A DNA stretch of 62,819 nt, taken from a virus. Taxonomy: Duplodnaviria; Caudoviricetes. The translations under genes were made by a program, and so were the position numbers. Of the stretch, positions 1-62,819 are shown piece by piece. A model generated the notes under the pieces. It was not told where the DNA came from and did no database searches. It worked only from the letters and a program-made list of their open reading frames with translations. The stretch's first letter is position 1, and the number at the start of each line of letters is the position of its first letter. The stretch is taken from positions 1 through 62,819 of IMG/VR virus record IMGVR_UViG_3300025162_000007. One strand, 5' to 3'.

Positions 1-127
1 TGCAAACTAGCTAATGCTGATAGTAAACTATCAAGACTTGAGTACAAGTGTAATCTTTACAATTTACTGTTGTAAGTTTTACAAAACTGACGTGTATGCA
101 AGAAGCATGCCAAGTGCAACAGAAAAA
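1..127. repeat. 127-bp terminal direct repeat (copy 1); circular-assembly overlap
   Basis: Bases 1-127 (tgcaaactag...acagaaaaa) are identical to 62693-62819; 127 is a common assembler k-mer size. Confidence 0.95.
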
Positions 128-157
128 TTATTTTTACGTCGCTGTGAAAAATAAAGC

Positions 158-186
158 TTGACAATTTTTTTGCGTTGTGGTAAGCT
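158..186 (+). promoter_or_regulatory. sigma70-type early promoter
   Basis: TTGACA(158-163)-17 nt-TAAGCT(181-186) with extended -10 TG, upstream of the first + strand ORF. Confidence 0.75.
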
Positions 187-258
187 TGTCCACGTAGCCA
201 AAAAGACTTTCCAGTCTTGACTATCAGGTTACAAAAAAACTAAACAAGAGGTGTTACT

Positions 259-489
259 ATGCAGTTACAGTTAACTAGTAAGTATGATGTTGGTACTAAG
301 CTACAAGTTAAGTACAATGCTACTATCTTTGATGCTGAAGTTGAAGGAGTTAAGTTTGAGCATATTACTAAAGCTAGAGAAGCTGACTGTAGTAGCTATA
401 TATTCTATAGGCTTAAGCTATATGGTATCAAGAAGCCTTATAGTATAATGCTAGATGAACCTAGTCTAGTAAGTAGTATGGTAAACTAA
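259..489 (+). CDS. hypothetical protein (SH3/KOW-like N-terminus; resembles 4153..4443)
   Basis: ORF with GAGG SD; N-terminal LTSKYDVGTK resembles INSKFNLGTK. Confidence 0.7.
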   Translation: MQLQLTSKYDVGTKLQVKYNATIFDAEVEGVKFEHITKAREADCSSYIFYRLKLYGIKKPYSIMLDEPSLVSSMVN

Positions 490-490
490 T

Positions 491-718
491 ATGAAACCTT
501 CGACAGTCAACTATCAACTTAATATAGATATGGCTGGTATAACTAATAAATCAACTTTAGAAATATTACTTGTACACGCTATAAGACTATGTGCTGATAT
601 GATGATTAGTTATCAAGGGATAATAGTTGATAGTAAGAGTGGTGTAATTAGCAAGACAGTTAAAAATGGAAAAGTAAAAAATGAAGTTACATATAAATAT
701 AATTACAGAGTAAACTAG
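491..718 (+). CDS. hypothetical protein
   Basis: 75-aa ORF tightly packed in the early operon. Confidence 0.65.
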   Translation: MKPSTVNYQLNIDMAGITNKSTLEILLVHAIRLCADMMISYQGIIVDSKSGVISKTVKNGKVKNEVTYKYNYRVN

Positions 719-758
719 TATCCTGATGCTAGTTACTATACTGTGGAGGTAAAACAGT

Positions 759-986
759 ATGTCACACGCTAACTTGTTAAGTATGGAGAAAGGTAAAGTA
801 AAGCAGAAAGAAAGGTACAAACGTGTAGTAGAGCGAGCAATGAAACAGTTTAGTCATACTGAGATGAATGACTTTGTTGAGAGGGGCGGTTGCTTTAAAG
901 TTAAAAGATACTTTCACTTACTTGGGTTTAAGAATATAGAAAGTGTAAGAAATAACTTTCTTACTGGAAAGAAAGTAGTTAACTAG
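759..986 (+). CDS. hypothetical basic protein
   Basis: GGAGG SD; 75-aa ORF. Confidence 0.75.
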   Translation: MSHANLLSMEKGKVKQKERYKRVVERAMKQFSHTEMNDFVERGGCFKVKRYFHLLGFKNIESVRNNFLTGKKVVN

Positions 987-988
987 TT

Positions 989-1333
989 ATGTCTACACCA
1001 ATTAGAATTAGATGTAAAGGTATTAAACAAATTAGAAAGATACTTACTAAGCTAACTGAACTTGGTTATAGTACTGATTGGTTTATACAAAACCTTGACT
1101 ATGTAAGTACTTGTACTTCCTTAAGTCTTGATGATGATAATGAAGTAATAGGTGAGGTATGTTGGTGTAATACTAAAGTATGTACTCCAAGATGTAGTGC
1201 TTGGGAAAGCTGTAAAAAGTTTTTATGGCTAGAGTTTGATGAGCTACATAAAATACCTAAAGTTGGTGAAGAGATGGAGTTAACTATATTAGATGAGGTG
1301 AAGTATGATACCACTAAAACTAACTCACTTTAA
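989..1333 (+). CDS. Cys-rich tandem paralog 1 with C-terminal ELTILDEVK motif
   Basis: KLTELGY N-terminal segment, CWC..C..C..C core, shared C-terminal motif. Confidence 0.8.
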   Translation: MSTPIRIRCKGIKQIRKILTKLTELGYSTDWFIQNLDYVSTCTSLSLDDDNEVIGEVCWCNTKVCTPRCSAWESCKKFLWLEFDELHKIPKVGEEMELTILDEVKYDTTKTNSL

Positions 1334-1625
1334 GGTTGATATTACAGAACTTACTCCTGATGAACTTAATAATCTTATACTAAAGATAGAAAAAAATGGT
1401 ATACCTATTAAACCTTACTTCTCTAATACTGTACTACAACGAAATAGTAAACTAATCTGCTGGCATCATACTAAGCAAGCACGTCTTTGTTCTTGTGGTA
1501 CTTTATGTAATGGCTGTTATTCTAAAAAGACATGTTATGCTTATTCAATTCCTTTCCTTACTGTAGAGGACATACTAAAGTATGAGTTAACTTTACTTGA
1601 TGAAATAAGAGGAGAGTTAACATGA
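1305..1625 (+). CDS. Cys-rich tandem paralog 2 with C-terminal ELTLLDEIR motif
   Basis: KIEKNGI segment, CSCGTLCNGC...C core; overlaps neighbouring genes. Confidence 0.8.
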   Translation: MIPLKLTHFKVDITELTPDELNNLILKIEKNGIPIKPYFSNTVLQRNSKLICWHHTKQARLCSCGTLCNGCYSKKTCYAYSIPFLTVEDILKYELTLLDEIRGELT

Positions 1626-1945
1626 AGCATAATACTTTTATTATAAGACTTACTTATTCTGAAGCTAGAGTTACAGTTGAAAAACTAAAAGAACTGGGGT
1701 ATAATGTTGGTAGTTGGTCTAAAGATACTATAGGTTTTATGCAATATGAAACTCCACCATTTACTATTACTGTAAATAGTAATAGATTAGGATGGTGTTC
1801 TAATAGATGTCAAGATAATTGCTTTCACTGTTACGATTATGATAATTGTAAAGTATTCACTTTTAAGGACGTACTTCTAGGTAACCTGCCTAATTTACTT
1901 GATAGTTTTACTATACTAGATGAAGTTAAGGCAGATATGATATGA
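1622..1945 (+). CDS. Cys-rich tandem paralog 3 with C-terminal SFTILDEVK motif
   Basis: KLKELGY segment, WCSNRCQDNCFHC...C core; ATGA overlaps. Confidence 0.8.
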   Translation: MKHNTFIIRLTYSEARVTVEKLKELGYNVGSWSKDTIGFMQYETPPFTITVNSNRLGWCSNRCQDNCFHCYDYDNCKVFTFKDVLLGNLPNLLDSFTILDEVKADMI

Positions 1946-2268
1946 ATATCCAACCACCATATAGTATACTACTAAGTGATGAAGAGGAGAAACTAAAAGT
2001 ATATGCAATACTTAACTCTATGGGAATACACTTTAGTTATCCTGCTAGTCTACAAGATAAGTGTAAACAATTTCATGTCCACCCTGATAATGCTTTAACT
2101 TATTGTACTTATACACATAACCGTGATGACTGTATGAGTATAAGTACGGGTTGTATTGCTGTTTGGTATAAACGAATACTTGCTAAAGTATTCATTGGTG
2201 AAAAAGTACTTAGTATATTAGATGAAATAAAAATGGAGGACAACTATCATGAAAGAAGTTGTAGGTAA
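1942..2268 (+). CDS. Cys-rich tandem paralog 4 with C-terminal VLSILDEIK motif
   Basis: ILNSMGI segment, several Cys/His residues; ATGA overlap. Confidence 0.8.
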   Translation: MNIQPPYSILLSDEEEKLKVYAILNSMGIHFSYPASLQDKCKQFHVHPDNALTYCTYTHNRDDCMSISTGCIAVWYKRILAKVFIGEKVLSILDEIKMEDNYHERSCR

Positions 2269-2503
2269 AGAGTTAATGTCTTTAGAAGAAGTTAATGAAA
2301 GCATACTTACTGAGTTAGACTATCTTGATGTAGCTGAAGAAGCTATTGAAGTACCTGACATTGAGGTACTATCACCTAGAGTACAGGTGATAAAGGACTT
2401 CACACTTAAAAGTGTTGATGAAAAAAAAGCAGTAGTAAGTACTGAGCAGTACAAGAAGTGGACTAAGTTAATAGGTAGTCACAATAAACCTACGTTACTT
2501 TAA
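2249..2503 (+). CDS. hypothetical acidic protein
   Basis: GGAGG SD; 84-aa ORF. Confidence 0.7.
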   Translation: MKEVVGKELMSLEEVNESILTELDYLDVAEEAIEVPDIEVLSPRVQVIKDFTLKSVDEKKAVVSTEQYKKWTKLIGSHNKPTLL

Positions 2504-2543
2504 CTTGAACAAGTTACTAAAAAATAAAAGGAGGACTAAGGGA

Positions 2544-2957
2544 ATGGAAGTAAAAGATTTTTATGGGTTGAGAATTGGGCAGAAGTTAGTTGACAAAAAG
2601 AGTAAAGAGAAAGTTACTATCGTTGGGTTAGGAATGACTGAGGGAAAAGGTGATGCTAAGGGACTATACCTTGATGTACTACCTGATGAAAAGACTAAGT
2701 TAAGTATAGAGTTAGACTGGGAAGATGTATGTAATAAGTATGATAAGGATAAAGTGTTTAAGCGTTACTGGTTGTACGCTTTCAAATCAAAGAGTGCAGA
2801 TAGTTACTACCAAACAAGTAGTAGCTTTGTAGATGAGAATGGATTTAATACTAACGGAAGTAGAAGTTCTTTTAGTGAAGTTAATTGGCGAACAGGATAT
2901 GATTTAATTAAAATAGAGAACTGTTACATAGATGTAGAAGTACCAGAGAAAAAGTAA
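2544..2957 (+). CDS. hypothetical protein
   Basis: Start placed at ATG 2544, downstream of AGGAGG. Confidence 0.7.
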   Translation: MEVKDFYGLRIGQKLVDKKSKEKVTIVGLGMTEGKGDAKGLYLDVLPDEKTKLSIELDWEDVCNKYDKDKVFKRYWLYAFKSKSADSYYQTSSSFVDENGFNTNGSRSSFSEVNWRTGYDLIKIENCYIDVEVPEKK

Positions 2958-3265
2958 TGGCAAGACGTAACAAAGTTAACCTACTAAACCTAGTACACAA
3001 GTTTGAAACTGAGGGTTTAAGCCATAAAGAGTTGATGACTTTGTTTAGTAATTTGGTTAGACAAGATAAGCTTAAAGAAACTGATGACTACTATAGAGAA
3101 GTAGCCACTAACTTAGTAGGCAAGGGTTACTTAACAGCATCAGGTAGTGTAACTCTAAAGGGGATTAAGTTTTATATAGACAAAGATAATCATAACAAGT
3201 GGCAAGTAAAGCGTAACTTAGAAATGGAAAGTATACTACGTAAGGAAGTGCTATGTCAGTCTTAA
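2957..3265 (+). CDS. hypothetical protein (possible winged-helix)
   Basis: TAATG overlap; LVGKGYL...SVTLKG pattern resembles a wHTH wing. Confidence 0.65.
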   Translation: MARRNKVNLLNLVHKFETEGLSHKELMTLFSNLVRQDKLKETDDYYREVATNLVGKGYLTASGSVTLKGIKFYIDKDNHNKWQVKRNLEMESILRKEVLCQS

Positions 3266-3753
3266 ACTACTCACCTAAGTATAAGTTATATAAGGACAGG
3301 TATTCAATAACAGCCTGTACTTACTTTAATCCAGATACTATGATGGCTGAAGATAAGTTTGAACACTTTGTATTTGCTAAAAAGTTTAACGATATACTTG
3401 TAGTTAATGTTGGTGACTTTATTACTAACAGTTGGGTTTCTAAATCTCATTGTAAACGTAGAATTAATGCTTTACTAAGGCTACTACAAGAGAAGTACCC
3501 AAAAGAATATTATAATATGGTAATGATTAGTATGCCATATAACTTAGGTGGTATGAGCGACAATGAGTTAATAAGAACACTTACTAAAATGCGTAACTAC
3601 TGGGAGGGGCTTAGAAGACATGCTAGAAGTAGATGGGATTTCTATAACAATAGATTAACTGACTGTGAGGCAGCACTTAATAGGTTGGCTGTTCTTAAAG
3701 AGGAGGTGAGTATACTTGAAGAAATAAAATCAGAGCTTAGAGCAGTGTGGTAA
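3253..3753 (+). CDS. hypothetical protein with coiled coil and C-terminal EVSILEEIK motif
   Basis: 166-aa ORF; same C-terminal motif as the 989-2268 paralogs but an unrelated body. Confidence 0.75.
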   Translation: MSVLNYSPKYKLYKDRYSITACTYFNPDTMMAEDKFEHFVFAKKFNDILVVNVGDFITNSWVSKSHCKRRINALLRLLQEKYPKEYYNMVMISMPYNLGGMSDNELIRTLTKMRNYWEGLRRHARSRWDFYNNRLTDCEAALNRLAVLKEEVSILEEIKSELRAVW

Positions 3754-3786
3754 GTTACTAACTAATTATTAGGAGGTGGTTAAGTT

Positions 3787-4047
3787 TTGAGTAAACCTAG
3801 AACGTATGTGCTATTGTATGAAGATGAAACAGGTGAGATAAAGTATGCAGATAGAGTTGATGCTAAGTCTTTTGAAGATGCTGAGTTAGTATTTGCTGAC
3901 AAAGAAGAAGAGTTAGAAGACAGAACTCTACCTTACTTTGTATGTGAAGAAGTAAGAAGTATTACTAAAGATGCATATGTAGAAAGTGATGAAGATATGC
4001 TTAATGGTACTGAAGAAGTTGATGATGAAGAAGATATAATAGCATAG
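3787..4047 (+). CDS. highly acidic hypothetical protein
   Basis: AGGAGG SD, TTG start; very E/D-rich. Confidence 0.7.
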   Translation: MSKPRTYVLLYEDETGEIKYADRVDAKSFEDAELVFADKEEELEDRTLPYFVCEEVRSITKDAYVESDEDMLNGTEEVDDEEDIIA

Positions 4048-4152
4048 TAAAAGAGGGTGCTTGTTAGATGAACTGAACTCATAAGGGTTACGGTATCCGA
4101 CCCCAACAGTTAAGTGGATAGCCTACTAAATAAACAAAGGGAGAAAAATGTA

Positions 4153-4443
4153 ATGGAAATTAAAATCAATTCGAAGTTTAACTTGGGAACTAAAGTGTTT
4201 GTTAATGTTAATGATGTAGACAGAGAAGTAGAGTGTGAAACTTGTGGTGGCACTCATACTGTGTCAGGCAGAGATACATTAGAAGGAACTATTGCAACAA
4301 TAGACTTCAGCTTCTTACAGGCAGTAGATGGAAAGCCTTATCAAAGAGTTATCTACTTAGTTAAAACTAAGAAAGGTACACTTGCTAGAAAAGGCGAGAA
4401 CGTTTGGACTAAGAAGTCTGACGCAGTAAATGCACGTAACTAA
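4153..4443 (+). CDS. hypothetical protein with CETCGG (DnaJ-type CxxCxG) motif
   Basis: Start placed at ATG 4153 after GGGAG; SKFNLGTKV N-terminus. Confidence 0.7.
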   Translation: MEIKINSKFNLGTKVFVNVNDVDREVECETCGGTHTVSGRDTLEGTIATIDFSFLQAVDGKPYQRVIYLVKTKKGTLARKGENVWTKKSDAVNARN

Positions 4444-4476
4444 AGTAAGCAACTAAGTACTACATAATTTTCATAA

Positions 4477-4551
4477 AGGTACTGGGGTAGCAAGGTTTAT
4501 TACCTCTTTTCTTTGCTACTCCATACCTCCTATCTAATAATAAACTGGAGG
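4477..4551 (+). promoter_or_regulatory. intergenic stem-loop with anti-SD-like loop upstream of the amidoligase gene
   Basis: AGGTA-c-TGGGGTAGCAAGG / CTTTGCTACTCCA-TACCT stem (with GU pairs); loop TTTATTACCTCTTTT; adjacent CCTCC can pair with GGAGG at 4547-4551. Confidence 0.6.
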
Positions 4552-4566
4552 ATAATCTAAACTAAT

Positions 4567-6360
4567 ATGTACGGATTAACTTTTCTTGCTGCTAAAATAC
4601 TTGGTAAGTTAGATGCTAACCCAAATATAGAAGCAGATAAGTTAAACAAGATATTGCCTGAACTAGAAGTAAGTACTTGTAAAGAAATACTAGTGGCTTA
4701 TACTAGTACAGATAATAAGAAGAAGCAAGCAGAGCAATTAGAAAACATCTTGTATACTATCTTACCTAGATTAACAGAGCATTTATATTATGCTATGTCT
4801 ACCCAAATAAACTGTAGAAATAAAATAAATAAACAACTTGTTAAATCTTGGTGCTTAGATATAGAAGTATCAACTAAACTAGCAATAGAGTTTGATAAGT
4901 ATTTAACTAACACTAATTGTAGTGATAAAGATAAAGAAACACTACTAAGGTTATTTAGTGGGATACTACAAATTGCACTTAACAAAACGTATACGTGTAG
5001 TGAATGTAGTAGTAAAGTATCAGGTAAACCTTTCTTTGTATTTGATAAAGATACAACAGTATGTATGTGTTCAGAGTGTGCTTCTAAAAAGATAAAGTAT
5101 ACTTGTATACACTGTAACAATTCCTTTACATCTAACAATTCTAATCAGACTAAAGATGGTTTAGTTTGTCCTGACTGTATAAAAATATACTATAAAAAGT
5201 GTGAGTACTGTGGTGTATATGAAAAAAATGGATTAGTTAAATCACGAAAAGTTAATGTTGACTTAGGTAATGATGCAGTTAATAAGTTAATATGTGATAC
5301 CTGTGTTAAACTAAAGTTTACTAGTTGCTATAGTTGTGGCTGTCTAATAGAGAACGGCAGAGAAGTTACAACAGATGGTGGAAGACTTTGCCCTAGATGT
5401 GATGTAAGAAAACGCTTATATGGGAGTAGGACTGGGCTTACTACTAAAGTAGTAAAGCTTGGTAACACTTATACTGAGTGTAAAAGTAAACGTATCTTTG
5501 GTGTTGAGATAGAAACTAATATCTTAACAAGAGATAACAACACTGACTGGAGTAAAGTTAATGATGCTAGCATTGCAGCTAGAGAGTTTGTTAGTCCAAA
5601 ACTTAATGGTGATTTAGGTTTTGCTGATATAAAAAAGTTTCTAAGTGAGATAGATGCAACAGTAGATAAAGTTATAGTAAGAGAGATGGATAAAGTATGT
5701 GGACTTCATGTTCATGTTGATGGTAGTGACTTAACTATTGAAGATATAATAAAGTTATATCGAGCAGCTTGTCCACTACAGAATTTATTCTTTTGTCTTG
5801 TTAAGCCTGAACGTAGTAGTTGTAGACACTGTGTATTATTAAGTGATAGGTATGCTAAACTTAAAGATATACATGGCGTAGAGATGATACTATATGGACA
5901 CGGTGGTGAAGATGCAGCTAGAAGAAAGAAAGAAAAGTATAGTGGTGAACGTTATAACTGGCTTAATGTACACAGTTGGTTTTATCGTGGTAGTATAGAA
6001 ATGAGGCAGCATCATGGTACTCTTGACTATGATGAAATAGTTAATTGGATAAGTCTAATGACTTGCTTTGTTGACTGGGTAAAGACTACTTCTATAGAAG
6101 CAATAGATGAAGCTACTCTAAGTATTACTTCAGCTAACTCATTAAAGAATAGGTTAAGTAAGTTCCTAGAATTAGTAGCAAAGTTTAGTAACAAAGACGT
6201 AGCTAACTTTTATGCTGCACAGATTAAAAAGTTTTATGATATAGTTGTACCAAGTTATAATGTACAGCATATAAAAGTAGAAGTAGAAAAGGAACCAGTA
6301 GAGATAGAAGATATAGATGAAGAAGATGATGGGTATGATAATGATGATGATAATAATTAA
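4567..6360 (+). CDS. multi-zinc-finger protein fused to putative amidoligase (COOH-NH2 ligase, Amidoligase_2-like)
   Basis: Eight CxxC motifs, then FGVEIE, DASI..EFVSPKL, CGLHVHVD, RYNWLN, IEMRQHHGTLD; acidic tail. Confidence 0.88.
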   Translation: MYGLTFLAAKILGKLDANPNIEADKLNKILPELEVSTCKEILVAYTSTDNKKKQAEQLENILYTILPRLTEHLYYAMSTQINCRNKINKQLVKSWCLDIEVSTKLAIEFDKYLTNTNCSDKDKETLLRLFSGILQIALNKTYTCSECSSKVSGKPFFVFDKDTTVCMCSECASKKIKYTCIHCNNSFTSNNSNQTKDGLVCPDCIKIYYKKCEYCGVYEKNGLVKSRKVNVDLGNDAVNKLICDTCVKLKFTSCYSCGCLIENGREVTTDGGRLCPRCDVRKRLYGSRTGLTTKVVKLGNTYTECKSKRIFGVEIETNILTRDNNTDWSKVNDASIAAREFVSPKLNGDLGFADIKKFLSEIDATVDKVIVREMDKVCGLHVHVDGSDLTIEDIIKLYRAACPLQNLFFCLVKPERSSCRHCVLLSDRYAKLKDIHGVEMILYGHGGEDAARRKKEKYSGERYNWLNVHSWFYRGSIEMRQHHGTLDYDEIVNWISLMTCFVDWVKTTSIEAIDEATLSITSANSLKNRLSKFLELVAKFSNKDVANFYAAQIKKFYDIVVPSYNVQHIKVEVEKEPVEIEDIDEEDDGYDNDDDNN

Positions 6361-6422
6361 ACTAAAGCTTTCACTAAGTACAGTAAAAGAATTAGAAATA
6401 CTAAAGGAGGTATTATAGAATA

Positions 6423-7631
6423 ATGTGTGGGATATTTGGAGCAGTAGGTAAGTATAGTCCTAATGATATAAGGTTACTTGCACTACTGAACATGAGTAGA
6501 GGAACAGATGCCACTGGATTTTACAATGGTAAGAAGTTACTTAAGGAAGCAGTAGATGCTAAAGACTTCTTACGTGACCACAGAGATTACTTTCTAGATA
6601 AGACACAGTATATTATGGGGCATACTAGACTTGGTACTCATGGTAGTAAACTTAAAGATGAAAATGCCCACCCGTTTATTGTAGGTACTATAACTGGAAC
6701 TCATAATGGTATGATTAATAATACCAAAGAGTTAAAAGAAAAGCATGGTGTAGACTATAAAGTAGATAGCCAATATATATTCTACTTACTTAACACTGGG
6801 ATTGATAAGTTAAATGAATTGTGGGGATACTATTGTCTTGCATATGTTGATAGTAAAAAACCTAAAGAGTTTAACTTACTTAAACACGATGGGCAATTAA
6901 GTATAGTTGAGTCTAATGGTGTACTATACTACTCCTCTAATGGTGATGATTTGTTTACGGTATTTGGAAAGCAAGCTAAAGTAAAAGACGTACCTACTGA
7001 TACTAAGTTGACTATAGATATAGATACACTAAAGATATACTCTACTAAGTTAATAGGACTTAACGGTAGATTTAAAGCTGGTACTACTTGTTGTGGTGAA
7101 ACTTATACTACTACTAAGACAGGAACTGGTAGGCATGGTGATAGCATTTATAACTTTAGAGATGATGAAGAGGATAGAGGAGGATACTGTGAAAGTGATT
7201 ATGACTATGAGAAAAGTCCTTATGGTTATTATTTTCATGGAGTGTTTCACCCTTATGCTAACACAGTATGGGATACTAATACTAAACGCTATACTAACTC
7301 AGTAATAGATAAAGAATTAAAAGCTATAGAAGCTGAAGCTAGTGTTGCTGAAAAGAAAGAAGAAGCTAAAGAAGCAGAGAAAGAAATAAAAAGAAACTTA
7401 AGTAGTGACTGTACAATTTGTGGTAGTCCTAGATTTATACAGGACTTAACTTTTATAGCGTGTGATGAAGGCTGGGGCAAGGCTGAGATGTGTGGTGAGT
7501 GCTGGGCTAAGTACATACGTGCAGGGTATAGTATAAGTGGTATGCTATTTAGTAGAGATAATGAAGTACCTATCGTAAAGAAAGTACCGCTTAAAATAGT
7601 AGGTGGTAAGTCTATTTGGGACGGTAAGTAG
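6423..7631 (+). CDS. class II (Ntn) glutamine amidotransferase with C-terminal extension/Zn ribbon
   Basis: N-terminal MCGIFG, RGTDATG, GHTRLGTHG, NAHPF, HNGMI, VDS; C-terminal CTIC...CGEC. Confidence 0.92.
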   Translation: MCGIFGAVGKYSPNDIRLLALLNMSRGTDATGFYNGKKLLKEAVDAKDFLRDHRDYFLDKTQYIMGHTRLGTHGSKLKDENAHPFIVGTITGTHNGMINNTKELKEKHGVDYKVDSQYIFYLLNTGIDKLNELWGYYCLAYVDSKKPKEFNLLKHDGQLSIVESNGVLYYSSNGDDLFTVFGKQAKVKDVPTDTKLTIDIDTLKIYSTKLIGLNGRFKAGTTCCGETYTTTKTGTGRHGDSIYNFRDDEEDRGGYCESDYDYEKSPYGYYFHGVFHPYANTVWDTNTKRYTNSVIDKELKAIEAEASVAEKKEEAKEAEKEIKRNLSSDCTICGSPRFIQDLTFIACDEGWGKAEMCGECWAKYIRAGYSISGMLFSRDNEVPIVKKVPLKIVGGKSIWDGK

Positions 7632-7632
7632 T

Positions 7633-7827
7633 ATGAGTAAAGATAAGCCAACTAATATCTTTGAATGCGAACACTATACTATTCCTTTACCAACTGCATT
7701 ACTTGTAGATGAAAAAGATAAATGGGAAGTATGCCTACAATATAGTCAAGTACAAGGACAACCAAGCTATGTTACAGGAGTATACATAAGTAAGCCTAGT
7801 GAGGAACAGTTCTATGGAGGTGCATAA
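7633..7827 (+). CDS. hypothetical protein
   Basis: ATG immediately after the GATase stop codon. Confidence 0.55.
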   Translation: MSKDKPTNIFECEHYTIPLPTALLVDEKDKWEVCLQYSQVQGQPSYVTGVYISKPSEEQFYGGA

Positions 7828-8118
7828 TTGACAGTTAACTATAGTGAAGGACTGAAGAACCTAGTTAAGTACAGAACAATAGAGAACGCTGACATGATAG
7901 GTAGTGTAACTGATGATGAGTTTTGCAATGAAGTAGCTTCTAGATGTATTGAAGAAGTTAAGATGTTTGATAAAGACTTCTATACTTTCTGTATAGATAT
8001 AGCTAGAAGCATGAGCAAAGACTTAAAGGAAGCCTATGAGTTTAATGATGTTAAGAGTGCTGAGAAGTTTCTTAATGATAAGTATGGTAAGAAGATTAAA
8101 GTAGTAAAGGAGAATTAA
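7828..8118 (+). CDS. hypothetical protein
   Basis: GGAGG SD, TTG start. Confidence 0.7.
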   Translation: MTVNYSEGLKNLVKYRTIENADMIGSVTDDEFCNEVASRCIEEVKMFDKDFYTFCIDIARSMSKDLKEAYEFNDVKSAEKFLNDKYGKKIKVVKEN

Positions 8119-8120
8119 TT

Positions 8121-8291
8121 GTGATAACTAAAAATAAATCTAATCTAACTAAAAAAAGATTACTTGCTATTAATATACTTGAAACTATAGCTAGTATGTT
8201 AGGTGACGAAACTATCTTTGACTGTAAAGATGATGATGATAAGTGGTACAAGTTTGAAGATGCCGTTACTAAACTAATAGAGGAGGATTAA
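8121..8291 (+). CDS. small hypothetical protein (56 aa, not in ORF track)
   Basis: AAGGAG SD, GTG start, MITKNKSNLTKKRLLAINILETIASMLGDETIFDCKDDDDKWYKFEDAVTKLIEED; fills the intergenic gap exactly. Confidence 0.6.
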   Translation: MITKNKSNLTKKRLLAINILETIASMLGDETIFDCKDDDDKWYKFEDAVTKLIEED

Positions 8292-8294
8292 CTT

Positions 8295-8561
8295 ATGATG
8301 ATACATGGTGTTGTATGCCCCAACTGTAAAGACTTTATATATAGCAGAACAAGACACGACTTTAGGACTTGCACTTGTGGTGATACCTCTATTGATGGTG
8401 GACAGACTGACTATATAAAGCTAAGTGCTAAAAACATGAAGGATATACAACACTTAACTATGGAGATAAAGACTACACTTGGAAAACTTTATGATGACTG
8501 GAACTTAAAATTAGATAAACTAGGACTTATACCTACTAAGACTATCAAAAGGGGAACTTGA
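8295..8561 (+). CDS. conserved phage Zn-ribbon protein
   Basis: CPNCKDFIYSRTRHDFRTCTCGDTSIDGG matches a widespread phage family pattern. Confidence 0.8.
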   Translation: MMIHGVVCPNCKDFIYSRTRHDFRTCTCGDTSIDGGQTDYIKLSAKNMKDIQHLTMEIKTTLGKLYDDWNLKLDKLGLIPTKTIKRGT

Positions 8562-8854
8562 CAATGGTTACAAAGTGTGATACTATGAGTAGTGCAAGAC
8601 GTTTACTTAGGTGTAACTTGTATGACTTGATGCTAGAGATAGAAGACTTAATAGCGGACAACTTATCTGTCATTAGTAATGATGATAAGATAAAGTTACG
8701 TGCTGCTAATAGTCTACTAGCCAATGTATATGAGAGGCATACTGTAAAGTTAGATGCTAAGTTTAACAAAGAGAATAATATAGAGAGGTTTAAGTATGAT
8801 GAAAGCAAAGGTTTTATTAGACAGGGTATTAGTAAAGAAGGAAGTGGAGAGTAA
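8558..8854 (+). CDS. hypothetical protein
   Basis: 98-aa ORF overlapping its neighbours. Confidence 0.6.
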   Translation: MTMVTKCDTMSSARRLLRCNLYDLMLEIEDLIADNLSVISNDDKIKLRAANSLLANVYERHTVKLDAKFNKENNIERFKYDESKGFIRQGISKEGSGE

Positions 8855-9071
8855 GACTACTAGTGGTGGTATCATTATACCTGATACTATCAGAAGTAAT
8901 AACTTTATTAAGGCTACTGTTATCACTTGTGGTAAAGATATACATGACATAATAGCTGGAGAAGTATTACTTATTACTAAGAATACTGGTATAGATATTT
9001 CAGTAGGAGAAGATACCCTTACCATACTTAGAGAAGGTGAAATACTTTGTAAGTTATATGAGGAGGAATAG
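8796..9071 (+). CDS. groES: co-chaperonin GroES (Cpn10)
   Basis: LLDRVLVK, KTTSGGIIIPD mobile loop, TILREGEILC. Confidence 0.92.
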   Translation: MMKAKVLLDRVLVKKEVESKTTSGGIIIPDTIRSNNFIKATVITCGKDIHDIIAGEVLLITKNTGIDISVGEDTLTILREGEILCKLYEEE

Positions 9072-9072
9072 T

Positions 9073-9465
9073 ATGCCAACAACACACTTTAGTACGGAAT
9101 ATGCACAGTACTTAGAAGAACATAGATGTATTTATGAACAGATACGACGTAACCGTCAACAGATGCCGGAAGTACGTTACTTACGTAGTGGTATAAATAT
9201 ACAACAACAATATGAAGCTAGTAGTGGCAGGGGTATGCCAATACAACATGCTGCTGTTGAATTACTTAACCCATTTGTAACTATAGAAGGAACAGATTAT
9301 GTAATAGTAAAAGGAGTTAAGGTAAAGAAGGAAGAGATGTCGTTACTTCAAGAGTTAGTATATACTAATGAGTATAGAGAGCCATCTAAATTAGCTACTC
9401 AACAATTTAATATAGAGGAATTAGAAAGAATATATCAAGAAGTAATTAGAGTAAGACGTAGATGA
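9073..9465 (+). CDS. hypothetical protein containing an EEMSLLQELV motif variant
   Basis: ATG 9073 after AGGAGG. Confidence 0.7.
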   Translation: MPTTHFSTEYAQYLEEHRCIYEQIRRNRQQMPEVRYLRSGINIQQQYEASSGRGMPIQHAAVELLNPFVTIEGTDYVIVKGVKVKKEEMSLLQELVYTNEYREPSKLATQQFNIEELERIYQEVIRVRRR

Positions 9466-9659
9466 CAGTAAAGAGAAGTGAACTAATACTAACAATAGTT
9501 AAGTATATAAGGAAGAGAATGGAGTGGGATAACACTACTCCATTATCTTCTATTATATATAGCGAAGTCAATAAGCATGGTAGAAACAGTCAGACTAATC
9601 GCTTTAATAACAATTTACTTAAAGAGGTAAAGGCATACTTTAAAGATGAACTCAAGTGA
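9462..9659 (+). CDS. hypothetical protein
   Basis: ATGA overlap; 65 aa. Confidence 0.6.
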   Translation: MTVKRSELILTIVKYIRKRMEWDNTTPLSSIIYSEVNKHGRNSQTNRFNNNLLKEVKAYFKDELK

Positions 9660-11301
9660 ACGCACAATTATAGACTACACTGGTTTGTACTACATAGTAC
9701 AGTTACCAATAGGCACACCTCTAGCTTGGAAGCACAACTGTATACTTAGAGAGTACATAAAGTCATGTACTTCAAAGTACACTTGGGCTGAAAGACTAAA
9801 GTATAACGGGGACAGTAAGTTATGGACTACTGAGTTACCTAACTATAAAGTTATAGTAGACTTACTAGCATATCTTAGAGATAATCACTTGCCTTTCTTT
9901 GCTACTGATAAGTTGATTACTAAGATTACTGAGCTAGAAAACTATGATGCTAGAGGTAAACTTAATACTATAGAGTTAAAAGCAGAGAATATCAAGGGTA
10001 TAAAATTACCCTTAAGAAATTACCAATATACAGCAGTAAAGTTTCTAGAAGATGCTGGTGGTAAAGCTATCATTGCATTAGGTACTGGTGTAGGAAAGAC
10101 ACTTGTGGCACTTAGTTACTGTATAAAGAATAACAAGAAGGCTATTATAATATGCCCCTCTCAAGGTGGCAAGACAAAGCGAAGCTGGGCGTATGAAGTA
10201 TATAAGTGTACAGACAAGCAACCGCTAATTATATGGAGCGGTAGTAAACTAGATTTGGTACAGTACTGTAATGCTGACTTCATCATAGTTAACTATGAGT
10301 TATTAGATAAGTTTCGTGGATTACTACTTAACTTGATAAATCTACATGGTTTTGATACAGTAATAATAGATGAAAGTCACTCAATAAAAAACTTGAAAGC
10401 TAAACGTACTAGTAGTATACATGAGTTAAGTATGAACTGTACTGGAAGAATACTACTAAGTGCTACTGCTATACGTAATAAACCTGATGAGATATACAGT
10501 CAGTTAAATCTAGTTGCACCTGAGAGGTTTAATAATAAACGTAACTTTAAAGAAAAGTATTATGGCAAGCGTATGTTTCAAGGTAACAAGTTCTTCTATA
10601 CTAGACAGAGTAAGATACAACTTACTAACCTTAACCTTGATATACAAGGGTGCTACTTCTATCGTGATAAGATGAAGATAGTATTTGAGTTACCCTCTCT
10701 AATGATAGAAACTATTTACTATGACTTACCTACTAAAATAAGAAGTACACTTGAGGTACAGAATAAGCAACAACAGTTTCAAACACTTGCTCATGCTATG
10801 ATACCTAATACTGTTAAGCTAGTAGAGAAGTTATTGTTAGATGAAGATAATAAAAAGATAATACTATACTCAGGGTTTGTTGCTGTAGTAGAGGAGTTAA
10901 CTAAGCGACTAGGTAAACTTGCTACACTAAATCATGGTAGACTAACAAGTACTGAGCAACAGGATAACTTTAAAAGTTTTGTAGAGGATAGTAAGACTAG
11001 AGTAATAGTTGCAACCTACCAGTCACTGAGTGAGTCTATTAACTTACAGGAACAAAGTAGTATAGTAGTATTTAATGATACCCCATACCTTACTGCTCAG
11101 ATAGAACAAGCATATGGTAGAGTATATAGAATAGGACAGAAGGATACTTGCTACTGTTATCTTCAAGGCTTTAGTGATACTTATACTGATGAAGTATTTA
11201 CTATCATAGAGAATAAAGATATCATACTTAAGAAAGTATTAGAAGGTAAAGACAAGGAAGGTAGCTTTTGTAATCAAGTAATAAAACCAAAGGATTGCTA
11301 A
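9646..11301 (+). CDS. SNF2-family (SF2) helicase/translocase
   Basis: LRNYQ (Q motif), GTGVGKT, IIDESH, LLSATAIRN, ESINLQ, QAYGRVYRIGQ. Confidence 0.93.
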   Translation: MNSSERTIIDYTGLYYIVQLPIGTPLAWKHNCILREYIKSCTSKYTWAERLKYNGDSKLWTTELPNYKVIVDLLAYLRDNHLPFFATDKLITKITELENYDARGKLNTIELKAENIKGIKLPLRNYQYTAVKFLEDAGGKAIIALGTGVGKTLVALSYCIKNNKKAIIICPSQGGKTKRSWAYEVYKCTDKQPLIIWSGSKLDLVQYCNADFIIVNYELLDKFRGLLLNLINLHGFDTVIIDESHSIKNLKAKRTSSIHELSMNCTGRILLSATAIRNKPDEIYSQLNLVAPERFNNKRNFKEKYYGKRMFQGNKFFYTRQSKIQLTNLNLDIQGCYFYRDKMKIVFELPSLMIETIYYDLPTKIRSTLEVQNKQQQFQTLAHAMIPNTVKLVEKLLLDEDNKKIILYSGFVAVVEELTKRLGKLATLNHGRLTSTEQQDNFKSFVEDSKTRVIVATYQSLSESINLQEQSSIVVFNDTPYLTAQIEQAYGRVYRIGQKDTCYCYLQGFSDTYTDEVFTIIENKDIILKKVLEGKDKEGSFCNQVIKPKDC

Positions 11302-11330
11302 GGCAATCATTTATACTAAAGGAGGATTAA

Positions 11331-12092
11331 ATGGATATACAAAAAGAGTTTGAAAAGTGGTGGGGAGAAAATAAAAAAAGTTATCTCCAATGGGCAGATG
11401 AAGTAAATGCAAAACAAACAGGGAAAAAGGCTTTCCAAGCTGGTGCTGAACTTATGTCTGACGAGCTATCAAAGTCTAACACTAGAATAGTAGAACTAGA
11501 GGCAGTAGTCAGTAGCCAAGCGAATGAGATAGAGAAGTTAAAAGAGAATATAATTAAACTTGGAGCTAGAATAGTAGAGGGTAATTTTAAGACATCAGAC
11601 CTACAACAAAGGCTGGATAAAGCAGTAGAAATACTAAAAGACGGTGAACACAAAGCCCCTACTTGTAGAGTTATTAAAGCACTAGAAGTTTTAGAGGCTA
11701 ATCCATTGAATACAAGTCAGGTAGGAACGACGACTTCTGCGAACTCGGTTAAGAGCTGTGTTTCCTGTATACACGATAATGACAGTGACAGTGAGCAATT
11801 ACTCCCTATATGTGAGGCTTGTGTTAATGATTGGGTAATAGAATATGTTAACTGGAAACCAATTCCAAGTCAGGTAGAGAGTAAGGACCAACTACTAACT
11901 ACTAATGAAAGTAGTAGCAAAGTAGTAGAAAAGAGTTGTGATAATTGTGCAACAGACCCTTGCTCTAAACCACAAGACAGAAGATGTAAAGAGTGTTCTT
12001 ATAGCAGAGAAAGAAATATATCTATGGACGGTGATACTTTTTATAAAGATAATTGGACAGCGTCAATAGAGAGTAAAGAGGTAGAGAAATGA
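11331..12092 (+). CDS. coiled-coil protein with two duplicated Cys-rich modules
   Basis: AAGGAGG SD; KSCVSC...CEAC...NW and KSCDNC...CKEC...NW. Confidence 0.75.
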   Translation: MDIQKEFEKWWGENKKSYLQWADEVNAKQTGKKAFQAGAELMSDELSKSNTRIVELEAVVSSQANEIEKLKENIIKLGARIVEGNFKTSDLQQRLDKAVEILKDGEHKAPTCRVIKALEVLEANPLNTSQVGTTTSANSVKSCVSCIHDNDSDSEQLLPICEACVNDWVIEYVNWKPIPSQVESKDQLLTTNESSSKVVEKSCDNCATDPCSKPQDRRCKECSYSRERNISMDGDTFYKDNWTASIESKEVEK

Positions 12093-12376
12093 AAATAATT
12101 AAATGGAAAGCAAAATGGTTTAAAAACTTAAGTTTACTTTATAAAGATAATAACTTAATAACAACGGTAGATAACTTAACTAGTTGTAATCCTAGTAGGG
12201 TATTTATTAATCCTAAAGATGCTACTAAACTACATAATATATTACATAAAGAGTTTAAAAAGGATTACCCTTACTTAAGTAAACATAATATACAAAGTAG
12301 TGTTGCTGCATACTTACTCAATCTTGAACCTGTTAATACTAAAGGAATAACGAAAGGATGGATACTAATAATATGA
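12089..12376 (+). CDS. hypothetical protein
   Basis: ATGA overlap, GAGG SD. Confidence 0.65.
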   Translation: MKIIKWKAKWFKNLSLLYKDNNLITTVDNLTSCNPSRVFINPKDATKLHNILHKEFKKDYPYLSKHNIQSSVAAYLLNLEPVNTKGITKGWILII

Positions 12377-12867
12377 TATGGTTTACAAGTGATACTCACT
12401 TTGGACACAGTAACATAATAGGTTATTGTCAACGTGAGTATAGTGATGTAGTAGAAATGAATGAAGATATAATCCGTAAATGGAATAGTAAAATACAGGA
12501 AGGTGATACTGTATATCACTTAGGTGACTTTGGGTTTGGTAACTCACACTTTATTAAGACTTGTTATGATAGGTTAAAGGGAAAGAAGATATTACTTAAA
12601 GGTAATCACGATAAGAAGAACTTAAAGATACTTCCATTCTTAAGTGATAGTATATTAGTTGTACACTATGATAGATATTTACTAGTACTGTGTCACTATC
12701 CTATGTTAAGTTGGCCTCATATGGCATATGGTAGTATTCACTTACATGGGCATACCCATAGAGAAACTCCTACCGATACTAAACTTAATAGATTTAATGT
12801 ATGTGTTGAGAATAATAGGTTTTATCCAGTAAGTATAGAAGAAATACTGGCACAATATAACAAATAA
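12358..12867 (+). CDS. calcineurin-like metallophosphoesterase
   Basis: SDTHFGH, LGDF, GNHD, CHYP, HGHTH motifs. Confidence 0.93.
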   Translation: MDTNNMIWFTSDTHFGHSNIIGYCQREYSDVVEMNEDIIRKWNSKIQEGDTVYHLGDFGFGNSHFIKTCYDRLKGKKILLKGNHDKKNLKILPFLSDSILVVHYDRYLLVLCHYPMLSWPHMAYGSIHLHGHTHRETPTDTKLNRFNVCVENNRFYPVSIEEILAQYNK

Positions 12868-12901
12868 CTTGTAACAAATAAGTATACCTTTTTGTTACAA
12901 G
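12868..12901. terminator. 11-bp perfect inverted repeat at the convergence of the two arms
   Basis: CTTGTAACAAA-12 nt-TTTGTTACAAG between convergent stop codons. Confidence 0.55.
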
Positions 12902-12902
12902 G

Positions 12903-13394
12903 CTATATTATTTTATCACACAGTCCTAACTCTAATGCTTGGGCAGCAGTTAACCACACTTCAGGTTTACCCTTAATTAATTTACGCCAAAATGTCACAG
13001 ACTTTTTACTATTGTCTGCTAGTATTCTATAGTACTGTTCATCAAACTTACGTACTTGTTTAATCCAATCTTCCATTTCTGACATATCCATTTCATCAGT
13101 CACCTGTAGTTGACTTTCATGTATCATTAGCCATGCGTCTTTTTCCATGTGTCGCTTATCCCCACACACAAACATAGCAACTGCCTCTGAACATACGTGT
13201 CCAAAGGCAACTGTTGTTATTGGAACCTTACATAATCTTACTCTACCAGAGAAAGCAAGTCCTGCACCTATGTCCCCACCATCACTACTAATGTGTAGTC
13301 TTATAGGTTCACCTATCTTTTCTAACTGATTCATAATAGCATCAAACTCGCCAAACTTATTATCTACTTCTGACGCAAAAGTGAACTGCTGCAT
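12903..13394 (-). CDS. clpP: ClpP-like (S14) peptidase
   Basis: ISSDGGD, VCSEAV (Ser), LMIHE (His), EVWLTAAQALELGLCDKI. Confidence 0.88.
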   Translation of the reverse strand: MQQFTFASEVDNKFGEFDAIMNQLEKIGEPIRLHISSDGGDIGAGLAFSGRVRLCKVPITTVAFGHVCSEAVAMFVCGDKRHMEKDAWLMIHESQLQVTDEMDMSEMEDWIKQVRKFDEQYYRILADNSKKSVTFWRKLIKGKPEVWLTAAQALELGLCDKII

Positions 13395-13403
13395 ATGTTA
13401 CCT

Positions 13404-13802
13404 CTATAGAAATAATGCTGTTGCTACAACTTGTCCTTTACTTATTCTTTTAGGTGCTTTATTAAAGTTAATAACTCTTATCTTAAATGTTTCTGCCGTT
13501 GGTGCAATGTGGGTAACTGGTATAAGACTATCCTTAACCATCACTTGTGGGTTAGCTAGTATGATAGCTTCTCCATACGCTTTAGGAGTGCTCTCAGTAT
13601 GTACTTCTATCAGCACACTGTCACCATACACTAAGTATGCCATACTATCACTTATAACATTACAGGTTTTAGGAGCCTTATATATAAAGGACGTATCTTC
13701 TTTTGTGGTTACTATGGGGACTTCTACTACTTTATCCTTTGTTACAATTAGTACTGGTTTTATTTTAGGTTGAAACTTTTTTCTTTCTGCTATTGTTTTC
13801 AT
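13404..13802 (-). CDS. degenerate trimeric dUTPase-like fold protein
   Basis: C-terminal FKIRVINFNKAPKRISKGQVVATALF resembles the dUTPase motif IV region; RSG and GVIDxDYxG motifs absent. Confidence 0.45.
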   Translation of the reverse strand: MKTIAERKKFQPKIKPVLIVTKDKVVEVPIVTTKEDTSFIYKAPKTCNVISDSMAYLVYGDSVLIEVHTESTPKAYGEAIILANPQVMVKDSLIPVTHIAPTAETFKIRVINFNKAPKRISKGQVVATALFL

Positions 13803-14026
13803 TCTATGAACCTCCCATTAGTTACTATTACTTCTCCATCTATTGCTTCAACTGTACATTCAAAATCATAGTATTCTCTACCACAGTCTGGACATACAAC
13901 TGGTATGCCATTATCAAAATTACTTAACTCCATACTAATTAGTATAGCATCATCATCTTCAGTAGTATGTTCAACTAACTTTTCCTTTATCTCCTTCACT
14001 TGTTCTTCTACACTTTTAGTTTTCAT
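13799..14026 (-). CDS. small hypothetical protein with CPDCG
   Basis: ATGA overlaps on both sides. Confidence 0.7.
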   Translation of the reverse strand: MKTKSVEEQVKEIKEKLVEHTTEDDDAILISMELSNFDNGIPVVCPDCGREYYDFECTVEAIDGEVIVTNGRFIE

Positions 14027-14343
14027 TTCTTTACTCCTTTAATATAATTTAGTAACCATTCTCTAGCTTCTTGCTCTTCCATTTTAACCATGAGTAGTTC
14101 AGTTGTGTATACTTCTAGTGCATCTGTAAACTGTTGAATAGTAATATCTTCCCTTTCATCACGCTTTTCATATGCCCATCTAAAGGGAGTCTGTAGTTCA
14201 AAACTATATCTGTATTTAATATCCTTATCTACTATATCAAACCACATACAACCATTAAGAAGTTTTCTAGTCTGCTTCTTAAGTTTATGTATACTTCTAT
14301 TTGCCTTCCTTACACTATTTACTAACTTACTAATAGTTATCAT
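14023..14343 (-). CDS. hypothetical protein
   Basis: 106-aa ORF in operon. Confidence 0.7.
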   Translation of the reverse strand: MITISKLVNSVRKANRSIHKLKKQTRKLLNGCMWFDIVDKDIKYRYSFELQTPFRWAYEKRDEREDITIQQFTDALEVYTTELLMVKMEEQEAREWLLNYIKGVKK

Positions 14344-14546
14344 TAATGTTTACTCCCTTCATTCTGTTCCTTAATGTCTTTACCCGTCCACCCTTGCCCC
14401 TTTAATCTAAAGGAAGAAGTAGTAGGTACTCGCTTCATCTGTACTTTACAAGTAGGACAGAGGAATGGGTTATCCAATTCCTCTATACTACGTATAACTT
14501 CTAGCTCTACATTACAAGTAGGACAACTATAAAGGTATACTGGCAT
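14343..14546 (-). CDS. FmdB-family zinc-ribbon protein
   Basis: MPVYLYSCPTC...CPTC...FRLKGQGW. Confidence 0.88.
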   Translation of the reverse strand: MPVYLYSCPTCNVELEVIRSIEELDNPFLCPTCKVQMKRVPTTSSFRLKGQGWTGKDIKEQNEGSKH

Positions 14547-14547
14547 A

Positions 14548-14604
14548 CTAGCAACCTTTCTTTGTAGATTTTTTTGCTGGCTTCTTTACTGGTTTTGCTT
14601 TCAT
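14548..14604 (-). CDS. 18-aa lysine-rich micro-ORF MKAKPVKKPAKKSTKKGC
   Basis: ATGA overlap with the upstream ORF; ends 1 nt before the FmdB start. Confidence 0.5.
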   Translation of the reverse strand: MKAKPVKKPAKKSTKKGC

Positions 14605-14756
14605 TTAGTTTTCCCCCTGTTTTTTTTAGTTGCTACTTTTACTGGTAGCTTTTTGTAGTTAGTTTTACTAGCCCACTCTGGTGCAGCCTTCTTCATCTTA
14701 CTACCCAATGCTCCTGAAAATGCAGCAGCACTTTGTTTCTTACTTTTAAATGGCAT
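14601..14756 (-). CDS. 51-aa basic protein (MPFKSKKQ...EW...KLPVKV)
   Basis: GGAGG SD, first gene after a strong promoter; the MPFKSxxQ start is a recurrent small phage protein pattern. Confidence 0.7.
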   Translation of the reverse strand: MPFKSKKQSAAAFSGALGSKMKKAAPEWASKTNYKKLPVKVATKKNRGKTK

Positions 14757-14778
14757 TTTACTTTCCTCCATTGTTTAT

Positions 14779-14807
14779 ATAATAACACACTTCAATTACT
14801 TTGTCAA
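14779..14807 (-). promoter_or_regulatory. sigma70-type promoter
   Basis: On - strand: ccc-TTGACA-17 nt (ending TGT)-TATTAT. Confidence 0.8.
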
Positions 14808-15176
14808 GGGCTTCTTTTTTAGCTTGTGATATCTAGTATGTTCAGCAGTAGTAGCATACAACTTCAAGTTATCTATATTATTATTAAGTTTATCATTATC
14901 TATATGATGTACTACCTCTAACTTAGTTAACTTCCTACCAAGATGCTGCTCCATTACTAATCTATGCTGACGTACTTCTTTACCCTCTATCCACATTACT
15001 AAGTATCCTTCATCATTAGTATGCCAACCCTCACCTGTGCCTAATCTAGGTGGATTAAGCTTCATTCTACACGCATGGCACATCTTACCCCTACGTTTCT
15101 TCACTAATATAGTTATCTTACCACAGCACGGACAGCGAAAGCCCCTGCCAATGGCTTTTCTAGGCTCCTTAATCAT
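14796..15176 (-). CDS. HNH endonuclease with N-terminal Zn ribbon
   Basis: HRLVMEQHLGRKL...VVHHIDNDKLNNNIDNL. Confidence 0.88.
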   Translation of the reverse strand: MIKEPRKAIGRGFRCPCCGKITILVKKRRGKMCHACRMKLNPPRLGTGEGWHTNDEGYLVMWIEGKEVRQHRLVMEQHLGRKLTKLEVVHHIDNDKLNNNIDNLKLYATTAEHTRYHKLKKKPLTK

Positions 15177-15427
15177 CTTTTTTTAACCTTATCTATATAT
15201 TCATACTTACTCCGCTTGACATCATCAATGTGTCTACCAAACTTATAGCTTCTGCTCTGTTGGTTTACCTTACTTACTGTTGATGATGATACTCCTACTG
15301 GTTCAAGCACATCACATTCAGTACCACACTCTCTACACTTGTATATCATAGTATCTTCTCTAACTAGAGAGCCAATGAATAGCTTATCACACTTAGGACA
15401 GTAAGTATTACGTTGTATCCACTTCAT
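15173..15427 (-). CDS. Zn-ribbon hypothetical protein
   Basis: CPKC...CREC. Confidence 0.7.
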   Translation of the reverse strand: MKWIQRNTYCPKCDKLFIGSLVREDTMIYKCRECGTECDVLEPVGVSSSTVSKVNQQSRSYKFGRHIDDVKRSKYEYIDKVKKR

Positions 15428-15467
15428 TCCTTTACCTCTCTATGCTTAAGTATCTTTTCTATTTAAA

Positions 15468-17315
15468 TCAATCCACTTCATTTTGTTTATACCTTTTTCT
15501 TTGTCCTGCTTCTTTTTGTCTAGCCTTCCCCCATACACTACGAGGACGTAGATAACCAACAATACGTTCCCATATCTCAACTTGTGCATCACAACAAGGA
15601 CTAGTTTTAAATATTCCTACAACATTTTCACCACACTTAGTACATCTTGATATACCATAGTTAATTGCTTGGTAAATAACTCCTTGTTTAGCACTATATT
15701 CTATAAGTCTTTTCATCTGTTTAGCTGATGTAAGTGTTTCATCTAAATTAATATGGAGTATCCCTCCTCCTTGAGTAAGTTTATCTAATTTACCTTGTAC
15801 TTTTATTCTGTCTTTTATATCTGCGTTAACTGAAAGAGGAAGATATTGATTACTTAATATTTCATACTTAGTATTAAACTTAAAGTTGGTTTTGTTCGCT
15901 AAAGTAACTCCTAATGATTCAGCAGGTACTTGTTCTAGATTAAACATAACTTTAGTAAAAGTATGTGTATCAGTATTCCATTTATTTATAGTATTAAGTA
16001 TTTTTGCAGCTAACTCAGTACCTTCTTTAGTTACTATATCTGAACCTAATACTTCTATTGCTTCATTAAGTCCTACAAATCCTATAGTACAGAATTGTCT
16101 ATCAAGTGAAGCCCAACCTTTACTATATAATGGATGTTTTCCTGCTGATACAGCTACCTCTAGCATACGCCTGTGAGCTACTAATATATCTACAGCTAAA
16201 TCATAAGTATGTTTTAATTTATTAAAAAAATCTACATCATCTCTAGCTTCAAGTGCTGCCATTACTAGATTAAGTACTACGACACGAGTGCTGCCAACAG
16301 AAATAGAAGGGTTGCCAAGAGTAGAAGAAAATAATTTGGTGTCACTAATAAGACGACAACAACTACTAAGATTTCCAATATCCCCAGTATAGATGTTGAA
16401 TGTTCCACGTTTATAATTGACTTCAGACAACCAATTAAGAAACTCCTCATCTTGTATCTTATCTTCCTTTTTGTACATAGAAGCAGTTAACACTGGAAAA
16501 GTAAGTAACTGTTCAGTTTCATTCATTTTTATAAAGTGCTCGCTAAACCATTGCTGTAGTTTATTAACGCCTTTTAAGTCTACCTTACTACCATCAGGAT
16601 ATGTAACATGACTAAATAAATCTTTCATAAAGTATTTATCATATATGGTTAAGTTAACAAATGCTGATTGACTGGCACGAAATGGAAAGTTAAAGCTGTA
16701 TACTAACTTCTGAAATAATTGCTCTACTTCTTCAGTAGCTTCTGCATAATAATTAACTCCATAATCATTTCTTAAGTACCAGTCTAAGTATATAAATAAA
16801 TCTCCATAACTTACTGCACCTGCTTGAGAGTTGCTAATGTATGCTGTTGTCTGTATTAGTATATCAATAAATGACTGAGCGTGTTTTGGGGGTTTTACTT
16901 TAAGCCCTACAATAAAAGGCATTCCTTCAAAAACCAGTGGTTGTAAACTATAACTATAACAGTAACTACTAAACCAACGTGTTAAGTCACAAACATATAA
17001 GTTACCTTCTTTAATAGCGGTATAGTGTTGTACTCCAATTTGATTACGAATGTAATCATAAGCTGCTTTCTTAAACATTGCTTTTGGTGCTTCACTATAG
17101 TAACTTATAACGGAAGTATCTACTACATTTGCATTATCGTCTATGGTCTGATGACTTGTTACTGCTGTTCCTATAAACTTATCATAGTATTTTAATCCAT
17201 CTACCTTATCTTCTGTTAAACCATCTGTTGTTTTATAAAACATTTCCCTTCTAAATCTCTGTGCTTCTGTTAAAAATGCTACGTTACGTGTCTTTACTTC
17301 TACCACTTTATCCAT
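15468..17315 (-). CDS. nrdD: anaerobic (class III) ribonucleoside-triphosphate reductase
   Basis: SQAGAV, LSSCCRL, EQVPAES, CTKC...CC Zn site, RIVGYL glycyl-radical motif; no obvious ATP cone. Confidence 0.95.
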   Translation of the reverse strand: MDKVVEVKTRNVAFLTEAQRFRREMFYKTTDGLTEDKVDGLKYYDKFIGTAVTSHQTIDDNANVVDTSVISYYSEAPKAMFKKAAYDYIRNQIGVQHYTAIKEGNLYVCDLTRWFSSYCYSYSLQPLVFEGMPFIVGLKVKPPKHAQSFIDILIQTTAYISNSQAGAVSYGDLFIYLDWYLRNDYGVNYYAEATEEVEQLFQKLVYSFNFPFRASQSAFVNLTIYDKYFMKDLFSHVTYPDGSKVDLKGVNKLQQWFSEHFIKMNETEQLLTFPVLTASMYKKEDKIQDEEFLNWLSEVNYKRGTFNIYTGDIGNLSSCCRLISDTKLFSSTLGNPSISVGSTRVVVLNLVMAALEARDDVDFFNKLKHTYDLAVDILVAHRRMLEVAVSAGKHPLYSKGWASLDRQFCTIGFVGLNEAIEVLGSDIVTKEGTELAAKILNTINKWNTDTHTFTKVMFNLEQVPAESLGVTLANKTNFKFNTKYEILSNQYLPLSVNADIKDRIKVQGKLDKLTQGGGILHINLDETLTSAKQMKRLIEYSAKQGVIYQAINYGISRCTKCGENVVGIFKTSPCCDAQVEIWERIVGYLRPRSVWGKARQKEAGQRKRYKQNEVD

Positions 17316-17776
17316 TCCCCTTTCTCCTTTGTGTAATAGTTTTGATTACTTGACGCTAGAAATCCACCTGCGTTTAACTCAGGGATAAACTTACCTGTTT
17401 TAAGCATGTCTATTTTATCTAATATACTACTTGGTACCTCCTCCTTTTCGTATGCTGTGTATAAGCATACACTTAACTTTAACTTTCTTACTTCATCAAT
17501 AAGCTGCTCTAGTTTCTTATTGTCCTGCATCAGTGGCTCTCCCCCCATTAAGCACACTGTATCTATTAGCTCATCATATGTAATTAGAGTGTTGATGATA
17601 TCTGTTAAGCTTGTTTCTTTATCTGGTTTATAAGTATGAAGGTTTGGGTTATGACAGTAACTACATTTCATTATACACCCATTAAAGAATATAGTAGCTG
17701 ATACATGGTTAGGTACATCTATAAAGCTTACTTGTACATTCTCAATACTAAGTGGCTTACCTTTTAATTCATTCAT
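17300..17776 (-). CDS. nrdG: anaerobic RNR activating enzyme (radical SAM)
   Basis: GCIMKCSYCHN CxxxCxxC, MGGEP, SSNQ; adjacent to nrdD. Confidence 0.93.
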   Translation of the reverse strand: MNELKGKPLSIENVQVSFIDVPNHVSATIFFNGCIMKCSYCHNPNLHTYKPDKETSLTDIINTLITYDELIDTVCLMGGEPLMQDNKKLEQLIDEVRKLKLSVCLYTAYEKEEVPSSILDKIDMLKTGKFIPELNAGGFLASSNQNYYTKEKGEWIKW

Positions 17777-18645
17777 TATACTCTCCTCTTGATACATATA
17801 TTATCTATACTTTTATATAACTTTCTATACTCGCCTAGTCTTTGTCGCATCTTTGCTAATGCTTGCATCATGCATGCATATCTTCTTCTAATCTTTTTAT
17901 CCTTAGCTACTGGATGAGTACTTAAAAATACTTCTATCTCGTGTACTGCTTTACACATATTAGCTACTGCTTCTTTTACTTCTGTGTTTCTTTTTAGAGG
18001 ACTTATTTTGTTTCTGTTTGCCTTGCTTTGAAAATGTGTTAAAAAAAAATCTACTTCATGAGTTAGTATACGTCTACCAAACTCTGCTAATAGAAGTGAA
18101 TCAACACGTCCATCTTTAAGTCCACCTTTAGGGCCTGTAAAATACTTTATCATTGATGGAAATAACTCTACTGCTTTATCTAAGTAAACATGTTTACCTT
18201 TTTCTTTTCTATCCTTTCCACACATTCCATTAACCCAGGATTGTGGAGTTATAAAAAAAGTGTCCACTAACATATCATGTTCCTTAGCCAGTAACTTAAC
18301 TTCATCAGCTAGACATTCTAAATATCCAAACGTTCTACCAAAACTAAACATACTACATACACCTTGCTTTGGCATTGCATGTACTTCTTCTATAAAGATA
18401 TAAGTAGGATACTTATAATTTATAAAGGTATTCTCACATATCCAAAGAGTTAACTCCTCACCATCTATTATTCCAGAGCGTTGACCTAGTGGGATATCTA
18501 ATATGTTTGCTGCTATTACCCTACCTTCTCTTACATTAAGTACTGATACTGCACCATACTTTCCTACGTCTATTCCTACTACATTAAAAGTAGTAATAGG
18601 AACTTTATTAACTTGTGTTTGTTTAGGCATTCCTGCTTTCATCAT
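17776..18645 (-). CDS. RuvC-like Holliday junction resolvase with C-terminal extension
   Basis: VGIDVG, FIEEVHAMPKQGVCSMFSFG, TPQSW, DGRVDSLLLA. Confidence 0.88.
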   Translation of the reverse strand: MMKAGMPKQTQVNKVPITTFNVVGIDVGKYGAVSVLNVREGRVIAANILDIPLGQRSGIIDGEELTLWICENTFINYKYPTYIFIEEVHAMPKQGVCSMFSFGRTFGYLECLADEVKLLAKEHDMLVDTFFITPQSWVNGMCGKDRKEKGKHVYLDKAVELFPSMIKYFTGPKGGLKDGRVDSLLLAEFGRRILTHEVDFFLTHFQSKANRNKISPLKRNTEVKEAVANMCKAVHEIEVFLSTHPVAKDKKIRRRYACMMQALAKMRQRLGEYRKLYKSIDNICIKRRV

Positions 18646-19406
18646 GATAAGTAATACTCCAATATATATTCTATTCTATCTTCATCTAAAGGTGGTAGAC
18701 ATTTTTCATTAGCACACTTAACAAACTCCTCTATAAATATTCTATTCATTCCATACTCTCTTAAGTGGGTAATAAGTTTAAACATATTAAGTTCTCTTTC
18801 TCCAGCACCATACCCCATAAATGATTGATATACTATTGGGTCATCAAATACTTTATTGTAATCAACTTCACCATTAGTATACGGTGTAAGCTCTCGCTCT
18901 ACTATAGGTAAACTATCTAGAGGTACTCCTTCTACTTGTTGTATTAATACTTTAGCTTTACCAGTATCGTGGTGTATTGTTCCTTCTAATCTAAACACTC
19001 TACCTACTTGATACAAACTCATATCAGCTTTAGAAGCATATTGTTCCATCCACTTCTTATCACTATGTGGTAGATGTACTGACGCTACTGGAACTCTATC
19101 TATATGAAAGTGTATACTTCGTCCACCACTATTATACACTTTAAATCCTACCTTCATATCTACTAATGTGTCAAAGAAATCTCTAGCAGCTTCAAGTTGA
19201 TTATCAAAATCAACTAATAACTTATCAGTATAACATACTGGGTTTGTTTTAGAAAATCCTTTAGTACATCCGTGTTTAGTAAAGTAGTTAAGTAAACTTT
19301 CATCATACTGATATACTGTACAGAAGCCTGTATCTGGAACCTTGTCTATAGTAGTTACTTTAATTGGTGCTTCATAGATATGTTTGCACCCTACATATTT
19401 ATACAC
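18642..19406 (-). CDS. AEP-superfamily primase (PrimPol-like) with PriCT-like C-terminus
   Basis: LLVDFD, SGGRSIHFH, RVFRLEGTIH; GERELNMF...N..CLPPL. Confidence 0.82.
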   Translation of the reverse strand: MYKYVGCKHIYEAPIKVTTIDKVPDTGFCTVYQYDESLLNYFTKHGCTKGFSKTNPVCYTDKLLVDFDNQLEAARDFFDTLVDMKVGFKVYNSGGRSIHFHIDRVPVASVHLPHSDKKWMEQYASKADMSLYQVGRVFRLEGTIHHDTGKAKVLIQQVEGVPLDSLPIVERELTPYTNGEVDYNKVFDDPIVYQSFMGYGAGERELNMFKLITHLREYGMNRIFIEEFVKCANEKCLPPLDEDRIEYILEYYLS

Positions 19407-21322
19407 TATTTAAGCTCCGAGAAGTTACTTACTATCTTATAGTCATAATCAAGTGGTGCTAGTAAATTAAGTTTGTTATTAAATTTTTTAAACACATCAG
19501 CTAAACAAGCAAGATATGCTTCTATATCTTCATCTTTAACTGCAGTAATATTCTCATCATGAAAGTCTATTATAGTTGGTAGATATTTAATCCTCTGTTT
19601 CTTCAGTTCAGCATCAAGCATTAGGTTAAGCTGCATTAAAGTATCATGTGCACTTGACTGAACAAAACGATTAAGTATGTCTTTACTAAATGCCATAGTA
19701 ATAGGACGCTGCCACATGTTCTGTATGTAACCTTGCTTAGCATATAATGTTAGTAATCTATTCTCTAGATTTTTACTAGCTTGTCTTGCTCCCCAATATG
19801 CATTATATATACGCCTAGCTTCATTAAGTGGTATGTTAAGTATCAGTGCTACTTTGTTTGGTTGAGCACCATACCCCATAGCAAGTCTTATTTTCTTTAA
19901 CATATCACGTTCAGTATGAAGTCTCTTCTTACTTCCATCTAAATCGTTTGGGTTATATAGGTATACCTTATCAGGGTATATATATTTAAGTAACTCTAAA
20001 TAGATGTCCTTACCTGTTGTTACTATCTCAGCCAACTCCTTATCCCTTGCAAAGTGTGCTTCAATACGTGGTTCAATGTTAGATAAATCCCACTGTACAA
20101 ACTTGTATCCGTCGGGTGCACAGAAGCAACGCATAAGTCGCTTATCACGACGATTAACAGCGAGGATGTTAGGCTTAAAGCAAGTAAGCCTACCACTGGC
20201 TGTGCCACATATATCCATGTCGGGGTGGTACCTTCCATTAATAGTTGCCTCCATATACTGAGTAATAAATCTACTATCTGTCTGTGTTTTATTTAGTTTA
20301 ACTAATACATCTATAACTGGGTTAACTTTACTATACTTATTTAAAGTATGCTTATCTGTTTTAGTTTTACCAGAGCCAGTAAGTTCAGTAACATTTATAT
20401 CTAACTCTTCAAGTAAGTCTGCCATATGTTGACGTGAGTTTAGATTAAACTTTGTCTTTCTATCAGCATCAGCTAGAAATTTATTCTTACCTTTCTCTGA
20501 TTTAAATGTATTAGCTTTCTTCATAGTATGCTTATTTTCTATAATACTGATTTCTACTTTAGCTAATTTATATATTTTTTTATTGAGATAGTTCGTGTAC
20601 CTTTCCAATAACCTTTTATAACTTTCAGCTTTTTTGCTATTAAATAATATTCCTTCTTGATATTGTTTGTTAAGAAGGGATTGGTAATCAAATAAATTAT
20701 GCATGAAGTCATATGCTTTTAAGTCCTCTATCTTTGGTTTTTGTATTGAGTATATTTCATATGTTGTTTTACAATCCTTTATACAGTACTCAGCTAATAC
20801 TTTAGTTTCAGCTTTATAGTGTTCTCCATCTTTAGCACTGGCTCCTATAGAAGCAAGATATGCTTCAAAGCCCCCTTTGTGTGACTCTTTATTTAAGTAA
20901 GACTCTATAGCCTTGTCTAAGCTATATGCACTAGTTTCTTTATAGCCCTCAGGACTTAGTAGTTGCCAAGCAATACGAGTATCCCAGTAAGGAGTAATAC
21001 TACTCCCACAATAGTTTAACCACCCTATATCAAATGAGCTGTTGTGACATATTACTTTACTGTTATCTAGAAACATTCTTACTTCTAGTAGTAATTCTGG
21101 CTCGCCAATACGTACAATAGTATCATCTACTGGAACATACTCATTAACAGGAACATAGATACCAACATCAGTTTTAGGTAAGTAGATACCTATCCCCATA
21201 ATAGCTGTATTGTCTGATGATGAAAAGTATTTATTACCTTTAGTTTCTATATCAAGGACTACTATGTCCTCGCCACTAGTAAGTGACTTAAAGTTTTCTA
21301 GAGTTGTACAGAGCATTACCAC
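19406..21322 (-). CDS. polA: family A DNA polymerase with 3'-5' exonuclease
   Basis: LDIET, HNSSFD, YCIKD, GTASGRL, DLSNIEPR (motif A), KKIRLAMGYG (motif B), HDE (motif C). Confidence 0.95.
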   Translation of the reverse strand: MVMLCTTLENFKSLTSGEDIVVLDIETKGNKYFSSSDNTAIMGIGIYLPKTDVGIYVPVNEYVPVDDTIVRIGEPELLLEVRMFLDNSKVICHNSSFDIGWLNYCGSSITPYWDTRIAWQLLSPEGYKETSAYSLDKAIESYLNKESHKGGFEAYLASIGASAKDGEHYKAETKVLAEYCIKDCKTTYEIYSIQKPKIEDLKAYDFMHNLFDYQSLLNKQYQEGILFNSKKAESYKRLLERYTNYLNKKIYKLAKVEISIIENKHTMKKANTFKSEKGKNKFLADADRKTKFNLNSRQHMADLLEELDINVTELTGSGKTKTDKHTLNKYSKVNPVIDVLVKLNKTQTDSRFITQYMEATINGRYHPDMDICGTASGRLTCFKPNILAVNRRDKRLMRCFCAPDGYKFVQWDLSNIEPRIEAHFARDKELAEIVTTGKDIYLELLKYIYPDKVYLYNPNDLDGSKKRLHTERDMLKKIRLAMGYGAQPNKVALILNIPLNEARRIYNAYWGARQASKNLENRLLTLYAKQGYIQNMWQRPITMAFSKDILNRFVQSSAHDTLMQLNLMLDAELKKQRIKYLPTIIDFHDENITAVKDEDIEAYLACLADVFKKFNNKLNLLAPLDYDYKIVSNFSELK

Positions 21323-21813
21323 ATCCCTTTAGGGGTTGTTGTCTTTTGCAGTAACGCTTGCTTCTCCTTAAATCTATTTAATATATCTGTACCATTTGTG
21401 TGTGGTGCTACTGGTACCATTCTAGCTGATACTTGTACAAAGTCATCTTTAAACTGTGTTCTTATACGCATCTTTAATCCTACTATAACTTCAAGTAAAG
21501 CATTAATGTTCATTCCTATTTCTTTTATTTCAAACTTATTAAACCCAAGTATCTGTAGTAGGAACTTAAATCTAGACGCACCTGTTGAAGATAAGTATGG
21601 ATTATAAAAGTCCATTATCTTTTTACCTTTCCAATCACCATCAAGTATAACATAAGTTAAACAGATAGTACGTGCATCTTTCTTACTTCCTATCTGTAGA
21701 TGTTCTATCATTACATTATAAAAACCGTCGGGTAGTTTTAATTTAGGTGCGTACTCTGGTGCATCTGTGTCGTCAAATAGTATTGGTTCTAAAACTGTAA
21801 TTGGTTCAACCAT
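21316..21813 (-). CDS. DUF669-like ssDNA-binding protein
   Basis: LPDGFYNVMI...ILDGDWKGKKI; adjacent to Sak4-like AAA. Confidence 0.7.
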   Translation of the reverse strand: MVEPITVLEPILFDDTDAPEYAPKLKLPDGFYNVMIEHLQIGSKKDARTICLTYVILDGDWKGKKIMDFYNPYLSSTGASRFKFLLQILGFNKFEIKEIGMNINALLEVIVGLKMRIRTQFKDDFVQVSARMVPVAPHTNGTDILNRFKEKQALLQKTTTPKGMW

Positions 21814-22547
21814 TATTCACCTGCCTTTTTATTAGTATAGTTAAATCCCATTAGTTGCAGTAAGTATGATAAATTAACATGCTCTGGTGTCTCAAGTATT
21901 AGTGGAATATTTTCTCCATTAGGTACTCTAAGTTTACAAGCGTACTCGCCATTATTATGTAAAAGTAATTTACGACTACCATCTTCATAACTCTTAAGTG
22001 CAACTGTACCATCTGCCCAGTTACGTATGCTTTCTTCAAACATATTACCGTCTACTTTAGGTACTAGTATTCCTTTAGCTACCTTATCATTACTTTGTTT
22101 CATAAGTGCTGTAAAGAATATATGTTTATCTAATTCTTTAAGCTGTAGAAATATATCTCTAAGTGCTTCTCCATGCTCACGAAACAAATCCCAAATGTTT
22201 GCTTGTCGTCTATCAGGGTAGTTTTTTTCCCAAAACTTTAGTGACATACTTGATAGCCCAGTAAGTGAGTCAAAGAATATGAACTCTTTATCTTTATACT
22301 TAGCTGACTTTAATTCTTTTACTAACTCTGCAAAATCACCTACAGTTTCTATATCTAGAATAGTTATTCCTGGACTATTACTTAGTACTATGTCTCCATC
22401 TTCATACCCTGCTGTGTTGATGTACAGCACCTTGTTTAAGTCTGGCAACGTCTTACATAGACTAGTTTTTCCACTTCCAGCTTCCCCCATTATAACTACA
22501 CGGGCAAACTTTTGTTTTGTGTCTTCACTCTTTCTTGTCTTAATCAT
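21813..22547 (-). CDS. Sak4-like AAA ATPase (single-strand annealing)
   Basis: GEAGSGKT Walker A, FFDSLT Walker B, C-terminal CKLR. Confidence 0.85.
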   Translation of the reverse strand: MIKTRKSEDTKQKFARVVIMGEAGSGKTSLCKTLPDLNKVLYINTAGYEDGDIVLSNSPGITILDIETVGDFAELVKELKSAKYKDKEFIFFDSLTGLSSMSLKFWEKNYPDRRQANIWDLFREHGEALRDIFLQLKELDKHIFFTALMKQSNDKVAKGILVPKVDGNMFEESIRNWADGTVALKSYEDGSRKLLLHNNGEYACKLRVPNGENIPLILETPEHVNLSYLLQLMGFNYTNKKAGE

Positions 22548-22557
22548 TTAAACTCCT

Positions 22558-23526
22558 CTATATTTTTCTGCTTTCTGTAAGGAAAGCATTATAGCTAATT
22601 AACTCTTTATCATAACTATCACATAATGCTGAGTACTCACAGTACTTACAAGGTGAATATTTACACTTACCATATAACTCTATATCTTCAGGTCGAGGTG
22701 GAAGGGTGTCTCCTATACTACATTCTATTATCATCTTATAGTAGTCATCAATACCAGCACAAGTAAGAGGAGTTTTAGTTGCTTCACCTGCTGCGTTACT
22801 TATCCATATATACCCGTCTTCTAGTCCTACAACACTATACTCATGTACAGCACAAGGTATTTTTTTATATGTACCTTTAGGAAAATCTCTATACTCTATA
22901 TTAGGAAACCGTTTACTTTTAGGGAAAGCATTTATACCAAACTTAAACTCTCCATAATTAGCATAACTACCATATAGTAAGTATGTATCAATGTTTCCCA
23001 TTGCCATTCTGTACTTATATGCCTGACATATAGCATATAGAAATGGGTACTTACTACTATTCTCAGCTTTATCTTCTGAGATAGTAGCCTTATCTTCTAT
23101 AAGATACTTTTTACCTGTATCTAAAGTAACAACTATATCAGGTCGTCCTGTCCACTTAACTCCATCTATATCACCTTCAAGGCTGGTGTCATGTAGTACC
23201 ATCTTAGGACTAGCTATTGAGTAGTAGCGTGGGGCATCCCATACTTCTATCTTAACTACTTTAGGGTTAGCCTCAAGTAGGTTAAGTATATTAACCTCAT
23301 GTCCAAAGCCAGCTACAAAGTTAAGATATGTATTATAGTCTGTACGCTTCTGGAAGCCCTTATAACGAAGGAGAGCCTTTCTAGGGCAAACCCCATATAC
23401 CTTGCCTGTTTCTTTTACATAGCAGCCTACAGAGCCTCCACGAAGTACTCCTAGACGCTCTTGCTCTTTCTTATCTGTATCATCTTGTAGTACCTCAAAT
23501 CCTTGTTTAAGCAATTCAACTATCAT
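22558..23526 (-). CDS. Cas4/RecB-like PD-(D/E)XK exonuclease
   Basis: CPRK, GRPD...IEDK, QAYKY, C-terminal CKYSPCKYCEYSALC. Confidence 0.8.
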   Translation of the reverse strand: MIVELLKQGFEVLQDDTDKKEQERLGVLRGGSVGCYVKETGKVYGVCPRKALLRYKGFQKRTDYNTYLNFVAGFGHEVNILNLLEANPKVVKIEVWDAPRYYSIASPKMVLHDTSLEGDIDGVKWTGRPDIVVTLDTGKKYLIEDKATISEDKAENSSKYPFLYAICQAYKYRMAMGNIDTYLLYGSYANYGEFKFGINAFPKSKRFPNIEYRDFPKGTYKKIPCAVHEYSVVGLEDGYIWISNAAGEATKTPLTCAGIDDYYKMIIECSIGDTLPPRPEDIELYGKCKYSPCKYCEYSALCDSYDKELISYNAFLTESRKI

Positions 23527-24032
23527 TTATTACTCCTATTTATAAAATACTTAATCATACTACGTATTTCTGTCATTACTCGATGAGGATAGTTGTCTGC
23601 ATAATTATGTTGTCTTGCATATTCAGTTAACCTTATTCCATCTACATATCTAGCTTTAAGTATGGCCAGCATATATGGCTTAAGCTTTATCTTTAGTACC
23701 GCCTCAGGGCGTTTGCCCATATTCCACCAGTATAAGTCTTGATATATCTGCTCCTCTATAACAGTATTATCAATTAAGTGTTCCAACTCTTCCTTTTGTA
23801 TACGCCCCTTAAGGTTCGAGTTATCTTCTCTAAGCTTTGTATATGGCTTGTTTGTATTCTCACACAGTGGAAGTACCTCATTCACTGGGTATTCTACTGT
23901 CTGGTCGTACACTAGATGTATATTCTCAAGCCACCATACTACAGCCTTTTCATTTTTGAGAATGTCTTTTTGTAAACTCTCAGCTATTCGCTTCCAGTTC
24001 TTGTATTCACGAGTTTTAAAGTTTCCTTTCAT
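23523..24032 (-). CDS. putative transcription regulator (C-terminal sigma-region-4-like HTH)
   Basis: LKPYMLAILKARYVDGIRLTEYARQHNY pattern. Confidence 0.55.
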   Translation of the reverse strand: MKGNFKTREYKNWKRIAESLQKDILKNEKAVVWWLENIHLVYDQTVEYPVNEVLPLCENTNKPYTKLREDNSNLKGRIQKEELEHLIDNTVIEEQIYQDLYWWNMGKRPEAVLKIKLKPYMLAILKARYVDGIRLTEYARQHNYADNYPHRVMTEIRSMIKYFINRSNK

Positions 24033-24041
24033 CTTGTGTCT

Positions 24042-24070
24042 ATATTAACACATCTCAGAAAGTTTGTCAA
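24042..24070 (-). promoter_or_regulatory. sigma70-type promoter of the replication block
   Basis: On - strand: ccc-TTGACA-17 nt (ending TGT)-TAATAT; ATG only 9 nt downstream of the -10. Confidence 0.8.
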
Positions 24071-24077
24071 GGGGATG

Positions 24078-24650
24078 TTAGAATCCGCCAGTAAGCCCTA
24101 TTAGAGCAGTTGTTCTTTGTTGAGTGATATTATATAATAATCCTGGTGTTACGCCCAACCCGTTTGTTACCATACCAGTAACAGTTGCACCTACATTATT
24201 ATCACCTTTAGTTTCTCCGACTTTGGGTAAGGTGTACCCATACATAGCTGTTATAAATAACCTCTTAGGGTTTATCTCTGCCTTCTTATATTCATCTATT
24301 TGTTTTTTAAGAGCTTCTTGAATTTTGCTATCCACATCTGTCTGAGTATATAGTTTTGTATCCGAGCTACCAGAACTACCACCTTCTGAGGAACAGTCAA
24401 TATCTTTACTACCATTAACATATACATGTGTCTTACATCTATTTTTATAATATTTTTTATAACTAGCAACTTGCTCCATAGCTGTTTTAGTTGTAGCTTT
24501 AAGTTCTGTAATTGTAGTTTCATTTATCTTCTCCTGTTTCTTATAAGTTTCTATTTTGCTATATCCAAAGAATATAATAAGTAGAGAGCCTATTATTATA
24601 CCTGCTCCTAGCCAAGCATACTTATTATCTTTCAGTGTTGCCAGCTTCAT
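24078..24650 (-). CDS. spanin-like protein: N-terminal TM helix, coiled coil, C-terminal beta-strands ending in Phe
   Basis: GGAGG SD before ATG 24650; AWLGAGIIIGSLLIIFFGY TM; overlaps the holin gene. Confidence 0.6.
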   Translation of the reverse strand: MKLATLKDNKYAWLGAGIIIGSLLIIFFGYSKIETYKKQEKINETTITELKATTKTAMEQVASYKKYYKNRCKTHVYVNGSKDIDCSSEGGSSGSSDTKLYTQTDVDSKIQEALKKQIDEYKKAEINPKRLFITAMYGYTLPKVGETKGDNNVGATVTGMVTNGLGVTPGLLYNITQQRTTALIGLTGGF

Positions 24651-24840
24651 TATATCCTCCTTCTCTTCCAAAAGCTTTTCTTCCAGCATGATAAGCTGTT
24701 GGTGTTAGAAACATTCCACACAGTATTCCAAGTCCAGTTAACTCAGCATCTCTAAACATTCCTATAAAAGCTAATATAGCTGCTACTATAAATCCAGCAT
24801 ATGCCAATCTTTTTGTTGTGTTATAATTTGTCTTATTCAT
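24625..24840 (-). CDS. putative holin (2 TM)
   Basis: LAYAGFIVAAILAFIGMF and LTGLGILCGMFLTPTAY; charged C-terminus. Confidence 0.7.
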   Translation of the reverse strand: MNKTNYNTTKRLAYAGFIVAAILAFIGMFRDAELTGLGILCGMFLTPTAYHAGRKAFGREGGYNEAGNTER

Positions 24841-27800
24841 TATTTTTTACCACCACCAAATAGTTTAGCTAGACTTCCTACTGCTGAGTCTTGATATATT
24901 TTTGCTGGTTGTCCTTTAGTAACTAAAGGTATACCAGTTATTACTTGTCTATTTTTTCCTTGTTTACCTATACCAAATGTTCTTTCAACACTTTTAGTCA
25001 TTGCAGGAATTGGAGTAAACATTTCATTTAACTTAGAGAATGATGGACTAGTTGCATAACTTAATACTGGAGATTCATATTTGCCTGATATACTCGCTAG
25101 TGGGTGCCAATCAGATATGTCCATACCTAGTGCTCTTGCTGCTGCTATTGCAAAAGCACCATATGCTATATCCTTAGCTACTGCTTCTGCTGCTGCAGCT
25201 TTATTATTTCCACTAAATAAGTTCTTAGCATATCTAGTTTCTCTAGTCATAATTTCTGTAGGCCATTTTGTAAACATCATAGCCATGCGAGTAAGTCTAT
25301 CTTTACGTTGTAGTCCTGAGCCAGCTAAACTATCATATACAAACTGAGAGTTATTGGTCATCTTTCTAGCAAATTCTTCTGCAAATTGTGATGCTGCTTC
25401 TGGTGTTCCTTTAGCCAATATCTTTAGTAAGTATTGACGTTCTGGTTGCTCCAAATATACTGGGTTCAGTAATCCTTTAAGTAATGTAGTAGAGTTAGGA
25501 GACTCTAGTACTTTCTTAGCTGCAAGTTCTGAGTATGCAAAGGTTAAGTATCTTTGTATTCTATCACTTGCTTCCCAAAAATGCATGCCTACTCTATCAA
25601 GTTTTAATTTACCTTTATATATCTTATCAAATGTTGAACCTTCTTTAAACGGGCCTCTAAATACCATGCCTGTCTCACTAAGTAGATGTGGTGCATGTAG
25701 TAGCATTCCTTGCATTCTTTCTCTAAACTCTGGTTTAGCAAATTGAAGTAGTGCTTCCATTCTTAATTGGGGTTGCCACAACAGAGGTACTTTAATACCT
25801 GGTGTTGATAGAAAAGCATACTGACTCATGTTACGTAGTATAGGAGTAACCTTCCAGCCCATTAAGTTAGAGTATATTTGAGACATACTAGAATCAATTA
25901 CGTTATCTATTGTAGCATCTGGATTAAATTGCCCACCAAACCAAGTACGTAGTTTACCAAGTACTCCTCTTTTAGCAGCTTCATCTTGTGGTATCATTCT
26001 TTGTATAAATCCAGCTAAACGATTCTTACCAGCAAGAGTTACAGGTTCAGTATTAATACCAATGTTGTCACCAAGCCACTTTAAAAAGTATTTACCAGCA
26101 TCAGATTTAATTGTAGGCATATACTCTTTAGTATACTGTTCAACCATGTCTCCAAAGTATCCTTCTGCCTTACCATTAGTTACACTCATTAATCCATCTT
26201 CACTTACTTTAGCAATATGTCGTAAGTCAGCAACTTGTGCTGTCTTATTTAAATGTTCTAAATCCCTTTGGAACTTTTCATCTTGAAGTAATGCTACTTT
26301 CTTACTATCTACTGCACTATTTTTAATTTTCTTTAGTTGTTTTTCTACTCTATTAAAATAAGTTTCACCCTTACTTACCCCAACTTCTTCATAGCTTCCT
26401 TTTAATAGTTTAGTATGTTCTAATATATTTTCTATATCTTTTATAGAAGAATTAATTAACTTACGAGTACTTCCTCTACTTACTTCTATAGTATTACCAC
26501 TTACTAAACTTTGTAATACTGAACTTCCTTTTGCTACTTGTCCTGATTCTATAAGTTTCTGAGCACCAGATAAATTACGTATTACTTCTTGTCTAACTTC
26601 TTCTGGTATACTTCCTTCACCAAAGTTAGGTGGGAGTATTACCTTTTCTCCTCTAGCTAACTCCTTCTCTGCTCTAAATACTTCTCCTATTGCATCTATC
26701 TTACCAACAAGATTTTCAGTTGACTCTATAACTTTCCCTGACATTATAGGCTTTGCATCAACAAATACTTTACGAATTTTTCTCATAAAGTCATGCCCTT
26801 TCTCAAATAAAGTATCTAACATAGAGTTATCTACTGCACTTAAAGGCTCTCCAGTTGCTCTAGCAACATCAGCAAAATGTTTTTTTATAGCTGCAGCTAA
26901 ATCATCTGTTGTTTTTATCTGTATATTTCCAGCTTCATGCCCCTTCATAGTATCAAATAAAGCTGTAGATAATTTTTGTTTCCAACTAACTAGTGCTTCA
27001 TCTTTTAGTATAGGAGACTTTTCTACTATTTTTAAAGCATCAAGCATTGCTCTATTAGCATCACTCATATGCATAAAACCAGCATGTGAACGTATGTATT
27101 TAAACAGTGATTCATTAAAATCTCTAACTGTTTGTTCTGGTAGTAGCCCCCAAGCTCCTCTTGCTAACTGATGTCGTGGGGCTTCTGTAGATTTTTGTAG
27201 TATACCACTAGGATTATTTATATCTAGCCCAACATCCTTAATAGCCCTTTCCATAAATTCTGCTTTAGGAATAATAGGCATGTAACTTTCTTCATATGGC
27301 ATAGGAGTAAAGTTAGTTACCTTAGTTTTAGTTAGCCCGTAGCCTTCAACTGTTGGTGTGTCTAATGATTGAGTCAGTGTTTTATAGAAATCATCTTTAT
27401 TTCCAAGTATGGCTTTTAATACATCTGGATTTTGTTCTGCTTGACTAACCATATTAGTTAAGTTAGTTTTTAGCATAGCCTTAATTTCATCTGGAGCCAT
27501 GGATTTATCTATAGTATCAGTAGTATTAGCAGCTATTTTACCAAGAACTTTATTACCTTCAGATATATATGTATCATCAAGTATTCCTCTAATGTTTTTT
27601 ATTCTACTTGCTGCATCTGTAGGATTTTTAAATCTAGCTACATATCCTTTTACTTCTGCTGCATGTTCTGGAGCAATAGGTATAATTTTACCTTTCTCAT
27701 CTACTTTAGCTTTGCTCATTAATTCATAAAGTTGAGCTGAATCTAGTTCCTTTAATAACGGTGCTGCTTCTTTTGACAACTGTGTTTCAAGTTTAACTGC

Positions 27801-29036
27801 CAATATTTGAGAAGCATATTTCCCTTTAATCATATTAAGAACTTTTTCTTCAGGGTCTTCTATTCCATACTTTGATAGAAGTCTAGCTACTACTCTAGTA
27901 GATGGTGTAAATAATCTTTCTGGCATTGTAAGAAGTTTTGCTTCTGGTTCACCAGTATTAACGGCATTCTTCATTACTTCTTGTGCATTTAATATATCAG
28001 TTTTAAGTTGTTTCTCTATCTCACCAAGTTCAGTATTAGCAAACTCTACTTGCTTCCCCTGATTTTCTGCACTAACATTTATCATATCTCTAAGTGCACT
28101 TACTGTAGTCTTTGCTTCTTTAGTTGCAGCTTTATCTGCACTTCTACCTACTTCATTAAATAAATTAGGTTCACCTAATATACTTTTTAATCCTTCACCA
28201 GCAGTAGCAAAAAGTCCACCACCTAATATGCCTGTTCCAATATCTGTTAAATGTTCAGTACCACTATACTCACCTTTATCTTGTAACTGTGCTAATGGGC
28301 TTCTTACTGCTTCATACTCCCCCATTACTGCTGCTTGTTTTAATATATTTTTTAGTGCATCTTGTTTAACTGTATTCTTAACTACTTCTGCTGCTGCCTG
28401 TGGTGCTGCTTCAGTAGCAACTTCTGCCACTTTAGGAGCAGATTTTCCAGCAATTTCAGCTAACCATTCTGGTGTATACTTTGATGCAGCTTCTGCCATT
28501 GGTGCTGCAATTTCTGGTGCAACTTCAGTAGCAACTTCTGCCACTTTAGGAGCAGATTTTCCAGCAATTTCAGCTAACCATTCTGGTGCAACTTCAGTAG
28601 CAACTTCTGCCACTTTAGGTGTAATGTTTGCTCCCTTAGCAATTACTCCACCTACCCCGCCTGTTAATGCTTCAAGTCCTGCAAAAGCTGGTAAGTCAGT
28701 AACTAAATTAGCTGCTGTAGAAACTCCATGTTGAAGTAACCATTTAAGTTTACTATCATCCCACTTAGCATAGTTAGGTTCCTTTACAGGAGTATTAGGC
28801 TCACCAGTTACTTTAGATTTTAAATAGTCAAACCCTCTTCCAGTTAAGCTAGTTTCTGCACCATACTTAACTAAGTTACCTAGAGTTGGCTCTTCAGTAT
28901 TATCAGTTACATCAGGAGATTTCATTCTCTCTAATGCAGCATTAACAGCATCTTCATTTTCTTGTGCAGGGTTGCTCCCATTAAGTTGAGCTTGATACTG
29001 TTCTATAAGTGCTTTTAAGTTTCTCGTATCTGCCAT
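24840..29036 (-). CDS. large internal virion/ejection protein (1398 aa)
   Basis: Large helical Ala/Lys/Glu-rich protein at the end of the podovirus-type virion module. Confidence 0.7.
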   Translation of the reverse strand: MADTRNLKALIEQYQAQLNGSNPAQENEDAVNAALERMKSPDVTDNTEEPTLGNLVKYGAETSLTGRGFDYLKSKVTGEPNTPVKEPNYAKWDDSKLKWLLQHGVSTAANLVTDLPAFAGLEALTGGVGGVIAKGANITPKVAEVATEVAPEWLAEIAGKSAPKVAEVATEVAPEIAAPMAEAASKYTPEWLAEIAGKSAPKVAEVATEAAPQAAAEVVKNTVKQDALKNILKQAAVMGEYEAVRSPLAQLQDKGEYSGTEHLTDIGTGILGGGLFATAGEGLKSILGEPNLFNEVGRSADKAATKEAKTTVSALRDMINVSAENQGKQVEFANTELGEIEKQLKTDILNAQEVMKNAVNTGEPEAKLLTMPERLFTPSTRVVARLLSKYGIEDPEEKVLNMIKGKYASQILAVKLETQLSKEAAPLLKELDSAQLYELMSKAKVDEKGKIIPIAPEHAAEVKGYVARFKNPTDAASRIKNIRGILDDTYISEGNKVLGKIAANTTDTIDKSMAPDEIKAMLKTNLTNMVSQAEQNPDVLKAILGNKDDFYKTLTQSLDTPTVEGYGLTKTKVTNFTPMPYEESYMPIIPKAEFMERAIKDVGLDINNPSGILQKSTEAPRHQLARGAWGLLPEQTVRDFNESLFKYIRSHAGFMHMSDANRAMLDALKIVEKSPILKDEALVSWKQKLSTALFDTMKGHEAGNIQIKTTDDLAAAIKKHFADVARATGEPLSAVDNSMLDTLFEKGHDFMRKIRKVFVDAKPIMSGKVIESTENLVGKIDAIGEVFRAEKELARGEKVILPPNFGEGSIPEEVRQEVIRNLSGAQKLIESGQVAKGSSVLQSLVSGNTIEVSRGSTRKLINSSIKDIENILEHTKLLKGSYEEVGVSKGETYFNRVEKQLKKIKNSAVDSKKVALLQDEKFQRDLEHLNKTAQVADLRHIAKVSEDGLMSVTNGKAEGYFGDMVEQYTKEYMPTIKSDAGKYFLKWLGDNIGINTEPVTLAGKNRLAGFIQRMIPQDEAAKRGVLGKLRTWFGGQFNPDATIDNVIDSSMSQIYSNLMGWKVTPILRNMSQYAFLSTPGIKVPLLWQPQLRMEALLQFAKPEFRERMQGMLLHAPHLLSETGMVFRGPFKEGSTFDKIYKGKLKLDRVGMHFWEASDRIQRYLTFAYSELAAKKVLESPNSTTLLKGLLNPVYLEQPERQYLLKILAKGTPEAASQFAEEFARKMTNNSQFVYDSLAGSGLQRKDRLTRMAMMFTKWPTEIMTRETRYAKNLFSGNNKAAAAEAVAKDIAYGAFAIAAARALGMDISDWHPLASISGKYESPVLSYATSPSFSKLNEMFTPIPAMTKSVERTFGIGKQGKNRQVITGIPLVTKGQPAKIYQDSAVGSLAKLFGGGKK
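28409..28619 (-). repeat. intragenic repeat encoding PEWLAEIAGKSAPKVAEVATE
   Basis: 66-bp exact copies at 28409-28474 and 28523-28588, partial copy at 28592-28619. Confidence 0.9.
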
Positions 29037-29045
29037 TAATATTAC

Positions 29046-30281
29046 CTACTCTGGTTTCTTTCCTGTAATTCCTAGATTATCATAACCTAACATACTGGCG
29101 AGTGCACTTGAATCATTAGTAACACCTATATTACTTCTTCTTATATAATCAACAACTCCATTAGCTCTTAATCTACTTAAGTCTTCATATAAACTTTGAC
29201 TTTCTTTATCTGGTAGTTTATTTGCTTGCCCTAAAGTTGCTATGTCTTTTACTCTTTGTATAGATAGCCCTTTTTCTTTAGCAAAGTTTAAGTCAGCCCA
29301 ATTATTTATTTCATTTATATCGTCTTGTTTAACTCCTTTCTTTATAGCTGCTCCTGCTGCAAGTTTGCCCAACCAATCTTCTCCAGTCTTGTTAGTATTA
29401 TGATAATACCAACCTTTATCTTCAGCTTCTTTAGCTTGAATTCTAAGTTGATTTTCTTTAAACATCTTTTCCCAAGCTGTATCGCCTCTAGTAGTATTCC
29501 ATTTACCTTTCTCAATATCAATGCCCATATTACGTAAAGCATCTTGATAATCTTGGTCTTTCTGTTTACTCATCCAATCATAATACTGCATTGGGTCAAA
29601 ACTATTATTTGTATTCTTATCTAATCCATGAGCTGCTGCATTACCTAATACACCTAGTAATGCTCCTATAGTATATCCAGGAGTGCTTATCTCTCCTCTT
29701 ACTGGTTTTGGTACATCATAAGGATTTATAGAAGTATCTGGTTTAGTTTTAAAATTTAATCCTACTGGGTTACCATTTCCTTTCATGAGATTTGTTACTG
29801 TTGAAGAAGTATTAGGAGCACCATTAACTATATTTGATAGTTTTACTTCTTCTTTATTTGGCGTATTTAAACCCCCTGCTGGAGTATAATTTATTCCACC
29901 AAGTAATGCTGATAAATCACTATCAGATATTCCATTAACTTGTGGAACATCTGCTTGTCTAGGTTGTTGCCCTTGTAAAGCTACTGGATTCTGTGCTTCT
30001 GGATTTTGAGAAGCAAGTCTTTTAAATATATCACCCCCTCTATCTAATTGAGGAGCCTCTAAATTAACTTCTCCACTACCAAATAATCCAGCAGGAAGAT
30101 TAGCCATATTTTGTATGGCACCTGTTCCACCTTTAAGTGACTCATTAAGGTAGTCTGCTAATGGGTCAGTGGCTCCTGCCATTCGTATATCCTTTTGAGC
30201 CTCTCTATTACCATAGTTACTAGCAGCATTATTAATTAAATTACGTAATGCATCACCTATTTGATAACTTCTAGTTGCCAT
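29046..30281 (-). CDS. putative ejection/internal virion protein
   Basis: G/N/Q-rich with hydrophobic segment YTIGALLGVLGNAAA; position in module. Confidence 0.65.
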   Translation of the reverse strand: MATRSYQIGDALRNLINNAASNYGNREAQKDIRMAGATDPLADYLNESLKGGTGAIQNMANLPAGLFGSGEVNLEAPQLDRGGDIFKRLASQNPEAQNPVALQGQQPRQADVPQVNGISDSDLSALLGGINYTPAGGLNTPNKEEVKLSNIVNGAPNTSSTVTNLMKGNGNPVGLNFKTKPDTSINPYDVPKPVRGEISTPGYTIGALLGVLGNAAAHGLDKNTNNSFDPMQYYDWMSKQKDQDYQDALRNMGIDIEKGKWNTTRGDTAWEKMFKENQLRIQAKEAEDKGWYYHNTNKTGEDWLGKLAAGAAIKKGVKQDDINEINNWADLNFAKEKGLSIQRVKDIATLGQANKLPDKESQSLYEDLSRLRANGVVDYIRRSNIGVTNDSSALASMLGYDNLGITGKKPE

Positions 30282-30295
30282 TATATTATCTCCTT

Positions 30296-30922
30296 TTATA
30301 GAACTGAAGTAGCTGCTGTTTCTGCTGCTACTCCTGCTGGCCCTGTTACTAATCCAGCTCCAAGTTTTCCTAGCCCACCAAGTAAGCTACCCCAAAATCC
30401 CCAACCACTATTAAGTTTATTTTTATAAGTCATTAACTCTTTCTGGTCAGCATATGCTTTATCAGCTAGAGCATTCTGCCATTCTCTGTTCTTCTGTTTC
30501 TGTGCCATATCATATGTAAACTGTTTTATTCTGTCATCTAAATCCTGGTTTCCTCTATTTGCCTGGTATACATCTTGATTTAATCCTAGTGCACCTTTAG
30601 TATAATTTTCTACATTACCCATTTGCTCAGCATTCTGTTTAGTAGCTAAGTCTGTATAGGTACTAGCAACTGGAGCCATTATACCAGATAATGTATTCGT
30701 TGTCAAGCGATTGCCAGCACTACCTATCTGTCCATTTCTAGGCATGCTGTTATAAGCAGTTGCAAGTTTTGCTGCCCCAGCATTGTTTATAGCATCTGTA
30801 GTTGCAGTATCTTGTAATCCATATAAACTTGGATTATTTGATGCTTGATAATACTGCCTAAGTTTATTAGTTGCCATATCATAAACATCTTTTGGGTTAC
30901 CATAACCTAAATTAATTGCCAT
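30296..30922 (-). CDS. putative pilot/ejection protein (paralog of 30935..31657)
   Basis: MAINLGYGNP...LRQYY; C-terminal glycine zipper SGWGFWGSLLGGLG. Confidence 0.65.
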   Translation of the reverse strand: MAINLGYGNPKDVYDMATNKLRQYYQASNNPSLYGLQDTATTDAINNAGAAKLATAYNSMPRNGQIGSAGNRLTTNTLSGIMAPVASTYTDLATKQNAEQMGNVENYTKGALGLNQDVYQANRGNQDLDDRIKQFTYDMAQKQKNREWQNALADKAYADQKELMTYKNKLNSGWGFWGSLLGGLGKLGAGLVTGPAGVAAETAATSVL

Positions 30923-30934
30923 TATCTTTCTCCT

Positions 30935-31657
30935 TTAATATGGTAGAGCATATGTCTTTGGTTTACGTAAGTTATTATTAAACCAAGAATTAAAATCACT
31001 GTTCTCTATATTCATGCTTGAGTCATACTGTGGTGATGAATCCACTGAACTTGATGAGTTATTAAACATGTTTCCTAATGCAGCTCCACCTATTTGTCCA
31101 GCCCCACCTAATGCTATACTACCAAATCTATCCCAACCACTAGGCTGGAAGCTATTATCTAAGTCTAGTAACCCTTTCTGTTCAGCTAACTTACGAGACA
31201 TATCCTGTAGTTGTTGTTGGTATGCTTGATATGCTAGTAAAGGTTGTGTAGCATTCTCTCTTCTACTCTCGTTATACGCACCAGTATCTAAGTTTTCACC
31301 CTGTACTTGATTACCAACCTGACTAGCTAATGCTATAGCTTTCATTTTATTAGTTAAATTATCTTGTTGTACTTGTAGCTTACCTTGCTGACTAGCATCG
31401 TTTGCTTCATTTAAGCCAAACGAGTTATCTCTAAATCCACCTGGTGTTGCAGAAGCTCTTAGTAATCCAGTTCTAGCCCCAGTTCTATTAGATGTATTCT
31501 GAGCACTAGAAGCAGAACCAAGTGTATTATTATATCCTTTTAGTATTTCATTTCTCTGTCTATTAGGGTCATCTAACTTTGCATAGTAATCTTTTAGTCC
31601 CTGCATAGCCATTGCCATAGTGTTACTTGGATTACCTGTGCTATAATTTATTGCCAT
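30935..31657 (-). CDS. putative pilot/ejection protein
   Basis: MAINYSTGNP...LKDYY; SGWDRFGSIALGGAG. Confidence 0.65.
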   Translation of the reverse strand: MAINYSTGNPSNTMAMAMQGLKDYYAKLDDPNRQRNEILKGYNNTLGSASSAQNTSNRTGARTGLLRASATPGGFRDNSFGLNEANDASQQGKLQVQQDNLTNKMKAIALASQVGNQVQGENLDTGAYNESRRENATQPLLAYQAYQQQLQDMSRKLAEQKGLLDLDNSFQPSGWDRFGSIALGGAGQIGGAALGNMFNNSSSSVDSSPQYDSSMNIENSDFNSWFNNNLRKPKTYALPY

Positions 31658-31666
31658 CTTCTTCTC

Positions 31667-32944
31667 CTATGCTATATAATTACTTCTTATCTTTCCTCTA
31701 TACTGATTAGCAAGTGACGCAAGTGCAGCATCCATTGCAGAGAGAGAACCATAATCACCACTTCCGCCAGCTAAAATATTGTTACTTGCTAATTGTTGAT
31801 TACCAGAAGCTATCATTGCTGCTTTTAATTTATTTCTGTCGTTGCCCCAAAATAATGCACTAGCTCCACCAGTGTCTGTATTTCCAAATATTCTATTTAC
31901 TACATCATTAATATTTGATGCATTTAATCCGCTGTCACCAAAGTCTTTCTGCTGTTGCCAGTTCTGAGCAAATGCAGCTTTAAGTGCATCTAACCCACCC
32001 TCTTGTTTATTTATAACATCATATATACTCTGTCTACCTTTTACTGCTTCTTCACCAGTTATCCCTTGATGGAACATTTCGTCCCCTGCATTTCTAAGTG
32101 TATTATAATCAGGCATAATATCTTGTAGACTAGTATCATAAGCTTTTATCTCATCTCCACCATACCCGTTATCTGCTGTTAGTTTACTTAGTGTATCTTG
32201 TAACCCAGTAAGTTTAGTATTAGCATCACTAACATCTGTTGAAAGATTACCTAATCCAGCATTAGCTGTATTAGCAACTCCTGCAAGTCCTGTGTCTCTC
32301 ATTCTAGCTATTGCCATCTGTAGTCCTTGTTTCTCTTTAGGAGTCATATATTCTATACCTTCTGTTGATTGAGAAGGTACTCTAAGTGCATTATAAGCTG
32401 CTTGTTGTGCCGCTAAGTTTTCTTGTTCAGCACCTAAATCAGCAACTGAAGTACCAAGTGCAGTATTAGAAAAATCTGTAGCAGCAACTTTTGCTTTATC
32501 AAACAAAGTTTTATTAAGCTCGTCTGCATTAAAGTCCCCTGTTGCATATTTATCGAAATCTGCTTCTGAAAGTTTAGGAACATATGTTGGTATTTCTGTG
32601 CTTGTATTTGCTAACTTATTTGACATAGCACGTACTCTGTCATCTATAGTCTGATTACCAGTAGAAATAGTTTGTAGTGCACCATAGTTATTACTTTCGT
32701 TATAGTTCATAGCAGCCTGTCTACCACTTCCTACTGTAGGAGAGTTGTCCTGTGAGTATGTAGATGGAGCATAAGCACGCTGTACTCCTCCTGGAGTTGC
32801 AGTAAACATGCTTCCAGTACCTGCATTACCTGATACTCTATTGTTGTTTCTACGTTGTCTATCTTGCTGAGTAGTATCATCAGAGTTTGGTTGTCCAAAC
32901 TCTTGCTGCCCTGTGTTACTATTGAACATCCATGCATAAGCCAT
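31667..32944 (-). CDS. putative virion/ejection protein
   Basis: A/N/Q/G-rich helical protein in the virion module. Confidence 0.65.
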   Translation of the reverse strand: MAYAWMFNSNTGQQEFGQPNSDDTTQQDRQRRNNNRVSGNAGTGSMFTATPGGVQRAYAPSTYSQDNSPTVGSGRQAAMNYNESNNYGALQTISTGNQTIDDRVRAMSNKLANTSTEIPTYVPKLSEADFDKYATGDFNADELNKTLFDKAKVAATDFSNTALGTSVADLGAEQENLAAQQAAYNALRVPSQSTEGIEYMTPKEKQGLQMAIARMRDTGLAGVANTANAGLGNLSTDVSDANTKLTGLQDTLSKLTADNGYGGDEIKAYDTSLQDIMPDYNTLRNAGDEMFHQGITGEEAVKGRQSIYDVINKQEGGLDALKAAFAQNWQQQKDFGDSGLNASNINDVVNRIFGNTDTGGASALFWGNDRNKLKAAMIASGNQQLASNNILAGGSGDYGSLSAMDAALASLANQYRGKIRSNYIA

Positions 32945-32945
32945 G

Positions 32946-33362
32946 TTATCTATTCCTCTCATCTTTGTATGCCTGTACTATCTTCCTTAAAGAATCCATT
33001 ATAGTATCACCATTATCTCTAGTATAATAATCATTAGCCTTTACAGGAACTCCATTCTCTCCTTTATTATATAAAGAGCCTGAGCTAGTAGGAATATTCC
33101 CCTGAGCTTTATTATGAATATAATCCATAAATGCTGGAGTGTCTGTATAACTTCCACCATTAGAAACTATTCCTGCTGATACTCCTGGAGCATTATCCAT
33201 CATTTGTCCTGGCTGAATATCAGGAAAAGACTTTGTGGTTAACCCATTTGCTACTTGTGTGCCAGCATTTTGTCCAACTTGAGCCATTAGCATTTCTTTT
33301 ATTCTATCTCCAATACCATCATTCTTTGGTGTTAACTCTTTTACTTTATAGTCTTTTGCCAT
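32946..33362 (-). CDS. hypothetical virion-module protein
   Basis: 138-aa ORF in operon. Confidence 0.65.
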   Translation of the reverse strand: MAKDYKVKELTPKNDGIGDRIKEMLMAQVGQNAGTQVANGLTTKSFPDIQPGQMMDNAPGVSAGIVSNGGSYTDTPAFMDYIHNKAQGNIPTSSGSLYNKGENGVPVKANDYYTRDNGDTIMDSLRKIVQAYKDERNR

Positions 33363-33364
33363 TG

Positions 33365-33721
33365 TTATATACCTTTCTTCTTTAAGTTTTTAACTGCAAC
33401 ATCAGTAGCAACTTTCTCTTTCATCTTTTTCATAGTATCTTCAGAAGTCATAGACATTGGTTCTTCACCAGTTGTTTCTTCATCTGTAGTTTCTTCATTA
33501 GTTTCTTCTTCATCTGGAAGACTACTTAATGCTTCTCTAATCTTTTTAATAGCAGCCTTATGGGCATTCTTCTCAACAGGTTTACTTTCCGTAGTAGTTT
33601 CTTCTACCCCTTCGTCTGTCTTAGGTTCTTCTTTTCCATGTATTAGATGAGCCATGTTATTCTTCTTTAATAGCTTCTCTAATAGTTTGTCTTTTTGTTC
33701 TTGGCTCAAATTTTCAATCAT
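33365..33721 (-). CDS. hypothetical protein with acidic low-complexity middle
   Basis: AGGAG SD; EETNEETTDEETT. Confidence 0.65.
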   Translation of the reverse strand: MIENLSQEQKDKLLEKLLKKNNMAHLIHGKEEPKTDEGVEETTTESKPVEKNAHKAAIKKIREALSSLPDEEETNEETTDEETTGEEPMSMTSEDTMKKMKEKVATDVAVKNLKKKGI

Positions 33722-33731
33722 CTTTTTTCTC

Positions 33732-34286
33732 CTATGCTATAAATATATTTACTTTATCACTTGCTAGTGATACTGTATCAAACTGTAATGCTGTAGCTGC
33801 TATAGAGCCATCTACAGTTATCTTTCTTGTTACTAAGTCTATTGCTGTTACTTTTCTTCCTTGATGAGTTGCAACGTTTCCTATATTAATTATATCATTA
33901 AGTATAAATAAATAAGGGTTAGCTACATATATACTATTAGTAGCCGTACCAACTGCAGTTAGGAACGTAGATTTATAGTAAGGTTTAATTACTGCTCTAC
34001 TATTTGTTTTACTTACTACCTCAAATCTTTCTACTCTATTCTCTCCATAAAAACTAAAATATGTTGGTGTCTCTCCTATATTATGAGCTACACTAAACTC
34101 TTCCATATTAGTTATTACAGCCCCTACTCTTAAATATCCTTTAAAATTATCTGTAAAGTTAATAGCTTTTAAGTTATCATTTACCTGCGTCATAGAAGTA
34201 TTAACCTTCTCTATAATATCAGATATGTTTTTCTCTACTGATAGTTTATTATCATAACTTAATTTATTAAATGATTTTACTTTCAT
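33732..34286 (-). CDS. putative tail-associated protein
   Basis: N-terminal coiled coil, FSVAHNIGETP (H.LG..P-type motif); follows the nozzle-like gene. Confidence 0.6.
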   Translation of the reverse strand: MKVKSFNKLSYDNKLSVEKNISDIIEKVNTSMTQVNDNLKAINFTDNFKGYLRVGAVITNMEEFSVAHNIGETPTYFSFYGENRVERFEVVSKTNSRAVIKPYYKSTFLTAVGTATNSIYVANPYLFILNDIINIGNVATHQGRKVTAIDLVTRKITVDGSIAATALQFDTVSLASDKVNIFIA

Positions 34287-37200
34287 TATAAGTTATCCGT
34301 CTGTGCTAGTGCTTTAGTATTCAACATCTTATATTCTAGCGACAATCCTTGTATCTCTAAACATTTATCTAGTTCATTAGAGTACATCTTAAATCTAGCA
34401 ACAAAACATTTCTCTGGACTCAGTGGCTGCTTAATCGAATTAAATACTGGAGCACCGCCGTAAACAGCATGCCCCCAACTAAAATGTCCATATAAACCCT
34501 TTGCCCCCTGTATATTAGCCATTAGTTCAAATCCATCATCAAAGTCATATGCATAACTTAGTGCTATATTACTATCAGCATCTGTAGTATATACGTTTAA
34601 TATTAAATTATCAAACATTTTTCTAGCAGTTTTATCATCACCATCATACCACTTAGTTATAATAGTTGACTCTATAGGAATATTGTCATCTCTATAATCT
34701 GAAGCTTCATCTAACTCTCTCATAGTATATGTTATTCCATTACTACTACTCATATACTGTGTATCGCCAAGTATACCTGTATAATAGGATTCATCTAATT
34801 TAACATAAGTAGATATTGGTGTGTTGATTAATTTATACCACGCATTCTTTTCATAGTCAAGTACAAAAGTAACATTATTTTCTGTAGCTACAACACCATT
34901 AATGTTGTATGGTACAGATATCCAGTACTGATTTACTTTAGCTATATTAGTGCAGCATGCTTTATATACTGCTGCAAAGTTCATATTCTTCCATTCTCTT
35001 TTTAACTTATTACCAACCCAGTTAATCTTAAATCCATCTGTCCCCACTAGACCAAATTTACTTAAGAATAATACTTGCTCACTTATACAAGTAATAGACT
35101 TAGGTGCAACACACCCAACATTGTTGTCTATTAGTTCTACTGAGTAAGCATCCGTACCTGCTGCTGCCATTTTATAACAACTACCTTCTTTTAATATTAT
35201 TAGCATATATGGTTGTGGATTTATCCCTACAATCATTTCGCCATTATCAGGATATACGTCATTCCAGAATATACTTTCAGTAGCAACGTTTCCAAACGTA
35301 CCAACAAACGCTTGCCCTTCACCAGCTTTTGAGAACCATATTCTGCTACCAAATGAACTTATATAAAAGTCTTTATAACTATTATTAGCTGTAAAGTATT
35401 CTGCATTTATTCTTATCTTAACTACGTCTGCCGTATGTGGTGGAGTAGATGCACTAAAGTTAAACTTTATCTTAAGTATACCTATATTACGTTGTCTTTC
35501 TCTAAGTACAAACGCTCCAGCTCCGTTAACTCTTTCGTAGTATGCATAACATTTACCATCTATCTTAGAGTTTATAGCTTCACACATTGCTCTAAGTAGA
35601 GTAGTCATATCTGTAACATTAGTTAAATCTATTCTAGTAGCTCCAGCTACTGTAGTTTCATTAGCCAAAGCAAACTCATACACTTCTATAGTACTTCCAC
35701 AGTTGATAGTAAAAGTATCCTTTACTAATATACTGCTATATGGGAAGTCCATAGAGATATACGCTTCTTGATAAGATTTACCTATCGCCATCATACATCT
35801 ATTATCCCATACTGTAAGTTGTTGTGCTATTACAGGAGCTTGTGTTTCTGGTACTATATTCTTATTACAGTATAGTACATCATTAAGTATTAGTTCAGCA
35901 TCAGCTATGTTATCTCTTATACATACGTCTACATAACCTAGAGAGCTATTACCTGCTAATGCAACCTGATTTGCAACAGAAGCATTTACTACAGTAATAG
36001 TTTTAAGTGTATTATCTTTTGCTGTCATCCTAAATATGCCATTATTGGCTACTGTCTTAAGCCCCTTAACTAATATATAATCTCCAAGTACTGCGTCTGC
36101 AATTAATTTACTTATGTCTGGACTACCTAGTAATTCTATTATCTGGTCACTACCAGATTTAGTTATAGACTTTATTTGAAAGTTACCTAATGTATTCATA
36201 GGAACTTCTAAAGCCCTATAAAAATTAGTTCCATCTGTTTCTGTTTTATATACTACTACTTTACATTTGTCTACATTATATAGTAATTCATTATTTTTCT
36301 TGTATGCTATTACTGGAACGGGTATTACTATGTTACCATTAATAGTAGTATCTCCAGCAGCAGCAGATAGCACTCTAGTTGCAGATGAACTATCCCCAGT
36401 TATAGTATCACCAGCAGAAAATAATCCAGATACATTTGTAAGATAGTAGGTAGTTCCTACTATTCTAAATAATGTTCCTGTTACTGTACCCGATGTTACT
36501 GTTTCTCCTATAGTAAAAGTTCCAGCTCCTGCTGTAGTATTTTTAGCTATAACACAAACAGTACCATATCTATACTGAGTAATACCACTCTCTACTAACT
36601 CGTTATTATTATCATATCTAGCATATGTAATTAAATACTTGTGTGCTCCTGGTGTAACACTTCCTGTTACCAAATCTACTTGAGAAAATTCCATAGAAGA
36701 AAAGTCTTCACAAGTAATAGTATCAGGAACTTCATGAAATCCCATTCTACTTATTTCAGTTCCATCATATACTAGTGGTTCATTCTCGCCATCAACCATA
36801 AATAAACTTCCACGTAGCATAGTAGAGCATACATCTGGTTCTGTAATAGTAGCGTCTGCAATTAAACTTACTGGTATGTCATACGCGCTTTCTACTTGCA
36901 TGTCTGTAAAAACTAACGGTACTAACGGTAAGCTAACTATATCAACAGGGGCTCCGCCTTCGGTTTCTGAAATCTGAAAGTCCCCTGTACCACTGTTGTA
37001 CCCTACTATAAAATATTTTATTGACTCAAGTAATGGGTAAGGTAATCCAGTACCTGTGTCTACTAGCCATATTCCCCAGCCATTTGCTAAAGAAGTTGTT
37101 ATTGGTATATTAATTTTATCTGTGCTTACATTTATTGAAGCTGCTAGTACATTACTATTTAATTCTCTATCGCAATATGAGAATTGTCCCCATCTCTCAC

Positions 37201-37906
37201 TTACTGAAACTAATGGAGAAGTACTACTATCAACCCAACTAATACTTTCATCTAAGGTTAAGTAATCTTCACCTGAATTTAAAGTAATAGACAGTATTCT
37301 AAAGTGTCTTTTATACCCCTGTAGAATTATCATGTCATCTGTTCTAAAGTTTATAGCATCTTCTACTACTAATAGATTAGAAGTTCTTCCACCATAACAT
37401 GTATAAGGAAATGTCATCGCTCCAGGAAGCACTATTCCTTGTACAGTAACTGTAGTACCAGATACATTTGTTACTAACCAAACATAACTTGAACCGCCTA
37501 TAGTTACATATACTTCATCATCAACTAAAAAGTGATGCCCTGCGTTTAGTGTTAAATCTGCTGTATGTGTTACTGGGTCATATGAAGATATGTTAGTAAG
37601 CTGTGCTTCTAACTTTAAAGCTGTAACTACTCCACAAGTATTATTACTTCTATAGTATCTACCATCTGTAGACATAACTAATTCAGATTTAGCTTCAGTA
37701 ACATATCTATCAAACTCTTTTATAGCTGATGTTGATACTGGCTTAGCATAACGTTGTCTACCTTTTCTAGTTTTAAGGGTAGACTCACGACTACGTATCA
37801 TATTTTCTAGTAAAAAGAACTCATTATCAGCATAGTTAACTAATGAGTCTTGTGAGTTCATCCCACCAGTAACATCAAAGTAATCTTTTTTCTGTAACTG
37901 TATCAC
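34286..37906 (-). CDS. tail nozzle/stabilisation protein (P22 gp10/T7 gp12-like) with inserted beta domains
   Basis: FDVTGGMN...LENM...LKTRKG N-terminus, RIWFS, NVGCVAPKSI, LFLSKFG. Confidence 0.75.
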   Translation of the reverse strand: MIQLQKKDYFDVTGGMNSQDSLVNYADNEFFLLENMIRSRESTLKTRKGRQRYAKPVSTSAIKEFDRYVTEAKSELVMSTDGRYYRSNNTCGVVTALKLEAQLTNISSYDPVTHTADLTLNAGHHFLVDDEVYVTIGGSSYVWLVTNVSGTTVTVQGIVLPGAMTFPYTCYGGRTSNLLVVEDAINFRTDDMIILQGYKRHFRILSITLNSGEDYLTLDESISWVDSSTSPLVSVSERWGQFSYCDRELNSNVLAASINVSTDKINIPITTSLANGWGIWLVDTGTGLPYPLLESIKYFIVGYNSGTGDFQISETEGGAPVDIVSLPLVPLVFTDMQVESAYDIPVSLIADATITEPDVCSTMLRGSLFMVDGENEPLVYDGTEISRMGFHEVPDTITCEDFSSMEFSQVDLVTGSVTPGAHKYLITYARYDNNNELVESGITQYRYGTVCVIAKNTTAGAGTFTIGETVTSGTVTGTLFRIVGTTYYLTNVSGLFSAGDTITGDSSSATRVLSAAAGDTTINGNIVIPVPVIAYKKNNELLYNVDKCKVVVYKTETDGTNFYRALEVPMNTLGNFQIKSITKSGSDQIIELLGSPDISKLIADAVLGDYILVKGLKTVANNGIFRMTAKDNTLKTITVVNASVANQVALAGNSSLGYVDVCIRDNIADAELILNDVLYCNKNIVPETQAPVIAQQLTVWDNRCMMAIGKSYQEAYISMDFPYSSILVKDTFTINCGSTIEVYEFALANETTVAGATRIDLTNVTDMTTLLRAMCEAINSKIDGKCYAYYERVNGAGAFVLRERQRNIGILKIKFNFSASTPPHTADVVKIRINAEYFTANNSYKDFYISSFGSRIWFSKAGEGQAFVGTFGNVATESIFWNDVYPDNGEMIVGINPQPYMLIILKEGSCYKMAAAGTDAYSVELIDNNVGCVAPKSITCISEQVLFLSKFGLVGTDGFKINWVGNKLKREWKNMNFAAVYKACCTNIAKVNQYWISVPYNINGVVATENNVTFVLDYEKNAWYKLINTPISTYVKLDESYYTGILGDTQYMSSSNGITYTMRELDEASDYRDDNIPIESTIITKWYDGDDKTARKMFDNLILNVYTTDADSNIALSYAYDFDDGFELMANIQGAKGLYGHFSWGHAVYGGAPVFNSIKQPLSPEKCFVARFKMYSNELDKCLEIQGLSLEYKMLNTKALAQTDNL

Positions 37907-39078
37907 TAAAAAGTTCCTCTAAGTTGATACTTGTATGTCTCTATTCTATCTGCTGGCAATGATTCTACTGCTTGAGACAGTCGTTGTAAGTTAACCATAG
38001 CTTCCTGATTAGGTTCTTGTACCTTTTCAAAGCAAGCTTTTACAGCAAAACCTATAACATAGTCCTGAATAATATCAGGTAATTTTATAGTAGTTGTATA
38101 CCCAAATCTAGTAGCCATGTCTCCATAGTTAATATCAAATGCTGAACTACTAATTGTTTTTTCTCTGTAGGTAGTGGGTAATGCAGCGTCTGCTGTACCA
38201 TCTGCTATTATACTAGGAATAACTTCTCTAACATATACTCTATAATTAGGTATGTCTATACCTACTATTGTATAATCACCATCATTACCAGTACTACCAG
38301 ATACAGCTAATGTATCCCCAGGTATTATACTAGTAAGGGATGCTGAAGCAAATTCAAAATATCTGTTAGTTACATTTACTGCTGATATAGCTAACCCAGT
38401 TGTACCAGTATATATCTGTATATAATTATTAATTAAGTCTATTAATAACACTCTATAATAACTAGTAACGTTACCTTTCATACCATCTGTTACACTTATA
38501 TAATCATTAGCATATAGCTTTATCTGAGCGTTAGAATCATATATCTCTAGTGTGTCAAAGTATAATTTATTTCCATCTACTATATTTTTTATAGCACCTA
38601 ATGACGCATCTAGTCTAGGAAGTCTTTCTATATAAGTCATTACTAACCCTGATGTAGGATTACCATTACTATCTTTAGCACCAGGAACATTTAAGTTGGG
38701 TGTAGGATACAGAGTAAGTTTATCTCCCTTAACAATATAGAATACTGGAAAGTCTATATCCATATTAATTAGAGGTATCTCATCATTAAGTGACATTTCC
38801 CTTAAACGTTTCCATTCAGGAAAGTCCATAGCTTTAATAAACTTTATTCTATTTGCAGCACAGTTAAATGGTATATCATACTGTGCTTGTCCTGTTACTA
38901 TATCTAGTGGTTCAGTTTCTTTATACAGAAAGTTTTTATCCTTTACATTTATAATAGAAAGAACATCACTTAAACCGTCGTCTAAAAACTCAATTATATT
39001 ATCATCAGTAATCTGCTTATTATTAAGCTCTTGAGATTTATTCCTAACTTTAGTTATCATTTTTTGTACTGTTATCAT
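37906..39078 (-). CDS. head-tail adaptor protein with inserted beta domains
   Basis: Helical N-terminus (MITKVRNK...IIEFLDDG), GQAQYDIP, LTLYPTP, C-terminal LPDIIQDYVIGFA. Confidence 0.7.
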   Translation of the reverse strand: MITVQKMITKVRNKSQELNNKQITDDNIIEFLDDGLSDVLSIINVKDKNFLYKETEPLDIVTGQAQYDIPFNCAANRIKFIKAMDFPEWKRLREMSLNDEIPLINMDIDFPVFYIVKGDKLTLYPTPNLNVPGAKDSNGNPTSGLVMTYIERLPRLDASLGAIKNIVDGNKLYFDTLEIYDSNAQIKLYANDYISVTDGMKGNVTSYYRVLLIDLINNYIQIYTGTTGLAISAVNVTNRYFEFASASLTSIIPGDTLAVSGSTGNDGDYTIVGIDIPNYRVYVREVIPSIIADGTADAALPTTYREKTISSSAFDINYGDMATRFGYTTTIKLPDIIQDYVIGFAVKACFEKVQEPNQEAMVNLQRLSQAVESLPADRIETYKYQLRGTF

Positions 39079-39090
39079 TTATTTCCTCTA

Positions 39091-40557
39091 CTAAAGTTTT
39101 ATCATAATATTGCATATATAAGTTGGTTGCATATTTTGATGTGCTGTTCCATTTATACTAGCTAGATTATAAGCGGTATCTGGTTGTGTAGCTCCTGATG
39201 TTCCACTAATTGTTCCACTAAATGATGCACCGTCATGAACATGTTGTCCTTCATATTGCCATACAGGATTACCAAAATTAACTTGCAATCCTGGTGTTCC
39301 CCCGTGGTCATCTGTTGTTATTGTCCCACTACCACCAGTAGGCACACCACCAGTTTGTCCAGTTGTTCCACTAAATGAAGTATTAAGCGGATGTGTGTGA
39401 TTATTAGTTATATGCCAATGTTCTGCTATCTGTGCATTTGTTAAAGCGTGTGTTTCTGCTCCAACAACCTGCCCTAAGGTTAGCCCATCTATTCCACAAC
39501 CTGCAACTGTTAAAAGACCTTTATCAGTACCGCCCATATCTCCCTTACCAACTAGTGTTAAATCTCTAACATCAGGAACCATTATCCTACAAAGGTTTGT
39601 CCCACCAAAAGCATCAGCAGCATTAGCATAAGTTGCTCTTGTTGTTGGCACACCCGCACTTGTATATAAAGGTAAAGTTGCGTCTGTATGATAATCAAAA
39701 TAATGAGTAAACAATGCCAATGTATCAGCATTAGCTCGTTCTGTTGCACCACTTCCAACATTTCCAATTGTTCTACCACTGGCCCATATCCAACCAGCGG
39801 AAAGTGTTGCTCTACTTGTATGTTTATAGTCGCCAGTTTCAAACATACTTTGAGTTGCTGGTACTGTACCAAAGTTTAAGTTAGTTGCATTAACTGTTGT
39901 AGCATTAACTGTAGTTGCTCCAACTGTTGTAGCACTTACTGTAGTAGCATTTACTGTTCCAAAGTATCCATTAAGCCATCTATGAGTACCATCCCCCAGT
40001 GAGTGTAGTAAATCAGCAGCGGGATTAATATTAGTATTAACTGCTGTTGAAGATAAATTACTAAGTTCATCATTAGCACCAAAGCTAGTTGGTATGTCTA
40101 TCCAGTGGTCAACGGCTTCTTTCATCTGTATCTGTCCAGAAGGTAGACATCTAAAGCCTACTTCTGTTGTATCGTTAGGTGGTGTACCTTCACTACCAAA
40201 CAATAAATATTTTGTACCTACAAGGTTAGATTCATCTCCCTTAACTCTTACTATTCTACTAATAGGATTAAGTTGAATATCACCAGAGGTAGTTGTTTGC
40301 AAAATTAAATTATGACTATCACAACCAATTAAGTTTATGTCACCTAATGCAACTGAAGTTACTGCACCTGGTGCTAGTAATGCGCTAGTAATTGCTCCAG
40401 GCATAATACCTGATGTAGGTATTTGTACTCCATTTTCATTAGAATGATTGTGAGCGTCGATTCGATTCCAGTTATAAAAAATGTCAACGAACCATACTGG
40501 CTCTCGTTCCCGTATATTTCGTATCAACATATTAGGGCTAAGCATGTATCTTGCCAT
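39091..40557 (-). CDS. tail fibre protein with collar domain
   Basis: DAHNHS, TTVxA pentapeptide repeats, TGDYK..GWIWASG collar, GAETHALT..HxH repeats, HQNMQPTYICNIMIKL. Confidence 0.85.
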   Translation of the reverse strand: MARYMLSPNMLIRNIREREPVWFVDIFYNWNRIDAHNHSNENGVQIPTSGIMPGAITSALLAPGAVTSVALGDINLIGCDSHNLILQTTTSGDIQLNPISRIVRVKGDESNLVGTKYLLFGSEGTPPNDTTEVGFRCLPSGQIQMKEAVDHWIDIPTSFGANDELSNLSSTAVNTNINPAADLLHSLGDGTHRWLNGYFGTVNATTVSATTVGATTVNATTVNATNLNFGTVPATQSMFETGDYKHTSRATLSAGWIWASGRTIGNVGSGATERANADTLALFTHYFDYHTDATLPLYTSAGVPTTRATYANAADAFGGTNLCRIMVPDVRDLTLVGKGDMGGTDKGLLTVAGCGIDGLTLGQVVGAETHALTNAQIAEHWHITNNHTHPLNTSFSGTTGQTGGVPTGGSGTITTDDHGGTPGLQVNFGNPVWQYEGQHVHDGASFSGTISGTSGATQPDTAYNLASINGTAHQNMQPTYICNIMIKL

Positions 40558-41154
40558 TTATTTATCCTCACTCTCTAAGTAATTTATTATTTGTTTCATA
40601 TGTGTAACCCATTCATCAACTGTTAAATTCATCTTCATCCAATTACACATTTTACAACATGGAACAGAATTACTTAAAGTGTACCCTTCATTATTATTTG
40701 CTCTATCTACACCATTATATCTTACTAGTGTATCTGTTAACTTATCTTTTAAAAAATTGCTCTCACTTGCAGGTTTTCCACAATATGTGCAATCTCTTCT
40801 TGTTATCTCTTTAAATTGTTCAAAAGTTAATTCAAAATTTAAATTTCTATTTTCTGCTTTCTTTCTAACTGCTGCATATACATTATATATTGTTATATCT
40901 TCTGCGTCTCTGGTTTCTCTATTATCTAGTGCTCGTTGTTTATTTGTTTCTTTTCTAACACACCCACATGAAGTGGTGAGTCCTCTAGTTAAAGAGGCTC
41001 CCACCACCCATGTTTCGTTTTCGCAATCACAAATACATTTCCATGCGTGTTGTGATTTATAAATACCTTTGTATTCATCAGTAACTAATAGTTTACCAAA
41101 TCTTTTATTAGATAAATCTTTAAAATTAAAATGTTCTTTACCAGTTACTTTCAT
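40558..41154 (-). CDS. free-standing HNH-type homing endonuclease
   Basis: DLSNKRFGKL..WKCICDC..SCGC; CTYCG...GVDRANNNEGYTLSNSVPCCKMCNWMK. Confidence 0.85.
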   Translation of the reverse strand: MKVTGKEHFNFKDLSNKRFGKLLVTDEYKGIYKSQHAWKCICDCENETWVVGASLTRGLTTSCGCVRKETNKQRALDNRETRDAEDITIYNVYAAVRKKAENRNLNFELTFEQFKEITRRDCTYCGKPASESNFLKDKLTDTLVRYNGVDRANNNEGYTLSNSVPCCKMCNWMKMNLTVDEWVTHMKQIINYLESEDK

Positions 41155-41164
41155 ACTAAATTAT

Positions 41165-42508
41165 TTATTCTACCTCGGTGTTGGAGAAGTTAGTGAGCTT
41201 CCCATTCTTGCTAGGATTTTTTACAATCAAAGCCATAATTCCGAATAATTCGCCTGTTACTTTATTTTCGTAACCACCAGAACTAGATGGTTTCAACCTT
41301 GTTATCTCACCGTTTACTTCAACGAACTCTGGTTCCTGGCCTCTAAACTCGAAAGTTGTAGGGTCAATCATGTAGATTCTATTCGTTGGGCAATAACGTG
41401 AATTAACTATAGGGATGCTTCCACCAGTTGGACTAGCATATCTAACAGTCTCTATACCTAGAGTAATATCTAGAGTAGGTTCTGTTATTACGTGTCTTAG
41501 CGACTGACCAAGTTCAGCAAGTCTGATATAAGAATCGAAGCTAGAAAGTATCATCTTAGGCTTTCCACCCTGCAAACCTATCTTCTTTGCGATAGTATGA
41601 AGGTTGTTTATCCCTAATGTTTCTCCTAGTAAATTCTTTACTTGTCCCTTAAACAAAGGTGTAGTAGCTCTTGATATACCAAACAATGTCTGTGTAGTTG
41701 TGTCATCAATAAGACCATCAAATCCTACCATTTCCTCAGATGCTGTGTCGATAACAGTAGAGGAACCTGTCCAGGTAATTGAATAACGCATAATTATATC
41801 ATTAACTACCATGTTAGTTGCTATGATATTTTCTGCTGTGTTTGTACAGTAAGCAATAAAAGTACCAGCGTCCAAATCTACACTTTTAATTGTAGCTTTA
41901 GTTCCACCAGCGCTTCCAATTACTCTAGCTGTTCCAGTTGCTGGGTCAACCCACTTAATTTCGTCACCAGGTTCGAACCAGTATACACTACCTTTTGATG
42001 TAGCTGCTGTTGACAACGTAACAGTTGCTTCATCAGGAGTAGGAGCTACGTCTATAGTTGCACTAGCATATGTACCTAGAGCACCATCACCATAACCAAA
42101 TACTGTTCTTGATAGCTGCTGAGCTATTACTTTGTTCTTACTTTCTAGTTCATCTGTCCACAAGTCTATAAATCTAGACTTATCAGTTTTAGCAAGTTCC
42201 ATTTCTGTTCTGTCCATTTCCAAATGGGCTGTAACATACTTAGGTTCGATTGTTATGTTCTCGTATCTTGCTTTACTACGTGATGCAAATGACCCGTTGT
42301 AAGCTATAAAAGCTGCTGCTGGATGCCCTAGAACGTCCTTAGCTGCCATTATAATTTTCTTTCCTTCTATGTCTGCCTTGTTGAATTTTGCTGTTATTAG
42401 TTTAAAAAAGCTTTCTTCATCATGAAGAAGCTGGGTAACTGTACCCTCTTGAAGCACTTTCAGAATTTCTTTATAATCTGAATAGAGCGCTACGTTTTGT
42501 ATAGCCAT
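41165..42508 (-). CDS. major capsid protein (HK97 fold, with insertion domain)
   Basis: 447 aa after the scaffold; YGDGALG, MVGFDGLI, IPIVNSRYCP, NPSKNGKLTN. Confidence 0.85.
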   Translation of the reverse strand: MAIQNVALYSDYKEILKVLQEGTVTQLLHDEESFFKLITAKFNKADIEGKKIIMAAKDVLGHPAAAFIAYNGSFASRSKARYENITIEPKYVTAHLEMDRTEMELAKTDKSRFIDLWTDELESKNKVIAQQLSRTVFGYGDGALGTYASATIDVAPTPDEATVTLSTAATSKGSVYWFEPGDEIKWVDPATGTARVIGSAGGTKATIKSVDLDAGTFIAYCTNTAENIIATNMVVNDIIMRYSITWTGSSTVIDTASEEMVGFDGLIDDTTTQTLFGISRATTPLFKGQVKNLLGETLGINNLHTIAKKIGLQGGKPKMILSSFDSYIRLAELGQSLRHVITEPTLDITLGIETVRYASPTGGSIPIVNSRYCPTNRIYMIDPTTFEFRGQEPEFVEVNGEITRLKPSSSGGYENKVTGELFGIMALIVKNPSKNGKLTNFSNTEVE

Positions 42509-42532
42509 GTTTATTTATCTCCGTTTTGTTTG

Positions 42533-43450
42533 TTATTCATTCATTAATTTTTTTAACATATCTTTTCGTTCATTTAAAGTTTTACCTTTAAACATTTCTC
42601 TAGATTGTGAGTTATCTACACCACTAGAATTTACTCCACCAAAGTTACTCATAGAGTTTTTCTTTTTCTCTTCAGCATATTTAGTGAACTTTTCTTCCAT
42701 GCGTTGTTTCTCCATACCATCTAGTGTTTTAAATATGGATTCAAAATCTTTAGCCGAGCGCCCCTCTCTTTCAACTATATCAAGTACTCTGTTAGGGTCT
42801 ACATCTGGAAACTTTTCTGCAACACTTCTAAACTGATTTTCAATAACTCGTGCATCATTTTCAATTTTTACTGATTGCATGTACTGACCTACTTGTGATA
42901 ACTGACGCTCTAGCTGAGCAATCTTTTCAGTTTGCTTAGCTACCATAGGATTATCAAATCCCTGTGCCTTCATCTTAGCTTCTACATAAGTATGTACATC
43001 AACCCCTAAAGCTTCTGCTGTACGAGTGTCTTCTTCAGAGTACTGTGGTGCTCCACCAGGCTGTCCTTTTGGGATAAGTCCAGTTAGAAATTCTTCTCCA
43101 AAAATGTCCTTAGCACGATTATAGTCTTTCTTACCTATAATCTCCTTGAGTTCATTAACTGCTTGAATGTGTGTCTCAGCTTCTTTTCTCATCCTAGAGG
43201 CTTCCTCAAATCTCTTTTCGGCAGCCGTTCCTTTTTGTGCTCTAGCAATAAGGTCTTCTTTTGTCACTTGCATTGGTTTACCGTCTACTGTTATAGTAAA
43301 CTGTTCTGCTGCAGGTGCTGCTCCTACTGCGGATGCTCCAGATGCTGGTTGTCCAGAAGCAGGTGCTGATACCGCTCCTATACTTCCAGTTCCTTCTCCA
43401 CCGCTTACTGGTGCTGAACCTGTTACTGGTGCGCTTGTTCCGTCTATCAT
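42533..43450 (-). CDS. capsid scaffolding protein
   Basis: Low-complexity N-terminus, ITVDGKPMQVTKEDLIARAQKG, coiled coil; between portal and MCP. Confidence 0.85.
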   Translation of the reverse strand: MIDGTSAPVTGSAPVSGGEGTGSIGAVSAPASGQPASGASAVGAAPAAEQFTITVDGKPMQVTKEDLIARAQKGTAAEKRFEEASRMRKEAETHIQAVNELKEIIGKKDYNRAKDIFGEEFLTGLIPKGQPGGAPQYSEEDTRTAEALGVDVHTYVEAKMKAQGFDNPMVAKQTEKIAQLERQLSQVGQYMQSVKIENDARVIENQFRSVAEKFPDVDPNRVLDIVEREGRSAKDFESIFKTLDGMEKQRMEEKFTKYAEEKKKNSMSNFGGVNSSGVDNSQSREMFKGKTLNERKDMLKKLMNE

Positions 43451-43492
43451 TTTAATCTCCTACCATCCTGTTAAGGATAGGCTTTACTTTGT

Positions 43493-45463
43493 CTATACAG
43501 TCGGTGCAGCTTGCGCTGGGCCAGGTACCCCTTGCGGTGCTTGCATCCCGTTCTGTCCTGTCATATCAGGAGTAGCCATAGGCGCTCCTTCTTGTGGTGC
43601 TGACTGAGGAAGTTGTCCACTTTTGAACTGTTCTTCAGTAGCACCTTTCTTTATAAACGCATCAGCCATTAAGTGTTGAGCTGCATGCGCTTTTAATATT
43701 TCTTTTATTCCTGGTTGTAAATTAGCATACTCGTTAGTCTGGAAGAAGCCAAATAATTCTACATAATGTGCTAGGTGGTCATCTGCATTATAATCTATGT
43801 CAACTGGTTTTGTTGTTTGTAGCATTATATACTTTTCTTTTCTTTGTACTTTAGCAGCAGACTCACTTATATTAAAGGTACCCATTACATCCCCTAAACG
43901 AAGTAATTCAAAGAATTTATTACCATCCATCTTAATACCCCATTGCTGAGCCATAGTACCAATCTCTTGTACCATTTGTCTACGAGCTGCTGGGTCTAGT
44001 GGTAATGTTGAACCAAAATCTGTTTTTACTACATATCCGTTATTTAAATCCGCACCCATAAATGCTTTTGTTTCCATCTCGTCTTCTTCATTAAGTATAC
44101 TTATAGTTCGTTTTTCATTCCAATACTGTTTTATATCACTAAGTAGTAATTCATATATTCCTTTAACTGCTTCTTTATATCTTTCGTGAAGTTGTATATG
44201 TACTTTAGTATCTGACTCTACCATTAAGTTAGCAGCAAAACCACTAACAGCTTTAGCCATTACTCCTCTACTAAAATCTCTAACTCCTGCTATATGCTGC
44301 ATCATCTGTACCATATAATCATACGTTTGGAATACAAATGTTGGCATCTGTGGAGGTGTCATTGCTATAGGAGGACGACCTTCAGTACCTGTATAAGTAA
44401 TAGGTATAGTAGGTAAATCATTTAAAGCATTATCAGTAAGATTAGCATTTCTATCTACTAACATAAATATCTTAGTATATAACTTAACATTTTCTAATAC
44501 TCTACTAAACAACTCATTTATCTGTCGTTGAGGAGAGTTTAACATTTCCATTATACTTACTGGAAATAATTTATTAGGTGTAATTATATCTGGTAGTAAT
44601 ACTATAGGTAATTGTTTATGTTCATGAGGGTTGTCTTCTAATACTAATACTGTATAGTCATTTAAAAATAATATATGTCTACCACGATTAGCATTAAGTG
44701 GGCGAGACTTTTCTATATATTCCCATACTATTACTTTATCTGCAAAACGTCTAGCACTATTCTTGTCAGAATTAGTAGGATAATTATTATACACATCATC
44801 TGCTGTTTGCATAATATCTGCAAACTCAGGCCACATAGCTTGAGCTTCTTCTTTATCATAATATAACTTTTCCATATACCCATATACATCCATCAAGTTA
44901 TTTGATGTACTATATAAGTAATAACAATATGGCTCAATTACTCTTAACTGAGAATCTCCAGTAAATAATAACTCTTCTTTAGTTTTATCATATTGAACTA
45001 TCTCGCCTAAGTTAGCATTCCAATCTACTCGTATACATCCCATTCCATATAAAAATGTTCTCAAGATAAAATTATCTACTGCTTCTTTTACACCATATTT
45101 TTCTTTTGCGTATCTTATTAAACTATCTGCAGCAGTAGCTGTATCACGAGATTCCTGTGAGTTATTAGCAGGACTTGCTGTTACTACTGGTTCATTACTA
45201 ATTAATGTTGAGTGTAGTAAACGAACAAAACTAAAACTATGATTCATCTCAGCTTCAACTAACCACTCTCTAAATTGATTAGTTAATTCTAAACGCTTGT
45301 TATTAAGTATTTCATTTACATACTTACGATAAAAATTACTTCTATAAGCATCTTCACTTCTACGCCAATAAGTACGATGATATCCAATATGAGTATTGAA
45401 CTCCTGTACAAGTTTCTCTAACTTAGGTTTTATGTTATCCTTATTAAATACTATTGGACGCAT
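43493..45463 (-). CDS. portal protein (P22-like)
   Basis: 656 aa after TerL; YGMGCIRVDW, PQRQINEL, Q/P-rich tail. Confidence 0.88.
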   Translation of the reverse strand: MRPIVFNKDNIKPKLEKLVQEFNTHIGYHRTYWRRSEDAYRSNFYRKYVNEILNNKRLELTNQFREWLVEAEMNHSFSFVRLLHSTLISNEPVVTASPANNSQESRDTATAADSLIRYAKEKYGVKEAVDNFILRTFLYGMGCIRVDWNANLGEIVQYDKTKEELLFTGDSQLRVIEPYCYYLYSTSNNLMDVYGYMEKLYYDKEEAQAMWPEFADIMQTADDVYNNYPTNSDKNSARRFADKVIVWEYIEKSRPLNANRGRHILFLNDYTVLVLEDNPHEHKQLPIVLLPDIITPNKLFPVSIMEMLNSPQRQINELFSRVLENVKLYTKIFMLVDRNANLTDNALNDLPTIPITYTGTEGRPPIAMTPPQMPTFVFQTYDYMVQMMQHIAGVRDFSRGVMAKAVSGFAANLMVESDTKVHIQLHERYKEAVKGIYELLLSDIKQYWNEKRTISILNEEDEMETKAFMGADLNNGYVVKTDFGSTLPLDPAARRQMVQEIGTMAQQWGIKMDGNKFFELLRLGDVMGTFNISESAAKVQRKEKYIMLQTTKPVDIDYNADDHLAHYVELFGFFQTNEYANLQPGIKEILKAHAAQHLMADAFIKKGATEEQFKSGQLPQSAPQEGAPMATPDMTGQNGMQAPQGVPGPAQAAPTV

Positions 45464-46854
45464 TAAATACTCTCCGTAAATAATCTATTTGGTCTTGGTT
45501 TCAAAAATTGAGAAGTAACTGCTTCCCATAGTTCACCTAGTTTAGTTGTTTCTACTTCTTTACTAGACAATCTATTTCTCATAATATTTCCATATTTAAT
45601 TGTATCAAGTACGTGATAGTCACCACGAACAGGGTCAAACTTCTGACTATCTTCTTTGTTGACATAACCAAATAATTGATTCTGGCAATCTTCACATGAC
45701 TTAAATACTTTTAAAGTTCCTTTTGCAAATGAATTATCTAATTCTACTACCATGTCTTCGTTCTTAACTTTCTTTACTCCATGATATTCTAGCCCCTTAC
45801 TTTGAGCAGTTTTTGTAAACCATGTCTCATGTACATCACTAAATCTATCACATATATTATATTCACTAGCAAATTCTTCTGCGTAATCTACTAGTCTTGT
45901 TGGTTCAATATTATCTATCATTGCTTCTTTTACTACATACCATACTGTTTCTTTGTCTTCATTAACTATATCTGATTCTGCCATTATACTTAAGCCAGCT
46001 AATCCTGATGATGCTGGGTCAACTATAAGTATCTTTCTCCACTTTTCAGGAACATGAAAATCTTCTACTATACACTCTTCATTAAATGATGGTACTAATG
46101 CACCTTCATAACTTGCCCATTCTCCTAAGTAACGTACTCTAAACTCTCTCTCAGGGAATATTTTCTTTGCTCTTTCTATCTCTTCTTTAGTAAACATAGG
46201 ACAATCATATGCTGTTGCTCTAATTATATTAACGAGTGCATCTGGATTATTAATAAAATCTTTTATTTTCTTAACAAGTTTTAATGGAGTAAATGTCATA
46301 TATACTTGACCATCTTTTCCATTAATTCCATGTGCTCCTTTAACACGCATTAGTAATTCTGTAAACGTTTTAAAGTCTGGTGGCATTTCGTCTATAATAA
46401 CTAAGTCAACTGTATCAGACTGTACTCTGCTACTACCTTTTGCCATTGCTTTAAACATTATTCTGTTTTTTGTTAGCTTGTGCTCTATACCTACTAGTAA
46501 TGATTGCTCTTTAATTTCTCTATACTCTTTTGCTGGTAACATATTCTTTATTTTCTTTTCATATATTGCTTGTGCTGCCATACTCATTGTTTCACTTACT
46601 ATCCAAATTGTTAATCCAGTTGTTTTAGTTAATGTCTTATAAGGATGTACTCCTCTAAACCAAAAGATTGCTTCTCTAACTGCACAGTGAGATTTACCTA
46701 CACGGTTAGGCAACTGAACAAAAACTAATTGCTCAGTTGCCCTGTGTGCTTTTTCCTGATAGCTAAACGGAGAGTATTCTAAACATTTAAGTTCAGAGTA
46801 TCTCTGAAACAGTCTTGAAATCTTTTCATTTCTATCTTTTTCGTTTAGTATCAT
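45463..46854 (-). CDS. terL: terminase large subunit
   Basis: YQ..H, PNRVGKS Walker A, LVIIDE Walker B, MTFTP, RYLGEW, VDPA, HVLDTIKY. Confidence 0.92.
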   Translation of the reverse strand: MILNEKDRNEKISRLFQRYSELKCLEYSPFSYQEKAHRATEQLVFVQLPNRVGKSHCAVREAIFWFRGVHPYKTLTKTTGLTIWIVSETMSMAAQAIYEKKIKNMLPAKEYREIKEQSLLVGIEHKLTKNRIMFKAMAKGSSRVQSDTVDLVIIDEMPPDFKTFTELLMRVKGAHGINGKDGQVYMTFTPLKLVKKIKDFINNPDALVNIIRATAYDCPMFTKEEIERAKKIFPEREFRVRYLGEWASYEGALVPSFNEECIVEDFHVPEKWRKILIVDPASSGLAGLSIMAESDIVNEDKETVWYVVKEAMIDNIEPTRLVDYAEEFASEYNICDRFSDVHETWFTKTAQSKGLEYHGVKKVKNEDMVVELDNSFAKGTLKVFKSCEDCQNQLFGYVNKEDSQKFDPVRGDYHVLDTIKYGNIMRNRLSSKEVETTKLGELWEAVTSQFLKPRPNRLFTESI

Positions 46855-46861
46855 TACTTCT

Positions 46862-47344
46862 TTATAGTCCTACTGTAAACATTGGGCCAACAGAAACCAT
46901 CCAAGCTTTTGAACCCGTAAGTAACTGAGTGGCTGTTAAATCAACACCAACTTTGGCACCTTCTACTGGATAAAATAAACCTAGCCCACCCATTACTGCC
47001 ATATCATTTGCATTGACAGAAGCAATACGTGAGTAGTTATAGCCAAACCCAACTTTCAAATAAGAGTAAGGTAGAAATACTTTACCCTGTGGGCCTACAT
47101 ATAGGTTATATGAAAATTCATCAGCAGGTTTTGCCATTGAAAATTCTGCACCCATACCTATATCAAACCCTCTAACAACGCCTTTATCTGACGTGTATAG
47201 AGTGTAGTTCAATGTAGGGGCTACATTCAGTCCGTTGTCTCCGCTTTCAAAATGTGTTAATCCGCCTTTAACATCCATACTTGATGCCATAAGACAAGTT
47301 GACACAAGAAAAGCCATTACCAAAAATACTTTTTTCATCATCAT
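46862..47344 (-). CDS. secreted outer-membrane beta-barrel protein (OmpA/Lom-like, ~8 strands)
   Basis: AGGAGG SD; signal peptide MKKVFLVMAFLVSTCLMA; alternating aromatic/Gly strands (YLKVGFGYNY, MGGLGLFY, VGVDLT). Confidence 0.75.
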   Translation of the reverse strand: MMMKKVFLVMAFLVSTCLMASSMDVKGGLTHFESGDNGLNVAPTLNYTLYTSDKGVVRGFDIGMGAEFSMAKPADEFSYNLYVGPQGKVFLPYSYLKVGFGYNYSRIASVNANDMAVMGGLGLFYPVEGAKVGVDLTATQLLTGSKAWMVSVGPMFTVGL

Positions 47345-47372
47345 TAAGTTCCTCCTGTTTTTAAAAGACATA

Positions 47373-48440
47373 TTATCTATTACTTTCTACTCTAAAATAA
47401 GTTGCACCAGCTTCTGAATCTGAATCATCTGCTAGTTTTTGTAGTTGCATACATGGTTGTATCCCACTAATTAAATTACTAAAATCTATTCGTGGACAAT
47501 CACACATTTTACCATCTACATAAAACTTAACATCAGATGAATCTGATATATCAATTTTAAACGTATATAACACCCCTTCTAATATTGTAATATTAGTTGG
47601 TGTATTTGAATTTGTTACTGTTCCATCTTCTGATACTATGTATAAATGTATGTTGGTACCATCATCATAAATCTTAAACCCTAAATAAAATGTTGCTGTT
47701 TCAAAATCTATGTTGTTAGCTGAACAGAATCCTATATACATCATTGCATCAATAGTTGTTCCTAGTGGTGTTGGTGTTATAGTAGGAGTTAATGCTGCGT
47801 TCATAACATCAAGCAATAGAGTTGAATCTATACCAAGTGTTGCTGGACCATATACTCCTGTAAATGTAACAGTAAATCCTGCTACCCACGTTAAAGCTAC
47901 TGGTGCTACTGTAATTGTTGCTGGAAGTCCTAATAGTAATAGTTGTGCTTTAATACCAGCAGCAACTGTAGCTAAGTTAGCATTGTATGCCACAGGAGCT
48001 GGACTATCAACACCATTATAACTAACAACAAAAGAACCATGAGTTGCTTCAAGGTCAAATGTTAGTACGTCTATTTCTACTGTTGGTGTTGCACTACCTC
48101 TTTTATATCCAGCTTTAGTTTCTAGAAAAGGTTTTTCTAAAGTTAAATACATAAGTTCATCTTTAGTATCTAAAGTAGATTGTCCTTGTCCACTACCGTC
48201 TAAACCAAAAGTACAAAATCCATCATGAAGTGCAGGTGCTACGCCTGTAACAGCGGTAGCATGACCATATAAACCGTCATATGCTATAGTACTTCCTGCA
48301 AATCCTGCATCAAGTATTCGTCTAGTTGCTGTTGCTCTATTCTGGTGCCCCTCTTTTATAAGTTTACCTACCAATCCTAGAGAAGGATATAGATTATTAA
48401 GATAACCTACTAAATCTTTATTAAGTTTTCCTCTTGACAT
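47373..48440 (-). CDS. putative virion decoration protein (lectin-like beta sandwich) with inserted domain; paralog of 48455..49192
   Basis: Near-identical N-terminal 46 aa; YTFKID.S..SDVKFYV and YFRVES shared. Confidence 0.7.
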   Translation of the reverse strand: MSRGKLNKDLVGYLNNLYPSLGLVGKLIKEGHQNRATATRRILDAGFAGSTIAYDGLYGHATAVTGVAPALHDGFCTFGLDGSGQGQSTLDTKDELMYLTLEKPFLETKAGYKRGSATPTVEIDVLTFDLEATHGSFVVSYNGVDSPAPVAYNANLATVAAGIKAQLLLLGLPATITVAPVALTWVAGFTVTFTGVYGPATLGIDSTLLLDVMNAALTPTITPTPLGTTIDAMMYIGFCSANNIDFETATFYLGFKIYDDGTNIHLYIVSEDGTVTNSNTPTNITILEGVLYTFKIDISDSSDVKFYVDGKMCDCPRIDFSNLISGIQPCMQLQKLADDSDSEAGATYFRVESNR

Positions 48441-48454
48441 TTTATTATCTCCTA

Positions 48455-49192
48455 TTAATTTCTATCACTTTCAACACGGAAATAAGTTGAGGTACTTGAC
48501 GCAGTAGACGCTACAGCCCCCTTCTCTTGCTGGAATATTGGTTGATATCCTCCAGTATAATTACTTATGTCTATACTAATATTAGGTATCAAATCATTAT
48601 TAACATAAAACTTAACGTCTGATAAATTAGATGCATCAATTTTAAATGTATAATAAGTATCATTAACTATAGTATAGTTAGTTGCTATGTTAGTATTAGT
48701 TATTACACCGTCTTTTGTACATATTAATAGAGATAGTGCAGCCCCAGTATCGTTAATTTTAAATACACAGTGTTTAGCTGTTGCTTGTAAATCTACTCCT
48801 TTAGCTGCACAGAAGCCAAAGAATGTTTTAGTAGCTTGAGCGCCACCACGAGTAAATTTAACTCTGCCCTCTATAAAAGGTTTATCTGTTGTTGTAAATG
48901 CCAGATTATCATTAGCAGATATCTGAGAATATCCTGCTCCTGCTCCATTCAAACCAATTAGGAACGTTCCATCTGATACTACTGGTGTATTACCACTTCC
49001 TGCACCTGAAGTTGCTCCTGTCAATCCATCATAAGCTAAGTCAGTACCTGCTGCACCTGCATCTAAGATACGTCTTGTAGCTGTAGCTCTTCCTTGATGT
49101 GCTTCTTTTAAAATCTTTCCTACTAAACCTAAATCAGGATAAAGGTTGTTAAGATAACTTACTAAATCCTTTCCAATTTTTCCTCTTGCCAT
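48455..49192 (-). CDS. putative virion decoration protein (ConA/LamG-like)
   Basis: MARGKIGKDLVSYLNNLYP...RATATRRILDAG; YYTFKIDASNLSDVKFYVN. Confidence 0.7.
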   Translation of the reverse strand: MARGKIGKDLVSYLNNLYPDLGLVGKILKEAHQGRATATRRILDAGAAGTDLAYDGLTGATSGAGSGNTPVVSDGTFLIGLNGAGAGYSQISANDNLAFTTTDKPFIEGRVKFTRGGAQATKTFFGFCAAKGVDLQATAKHCVFKINDTGAALSLLICTKDGVITNTNIATNYTIVNDTYYTFKIDASNLSDVKFYVNNDLIPNISIDISNYTGGYQPIFQQEKGAVASTASSTSTYFRVESDRN

Positions 49193-49245
49193 GTGTTTTC
49201 ACACTCCTATTTTTTATTACTAAGGTTATAGTGTCTTAGCCCACT

Positions 49246-49467
49246 CTATAAATTTCCCTTAATCATAAATCTTACTGCTGCCCCTAATGTTACTACATAT
49301 ATCCCTGTTAACCAAGATAACCACGAACGATGGTCATTAGTCATTTTACCTAGCGTAGGAATGCACTCTACTTTTTTTTCTATATTAGCTAGTCTTGCGT
49401 CTATACTTGCATACTGTGCTGCTACTCCACTATGAGCTGGACAAACACCAAAATTATCATTATTCAT
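49246..49467 (-). CDS. small coiled-coil protein with C-terminal TM helix
   Basis: CPAHSG, IDARLANIEKK, WLSWLTGIYVVTLGAAV. Confidence 0.7.
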   Translation of the reverse strand: MNNDNFGVCPAHSGVAAQYASIDARLANIEKKVECIPTLGKMTNDHRSWLSWLTGIYVVTLGAAVRFMIKGNL

Positions 49468-49476
49468 TAGCTACTC

Positions 49477-49719
49477 CTACTTTAATTGTTTTAGTTCTTC
49501 TACTGTTAAAACTTTATCAGATTTTATTTCCTTTCCGTCCATCACATAAGTATAGTGTTTTTTCCACTCACCGTCGCTATCATTAAAATCAATTCTTATT
49601 TCTGTTAACATTATGTTTTCCTTTTGATAGTGCTCCAATAATGCAGCACGTTCTTTTGCAAGCATTAACATTATTGGATTAGACTGTTTTAATACGTCGC
49701 TTATTTCAACTCGTTCCAT
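49477..49719 (-). CDS. hypothetical protein (possible fibre chaperone)
   Basis: AGGAG SD; follows fibre genes. Confidence 0.65.
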   Translation of the reverse strand: MERVEISDVLKQSNPIMLMLAKERAALLEHYQKENIMLTEIRIDFNDSDGEWKKHYTYVMDGKEIKSDKVLTVEELKQLK

Positions 49720-49728
49720 AATTTACTC

Positions 49729-50580
49729 CTATACAATACTTGTTATAATACCATTTGTTACTGTAACTGTTTTGCCGTCCACCGTTGTAAAAGTATCTGA
49801 TATTCCAATACCTAAATATGTTTGATTTAATACTTGGTCTAATCCTTGTTTGGCATTGATTACTGTTGGTGCATTGGCATTTGTATAATCAATTTTACTT
49901 GCTAAACTTATCTGATTTATAGTTGGTGTGGCTATATGGGTTTGTAGATTATATGTAGAGCTACTATCATAATAAGCCGACCAAGAACCAGCACCCGTTA
50001 AAAGATTAGAATGGACTTGGCTTTGGTCAACCATAGCTAAATATAAGTTTCCAGTATTTGCTACCCCTAACATTTCGTTTGCTGTCTTTTGTAACGCTGA
50101 AAACTTATTAAGGAATATCTGATAACCACTTTTAAGTATAACTGTTGGCGTAGTTGGAGTTCCACTATTACCAAAATCTATATAAGCATTTTCAAGATTA
50201 CAAACACCAGCGGTGCTGCTATCTATAAATTGTCCGGTACCACCAATATACAAAGTACAGTCTTTTAATCCAAATGGAAGGTTGTCTGCTGTTGCTCCAG
50301 TCTGTCTTGTTATCTGTTTTTTAGCAGTTGAGCCAGCTTTCCTACCACCTATAAAATAAGCGTTTTGCCAATTAGTATGAACGCCAGCGTCAATATATCC
50401 TTCGTCGCCGTCTATAATAATTTGCATCATTCTAGTTGCGTACTTTGTTTCAAAAGCTGTTCTAGTTTTAAACTGTGTCCAGTTCTCAACAGAAGTATAC
50501 CATATTTGAGTATCGCCAAGTGCTTCTTGTATTTTAATAGGAAGCACCATACCTTCGTCTGTATAAGTATACTTTATCAT
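49729..50580 (-). CDS. putative fibre/receptor-binding protein
   Basis: Beta-rich; ends FTTVDGKTVTVTNGIITSIV, a recurrent fibre-tip pattern. Confidence 0.65.
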   Translation of the reverse strand: MIKYTYTDEGMVLPIKIQEALGDTQIWYTSVENWTQFKTRTAFETKYATRMMQIIIDGDEGYIDAGVHTNWQNAYFIGGRKAGSTAKKQITRQTGATADNLPFGLKDCTLYIGGTGQFIDSSTAGVCNLENAYIDFGNSGTPTTPTVILKSGYQIFLNKFSALQKTANEMLGVANTGNLYLAMVDQSQVHSNLLTGAGSWSAYYDSSSTYNLQTHIATPTINQISLASKIDYTNANAPTVINAKQGLDQVLNQTYLGIGISDTFTTVDGKTVTVTNGIITSIV

Positions 50581-53500
50581 CTTTGTTCCTGTTCTACGTC
50601 CCCAAGTCTTAATACTACTGCACCTGGTAACGTATTGCCAACATCTGCACCCTTAACTTGGAAATATGGTTCTAACAAAGAACCGTGAGGTACATTAAGT
50701 GTTAGCCTTCCTTTACTTACTCCGTCAATAAAGCACTCACAGAACACGCCATTAGTTGTTATTAAACCACCAGTTGCAGTACCGTTTCCAGTACAAAGTA
50801 TTGTTACTTCATTTGGAGCAGTAACAGTTACTTTATAGTCGCCGTCCCAAGTACCAGTACCACCAGTCCAACCAGTTAAAGTTATGTAATCGCCATCTTT
50901 CAAATACTGTGTTGCTGCAAAAACGATAGTTGCTGTTGTTCCGTCGCCAGTTATAGAAGTTACGTTAGGTAAAGTCATAAATGGATAACAATAAAAACCA
51001 AACCGTTTCATTGTACCTACACTGACAGCCTCGTTAGTAGGTAGCGTTTCAACGTTTGCACTTTCGCTTGCCATAAACTTATAGTAACTGTCGCCAATTT
51101 CATTGATGAACTTTATGTAATCGCCTGTTGCAAAGTTCTTTAATCCAAACTCAAAATCAGTTTTATTTGTTACGCCACCGTAGATAGATAATTTCATATC
51201 CATACTTGGACGACCTGCACCAACGTAATCAAATCCGTGTCCACCAAAAGTATAAAGTACCGTATCACCTAAAGTTGCAAGTGTTGTAAGTTTAATTCCA
51301 TATAATGGTTCGTAACTTACTGCTGCAACTTGGTTTCCAGCGTCAGCAACCCAAGACGGATTAAATACATTTATAAAATTATCGTGTATCCTTAAACGTC
51401 CACCAGATTTTAATTGGCTTTCGTCAACGTACCAATTCGTTCCGTCGTCCCTAAATATTACCGTACCTTCTTGTTTGAAAACGTACTCTGTTGTATTGAC
51501 AATATATTCCCCACTTGGGAATATAAACTTATTAAGTATGTTATTTGTCCTTACTGAACAACGAGTTCCAGCGTTCTTACAAGTGATATGGTATTCGTGT
51601 ATTGGCATACCTGTTACAGCAGGGAGAGTAAACTCCTCTGGGTGTAACGGACTTGATATACCCATAAAATAATAATTCATCTGAATAGGATATGGTGCAG
51701 GAACTGCGGTTGCAAACGCTTCCCACACTGCCGCTCCAGTTGCAGGGTCTTTGCATTTCCATAACACGCCACTTGCATCATTGTTATATAACGCACCTTT
51801 GAAAAAAGCTAACCCAACAAGGACGTTGGTTCCACTATCATCATCAGTAACCAGAGGGTCTGTCGTACCATGATATATCTTAGGTGCTGCAATTTTAGCA
51901 GGGGATATACCAATTAGTGTACTACCATATTGAGTATCATTTTCTATGTTTAAGAAAATCCATTTTTTACTATTAGCATCTGTAAAAACATATCCAGCTT
52001 GTAGAATTGTAAGTGTTGCTGTTAATTGACAACTAGCATCAAAATAAATAGCTCCATCACCAATTATTCCAGTGTAAGGATATTTTCCACGAAGTAATAC
52101 TTTTCTCTTAGTTCCACTTGGAGCAAGCGAAAGCCCCATTATTTGAAATCTTTTTTCACCCTTTGTAGGGTCTGGAGTTTCCCAAGTATTTATACTTGAA
52201 AGTGCAACACCTTCAAAACTACCAACACCAGCTCCTATTGTCTGACCGCTCATTACGTTATCTTCTTTTGCAAGTTCTCGTATCTCATTATTACTATCAT
52301 AACTTGATGCTATTCCATATACATCATTACAATATACTCCAGTATCGTAGATATTAGCTCCAGCGTGTTTATATACATTACCGATATTTGGACAAGCTGC
52401 TATATAAACATTTGAACTATAATCAGCAAATACAGAATAAGTTGTGTCTGTTACTAATCCTGTTGTGTCTGCTGCATAATGAACAGCGGCAGAAGTTGAA
52501 GTTACAAACTCAATGTAATGTCCCCAAGTAGGGTCAAATCCCATTTTAGTAATTACAAAACTGTTTGTGAAATAACTTGGTGCTCCAGCGGGAGCTTGTA
52601 TTGCTATACATTTACCAACATCAACATAACCAATTACAGCATCAACATATAATCTGCCAGTTGTCGTTGCTACTATACCACCTGGTACTGTACTCTGTTC
52701 ATAACCTGTACTTCTATAAACATATCTATCAACTATCCCGTTTACGTCTGCCGTATAAGCACCACCTGTATCATAAGCTGTTGCTATAAAATACTGTCCG
52801 TGACCATCAGCTCCGCCACCAGAGAGTGTTAGAACTCCAGCATAAACCGTTGTCCACGGTGCTCCAGTTCCAGTTACCCGAACGTGTTTAACACCATTTG
52901 AATAAAGGGCGGCAAAGTTAGGTCCATATATCTGTACTACACCACCGTTAATCTGCCAATATCCATTTGTTGCAAGTGTAAAGTAAGGTATCATTCCCCC
53001 CATTAAAAGAGCAGAGGTGAATAATCGTGATGCCTGTGATTGTCCTGTTGGAATTGTTGCATTAAATCCAATACAGTTCCTTAACATATAGTTTCCAGCT
53101 TTGAACATTAAAGCCATTTCAGGGTCTTGTGAACTCCAAGATGTATCATATAAAGTTGCCGAACCTGTCGCACTACTATCAATAGATATTTGAGGTGTTC
53201 CGCTTAATTGTCCAACAAGTTGTCCACCCTGTATTGATACGTCCTTAAAATGCCCACCAGCAATAATTCCACCGAGTATAAACTCTATTGTTGGTGTATC
53301 TGTTGGACTTGTTCCACCATTAGTACCAGTGAAATCGCCATCGTAGAATGTTACGCTATCGGTAATCATTACCGCACCATTTGGTAGATTTGCTCCACTT
53401 ACTTTGAAGTTCTTAATAAATATAGATGAAGTTCTTAAATCAGTAATTTCGCCGTTGACTACCATATATTCATAAACGTCACCTGTAAACCCACCAGAGC

Positions 53501-54164
53501 AAGTTACATGAACTGTGATTATACCAGAAGTATTAAGGTCTATATAAACATAAGGGTCAAGTACGCAACTTGCGTCGCCTGTACCACCAACTCCAGTTCC
53601 TATTTCTTGTGAGCATTTAATAACCCACCTGTTTGTTGACGTTGGTGTTTGAGTTGCAATATACGCCCTAGCATTTGCATAATTTTTATACTGAATACCA
53701 ATTTGTTCTTGAACACTAGAGTTAATCCAAATCTCGTTTTTAAGATTAGGATAATGTACTGCACGTCCTAACCAAATTGCCAAAGGTACACTATCAGTAC
53801 AAGTAAACGTATAGTTTGTATATACCGTTCCTTCTGTTATATAAATAGTATCACCCATTATGCTTTCGCCAGTTGGTGATGCACTTGGGTTATATACAAT
53901 TCTAGTCCACGCAGTTACGTTTCCTGCTACAACCGTGGCTCTATAAACACCACGATTTGCAGTTACTGTTAGACTTGGGAATAAAACATATTCATTATTT
54001 GTTAAAGTACCGCCGTCTATTACAACAGGTGCTCCAGTCGCTGGAAGAACAAGATTAGATATACCAACGTAGTTTACTGGATAACCTAAAGTCCCACCAC
54101 CACTATTTTGTCCTGTAAAATCAAAACTATCTGCAAGAGGATTATAAGCTACTTTCATTCCCAT
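50577..54164 (-). CDS. large multi-domain tail fibre/receptor-binding protein (1195 aa)
   Basis: YNPLADSFDF N-terminus, G/T-rich beta-helix-like region, DPLVTDDD..WKCKDPATGAAVW module. Confidence 0.75.
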   Translation of the reverse strand: MGMKVAYNPLADSFDFTGQNSGGGTLGYPVNYVGISNLVLPATGAPVVIDGGTLTNNEYVLFPSLTVTANRGVYRATVVAGNVTAWTRIVYNPSASPTGESIMGDTIYITEGTVYTNYTFTCTDSVPLAIWLGRAVHYPNLKNEIWINSSVQEQIGIQYKNYANARAYIATQTPTSTNRWVIKCSQEIGTGVGGTGDASCVLDPYVYIDLNTSGIITVHVTCSGGFTGDVYEYMVVNGEITDLRTSSIFIKNFKVSGANLPNGAVMITDSVTFYDGDFTGTNGGTSPTDTPTIEFILGGIIAGGHFKDVSIQGGQLVGQLSGTPQISIDSSATGSATLYDTSWSSQDPEMALMFKAGNYMLRNCIGFNATIPTGQSQASRLFTSALLMGGMIPYFTLATNGYWQINGGVVQIYGPNFAALYSNGVKHVRVTGTGAPWTTVYAGVLTLSGGGADGHGQYFIATAYDTGGAYTADVNGIVDRYVYRSTGYEQSTVPGGIVATTTGRLYVDAVIGYVDVGKCIAIQAPAGAPSYFTNSFVITKMGFDPTWGHYIEFVTSTSAAVHYAADTTGLVTDTTYSVFADYSSNVYIAACPNIGNVYKHAGANIYDTGVYCNDVYGIASSYDSNNEIRELAKEDNVMSGQTIGAGVGSFEGVALSSINTWETPDPTKGEKRFQIMGLSLAPSGTKRKVLLRGKYPYTGIIGDGAIYFDASCQLTATLTILQAGYVFTDANSKKWIFLNIENDTQYGSTLIGISPAKIAAPKIYHGTTDPLVTDDDSGTNVLVGLAFFKGALYNNDASGVLWKCKDPATGAAVWEAFATAVPAPYPIQMNYYFMGISSPLHPEEFTLPAVTGMPIHEYHITCKNAGTRCSVRTNNILNKFIFPSGEYIVNTTEYVFKQEGTVIFRDDGTNWYVDESQLKSGGRLRIHDNFINVFNPSWVADAGNQVAAVSYEPLYGIKLTTLATLGDTVLYTFGGHGFDYVGAGRPSMDMKLSIYGGVTNKTDFEFGLKNFATGDYIKFINEIGDSYYKFMASESANVETLPTNEAVSVGTMKRFGFYCYPFMTLPNVTSITGDGTTATIVFAATQYLKDGDYITLTGWTGGTGTWDGDYKVTVTAPNEVTILCTGNGTATGGLITTNGVFCECFIDGVSKGRLTLNVPHGSLLEPYFQVKGADVGNTLPGAVVLRLGDVEQEQR

Positions 54165-54166
54165 GT

Positions 54167-54709
54167 TTATACCCTCTCTACTGTAAGCATATTTCCTGAT
54201 ATATCATAAGTTAAATTTATCTCACATATTTTTGTTCCGTTAAGCCCGCCCTTGTAAAATACTGCTTGAGTTAAGTTACCACTAATATCATATGAACATT
54301 CTACTGCATCCTTTGGTTCAGGTACAAGTCCACTCATGCTAATTGAATTAGTATCTATTAAATTTTTTCTAAGTATGTAAGTACAAAAAGCTGTTACTGC
54401 TGTTGCTGCATCTGCTATTCCTATAGAATTATAAACTATTAGATATTTACTTCCAGGAGTATCACTTACTTCATATATTTCAAAGTCCCCATCATTTTCT
54501 GTATTATTGTTTCCTGACATAGTAACTATATTTTTTGGGTGTAAGTTACTAAAATTTTCTGCATCATTAAAATAATACTTTGTAAATAAACCTACAGCAG
54601 CATCTATTTTAATTATTGCTGCTTTAAGTATTACTCTTAAACCACTACTTGTAATCTCTTCACTTGCTCTCGTTGGAGCTTTTCTTTTACCCTGAATCCC
54701 CATTAGCAT
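54167..54709 (-). CDS. putative tail-associated protein
   Basis: MSGNNNTENDGDFEI beta module; YDISGN repeated twice. Confidence 0.6.
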   Translation of the reverse strand: MLMGIQGKRKAPTRASEEITSSGLRVILKAAIIKIDAAVGLFTKYYFNDAENFSNLHPKNIVTMSGNNNTENDGDFEIYEVSDTPGSKYLIVYNSIGIADAATAVTAFCTYILRKNLIDTNSISMSGLVPEPKDAVECSYDISGNLTQAVFYKGGLNGTKICEINLTYDISGNMLTVERV

Positions 54710-55320
54710 AATTCTATCCCCCTTTTAAAACTATTGGTAAAACCAATAGAGTTCTTAGTTATTTTTTCAGTCTCACTAATTTTTCTTTTTGTTTCTTCAG
54801 AACGAGGTTTTCCTCTTCTAGTTGCTGCTGCATTTTCTATCCACTCTTTTGATTGTTTTCTTCCTTTTAATGCATCACTTATTTTCTTTTTTACTTCTTC
54901 TGAGTGTTTCATCCCTCTATGTATATTCCCTATCTTCTCACAATGCTCTTTACTTAATTTTATTCCTTTTCTATTTGGTGGGATTACTCCCCTTCTTATT
55001 TTATCTTCACTCATCTTCTTTCTAGTTTCTGCTGTATGAATAACCCCAGATGCTCCTTCTCCTCCAGTACTAAAATTAGCTTCACAATATCCTAAGTCTT
55101 TATATAGTTTTATAAATTCTATCTCTTTTTTAAAAGCTTCTTCTTCAGTAAGTCCTTCTACTATTATTTCTACTTCATATCCTTTACTTGATATATTAGT
55201 CCAATACTTTGTTCTATTACTCTTTTCATTAGCTCTTTTAGTATGCCCCTTACCAACATAGAAAGGAGTGTTTTTATCTAATCTAATATGTCTATATATG
55301 CAATAAGTACTATCTATCAT
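54703..55320 (-). CDS. GIY-YIG homing endonuclease with NUMOD3 repeats
   Basis: CIYRH...FYVGKG; HTAETRKKMSE, HSEEVKKKISD, SEETKRKISE. Confidence 0.9.
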   Translation of the reverse strand: MIDSTYCIYRHIRLDKNTPFYVGKGHTKRANEKSNRTKYWTNISSKGYEVEIIVEGLTEEEAFKKEIEFIKLYKDLGYCEANFSTGGEGASGVIHTAETRKKMSEDKIRRGVIPPNRKGIKLSKEHCEKIGNIHRGMKHSEEVKKKISDALKGRKQSKEWIENAAATRRGKPRSEETKRKISETEKITKNSIGFTNSFKRGIELC

Positions 55321-55353
55321 TTGATTTCCTTAACATTTTTAATTTCCCCCTTT

Positions 55354-55554
55354 CTAACTTTTGTTGATTCTTGTTCTCAGCAATTTCATTGCAGGGATAG
55401 AACCTAACTTATTTACTTCGTTACTATATTTTTTCATACCACTATAATCTTTTATAAAACTTTGTGCTGATGGTATTGTAGAAAACTCTCCTAGCTTTTT
55501 ACCTAAATCACTTAGCACATGAAATTTTCCAGTTAGTGATTTAAATATTTTCAT
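55354..55554 (-). CDS. hypothetical protein
   Basis: ATGA overlap with the endolysin gene. Confidence 0.6.
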   Translation of the reverse strand: MKIFKSLTGKFHVLSDLGKKLGEFSTIPSAQSFIKDYSGMKKYSNEVNKLGSIPAMKLLRTRINKS

Positions 55555-56183
55555 ATACTAACACACTCTCCAAGTGTAAATCCAAAGTATTGTAGTATAC
55601 TTTTTAAATAAGCATCAGCAAGACTACTAAGTTTACTAATGGCAAGTTTAACATCATCATCGTTGTCCATATAAAAAGCCTCAGTAATTACTGCTGGCAT
55701 ATTAAGCTGATTTAAAAAACATCCACCTCTGTCATCTTTATGTAACTCTATAAGTCCTCTATCATGAAGCCCCATAACAATTACTATATTATTTTGTAGC
55801 AAGTATGCAAGAGACTTTGACTGAGGAGAATGTTCCTTGTAGAGTGTTTCTGTACCACTAATTTTTTCGTTAAAAGCATTAGCATGTAAACTTATTAGTA
55901 TATCTGATTTACTAGAATTAATAAGTTTAGGTTGTTTAAAGTAACTATCTTTAGCAGTACCACGATTAGTTACTTCTAATTTAAATAATTCAGTTAAATT
56001 TATTTCATCTTTCTTAGTTACATACTTACCATTGTTATACTGTCTAAGTATTTCTGTTGCGAGTTTATTGCAGTATTCCCATTCGAACATATCATATCCG
56101 TGACAAAATGCTCCCATAGAAATTTGTGAATGACCTACATCAATTAATGCAAATTTTCTTGTATCAAATATATTACTAAACAT
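55551..56183 (-). CDS. endolysin, N-acetylmuramoyl-L-alanine amidase (Amidase_3)
   Basis: IDVGH, EWEY, LISLHANA, SGTET, PAVITEAFYMDN. Confidence 0.93.
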   Translation of the reverse strand: MFSNIFDTRKFALIDVGHSQISMGAFCHGYDMFEWEYCNKLATEILRQYNNGKYVTKKDEINLTELFKLEVTNRGTAKDSYFKQPKLINSSKSDILISLHANAFNEKISGTETLYKEHSPQSKSLAYLLQNNIVIVMGLHDRGLIELHKDDRGGCFLNQLNMPAVITEAFYMDNDDDVKLAISKLSSLADAYLKSILQYFGFTLGECVSI

Positions 56184-56835
56184 TTAAAACATCCTTTTCT
56201 CTTTGCCTTCTTTTTATTTGAGAATCAATTAATCTTTTTCTTGTTTCTTCAGATATTTTTCTACCAATACTAGCTAGTCCTATTTTTTTCTTTGTTTCTT
56301 CTGACATATTTTGTTTAGCTATACTCATTTTTAATCTGGCTTCATCTGATTGTTTCTTTCCCTTATGCTTATCAGACATTAATTTTCTAAACTCTTCTGT
56401 TCTTTTTTTACCAGTATTTTTTATTCTTCTTTTTTCTATTTCTTCTTTAGATTGTTTTTGTCCAGTTCTTTGTCCTGGTTTTCCAAGCAACCCATTTGGT
56501 CTACCTTTTTTTGACTCTGATATTTTTTTACAAAACCACTCTGGTCTTTTACCAAAATGTACTGGAGGCTTATTACCTCCTTCTAAAATATTGTATCCTA
56601 TATTTTTTCTATCTGTACTATTAAAACAATCTATCCAATATACTTCTCTTTCATTCATATTCTCTATTGATGTACAGTATTCTATTATATCTTTTCTAAA
56701 GTTTTCCTTACCATATTTTTTAACTGCTTTTTTTATTAACTTTCCACTTCCAAAGTAATTAGGATTATTTCTAATATCTTGTCCTATGTATATTTTGTCA
56801 TTAATTAGATTTGTAATTTTATATATTATCATCAT
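56176..56835 (-). CDS. GIY-YIG homing endonuclease with NUMOD3 repeats
   Basis: IIYKITNLINDKIYIGQ, YFGSG, KKYGKENF, GYNILEGG, SEETKKKI. Confidence 0.93.
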   Translation of the reverse strand: MMIIYKITNLINDKIYIGQDIRNNPNYFGSGKLIKKAVKKYGKENFRKDIIEYCTSIENMNEREVYWIDCFNSTDRKNIGYNILEGGNKPPVHFGKRPEWFCKKISESKKGRPNGLLGKPGQRTGQKQSKEEIEKRRIKNTGKKRTEEFRKLMSDKHKGKKQSDEARLKMSIAKQNMSEETKKKIGLASIGRKISEETRKRLIDSQIKRRQREKDVLNV

Positions 56836-57448
56836 CCTCACCAAGTAATTCTGTGATAGTTGGTATGTTATCTACGTTTGATTTTTCATCTGGTTTCTTT
56901 TGAAAGCCATAGGATGCTAAAATTTCTGTTACTTCTTCTGGTGTTTGAATACCATCAATAAGTTTACCAAAGCTATCCTCATCTATTTTATCAGGGCTTA
57001 CTAAACTTGAGAACTTAGACAAAGCACCAAGTGCTTGTGCCTGGTCACGAACCGAAGCACCCTGGACAGAATTAAGTAGCCTTCTAGCTGCTACTGTTAC
57101 TAGCATATCTATTTCTTCTGTTACACTTCTTTCCTCGTGTAAGAAGATGAAAAACTGTGGAGTAGTGTCAATCAGCTTAGTTATTTCTTGCTCTGGAATA
57201 TCCAGAAGCTTTGCGTATTCATCTACGCTATAAGCCTTAACACTCTTTCCACCGTTTGTATAAAATGCACGCTTTAATACAAGCATGCCATATGTTGGAA
57301 CGAAGATAGAGCCATCATTTAAATTGCTATATCTTTGACCAAACAACTTTTCATGTAGTTCACTTGCTTTACGTATATTAAAATCACGTATTGATTCGCC
57401 AGCAGCAAGTTCAGATAATTTAGGTATTACTTTAATCTTTGATTCCAA
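56819..57448 (-). CDS. putative terminase small subunit or DNA-binding protein
   Basis: First gene of the late unit; helical, HTH-like VDEYAKLLDIPEQEI; positional inference only. Confidence 0.4.
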   Translation of the reverse strand: MESKIKVIPKLSELAAGESIRDFNIRKASELHEKLFGQRYSNLNDGSIFVPTYGMLVLKRAFYTNGGKSVKAYSVDEYAKLLDIPEQEITKLIDTTPQFFIFLHEERSVTEEIDMLVTVAARRLLNSVQGASVRDQAQALGALSKFSSLVSPDKIDEDSFGKLIDGIQTPEEVTEILASYGFQKKPDEKSNVDNIPTITELLGEDDDNI

Positions 57449-57489
57449 TTAATAATCTCCTACACATATACTTGTTTCTAACATTTTGG

Positions 57490-57800
57490 CCTCTACTAAT
57501 ACTATATATAATACTAAGTATATAATATTACTATACTATTATATAATATACTATATATTATACTGTATATACATTACGCTTGTTTAGATACATATACATC
57601 TATTAGTATCAACTCTATCTATTAGCTGAAGATAAGTACTGTATTCTTAAGTACTCATATAGATATATATGGAGTACCATCTATATCTATATTCGTACTT
57701 ATATTTAATACAAGATATATATATATATATATCTAATATATTATATATATAATACTAATATATACTATATATATTTATATAGAGTATTTTGAGATATGAA
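57490..57800. other. extremely AT-rich divergent intergenic region with long inverted repeat (candidate origin)
   Basis: (TA)n-like tracts; ~25-bp imperfect stem at 57648-57701. Confidence 0.55.
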
Positions 57801-57809
57801 AAGATGCCC

Positions 57810-57838
57810 TTGACAAGGTTTTAGAAGTATGTTATACT
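57810..57838 (+). promoter_or_regulatory. sigma70-type promoter
   Basis: ccc-TTGACA-17 nt (ending TGT)-TATACT. Confidence 0.85.
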
Positions 57839-57874
57839 GTGGCTAGAATCAAAACCATAGGAGGGATTGAAACA

Positions 57875-58246
57875 ATGAATGAAGTAAAATTAGGTGGAAA
57901 GCTTTGGAGAGCGTACGTTGGAGAAACTAAGGGCAGAAAGTGGGCGTTCTTCACAGTAGCGGTAGAAAGTGGAGTAGACAGAGAAGGACAGCCAACAAGT
58001 GAGTTTATTGGTTGTAGAGCAAGTGGAGATATGACAGACATGCTAAAGGATTTGCCTCAAGGTAAAGGAACTGACACTAAGCTGAAAGTTTTAGGCGCTA
58101 TTAAATCTAGCCCTAAAAAAGATAAGTCTAAACAGTATGTGCTAGATACAACTGGTAACAAGATTTACGAAACTTACGTTGATGTAAAAGAAGTGTCCCT
58201 TGATACACCTGCAGCTAAGGTTGCTGGTACAAAAGCTGCATTCTAA
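57875..58246 (+). CDS. ssb: single-stranded DNA-binding protein (OB fold)
   Basis: MNEVKLGGKL...AFFTVAV...SEFIGCRA...LKVLGAI...YETYV; GGAGG SD. Confidence 0.82.
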   Translation: MNEVKLGGKLWRAYVGETKGRKWAFFTVAVESGVDREGQPTSEFIGCRASGDMTDMLKDLPQGKGTDTKLKVLGAIKSSPKKDKSKQYVLDTTGNKIYETYVDVKEVSLDTPAAKVAGTKAAF

Positions 58247-58259
58247 ATAGGAGTAAATA

Positions 58260-58529
58260 ATGTCACTGACTTTTAAATGTGCGTGTGGAAAGACTCATAC
58301 TAGGTTTGCTAAGACTCAAGTTGTATCTATCAATGGCAACAAATGGGACTTAGACTGTTACTTAGAAAAGATGAATATTGAGTATAAAAATATCCAAGCT
58401 GAAACTATGATAACTCAGTTAGTGCTAGCAGAAATTAAAACTAAACATCCTGAAGTTAATGTTGAAGATATAGCAAAGGATGTTGCAAGGAGACTTAATG
58501 AAAGCTTTAACAACGAAGGTGGATTGTAG
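58260..58529 (+). CDS. hypothetical protein
   Basis: AGGAG SD; CACG...C. Confidence 0.7.
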   Translation: MSLTFKCACGKTHTRFAKTQVVSINGNKWDLDCYLEKMNIEYKNIQAETMITQLVLAEIKTKHPEVNVEDIAKDVARRLNESFNNEGGL

Positions 58530-58929
58530 AGATTGGATACTGTTGCTGTTATTTATAGGACTTATAATACAAATAGGAGTAATTAGACACAATGGAATTA
58601 CTGTTACAATTACTAAAAAGATACCCGCTGCAATTCGTGTTACTTATTACTTGCCTCATGCTCTGTCTAAGTACACTCCAAGAGGAGGTAAGACATCATC
58701 AGGACTTAAGGTTGAAGAAGGGCATGTAGCTGTTAGTAGAGACTTGTATGAGAAAGGTTATACGTTTGGTAAAAAAATAATAGTTGATAAACTAGGTACT
58801 TATGTTATACAAGACTTAACTCACAAGAGGATTAGAAACACAGTTGATATATACAGCAGTAAGGTAACAAACATAGGAGCAGAGACAAGGGATACTTGGT
58901 TACTAGAAGAGTTTAAAATAAAATTTTAA
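58480..58929 (+). CDS. membrane-anchored 3D-domain (peptidoglycan lytic) protein
   Basis: TM WILLLLFIGLIIQIGVI; VTYY, TSSG, VAVSRD, FGKKI, VIQD, VDIY (true start may be GTG 58519). Confidence 0.8.
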   Translation: MLQGDLMKALTTKVDCRDWILLLLFIGLIIQIGVIRHNGITVTITKKIPAAIRVTYYLPHALSKYTPRGGKTSSGLKVEEGHVAVSRDLYEKGYTFGKKIIVDKLGTYVIQDLTHKRIRNTVDIYSSKVTNIGAETRDTWLLEEFKIKF

Positions 58930-58942
58930 GGAGGAATTATTT

Positions 58943-59212
58943 ATGGGATATTTAGGAGAAGCTACGGCATGTTGTCCATCAGCAAAGCCTTGCTTAGAGA
59001 GTACACTAGACAGTACTGCTGGATTAATAGTTGATACAATTAATTGTCTACAAAGAATAATAGACAAACTTGCAGGAGCATCAGTAGAAAAACCAATAGG
59101 TAATGCACCAGTAGCACAGCCAACGATAATGCGTAATGCAGGAATGAATAGAGATGGAGTAGAAATGTTACTAAATAACGCTAGGCAGATAGAAGAAATA
59201 TTATTTGGCTAA
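58943..59212 (+). CDS. hypothetical protein
   Basis: AAGGAGG SD. Confidence 0.7.
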   Translation: MGYLGEATACCPSAKPCLESTLDSTAGLIVDTINCLQRIIDKLAGASVEKPIGNAPVAQPTIMRNAGMNRDGVEMLLNNARQIEEILFG

Positions 59213-59234
59213 ATAAAAACAAAGGAGATTACTT

Positions 59235-59678
59235 ATGAAAATTAAAATGACATTAGGAGACGCAATGCAAATGATGAGAGGGCTAGATAGTCCTCAGACA
59301 TCACAGGTACAGGACACAGACTTAACTTATGCTATGGAGCACACTAGACGAATGCTTATGAGAGACATCAGGAACTATCAGTATAAACCTAGTAAAGAGT
59401 TTATGCAGTTTAGTATGGAGAATCAGAGAATAGAGCAGAAGTATCAGCAACATCAAGGGAATACTCCGCTAGATGTAGCTAATAAAAAAACTGAAGTACT
59501 AGAGTTAGAAAAGAAGTATGCTAGTGTTATAGCTGAAACTGAAAAGCTAGAGAATGAGTTTCAAGAGAAGCTAGAGAATGAGTACGACTTTGAAGTACAC
59601 TCTATTACAAAAGCAAGCCTACCTAAAAATCTAAATGGCCCAGTGATGAAAGCGCTATTTCTAATGATAGAGGTATAA
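59235..59678 (+). CDS. hypothetical coiled-coil protein
   Basis: AAGGAG SD; 147 aa. Confidence 0.75.
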   Translation: MKIKMTLGDAMQMMRGLDSPQTSQVQDTDLTYAMEHTRRMLMRDIRNYQYKPSKEFMQFSMENQRIEQKYQQHQGNTPLDVANKKTEVLELEKKYASVIAETEKLENEFQEKLENEYDFEVHSITKASLPKNLNGPVMKALFLMIEV

Positions 59679-59710
59679 ATGACTACTAAGGCATTCATGG
59701 AGTACCATAA

Positions 59711-60061
59711 ATGACTACTAAGGGAGAGTTAACAATTTGTGATATATGGTTGCACTCAGGGCCTATTAAAACCTTTGATAAGTTTATAGAAGGTGCAGTT
59801 AATAAAGCTATAGCAACCTCAAACTGTAAAGTAATGAACAAGTTAAAATATAACTTCAATCCATACGGAGTTACTGCGGTGTATATCCTAAGCGCCTCCC
59901 ACTTAGGATATCACACCTACCCTGAACACAGTTATGTCAGTATAGACTGTTATACTTGTGAAGGTGAAGGGAGTAGTAAGAGAGTAGTTACTAATATTAT
60001 CAATGAGTTAAAGAAGCACATAAAGAAAACTAAGTTACGAACAATTAGGAGGGGAGTATGA
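59711..60061 (+). CDS. speD: pyruvoyl-dependent S-adenosylmethionine decarboxylase-family proenzyme (divergent)
   Basis: FNPYGVTAVYILSASHLGYHTYPEHSYVSIDCYTC...IRRG. Confidence 0.88.
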   Translation: MTTKGELTICDIWLHSGPIKTFDKFIEGAVNKAIATSNCKVMNKLKYNFNPYGVTAVYILSASHLGYHTYPEHSYVSIDCYTCEGEGSSKRVVTNIINELKKHIKKTKLRTIRRGV

Positions 60062-60195
60062 CACTAACACTAAAAAATATAACTATACAGCAGATATGGA
60101 AGATAGTTGCTGCACTAAACTTAAGTGAAGAAAACAGTGAGATGATGATAAATGCTATTGAAGCTGAAGAAGAACAGTTGGAATTACCACTATGA
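60058..60195 (+). CDS. 45-aa protein ending in QLELPL (clamp-binding-like motif)
   Basis: ATGA overlap with speD, GGAGG/GGAG SD; not in ORF track. Confidence 0.65.
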   Translation: MTLTLKNITIQQIWKIVAALNLSEENSEMMINAIEAEEEQLELPL

Positions 60196-60232
60196 AAATA
60201 TTTGAGTACAAACATTTCTATAGGAGGTACCT

Positions 60233-60480
60233 ATGAACATTCAACTAGTAAGTAGCACAGGGGTACCTTTACCTAAAACACTTGATAACATCTACTTTCA
60301 TCAGTTTTTAAGTTAGATGGGGACACTGTAAGCATAGAAAGTGTCTATACAGTACTAAACTGGTTAGCTTGGAGTGCTAAACATGGTAAGGATACTAGAC
60401 ACATAGTAACAACTAAGTGTGTAGGAGTAGTAGAAGGTAAGATACAATGGACAATTTACAACGAGAATGCGGAGGTATGA
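60233..60480 (+). pseudogene. ORF split by a -1 frameshift at a T5 run
   Basis: AGGAGG SD, 27-aa frame stops at 60316; a start-less -1 frame continues to TGA at 60480. Confidence 0.55.
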
Positions 60481-60481
60481 T

Positions 60482-60577
60482 ATGTGGAAAGCGATTATAA
60501 TGATTCTACAAGTATGTATATTATGTTACTGTGAGCACATCAGTAATAAAATAAGTAAATTAGGGGTGAGTAAATAA
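60482..60577 (+). CDS. 31-aa hydrophobic micro-ORF
   Basis: GGAGG SD; MWKAIIMILQVCILCYC... Confidence 0.55.
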   Translation: MWKAIIMILQVCILCYCEHISNKISKLGVSK

Positions 60578-61047
60578 AGCAATCATTTCTAACGGACTTA
60601 AAAGCTGGTGAAGAATACCAAGACTTCGTTAGAAAAGTACTAGAAAATAAGTATTCTATACACTTAGACTACTATCAAACAAGGCATGAACAGTTAAACA
60701 TAGGGGAAAGTAAACAAGGGATAGAGGTAAAGTATGACCGTATCACTTCTAGAACAGGCAATCTATTTATTGAAGTGGAATCAGGTGGTAAACCCAGTGG
60801 TATCTACCGTAGTGATAATACATGGCTATGGATTATGGGTAACGAAGACATCATGTATGCCTTCAGTAAGCGAAATCTACAGCGACTTCATCAATCAGGT
60901 AGGTATACAGTGATAGATAACAAATATAAATCAGCTAAAGGCTTCCTAATAAATCAGGAAACTATACTAAAGCACAATGATTTCATCATAAACTTAACTA
61001 AACAGGAGGAAATAAATGGAAAATCTAACGAAATATCCAGTAAATGA
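60574..61047 (+). CDS. PD-(D/E)XK-like nuclease, apparent ATA start
   Basis: Frame open from 60574: FLTDLKAGEEYQ...GIEVKYD...TGNLFIE...PSGI. Confidence 0.7.
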   Translation: MKQSFLTDLKAGEEYQDFVRKVLENKYSIHLDYYQTRHEQLNIGESKQGIEVKYDRITSRTGNLFIEVESGGKPSGIYRSDNTWLWIMGNEDIMYAFSKRNLQRLHQSGRYTVIDNKYKSAKGFLINQETILKHNDFIINLTKQEEINGKSNEISSK

Positions 61048-61192
61048 CCTGTATCAGATGTACAGAAAGTTAACAAGTAAGGCTACATGGAGTAAAAAGG
61101 ACTTCCAGTTGCTATGTAGAATAGATAAACACATAGGCAGCAGAGAAGTGTTACCTACAACTAAGCGTAAGAGTACTAAATCATGCCTCTAG
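61016..61192 (+). CDS. 58-aa basic hypothetical protein
   Basis: AGGAGG SD; not in ORF track. Confidence 0.6.
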   Translation: MENLTKYPVNDLYQMYRKLTSKATWSKKDFQLLCRIDKHIGSREVLPTTKRKSTKSCL

Positions 61193-61260
61193 TATACCTA
61201 GTAATACTATGTATGGGTTTCATAATAGCTGCTGATGATGATGACATATTCCCAATATAG
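61183..61260 (+). CDS. 25-aa TM micro-ORF MPLVYLVILCMGFIIAADDDDIFPI
   Basis: Overlaps the upstream stop; weak SD. Confidence 0.35.
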   Translation: MPLVYLVILCMGFIIAADDDDIFPI

Positions 61261-61651
61261 TGTTTAAACGCACAGAAAGGGGGTAAATTGAGCAGTAAAT
61301 AGCTCAAGGTATACCTAACTATGGGTAAACACTAACGTGTGTTATACGTCAATTGTGTGATAAGTTATGTACTAAGTGGTGCAATCCAATAATACCGCAT
61401 ACTTAGCTGATGCTCCATATGTGCTGCTAATAATATCAAGTACTTAGCTTAACTAGGGTATGTTGGTGGCTAAAAGTAAGTGTGTGCATTGCCATTTCCC
61501 TATAGGTGGTATATCAGGTAGGGGGGGCAGTTTAACACTAGCCTATTACCCTATTATGTTACTACACTATTATATAACTACGTCGCTATAGTACTATGCT
61601 ACTATAGTTATATAGACGCTGTACTAACATACTACTATACTATTTTAGATA

Positions 61652-61685
61652 ATAAAAAACCCCTGTTAACTTAATAACAGGGGTT
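61652..61685 (-). terminator. Rho-independent terminator
   Basis: Perfect 11-bp stem AACCCCTGTTA/TAACAGGGGTT running into a T tract on the - strand, downstream of the 62148-61709 genes. Confidence 0.85.
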
Positions 61686-61708
61686 AGTTAGCTTAGTCCT
61701 TTAGTCCT

Positions 61709-61810
61709 TTACTTTACTAGCTTTGCTTTTATGCATTGTGCCTTGACTTTACTAGTACAATACTTTTTTCCTTTACACTTACTACAGTATCTAATTATGT
61801 ACTTACTCAT
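61709..61810 (-). CDS. 33-aa Cys/Lys-rich micro-ORF
   Basis: MSKYIIRYCSKCKGKKYCTSKVKAQCIKAKLVK, starts 2 nt after the upstream stop. Confidence 0.45.
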   Translation of the reverse strand: MSKYIIRYCSKCKGKKYCTSKVKAQCIKAKLVK

Positions 61811-61812
61811 AA

Positions 61813-62148
61813 CTAAAACCTTTTAGCTGTTAGTCTTGCTGTATACTTATCAGTTTTAGCCTTGATGTACTCAGGACTAGCGACGTACTCAGCTCTAATG
61901 TTTTTAGCGTCTACAGCTAATTTTTTTACTGTAGCTAGTATGTAGTCACTATGCTGTAGTAATACTGTAGCTTGTGAAGGACTTAAATTAAGCGGGTATT
62001 TGTCGCCGTGTACCCCTATAGTGATGTACCCTGTTTTTCTAAGCTCGATTATTGGCTTTACCGTTGCTGATGGTGCTGTTACTGTACCTAGTGCCTTGCT
62101 AATCATTTCTTGTACGTCTTTTTCTGTAAACAATTTTGTTTTACTCAT
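61813..62148 (-). CDS. hypothetical protein
   Basis: GAGG SD; 111 aa; isolated unit with its own terminator. Confidence 0.75.
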   Translation of the reverse strand: MSKTKLFTEKDVQEMISKALGTVTAPSATVKPIIELRKTGYITIGVHGDKYPLNLSPSQATVLLQHSDYILATVKKLAVDAKNIRAEYVASPEYIKAKTDKYTARLTAKRF

Positions 62149-62692
62149 AACTTTTTTACCTCTTTACTTGCTATCTTGCGAGCTGCGAATTACCGCTTTA
62201 CGCTACATACAAGATATTCAATTTTCAAAGAACCAAGCTTATCTACACTATACCAAAGTACAATTTATAAACAGTATAGAGGCTGTGTACTTAGTCAACG
62301 TCGACGCTTTTTTGTATATAGTTATTTTTAACTATTTTCACTAAAAATAAAAGCTTGTAGTATCAAAGATTTGTAATTTTTATATATATAATTATTCCAT
62401 TGATATCTGTAGTCAGGAACTCGCCCTAACTTTTACACTATATAAAAACTTTAATTGTTAGCTGTAATTGTAAGCTACATATATGCATATAAAAGCTGCT
62501 TACTTTGTATTGCCCGACGTAACCACGACGTAAACTATAAACTTCTGCTAGTATACTAGTATAAACTTTTATACTACATACTACTACACACTATAGTATA
62601 TAAGTATAGTACATAGTATACAGTAGTGTCAAACTAAAGCTGTAACTACACTTGCGAAAGTAAGTATAATGATTTACTAATCATTTTACTTG

Positions 62693-62819
62693 TGCAAACT
62701 AGCTAATGCTGATAGTAAACTATCAAGACTTGAGTACAAGTGTAATCTTTACAATTTACTGTTGTAAGTTTTACAAAACTGACGTGTATGCAAGAAGCAT
62801 GCCAAGTGCAACAGAAAAA
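62693..62819. repeat. 127-bp terminal direct repeat (copy 2)
   Basis: Identical to 1-127. Confidence 0.95.

Follow-up and report, generated by a model that had tools for sequence, protein, structure and literature searches.

A seven-residue motif near the C-termini of five proteins from a freshwater phage, tentatively read as a docking element

Why should five genes packed together at one end of a phage genome, encoding proteins that mostly bear no likeness to one another, carry nearly the same short peptide just ahead of their C-termini? The question is raised by the complete, 62.8-kb genome of an uncultured freshwater phage with terminal repeats, and the window analysed here is the whole of that stretch of DNA (62,819 nucleotides). 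The five genes lie on the + strand at the left end, just inside the 127-bp terminal repeat. They had been called early, a label that holds as far as position and orientation go, as in LUZ24, and goes no further than these. The gene string from 989 to 3753 is tightly packed and largely overlapping, with no + strand terminator-like site within it, and genes for an amidoligase and a glutamine amidotransferase follow on the same strand, 0.8-2.7 kb downstream.

989..1333, + strand: ORF of O1, 114-aa Cys-rich ORFan, motif bearer 1, body resembling that of O3; core TILDEVK at 1283..1303 (+) in the 9-mer ELTILDEVK (1277-1303), 9 residues after it
1305..1625, + strand: ORF of O2, 106-aa Cys-rich ORFan, motif bearer 2, stop overlapping the O3 start (ATGA); core TLLDEIR at 1590..1610 (+) in ELTLLDEIR (1584-1610), 4 residues after it
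1622..1945, + strand: ORF of O3, 107-aa Cys-rich ORFan, motif bearer 3, ATGA overlap with O4; core TILDEVK at 1910..1930 (+) in SFTILDEVK (1904-1930), 4 residues after it
1942..2268, + strand: O4, 108-aa ORFan, motif bearer 4, similar to O1-O3 in size and tandem place, body not detectably related; core SILDEIK at 2212..2232 (+) in VLSILDEIK (2206-2232), 11 residues after it
2249..3265, + strand: three ORFs (84, 150 and 102 aa) between O4 and O5, without the motif; starts and stops overlap or abut
3253..3753, + strand: ORF of O5, 166-aa ORFan, motif bearer 5, unrelated and mainly helical body; core SILEEIK at 3709..3729 (+) in EVSILEEIK (3703-3729), 7 residues after it
4567-6360, + strand: Zn-finger amidoligase; Amidoligase_2 (PF12224), E 4.5e-19, the sole family at E<=0.001
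6423-7631, + strand: glutamine amidotransferase; GATase_6, E 5.8e-12
12903-13394, - strand: ClpP-family gene, E 1.2e-18, about 9 kb from the motif genes

The three ORFs of 2249..3265, of which the 102-aa one has a sub-threshold match to DUF7417, are candidate partners of the motif bearers. The general plan of the genome recalls the LUZ24-like podoviruses (Bruynoghevirus): both have terminal repeats, a left + strand arm of small genes followed by the amidoligase and the amidotransferase, and a right arm of - strand virion genes, and the large terminase is a distant match, although all 235 terminase matches fall below 60% identity. No tRNA was found in the genome. A guess at the host through NrdD was uninformative, its one match being a weak one to a metagenome-assembled genome of Clostridia (33% over 63 residues).

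A motif conserved as a peptide

A six-frame search of all 62,819 bases with the strict core [ST][ILV]L[DE]E[IV][KR] returns five matches and no sixth, all on the + strand and each 4-11 residues ahead of the stop. The coordinates, residues and codons of the five 9-mers, which the original prediction had placed near C-termini, were all exact on re-reading. The motif combines an invariant Glu with a conserved Ser/Thr and a conserved Lys/Arg, while the residues that follow it are unconserved: the proteins end in ...TNSL, ...GELT, ...ADMI, ...RSCR and ...RAVW, so that the last residue is L, T, I, R or W. A weaker internal copy, EMSLLQELV (9334-9360), had also been proposed; its profile score of 16.0 places it at rank 14 among all windows, which is noise. 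By the six-frame pattern search and a profile scan of the proteome, no other phage protein carries the motif, the virion proteins included.

The significance of the motif was evaluated in two ways. When a profile was built from the first four copies only and the fifth was held out as target, the O5 copy scored 26.5 and the runner-up window in the proteome 19.0. When the other 79 proteins were shuffled 1000 times, this value was attained anywhere in 9 of the rounds. None of 274,848 ORF positions in 98 unrelated viral loci attained it, nor did any position when four amidoligase-bearing phages were read in six frames (148,079 positions), which makes 0 of 422,927 real phage sequence positions, loci pre-selected for LDE[IV][KR] included. 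In a de novo scan of every reduced-alphabet 7-mer over the 86 proteins of the genome, the motif ranked first, occurring in 5 proteins for 0.064 expected (Poisson 8e-9), and no equally extreme case arose among 500 shuffled proteomes. The significance and the terminal position that were to be checked across the phage proteome are both borne out, the motif being top-ranked and always near the C-terminus.

The codons tell the same story at the level of the nucleic acid. The invariant Leu is encoded by TTA, CTT or CTA, with differences at codon positions 1 and 3, and other synonymous choices occur within the motif (GAG/GAA for Glu, AAG/AAA for Lys, GTG/GTT for Val), all of them consistent with the codon bias of the genome. 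A natural variant adds to this. Run X1, which is possibly the source of this DNA (the evidence otherwise comes from one genome), contains two short, low-depth and diverged contigs, in which the O4 motif is the only part of 900-3800 to be matched. The first contig, of 151 nt, matches 2179-2222 and diverges thereafter, yet its in-frame continuation still reads E-E-I-K: compared with the four motif codons of the window, it has three synonymous changes and one D-to-E, 4 of 12 bases being altered, and it goes on with five other residues and a stop overlapping an ATG. The alignment of the second contig is limited to 2203-2237, and its upstream sequence is different. The synonymous variation and the protein-level conservation first noticed among the five genes are confirmed by these codons and by the diverged variant: the motif is conserved as a peptide and not as DNA. 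Its recurrence is genuine and far exceeds chance, every copy is close to the terminus, and a diverged natural variant retains it.

The carrier proteins and a proposed shared docking element

The bodies of the carriers were compared after removal of the motif, with z values taken against 300 shuffles. A clear likeness exists between those of O1 and O3 (z 4.7, 0/300 shuffles; BLAST 27% over 99 aa, E 0.001), a marginal one between those of O2 and O3 (z 2.7, 6/300 shuffles), and none between those of O1 and O2 (z 1.0). The O4 body gives z<=0.2 with any of O1-O3; hhalign aligns O4 to the O1-O3 profile over 14 motif columns only, and BLAST of O4 against O1-O3 or O5 finds no match at E<=1. As had been proposed, the body of the 3253..3753 protein is unrelated: hhalign joins O5 to the O1-O3 profile over its 16-23 C-terminal columns only, and the body comparison is negative. 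By these sequence comparisons, the carrier bodies are unrelated or diverged beyond recognition. In the four-way alignment of O1-O4, the L-D-E of the motif makes up 3 of the 6 invariant columns, and a spacer of variable length (about 19-27 residues) separates the motif from the last conserved Cys. Since without it a clear likeness is left between two of the five bodies only, the motif is the most constrained element of these proteins, beyond what a family signature would give, and the idea of a portable element stands in the form of a portable or separately constrained one, carried by bodies without detectable mutual similarity.

The reading that we favour, tentatively, is that the motif is a short helical recognition element which docks its carriers either on a single shared partner or on one another. 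Selection at the level of the peptide would keep a short, probably helical element, through which the otherwise dissimilar carriers would bind non-covalently to the same site; this site would be located on a common partner, of host or phage origin, or on the carriers themselves, the motif then acting as a shared assembly helix. The docking is our inference, and the motif is probably helical in all five proteins. A confident helix over the motif is predicted in O5 only, where single-sequence AF2 gives a helix at 103-165, with the motif inside and a pLDDT of about 89-94 over residues 141-166. For O1, AF2 with the 4-sequence alignment reaches a pLDDT of 47, with modest-confidence beta-alpha-beta elements in residues 5-57 and values of about 32-33 in the C-terminal half, unusable over the motif. 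Co-folding of O5 residues 100-166 with O2, run without controls, returned a score of 0.00 that counts neither for nor against binding. A Foldseek search with the O5 model produced 0 matches at E<=0.001 in PDB and BFVD.

With a helical hydrophobic moment at the 41st-77th percentile among the 11-residue windows of the proteome, the motif is unremarkable in this respect. This observation speaks against docking and, together with the restriction of the confident helix to the 166-aa protein, withdraws the word amphipathic from the helix originally predicted.

The first rival to be weighed against docking is that the motif is a structural element of an old paralogue family, O1-O4 being tandem duplicates whose last helix has evolved most slowly and the match in O5 being due to chance or to convergence in an E/K/L/I-rich, coiled-coil-like helix. 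O1-O4 are of equal size (106-114 aa), lie in tandem and share a Cys-rich centre with two aligned invariant Cys, so that common descent is still allowed, and O1 and O3 are related; an old common descent with a conserved structural helix is therefore possible for four of the five copies. As one tandem family, however, these proteins show likeness beyond the motif for the pair O1 and O3, a marginal one for O2 and O3, and none for O1 and O2 or for O4 with any of them. As to the fifth copy, its motif sits within a 63-residue predicted helix, where such residues are common, and the BLAST match between O2 and O5 (50% over 16 aa) has an E of only 0.18 in this small proteome; but their agreement spans about 15 residues rather than 7, the O5 score is seldom reached in shuffled proteins and never at real phage positions, and the copy stands moreover within 7 residues of the C-terminus. 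We consider the paralogue explanation rather unlikely.

Searches with the motif bearers turned up neither a homologue nor a known family, fold or paper. The O1-O4 profile gave 4 hits among 405 candidates from 5.8 billion clustered proteins, and again 4 hits by full HMMER over 1.84 billion representatives, all of them the phage's own, as were the single hits of O5 (among 58 candidates) and of O4 (among 7). In viral contigs, 27 pattern matches with the O1-O4 alignment, 145 with the amidoligase and 15 with the SNF2 helicase yielded no confirmed relative, and megablast of window positions 1-12000 against phage records returned nothing. O1-O5 had no above-threshold match in PHROGs or Pfam; the PDB sequence search returned 0 entries with the O1-O4 profile and just 2 with O5 (E 0.47 and 1.1); the ESM Atlas held no named relative, the top feature score being 0.81 (O3) and O5 having no usable match; and the motif strings had no match in the texts of the papers searched.

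A spaced two-motif DNA pattern matched 98 stretches of viral contigs, with both copies <=15 codons from a stop in 12 rows; in 7 of these one copy has <5 open codons upstream, and the remaining 5 were inspected. The only tandem array among the five (L096) belongs to an unrelated Ala/Trp-repeat family. The sole match of a stricter pattern in metagenome contigs (L108) has only two ORFs of at least 40 aa in 3.2 kb and is taken as a chance occurrence.

Candidate partners and other readings

If the motif docks its carriers on a partner, which one would it be? The original prediction had named the amidoligase/amidotransferase pair, ClpP or a host protein as hubs, none of which found support. The pair deserves attention first, as the motif might be the sequence by which the amidoligase (4567-6360) and the amidotransferase (6423-7631) recognise proteins that they modify covalently, for example at the invariant Glu. 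Both genes lie on the motif genes' strand a short distance downstream, and the Ser/Thr and Lys/Arg of the motif are conserved alongside that Glu. Amidoligase_2 enzymes are presumably glutamine-synthetase-like, which would place the phage enzyme in the broad group of PafA. PafA, the ligase of Pup, is related to carboxylate-amine ligases, and Pup is a disordered protein of 60-70 aa ligated through a GGQ or GGE end (PMC3511204). The likeness consists in an amidoligase gene near the motif-bearing genes; this enzyme matches Amidoligase_2, and no Pup-ligase family appears at E<=0.001. The carriers, in contrast, are 106-166 aa long and have no GG[QE] terminus, and Pfam Pup is absent from O1-O5 even at E<=10, a check in which HMMER filters can drop weak hits. 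The Pup-like recognition first envisaged is not supported. The expected co-occurrence with the amidoligase fares no better, the motif being found in 0 of the 4 other amidoligase-bearing phages scanned, where no window exceeds 21.0. LUZ24 has the pair without the motif (no motif-profile window above 18.75), beside RimK-like and gamma-glutamyl cyclotransferase genes. PMC3517423 names the amidoligase and glutamine amidotransferase genes. Furthermore, the phage encodes an S-adenosylmethionine decarboxylase (E 4.3e-20), which fits a small-molecule chemistry (polyamine, gamma-glutamyl) at least equally well. Covalent modification is, in our opinion, improbable.

A slim chance is likewise all that we would give to a turnover, processing or sorting signal, by which the carriers would be degraded or cleaved at a set time by a host unfoldase and the phage ClpP-like protease, or delivered to a compartment. 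A ClpP-family gene is present, the core contains an L-x-E like that of the T4 prohead protease cleavage consensus, and the T4 capsid-targeting sequence provides the precedent of a terminal peptide on unrelated proteins. Against this, the ClpP-family gene is about 9 kb distant and on the opposite strand, no copy of the motif occupies the very C-terminus, the last residues vary freely although classical C-terminal degrons need a free terminus, and the virion proteins, like all other phage proteins, are devoid of the motif. As far as we know, degrons are not recognised by ClpP itself.

The weakest explanation, that the conservation reflects a nucleic-acid signal at the gene junctions (a Shine-Dalgarno or coupling element, a promoter, an RNA structure or a recombination site), is largely refuted and very improbable: the motifs of O1-O4 do end 1-16 nt ahead of the next start codon, the last codons of that of O1 (GAG GTG) are the Shine-Dalgarno site of O2 (ATG at 1305) and the T/S-I-L codons read TATATT or TATACT, like a -10 box, but the distance between the Shine-Dalgarno site and the motif changes from gene to gene, the next start after the O5 copy lies 57 nt away and has an AGGAGG of its own, promoter-like sites show no enrichment (55 for 53.6 expected), no Rfam family was matched, and the Leu codons and the natural variant vary the bases while keeping the peptide. 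The translational coupling that had been put forward as a possible refutation does not explain the conservation, given these varying offsets and the 57 nt of O5. GTTAAC near the junctions is not enriched either (30 for 25.5 expected).

The proposed docking element and known systems

The favoured reading, a docking element, would name five proteins as probably acting on or through the same partner, for which the motif is a simple bait peptide. No part of phage genomes is less understood than the early ORFan genes, and a seven-residue element that outlasts the divergence of its carriers is an unusually clean handle on them. Should the reader be the amidoligase/amidotransferase pair, the motif would point to a substrate for that widespread and unexplained phage gene pair. 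Coming from one uncultured freshwater phage without host or orthologues, the finding is a lead rather than a system. Could the motif be more than a docking element, namely a portable address tag of an undescribed kind in phages? Such a tag would send five or more different early proteins to one and the same reader, be it a protease, a host machine or the amidoligase/amidotransferase pair that the phage itself encodes. A whole set of takeover proteins would then be controlled after translation through their tag, by modification, timed removal or co-localisation, and the tag could move between bodies by recombination. We regard this extension as speculative and its chances as small.

Short shared peptides through which unrelated proteins reach one machine are familiar in cells and in eukaryotic viruses; to our knowledge, few are documented in phages. 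The T4 capsid-targeting sequence offers a comparison: it too is a short portable peptide on unrelated phage bodies, with an L/I-x-E element, and a single phage machine reads it. This sequence is N-terminal, however, and is carried by late, virion-packaged internal proteins from which the prohead protease removes it, whereas the present motif is near the C-terminus, in a presumed early + strand operon, with no virion carrier. The precursors of RiPPs are short peptides in which a conserved recognition segment accompanies a hypervariable core, and their genes neighbour that of an enzyme bearing an RRE or PqqD-like domain. The Cys-rich tandem proteins described here, with their conserved segment and variable bodies, fit this loosely; they are 106-166 aa long, and no RRE or PqqD-type family was seen in Pfam scans of 35 of the 86 ORFs.

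Among C-terminal peptides, the ssrA-type tags and the ClpX-binding tail of SspB are short terminal sequences that route varied proteins to one machine, and a ClpP-family gene exists here as well; they occupy the extreme C-terminus and are non-polar or basic, whereas the present motif is acidic and internal to the last 20 residues. The SSB C-terminal peptide and the tails of T7 gp2.5 and gp4 are similar in being short acidic C-terminal elements on unrelated proteins, which share or compete for one hub site (on the T7 DNA polymerase in the case of T7). Those tails are strictly terminal, with a hydrophobic or aromatic last residue whose free carboxylate matters. In the phage studied here, this feature of extreme C-terminal degrons and docking tails is absent: 9, 4, 4, 11 and 7 unconserved residues follow a motif of mixed hydrophobic and acidic character that is probably helical.

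A short motif near the C-termini of five presumed early proteins

Five open reading frames of the window code for proteins that carry the core [ST][ILV]L[DE]E[IV][KR] near their C-termini:

989-1333, + strand: O1, first tandem protein, nine residues after the motif
1305-1625, + strand: O2, second tandem protein, four residues after the motif
1622-1945, + strand: O3, third tandem protein, four residues after the motif
1942-2268, + strand: O4, fourth tandem protein, eleven residues after the motif
3253-3753, + strand: O5, protein of 166 aa, seven residues after the motif

The five nine-residue copies announced by the original prediction were all recovered at their positions, and the six-frame translation of the window contains these five matches to the core and no more, all on the plus strand. 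When every reduced-alphabet 7-mer was counted across the 86 proteins, with no motif given beforehand, the motif came out as the most over-represented (5 proteins versus 0.064 expected, Poisson 8e-9), and none of 500 shuffled proteomes contained any 7-mer equally extreme. A profile built from the first four copies alone, the fifth being left out, gave the fifth copy a score of 26.5, versus 19.0 for the next best segment of the proteome. This score was attained anywhere in 9 of 1000 shuffles of the remaining 79 proteins, at none of the 274,848 positions in the ORFs of 98 viral loci pre-selected for LDE[IV][KR], and at none of the 148,079 six-frame positions of four amidoligase-bearing phages. 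The occurrence of the motif is non-random and its placement is terminal. The weaker internal copy previously noticed at 9334-9360 scores 16.0 with the profile (rank 14) and belongs to the noise.

Bodies and predicted structure of the five proteins

The bodies, from which the motif and the three preceding residues were cut out, were compared pairwise against 300 shuffles. The likeness is clear between O1 and O3 (z 4.7, 0 of 300 shuffles) and marginal between O2 and O3 (z 2.7); in the same motif-less comparison O1 and O2 are not alike (z 1.0), and neither O4 (z ≤ 0.2) nor O5 shows any likeness to the others. Against the O1-O3 profile, hhalign aligns nothing but the motif region, over 14 columns in O4 and 23 in O5, all-against-all BLAST leaves O4 without a match to O1-O3 or O5 at E ≤ 1, and O2 and O5 agree across about 15 residues. 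The original prediction had treated the first four proteins as a single family from which the fifth stood apart: the body of O5 is indeed unrelated, but O4 resembles none and O2 is marginal, so that the independence of motif and body was understated. Searches of protein databases, PHROGs, Pfam, PDB, ESM Atlas and BFVD returned no relative, family or fold match for O1-O5.

O1-O4 share two aligned Cys in a Cys-rich centre, are of like length (106-114 aa) and follow one another in tandem, with stops and starts that overlap, so that a very old common descent is possible. The motif could in that case be a conserved structural helix of these four proteins, matched by coincidence in O5, an explanation that we regard as somewhat unlikely. 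With or without common descent, the motif is the sole element held: its L-D-E provides three of the six invariant columns of the four-way alignment, the spacer between the last conserved Cys and the motif varies (about 19-27 residues, as read from the alignment), and the residues after the motif vary freely, being largely set by the initiation region of the next gene.

AF2 modelled O1 poorly from the 4-sequence alignment (pLDDT 47), with a modestly supported N-terminal beta-alpha-beta-beta part and a C-terminal half at pLDDT ~32-33. For O5, AF2 run on the single sequence predicts a long helix, residues 103-165, which covers the motif at pLDDT ~89-94, and the motif of O5 is therefore predicted to be helical. 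The amphipathic character first attributed to this helix is not demonstrated, the helical hydrophobic moments of the five motifs being ordinary (41st-77th percentile).

The reading that we tentatively favour is a short, probably helical recognition element present on all five proteins. The motif, which we infer to be helical in O1-O4 as well and exposed, would bring O1-O5 into contact with one same site, either on a partner common to them, from host or phage, or on O1-O5 themselves. Coupled translation across 989-3753, where no plus-strand terminator-like site lies, agrees with co-production of the five proteins, which is common in phage operons and constitutes weak evidence. The three ORFs between O4 and O5 (2249-3265) are candidate partners. 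The wider claim, that a set of early proteins is under the control of a portable address tag, seems to us improbable.

The amidoligase pair and its genomic setting

The window is a complete virus record with a 127-bp exact direct repeat at its termini. Small genes occupy the plus strand from ~259 to 12867 and from 57839 to the right end, and the minus strand between these blocks carries the replication and virion genes. Pfam matches include:

4567-6360, + strand: amidoligase (Amidoligase_2)
6423-7631, + strand: glutamine amidotransferase
8796-9071, + strand: GroES/Cpn10 homologue (PF00166, E 1.3e-11)
9646-11301: SNF2 helicase
12903-13394, - strand: ClpP-family protease
15468-17315, - strand: anaerobic ribonucleotide reductase NrdD (E 2e-94)
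59711-60061, + strand: S-adenosylmethionine decarboxylase (PF02675, E 4.3e-20)
family-A DNA polymerase
P22-like portal

The GroES gene was missed by the greedy gene caller because it overlaps both adjacent long ORFs. The window DNA is found in freshwater or lake metagenome runs, and NrdD in a lake-water phage suggests a host that is at least sometimes anaerobic. All-against-all BLAST also revealed three minus-strand paralogue pairs, from all of which the motif is absent: 47373-48440/48455-49192 (55% identity, 121 aa, E 4e-40), 54703-55320/56176-56844 (32%, 175 aa, E 2e-11) and 30296-30922/30935-31657 (24%, 200 aa, E 4e-8). Directly upstream of O1, three ORFs of 75-76 aa each (259-489, 491-718 and 759-986) end in ...SMVN, ...YRVN and ...KVVN, all Val-Asn-stop, and show no body similarity to one another in the same BLAST; this ending may have arisen by chance or represent a second, very small common terminus.

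The LUZ24-like podoviruses resemble the window in their terminal repeats and small left-arm genes followed by an amidoligase and an amidotransferase, but the kinship is remote, 235 of 235 terminase matches lying below 60% identity. The amidoligase domain of the window occupies residues ~332-499 of 597 only and is preceded by a region with many CxxC pairs; the protein ends in an acidic D/E/N tail, and the amidotransferase has a CxxC...CxxC segment at its C-terminus. Since phage amidoligases align by tblastn to residues ~285-536 only, the Zn-finger-like N-terminal part seems peculiar to this phage.

That the motif, encoded upstream of this enzyme pair on the same strand, would be its recognition sequence is quite unlikely. 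Measured against the features of Pup described in PMC3511204, the Pup-like version of this idea does not hold: the five proteins differ from Pup in C-terminus and size and have no Pfam match to it. The expected co-occurrence with amidoligases did not materialize: none of four other amidoligase-bearing phages has a segment scoring above 21.0 with the profile, and an amidoligase is missing from all five viral records in which LDE[IV][KR] pairs lie close to the ends of genes. In LUZ24, RimK-like and gamma-glutamyl cyclotransferase genes adjoin the pair; owing to these neighbours and to the SAM decarboxylase of the window, an action on small molecules is at least as likely. The presence of the decarboxylase in the same phage hints at polyamine or gamma-glutamyl small molecules, not proteins, as substrates.

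To a turnover or processing signal, in a phage that encodes a ClpP-family protease, we likewise give little probability. Degrons and docking tails of the extreme-terminal kind are defined by their position at the very C-terminus, whereas 4-11 residues follow the motif.

Codon choice, variant contigs and comparable termini

The Shine-Dalgarno of the next gene lies within the motif in O1 and directly after it in O2; in O3 it falls on the last codon of the motif, and in O4 it follows the motif at 5 nt. The O5 motif stands 57 nt away from the next start, and that start is served by an AGGAGG of its own. The invariant Leu is encoded by TTA, CTT, CTA, TTA and CTT in O1-O5, and other codons vary synonymously (Glu GAG/GAA, Lys AAG/AAA, Val GTG/GTT); the codons that do recur match the genome preference anyway, because Ile is encoded by ATA in 66% of cases, Thr by ACT in 50-67% and Asp by GAT in 73%. 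Synonymous choice is used wherever the motif allows, and the constraint is at the protein level, as originally proposed. With no enrichment in promoter-like sites and no Rfam family match, a nucleic-acid signal is very improbable.

Variant contigs were found in two metagenome sequencing runs, X1 and X3. A low-depth 151-nt contig of X1 follows the window over 2179-2222, apart from two differences, before departing from it; in frame it goes on with E-E-I-K and then five unrelated residues before a stop that overlaps an ATG. Compared with GAT GAA ATA AAA of the window, it carries three synonymous changes and one D-to-E, a substitution also found in O5, and the motif is retained in this variant. 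The alignment of a second X1 contig (381 nt) is limited to 2203-2237, its upstream sequence being different. The X3 contig, by contrast, lies over the O1 body (1076-1223); it has an in-frame 3-base insertion after 1128, adding one codon, and non-synonymous changes in three codons, namely 51, 61 and 56, the last altered at all three bases, and shows strain-level variation within the body of a motif-bearing protein. These contigs, which are single and of depth 2-3, X1 being possibly the source of the window DNA, argue anecdotally against an absence of the motif in homologues.

The finding is limited to one uncultured phage, and the six motif strings have no match in the literature text searched. 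A conserved LDE/LEE-[IV]-K C-terminus on small phage genes in tandem occurs a second time in an unrelated 32.8-kb phage record, without amidoligase, whose reverse strand (~8633-10316) carries an array of four ORFs of ~80-110 aa made of Ala/Ser/Trp/Arg-rich repeats. All four C-termini are similar: ...EMI[LM]EALDEIK-stop in two, ...EALDETR-stop in one and ...IEIILEEVKNENY-stop in one. A short peptide shared by otherwise unrelated proteins is not a new concept: precedents are the T4 capsid-targeting sequence and the tails of SSB and T7 gp2.5.
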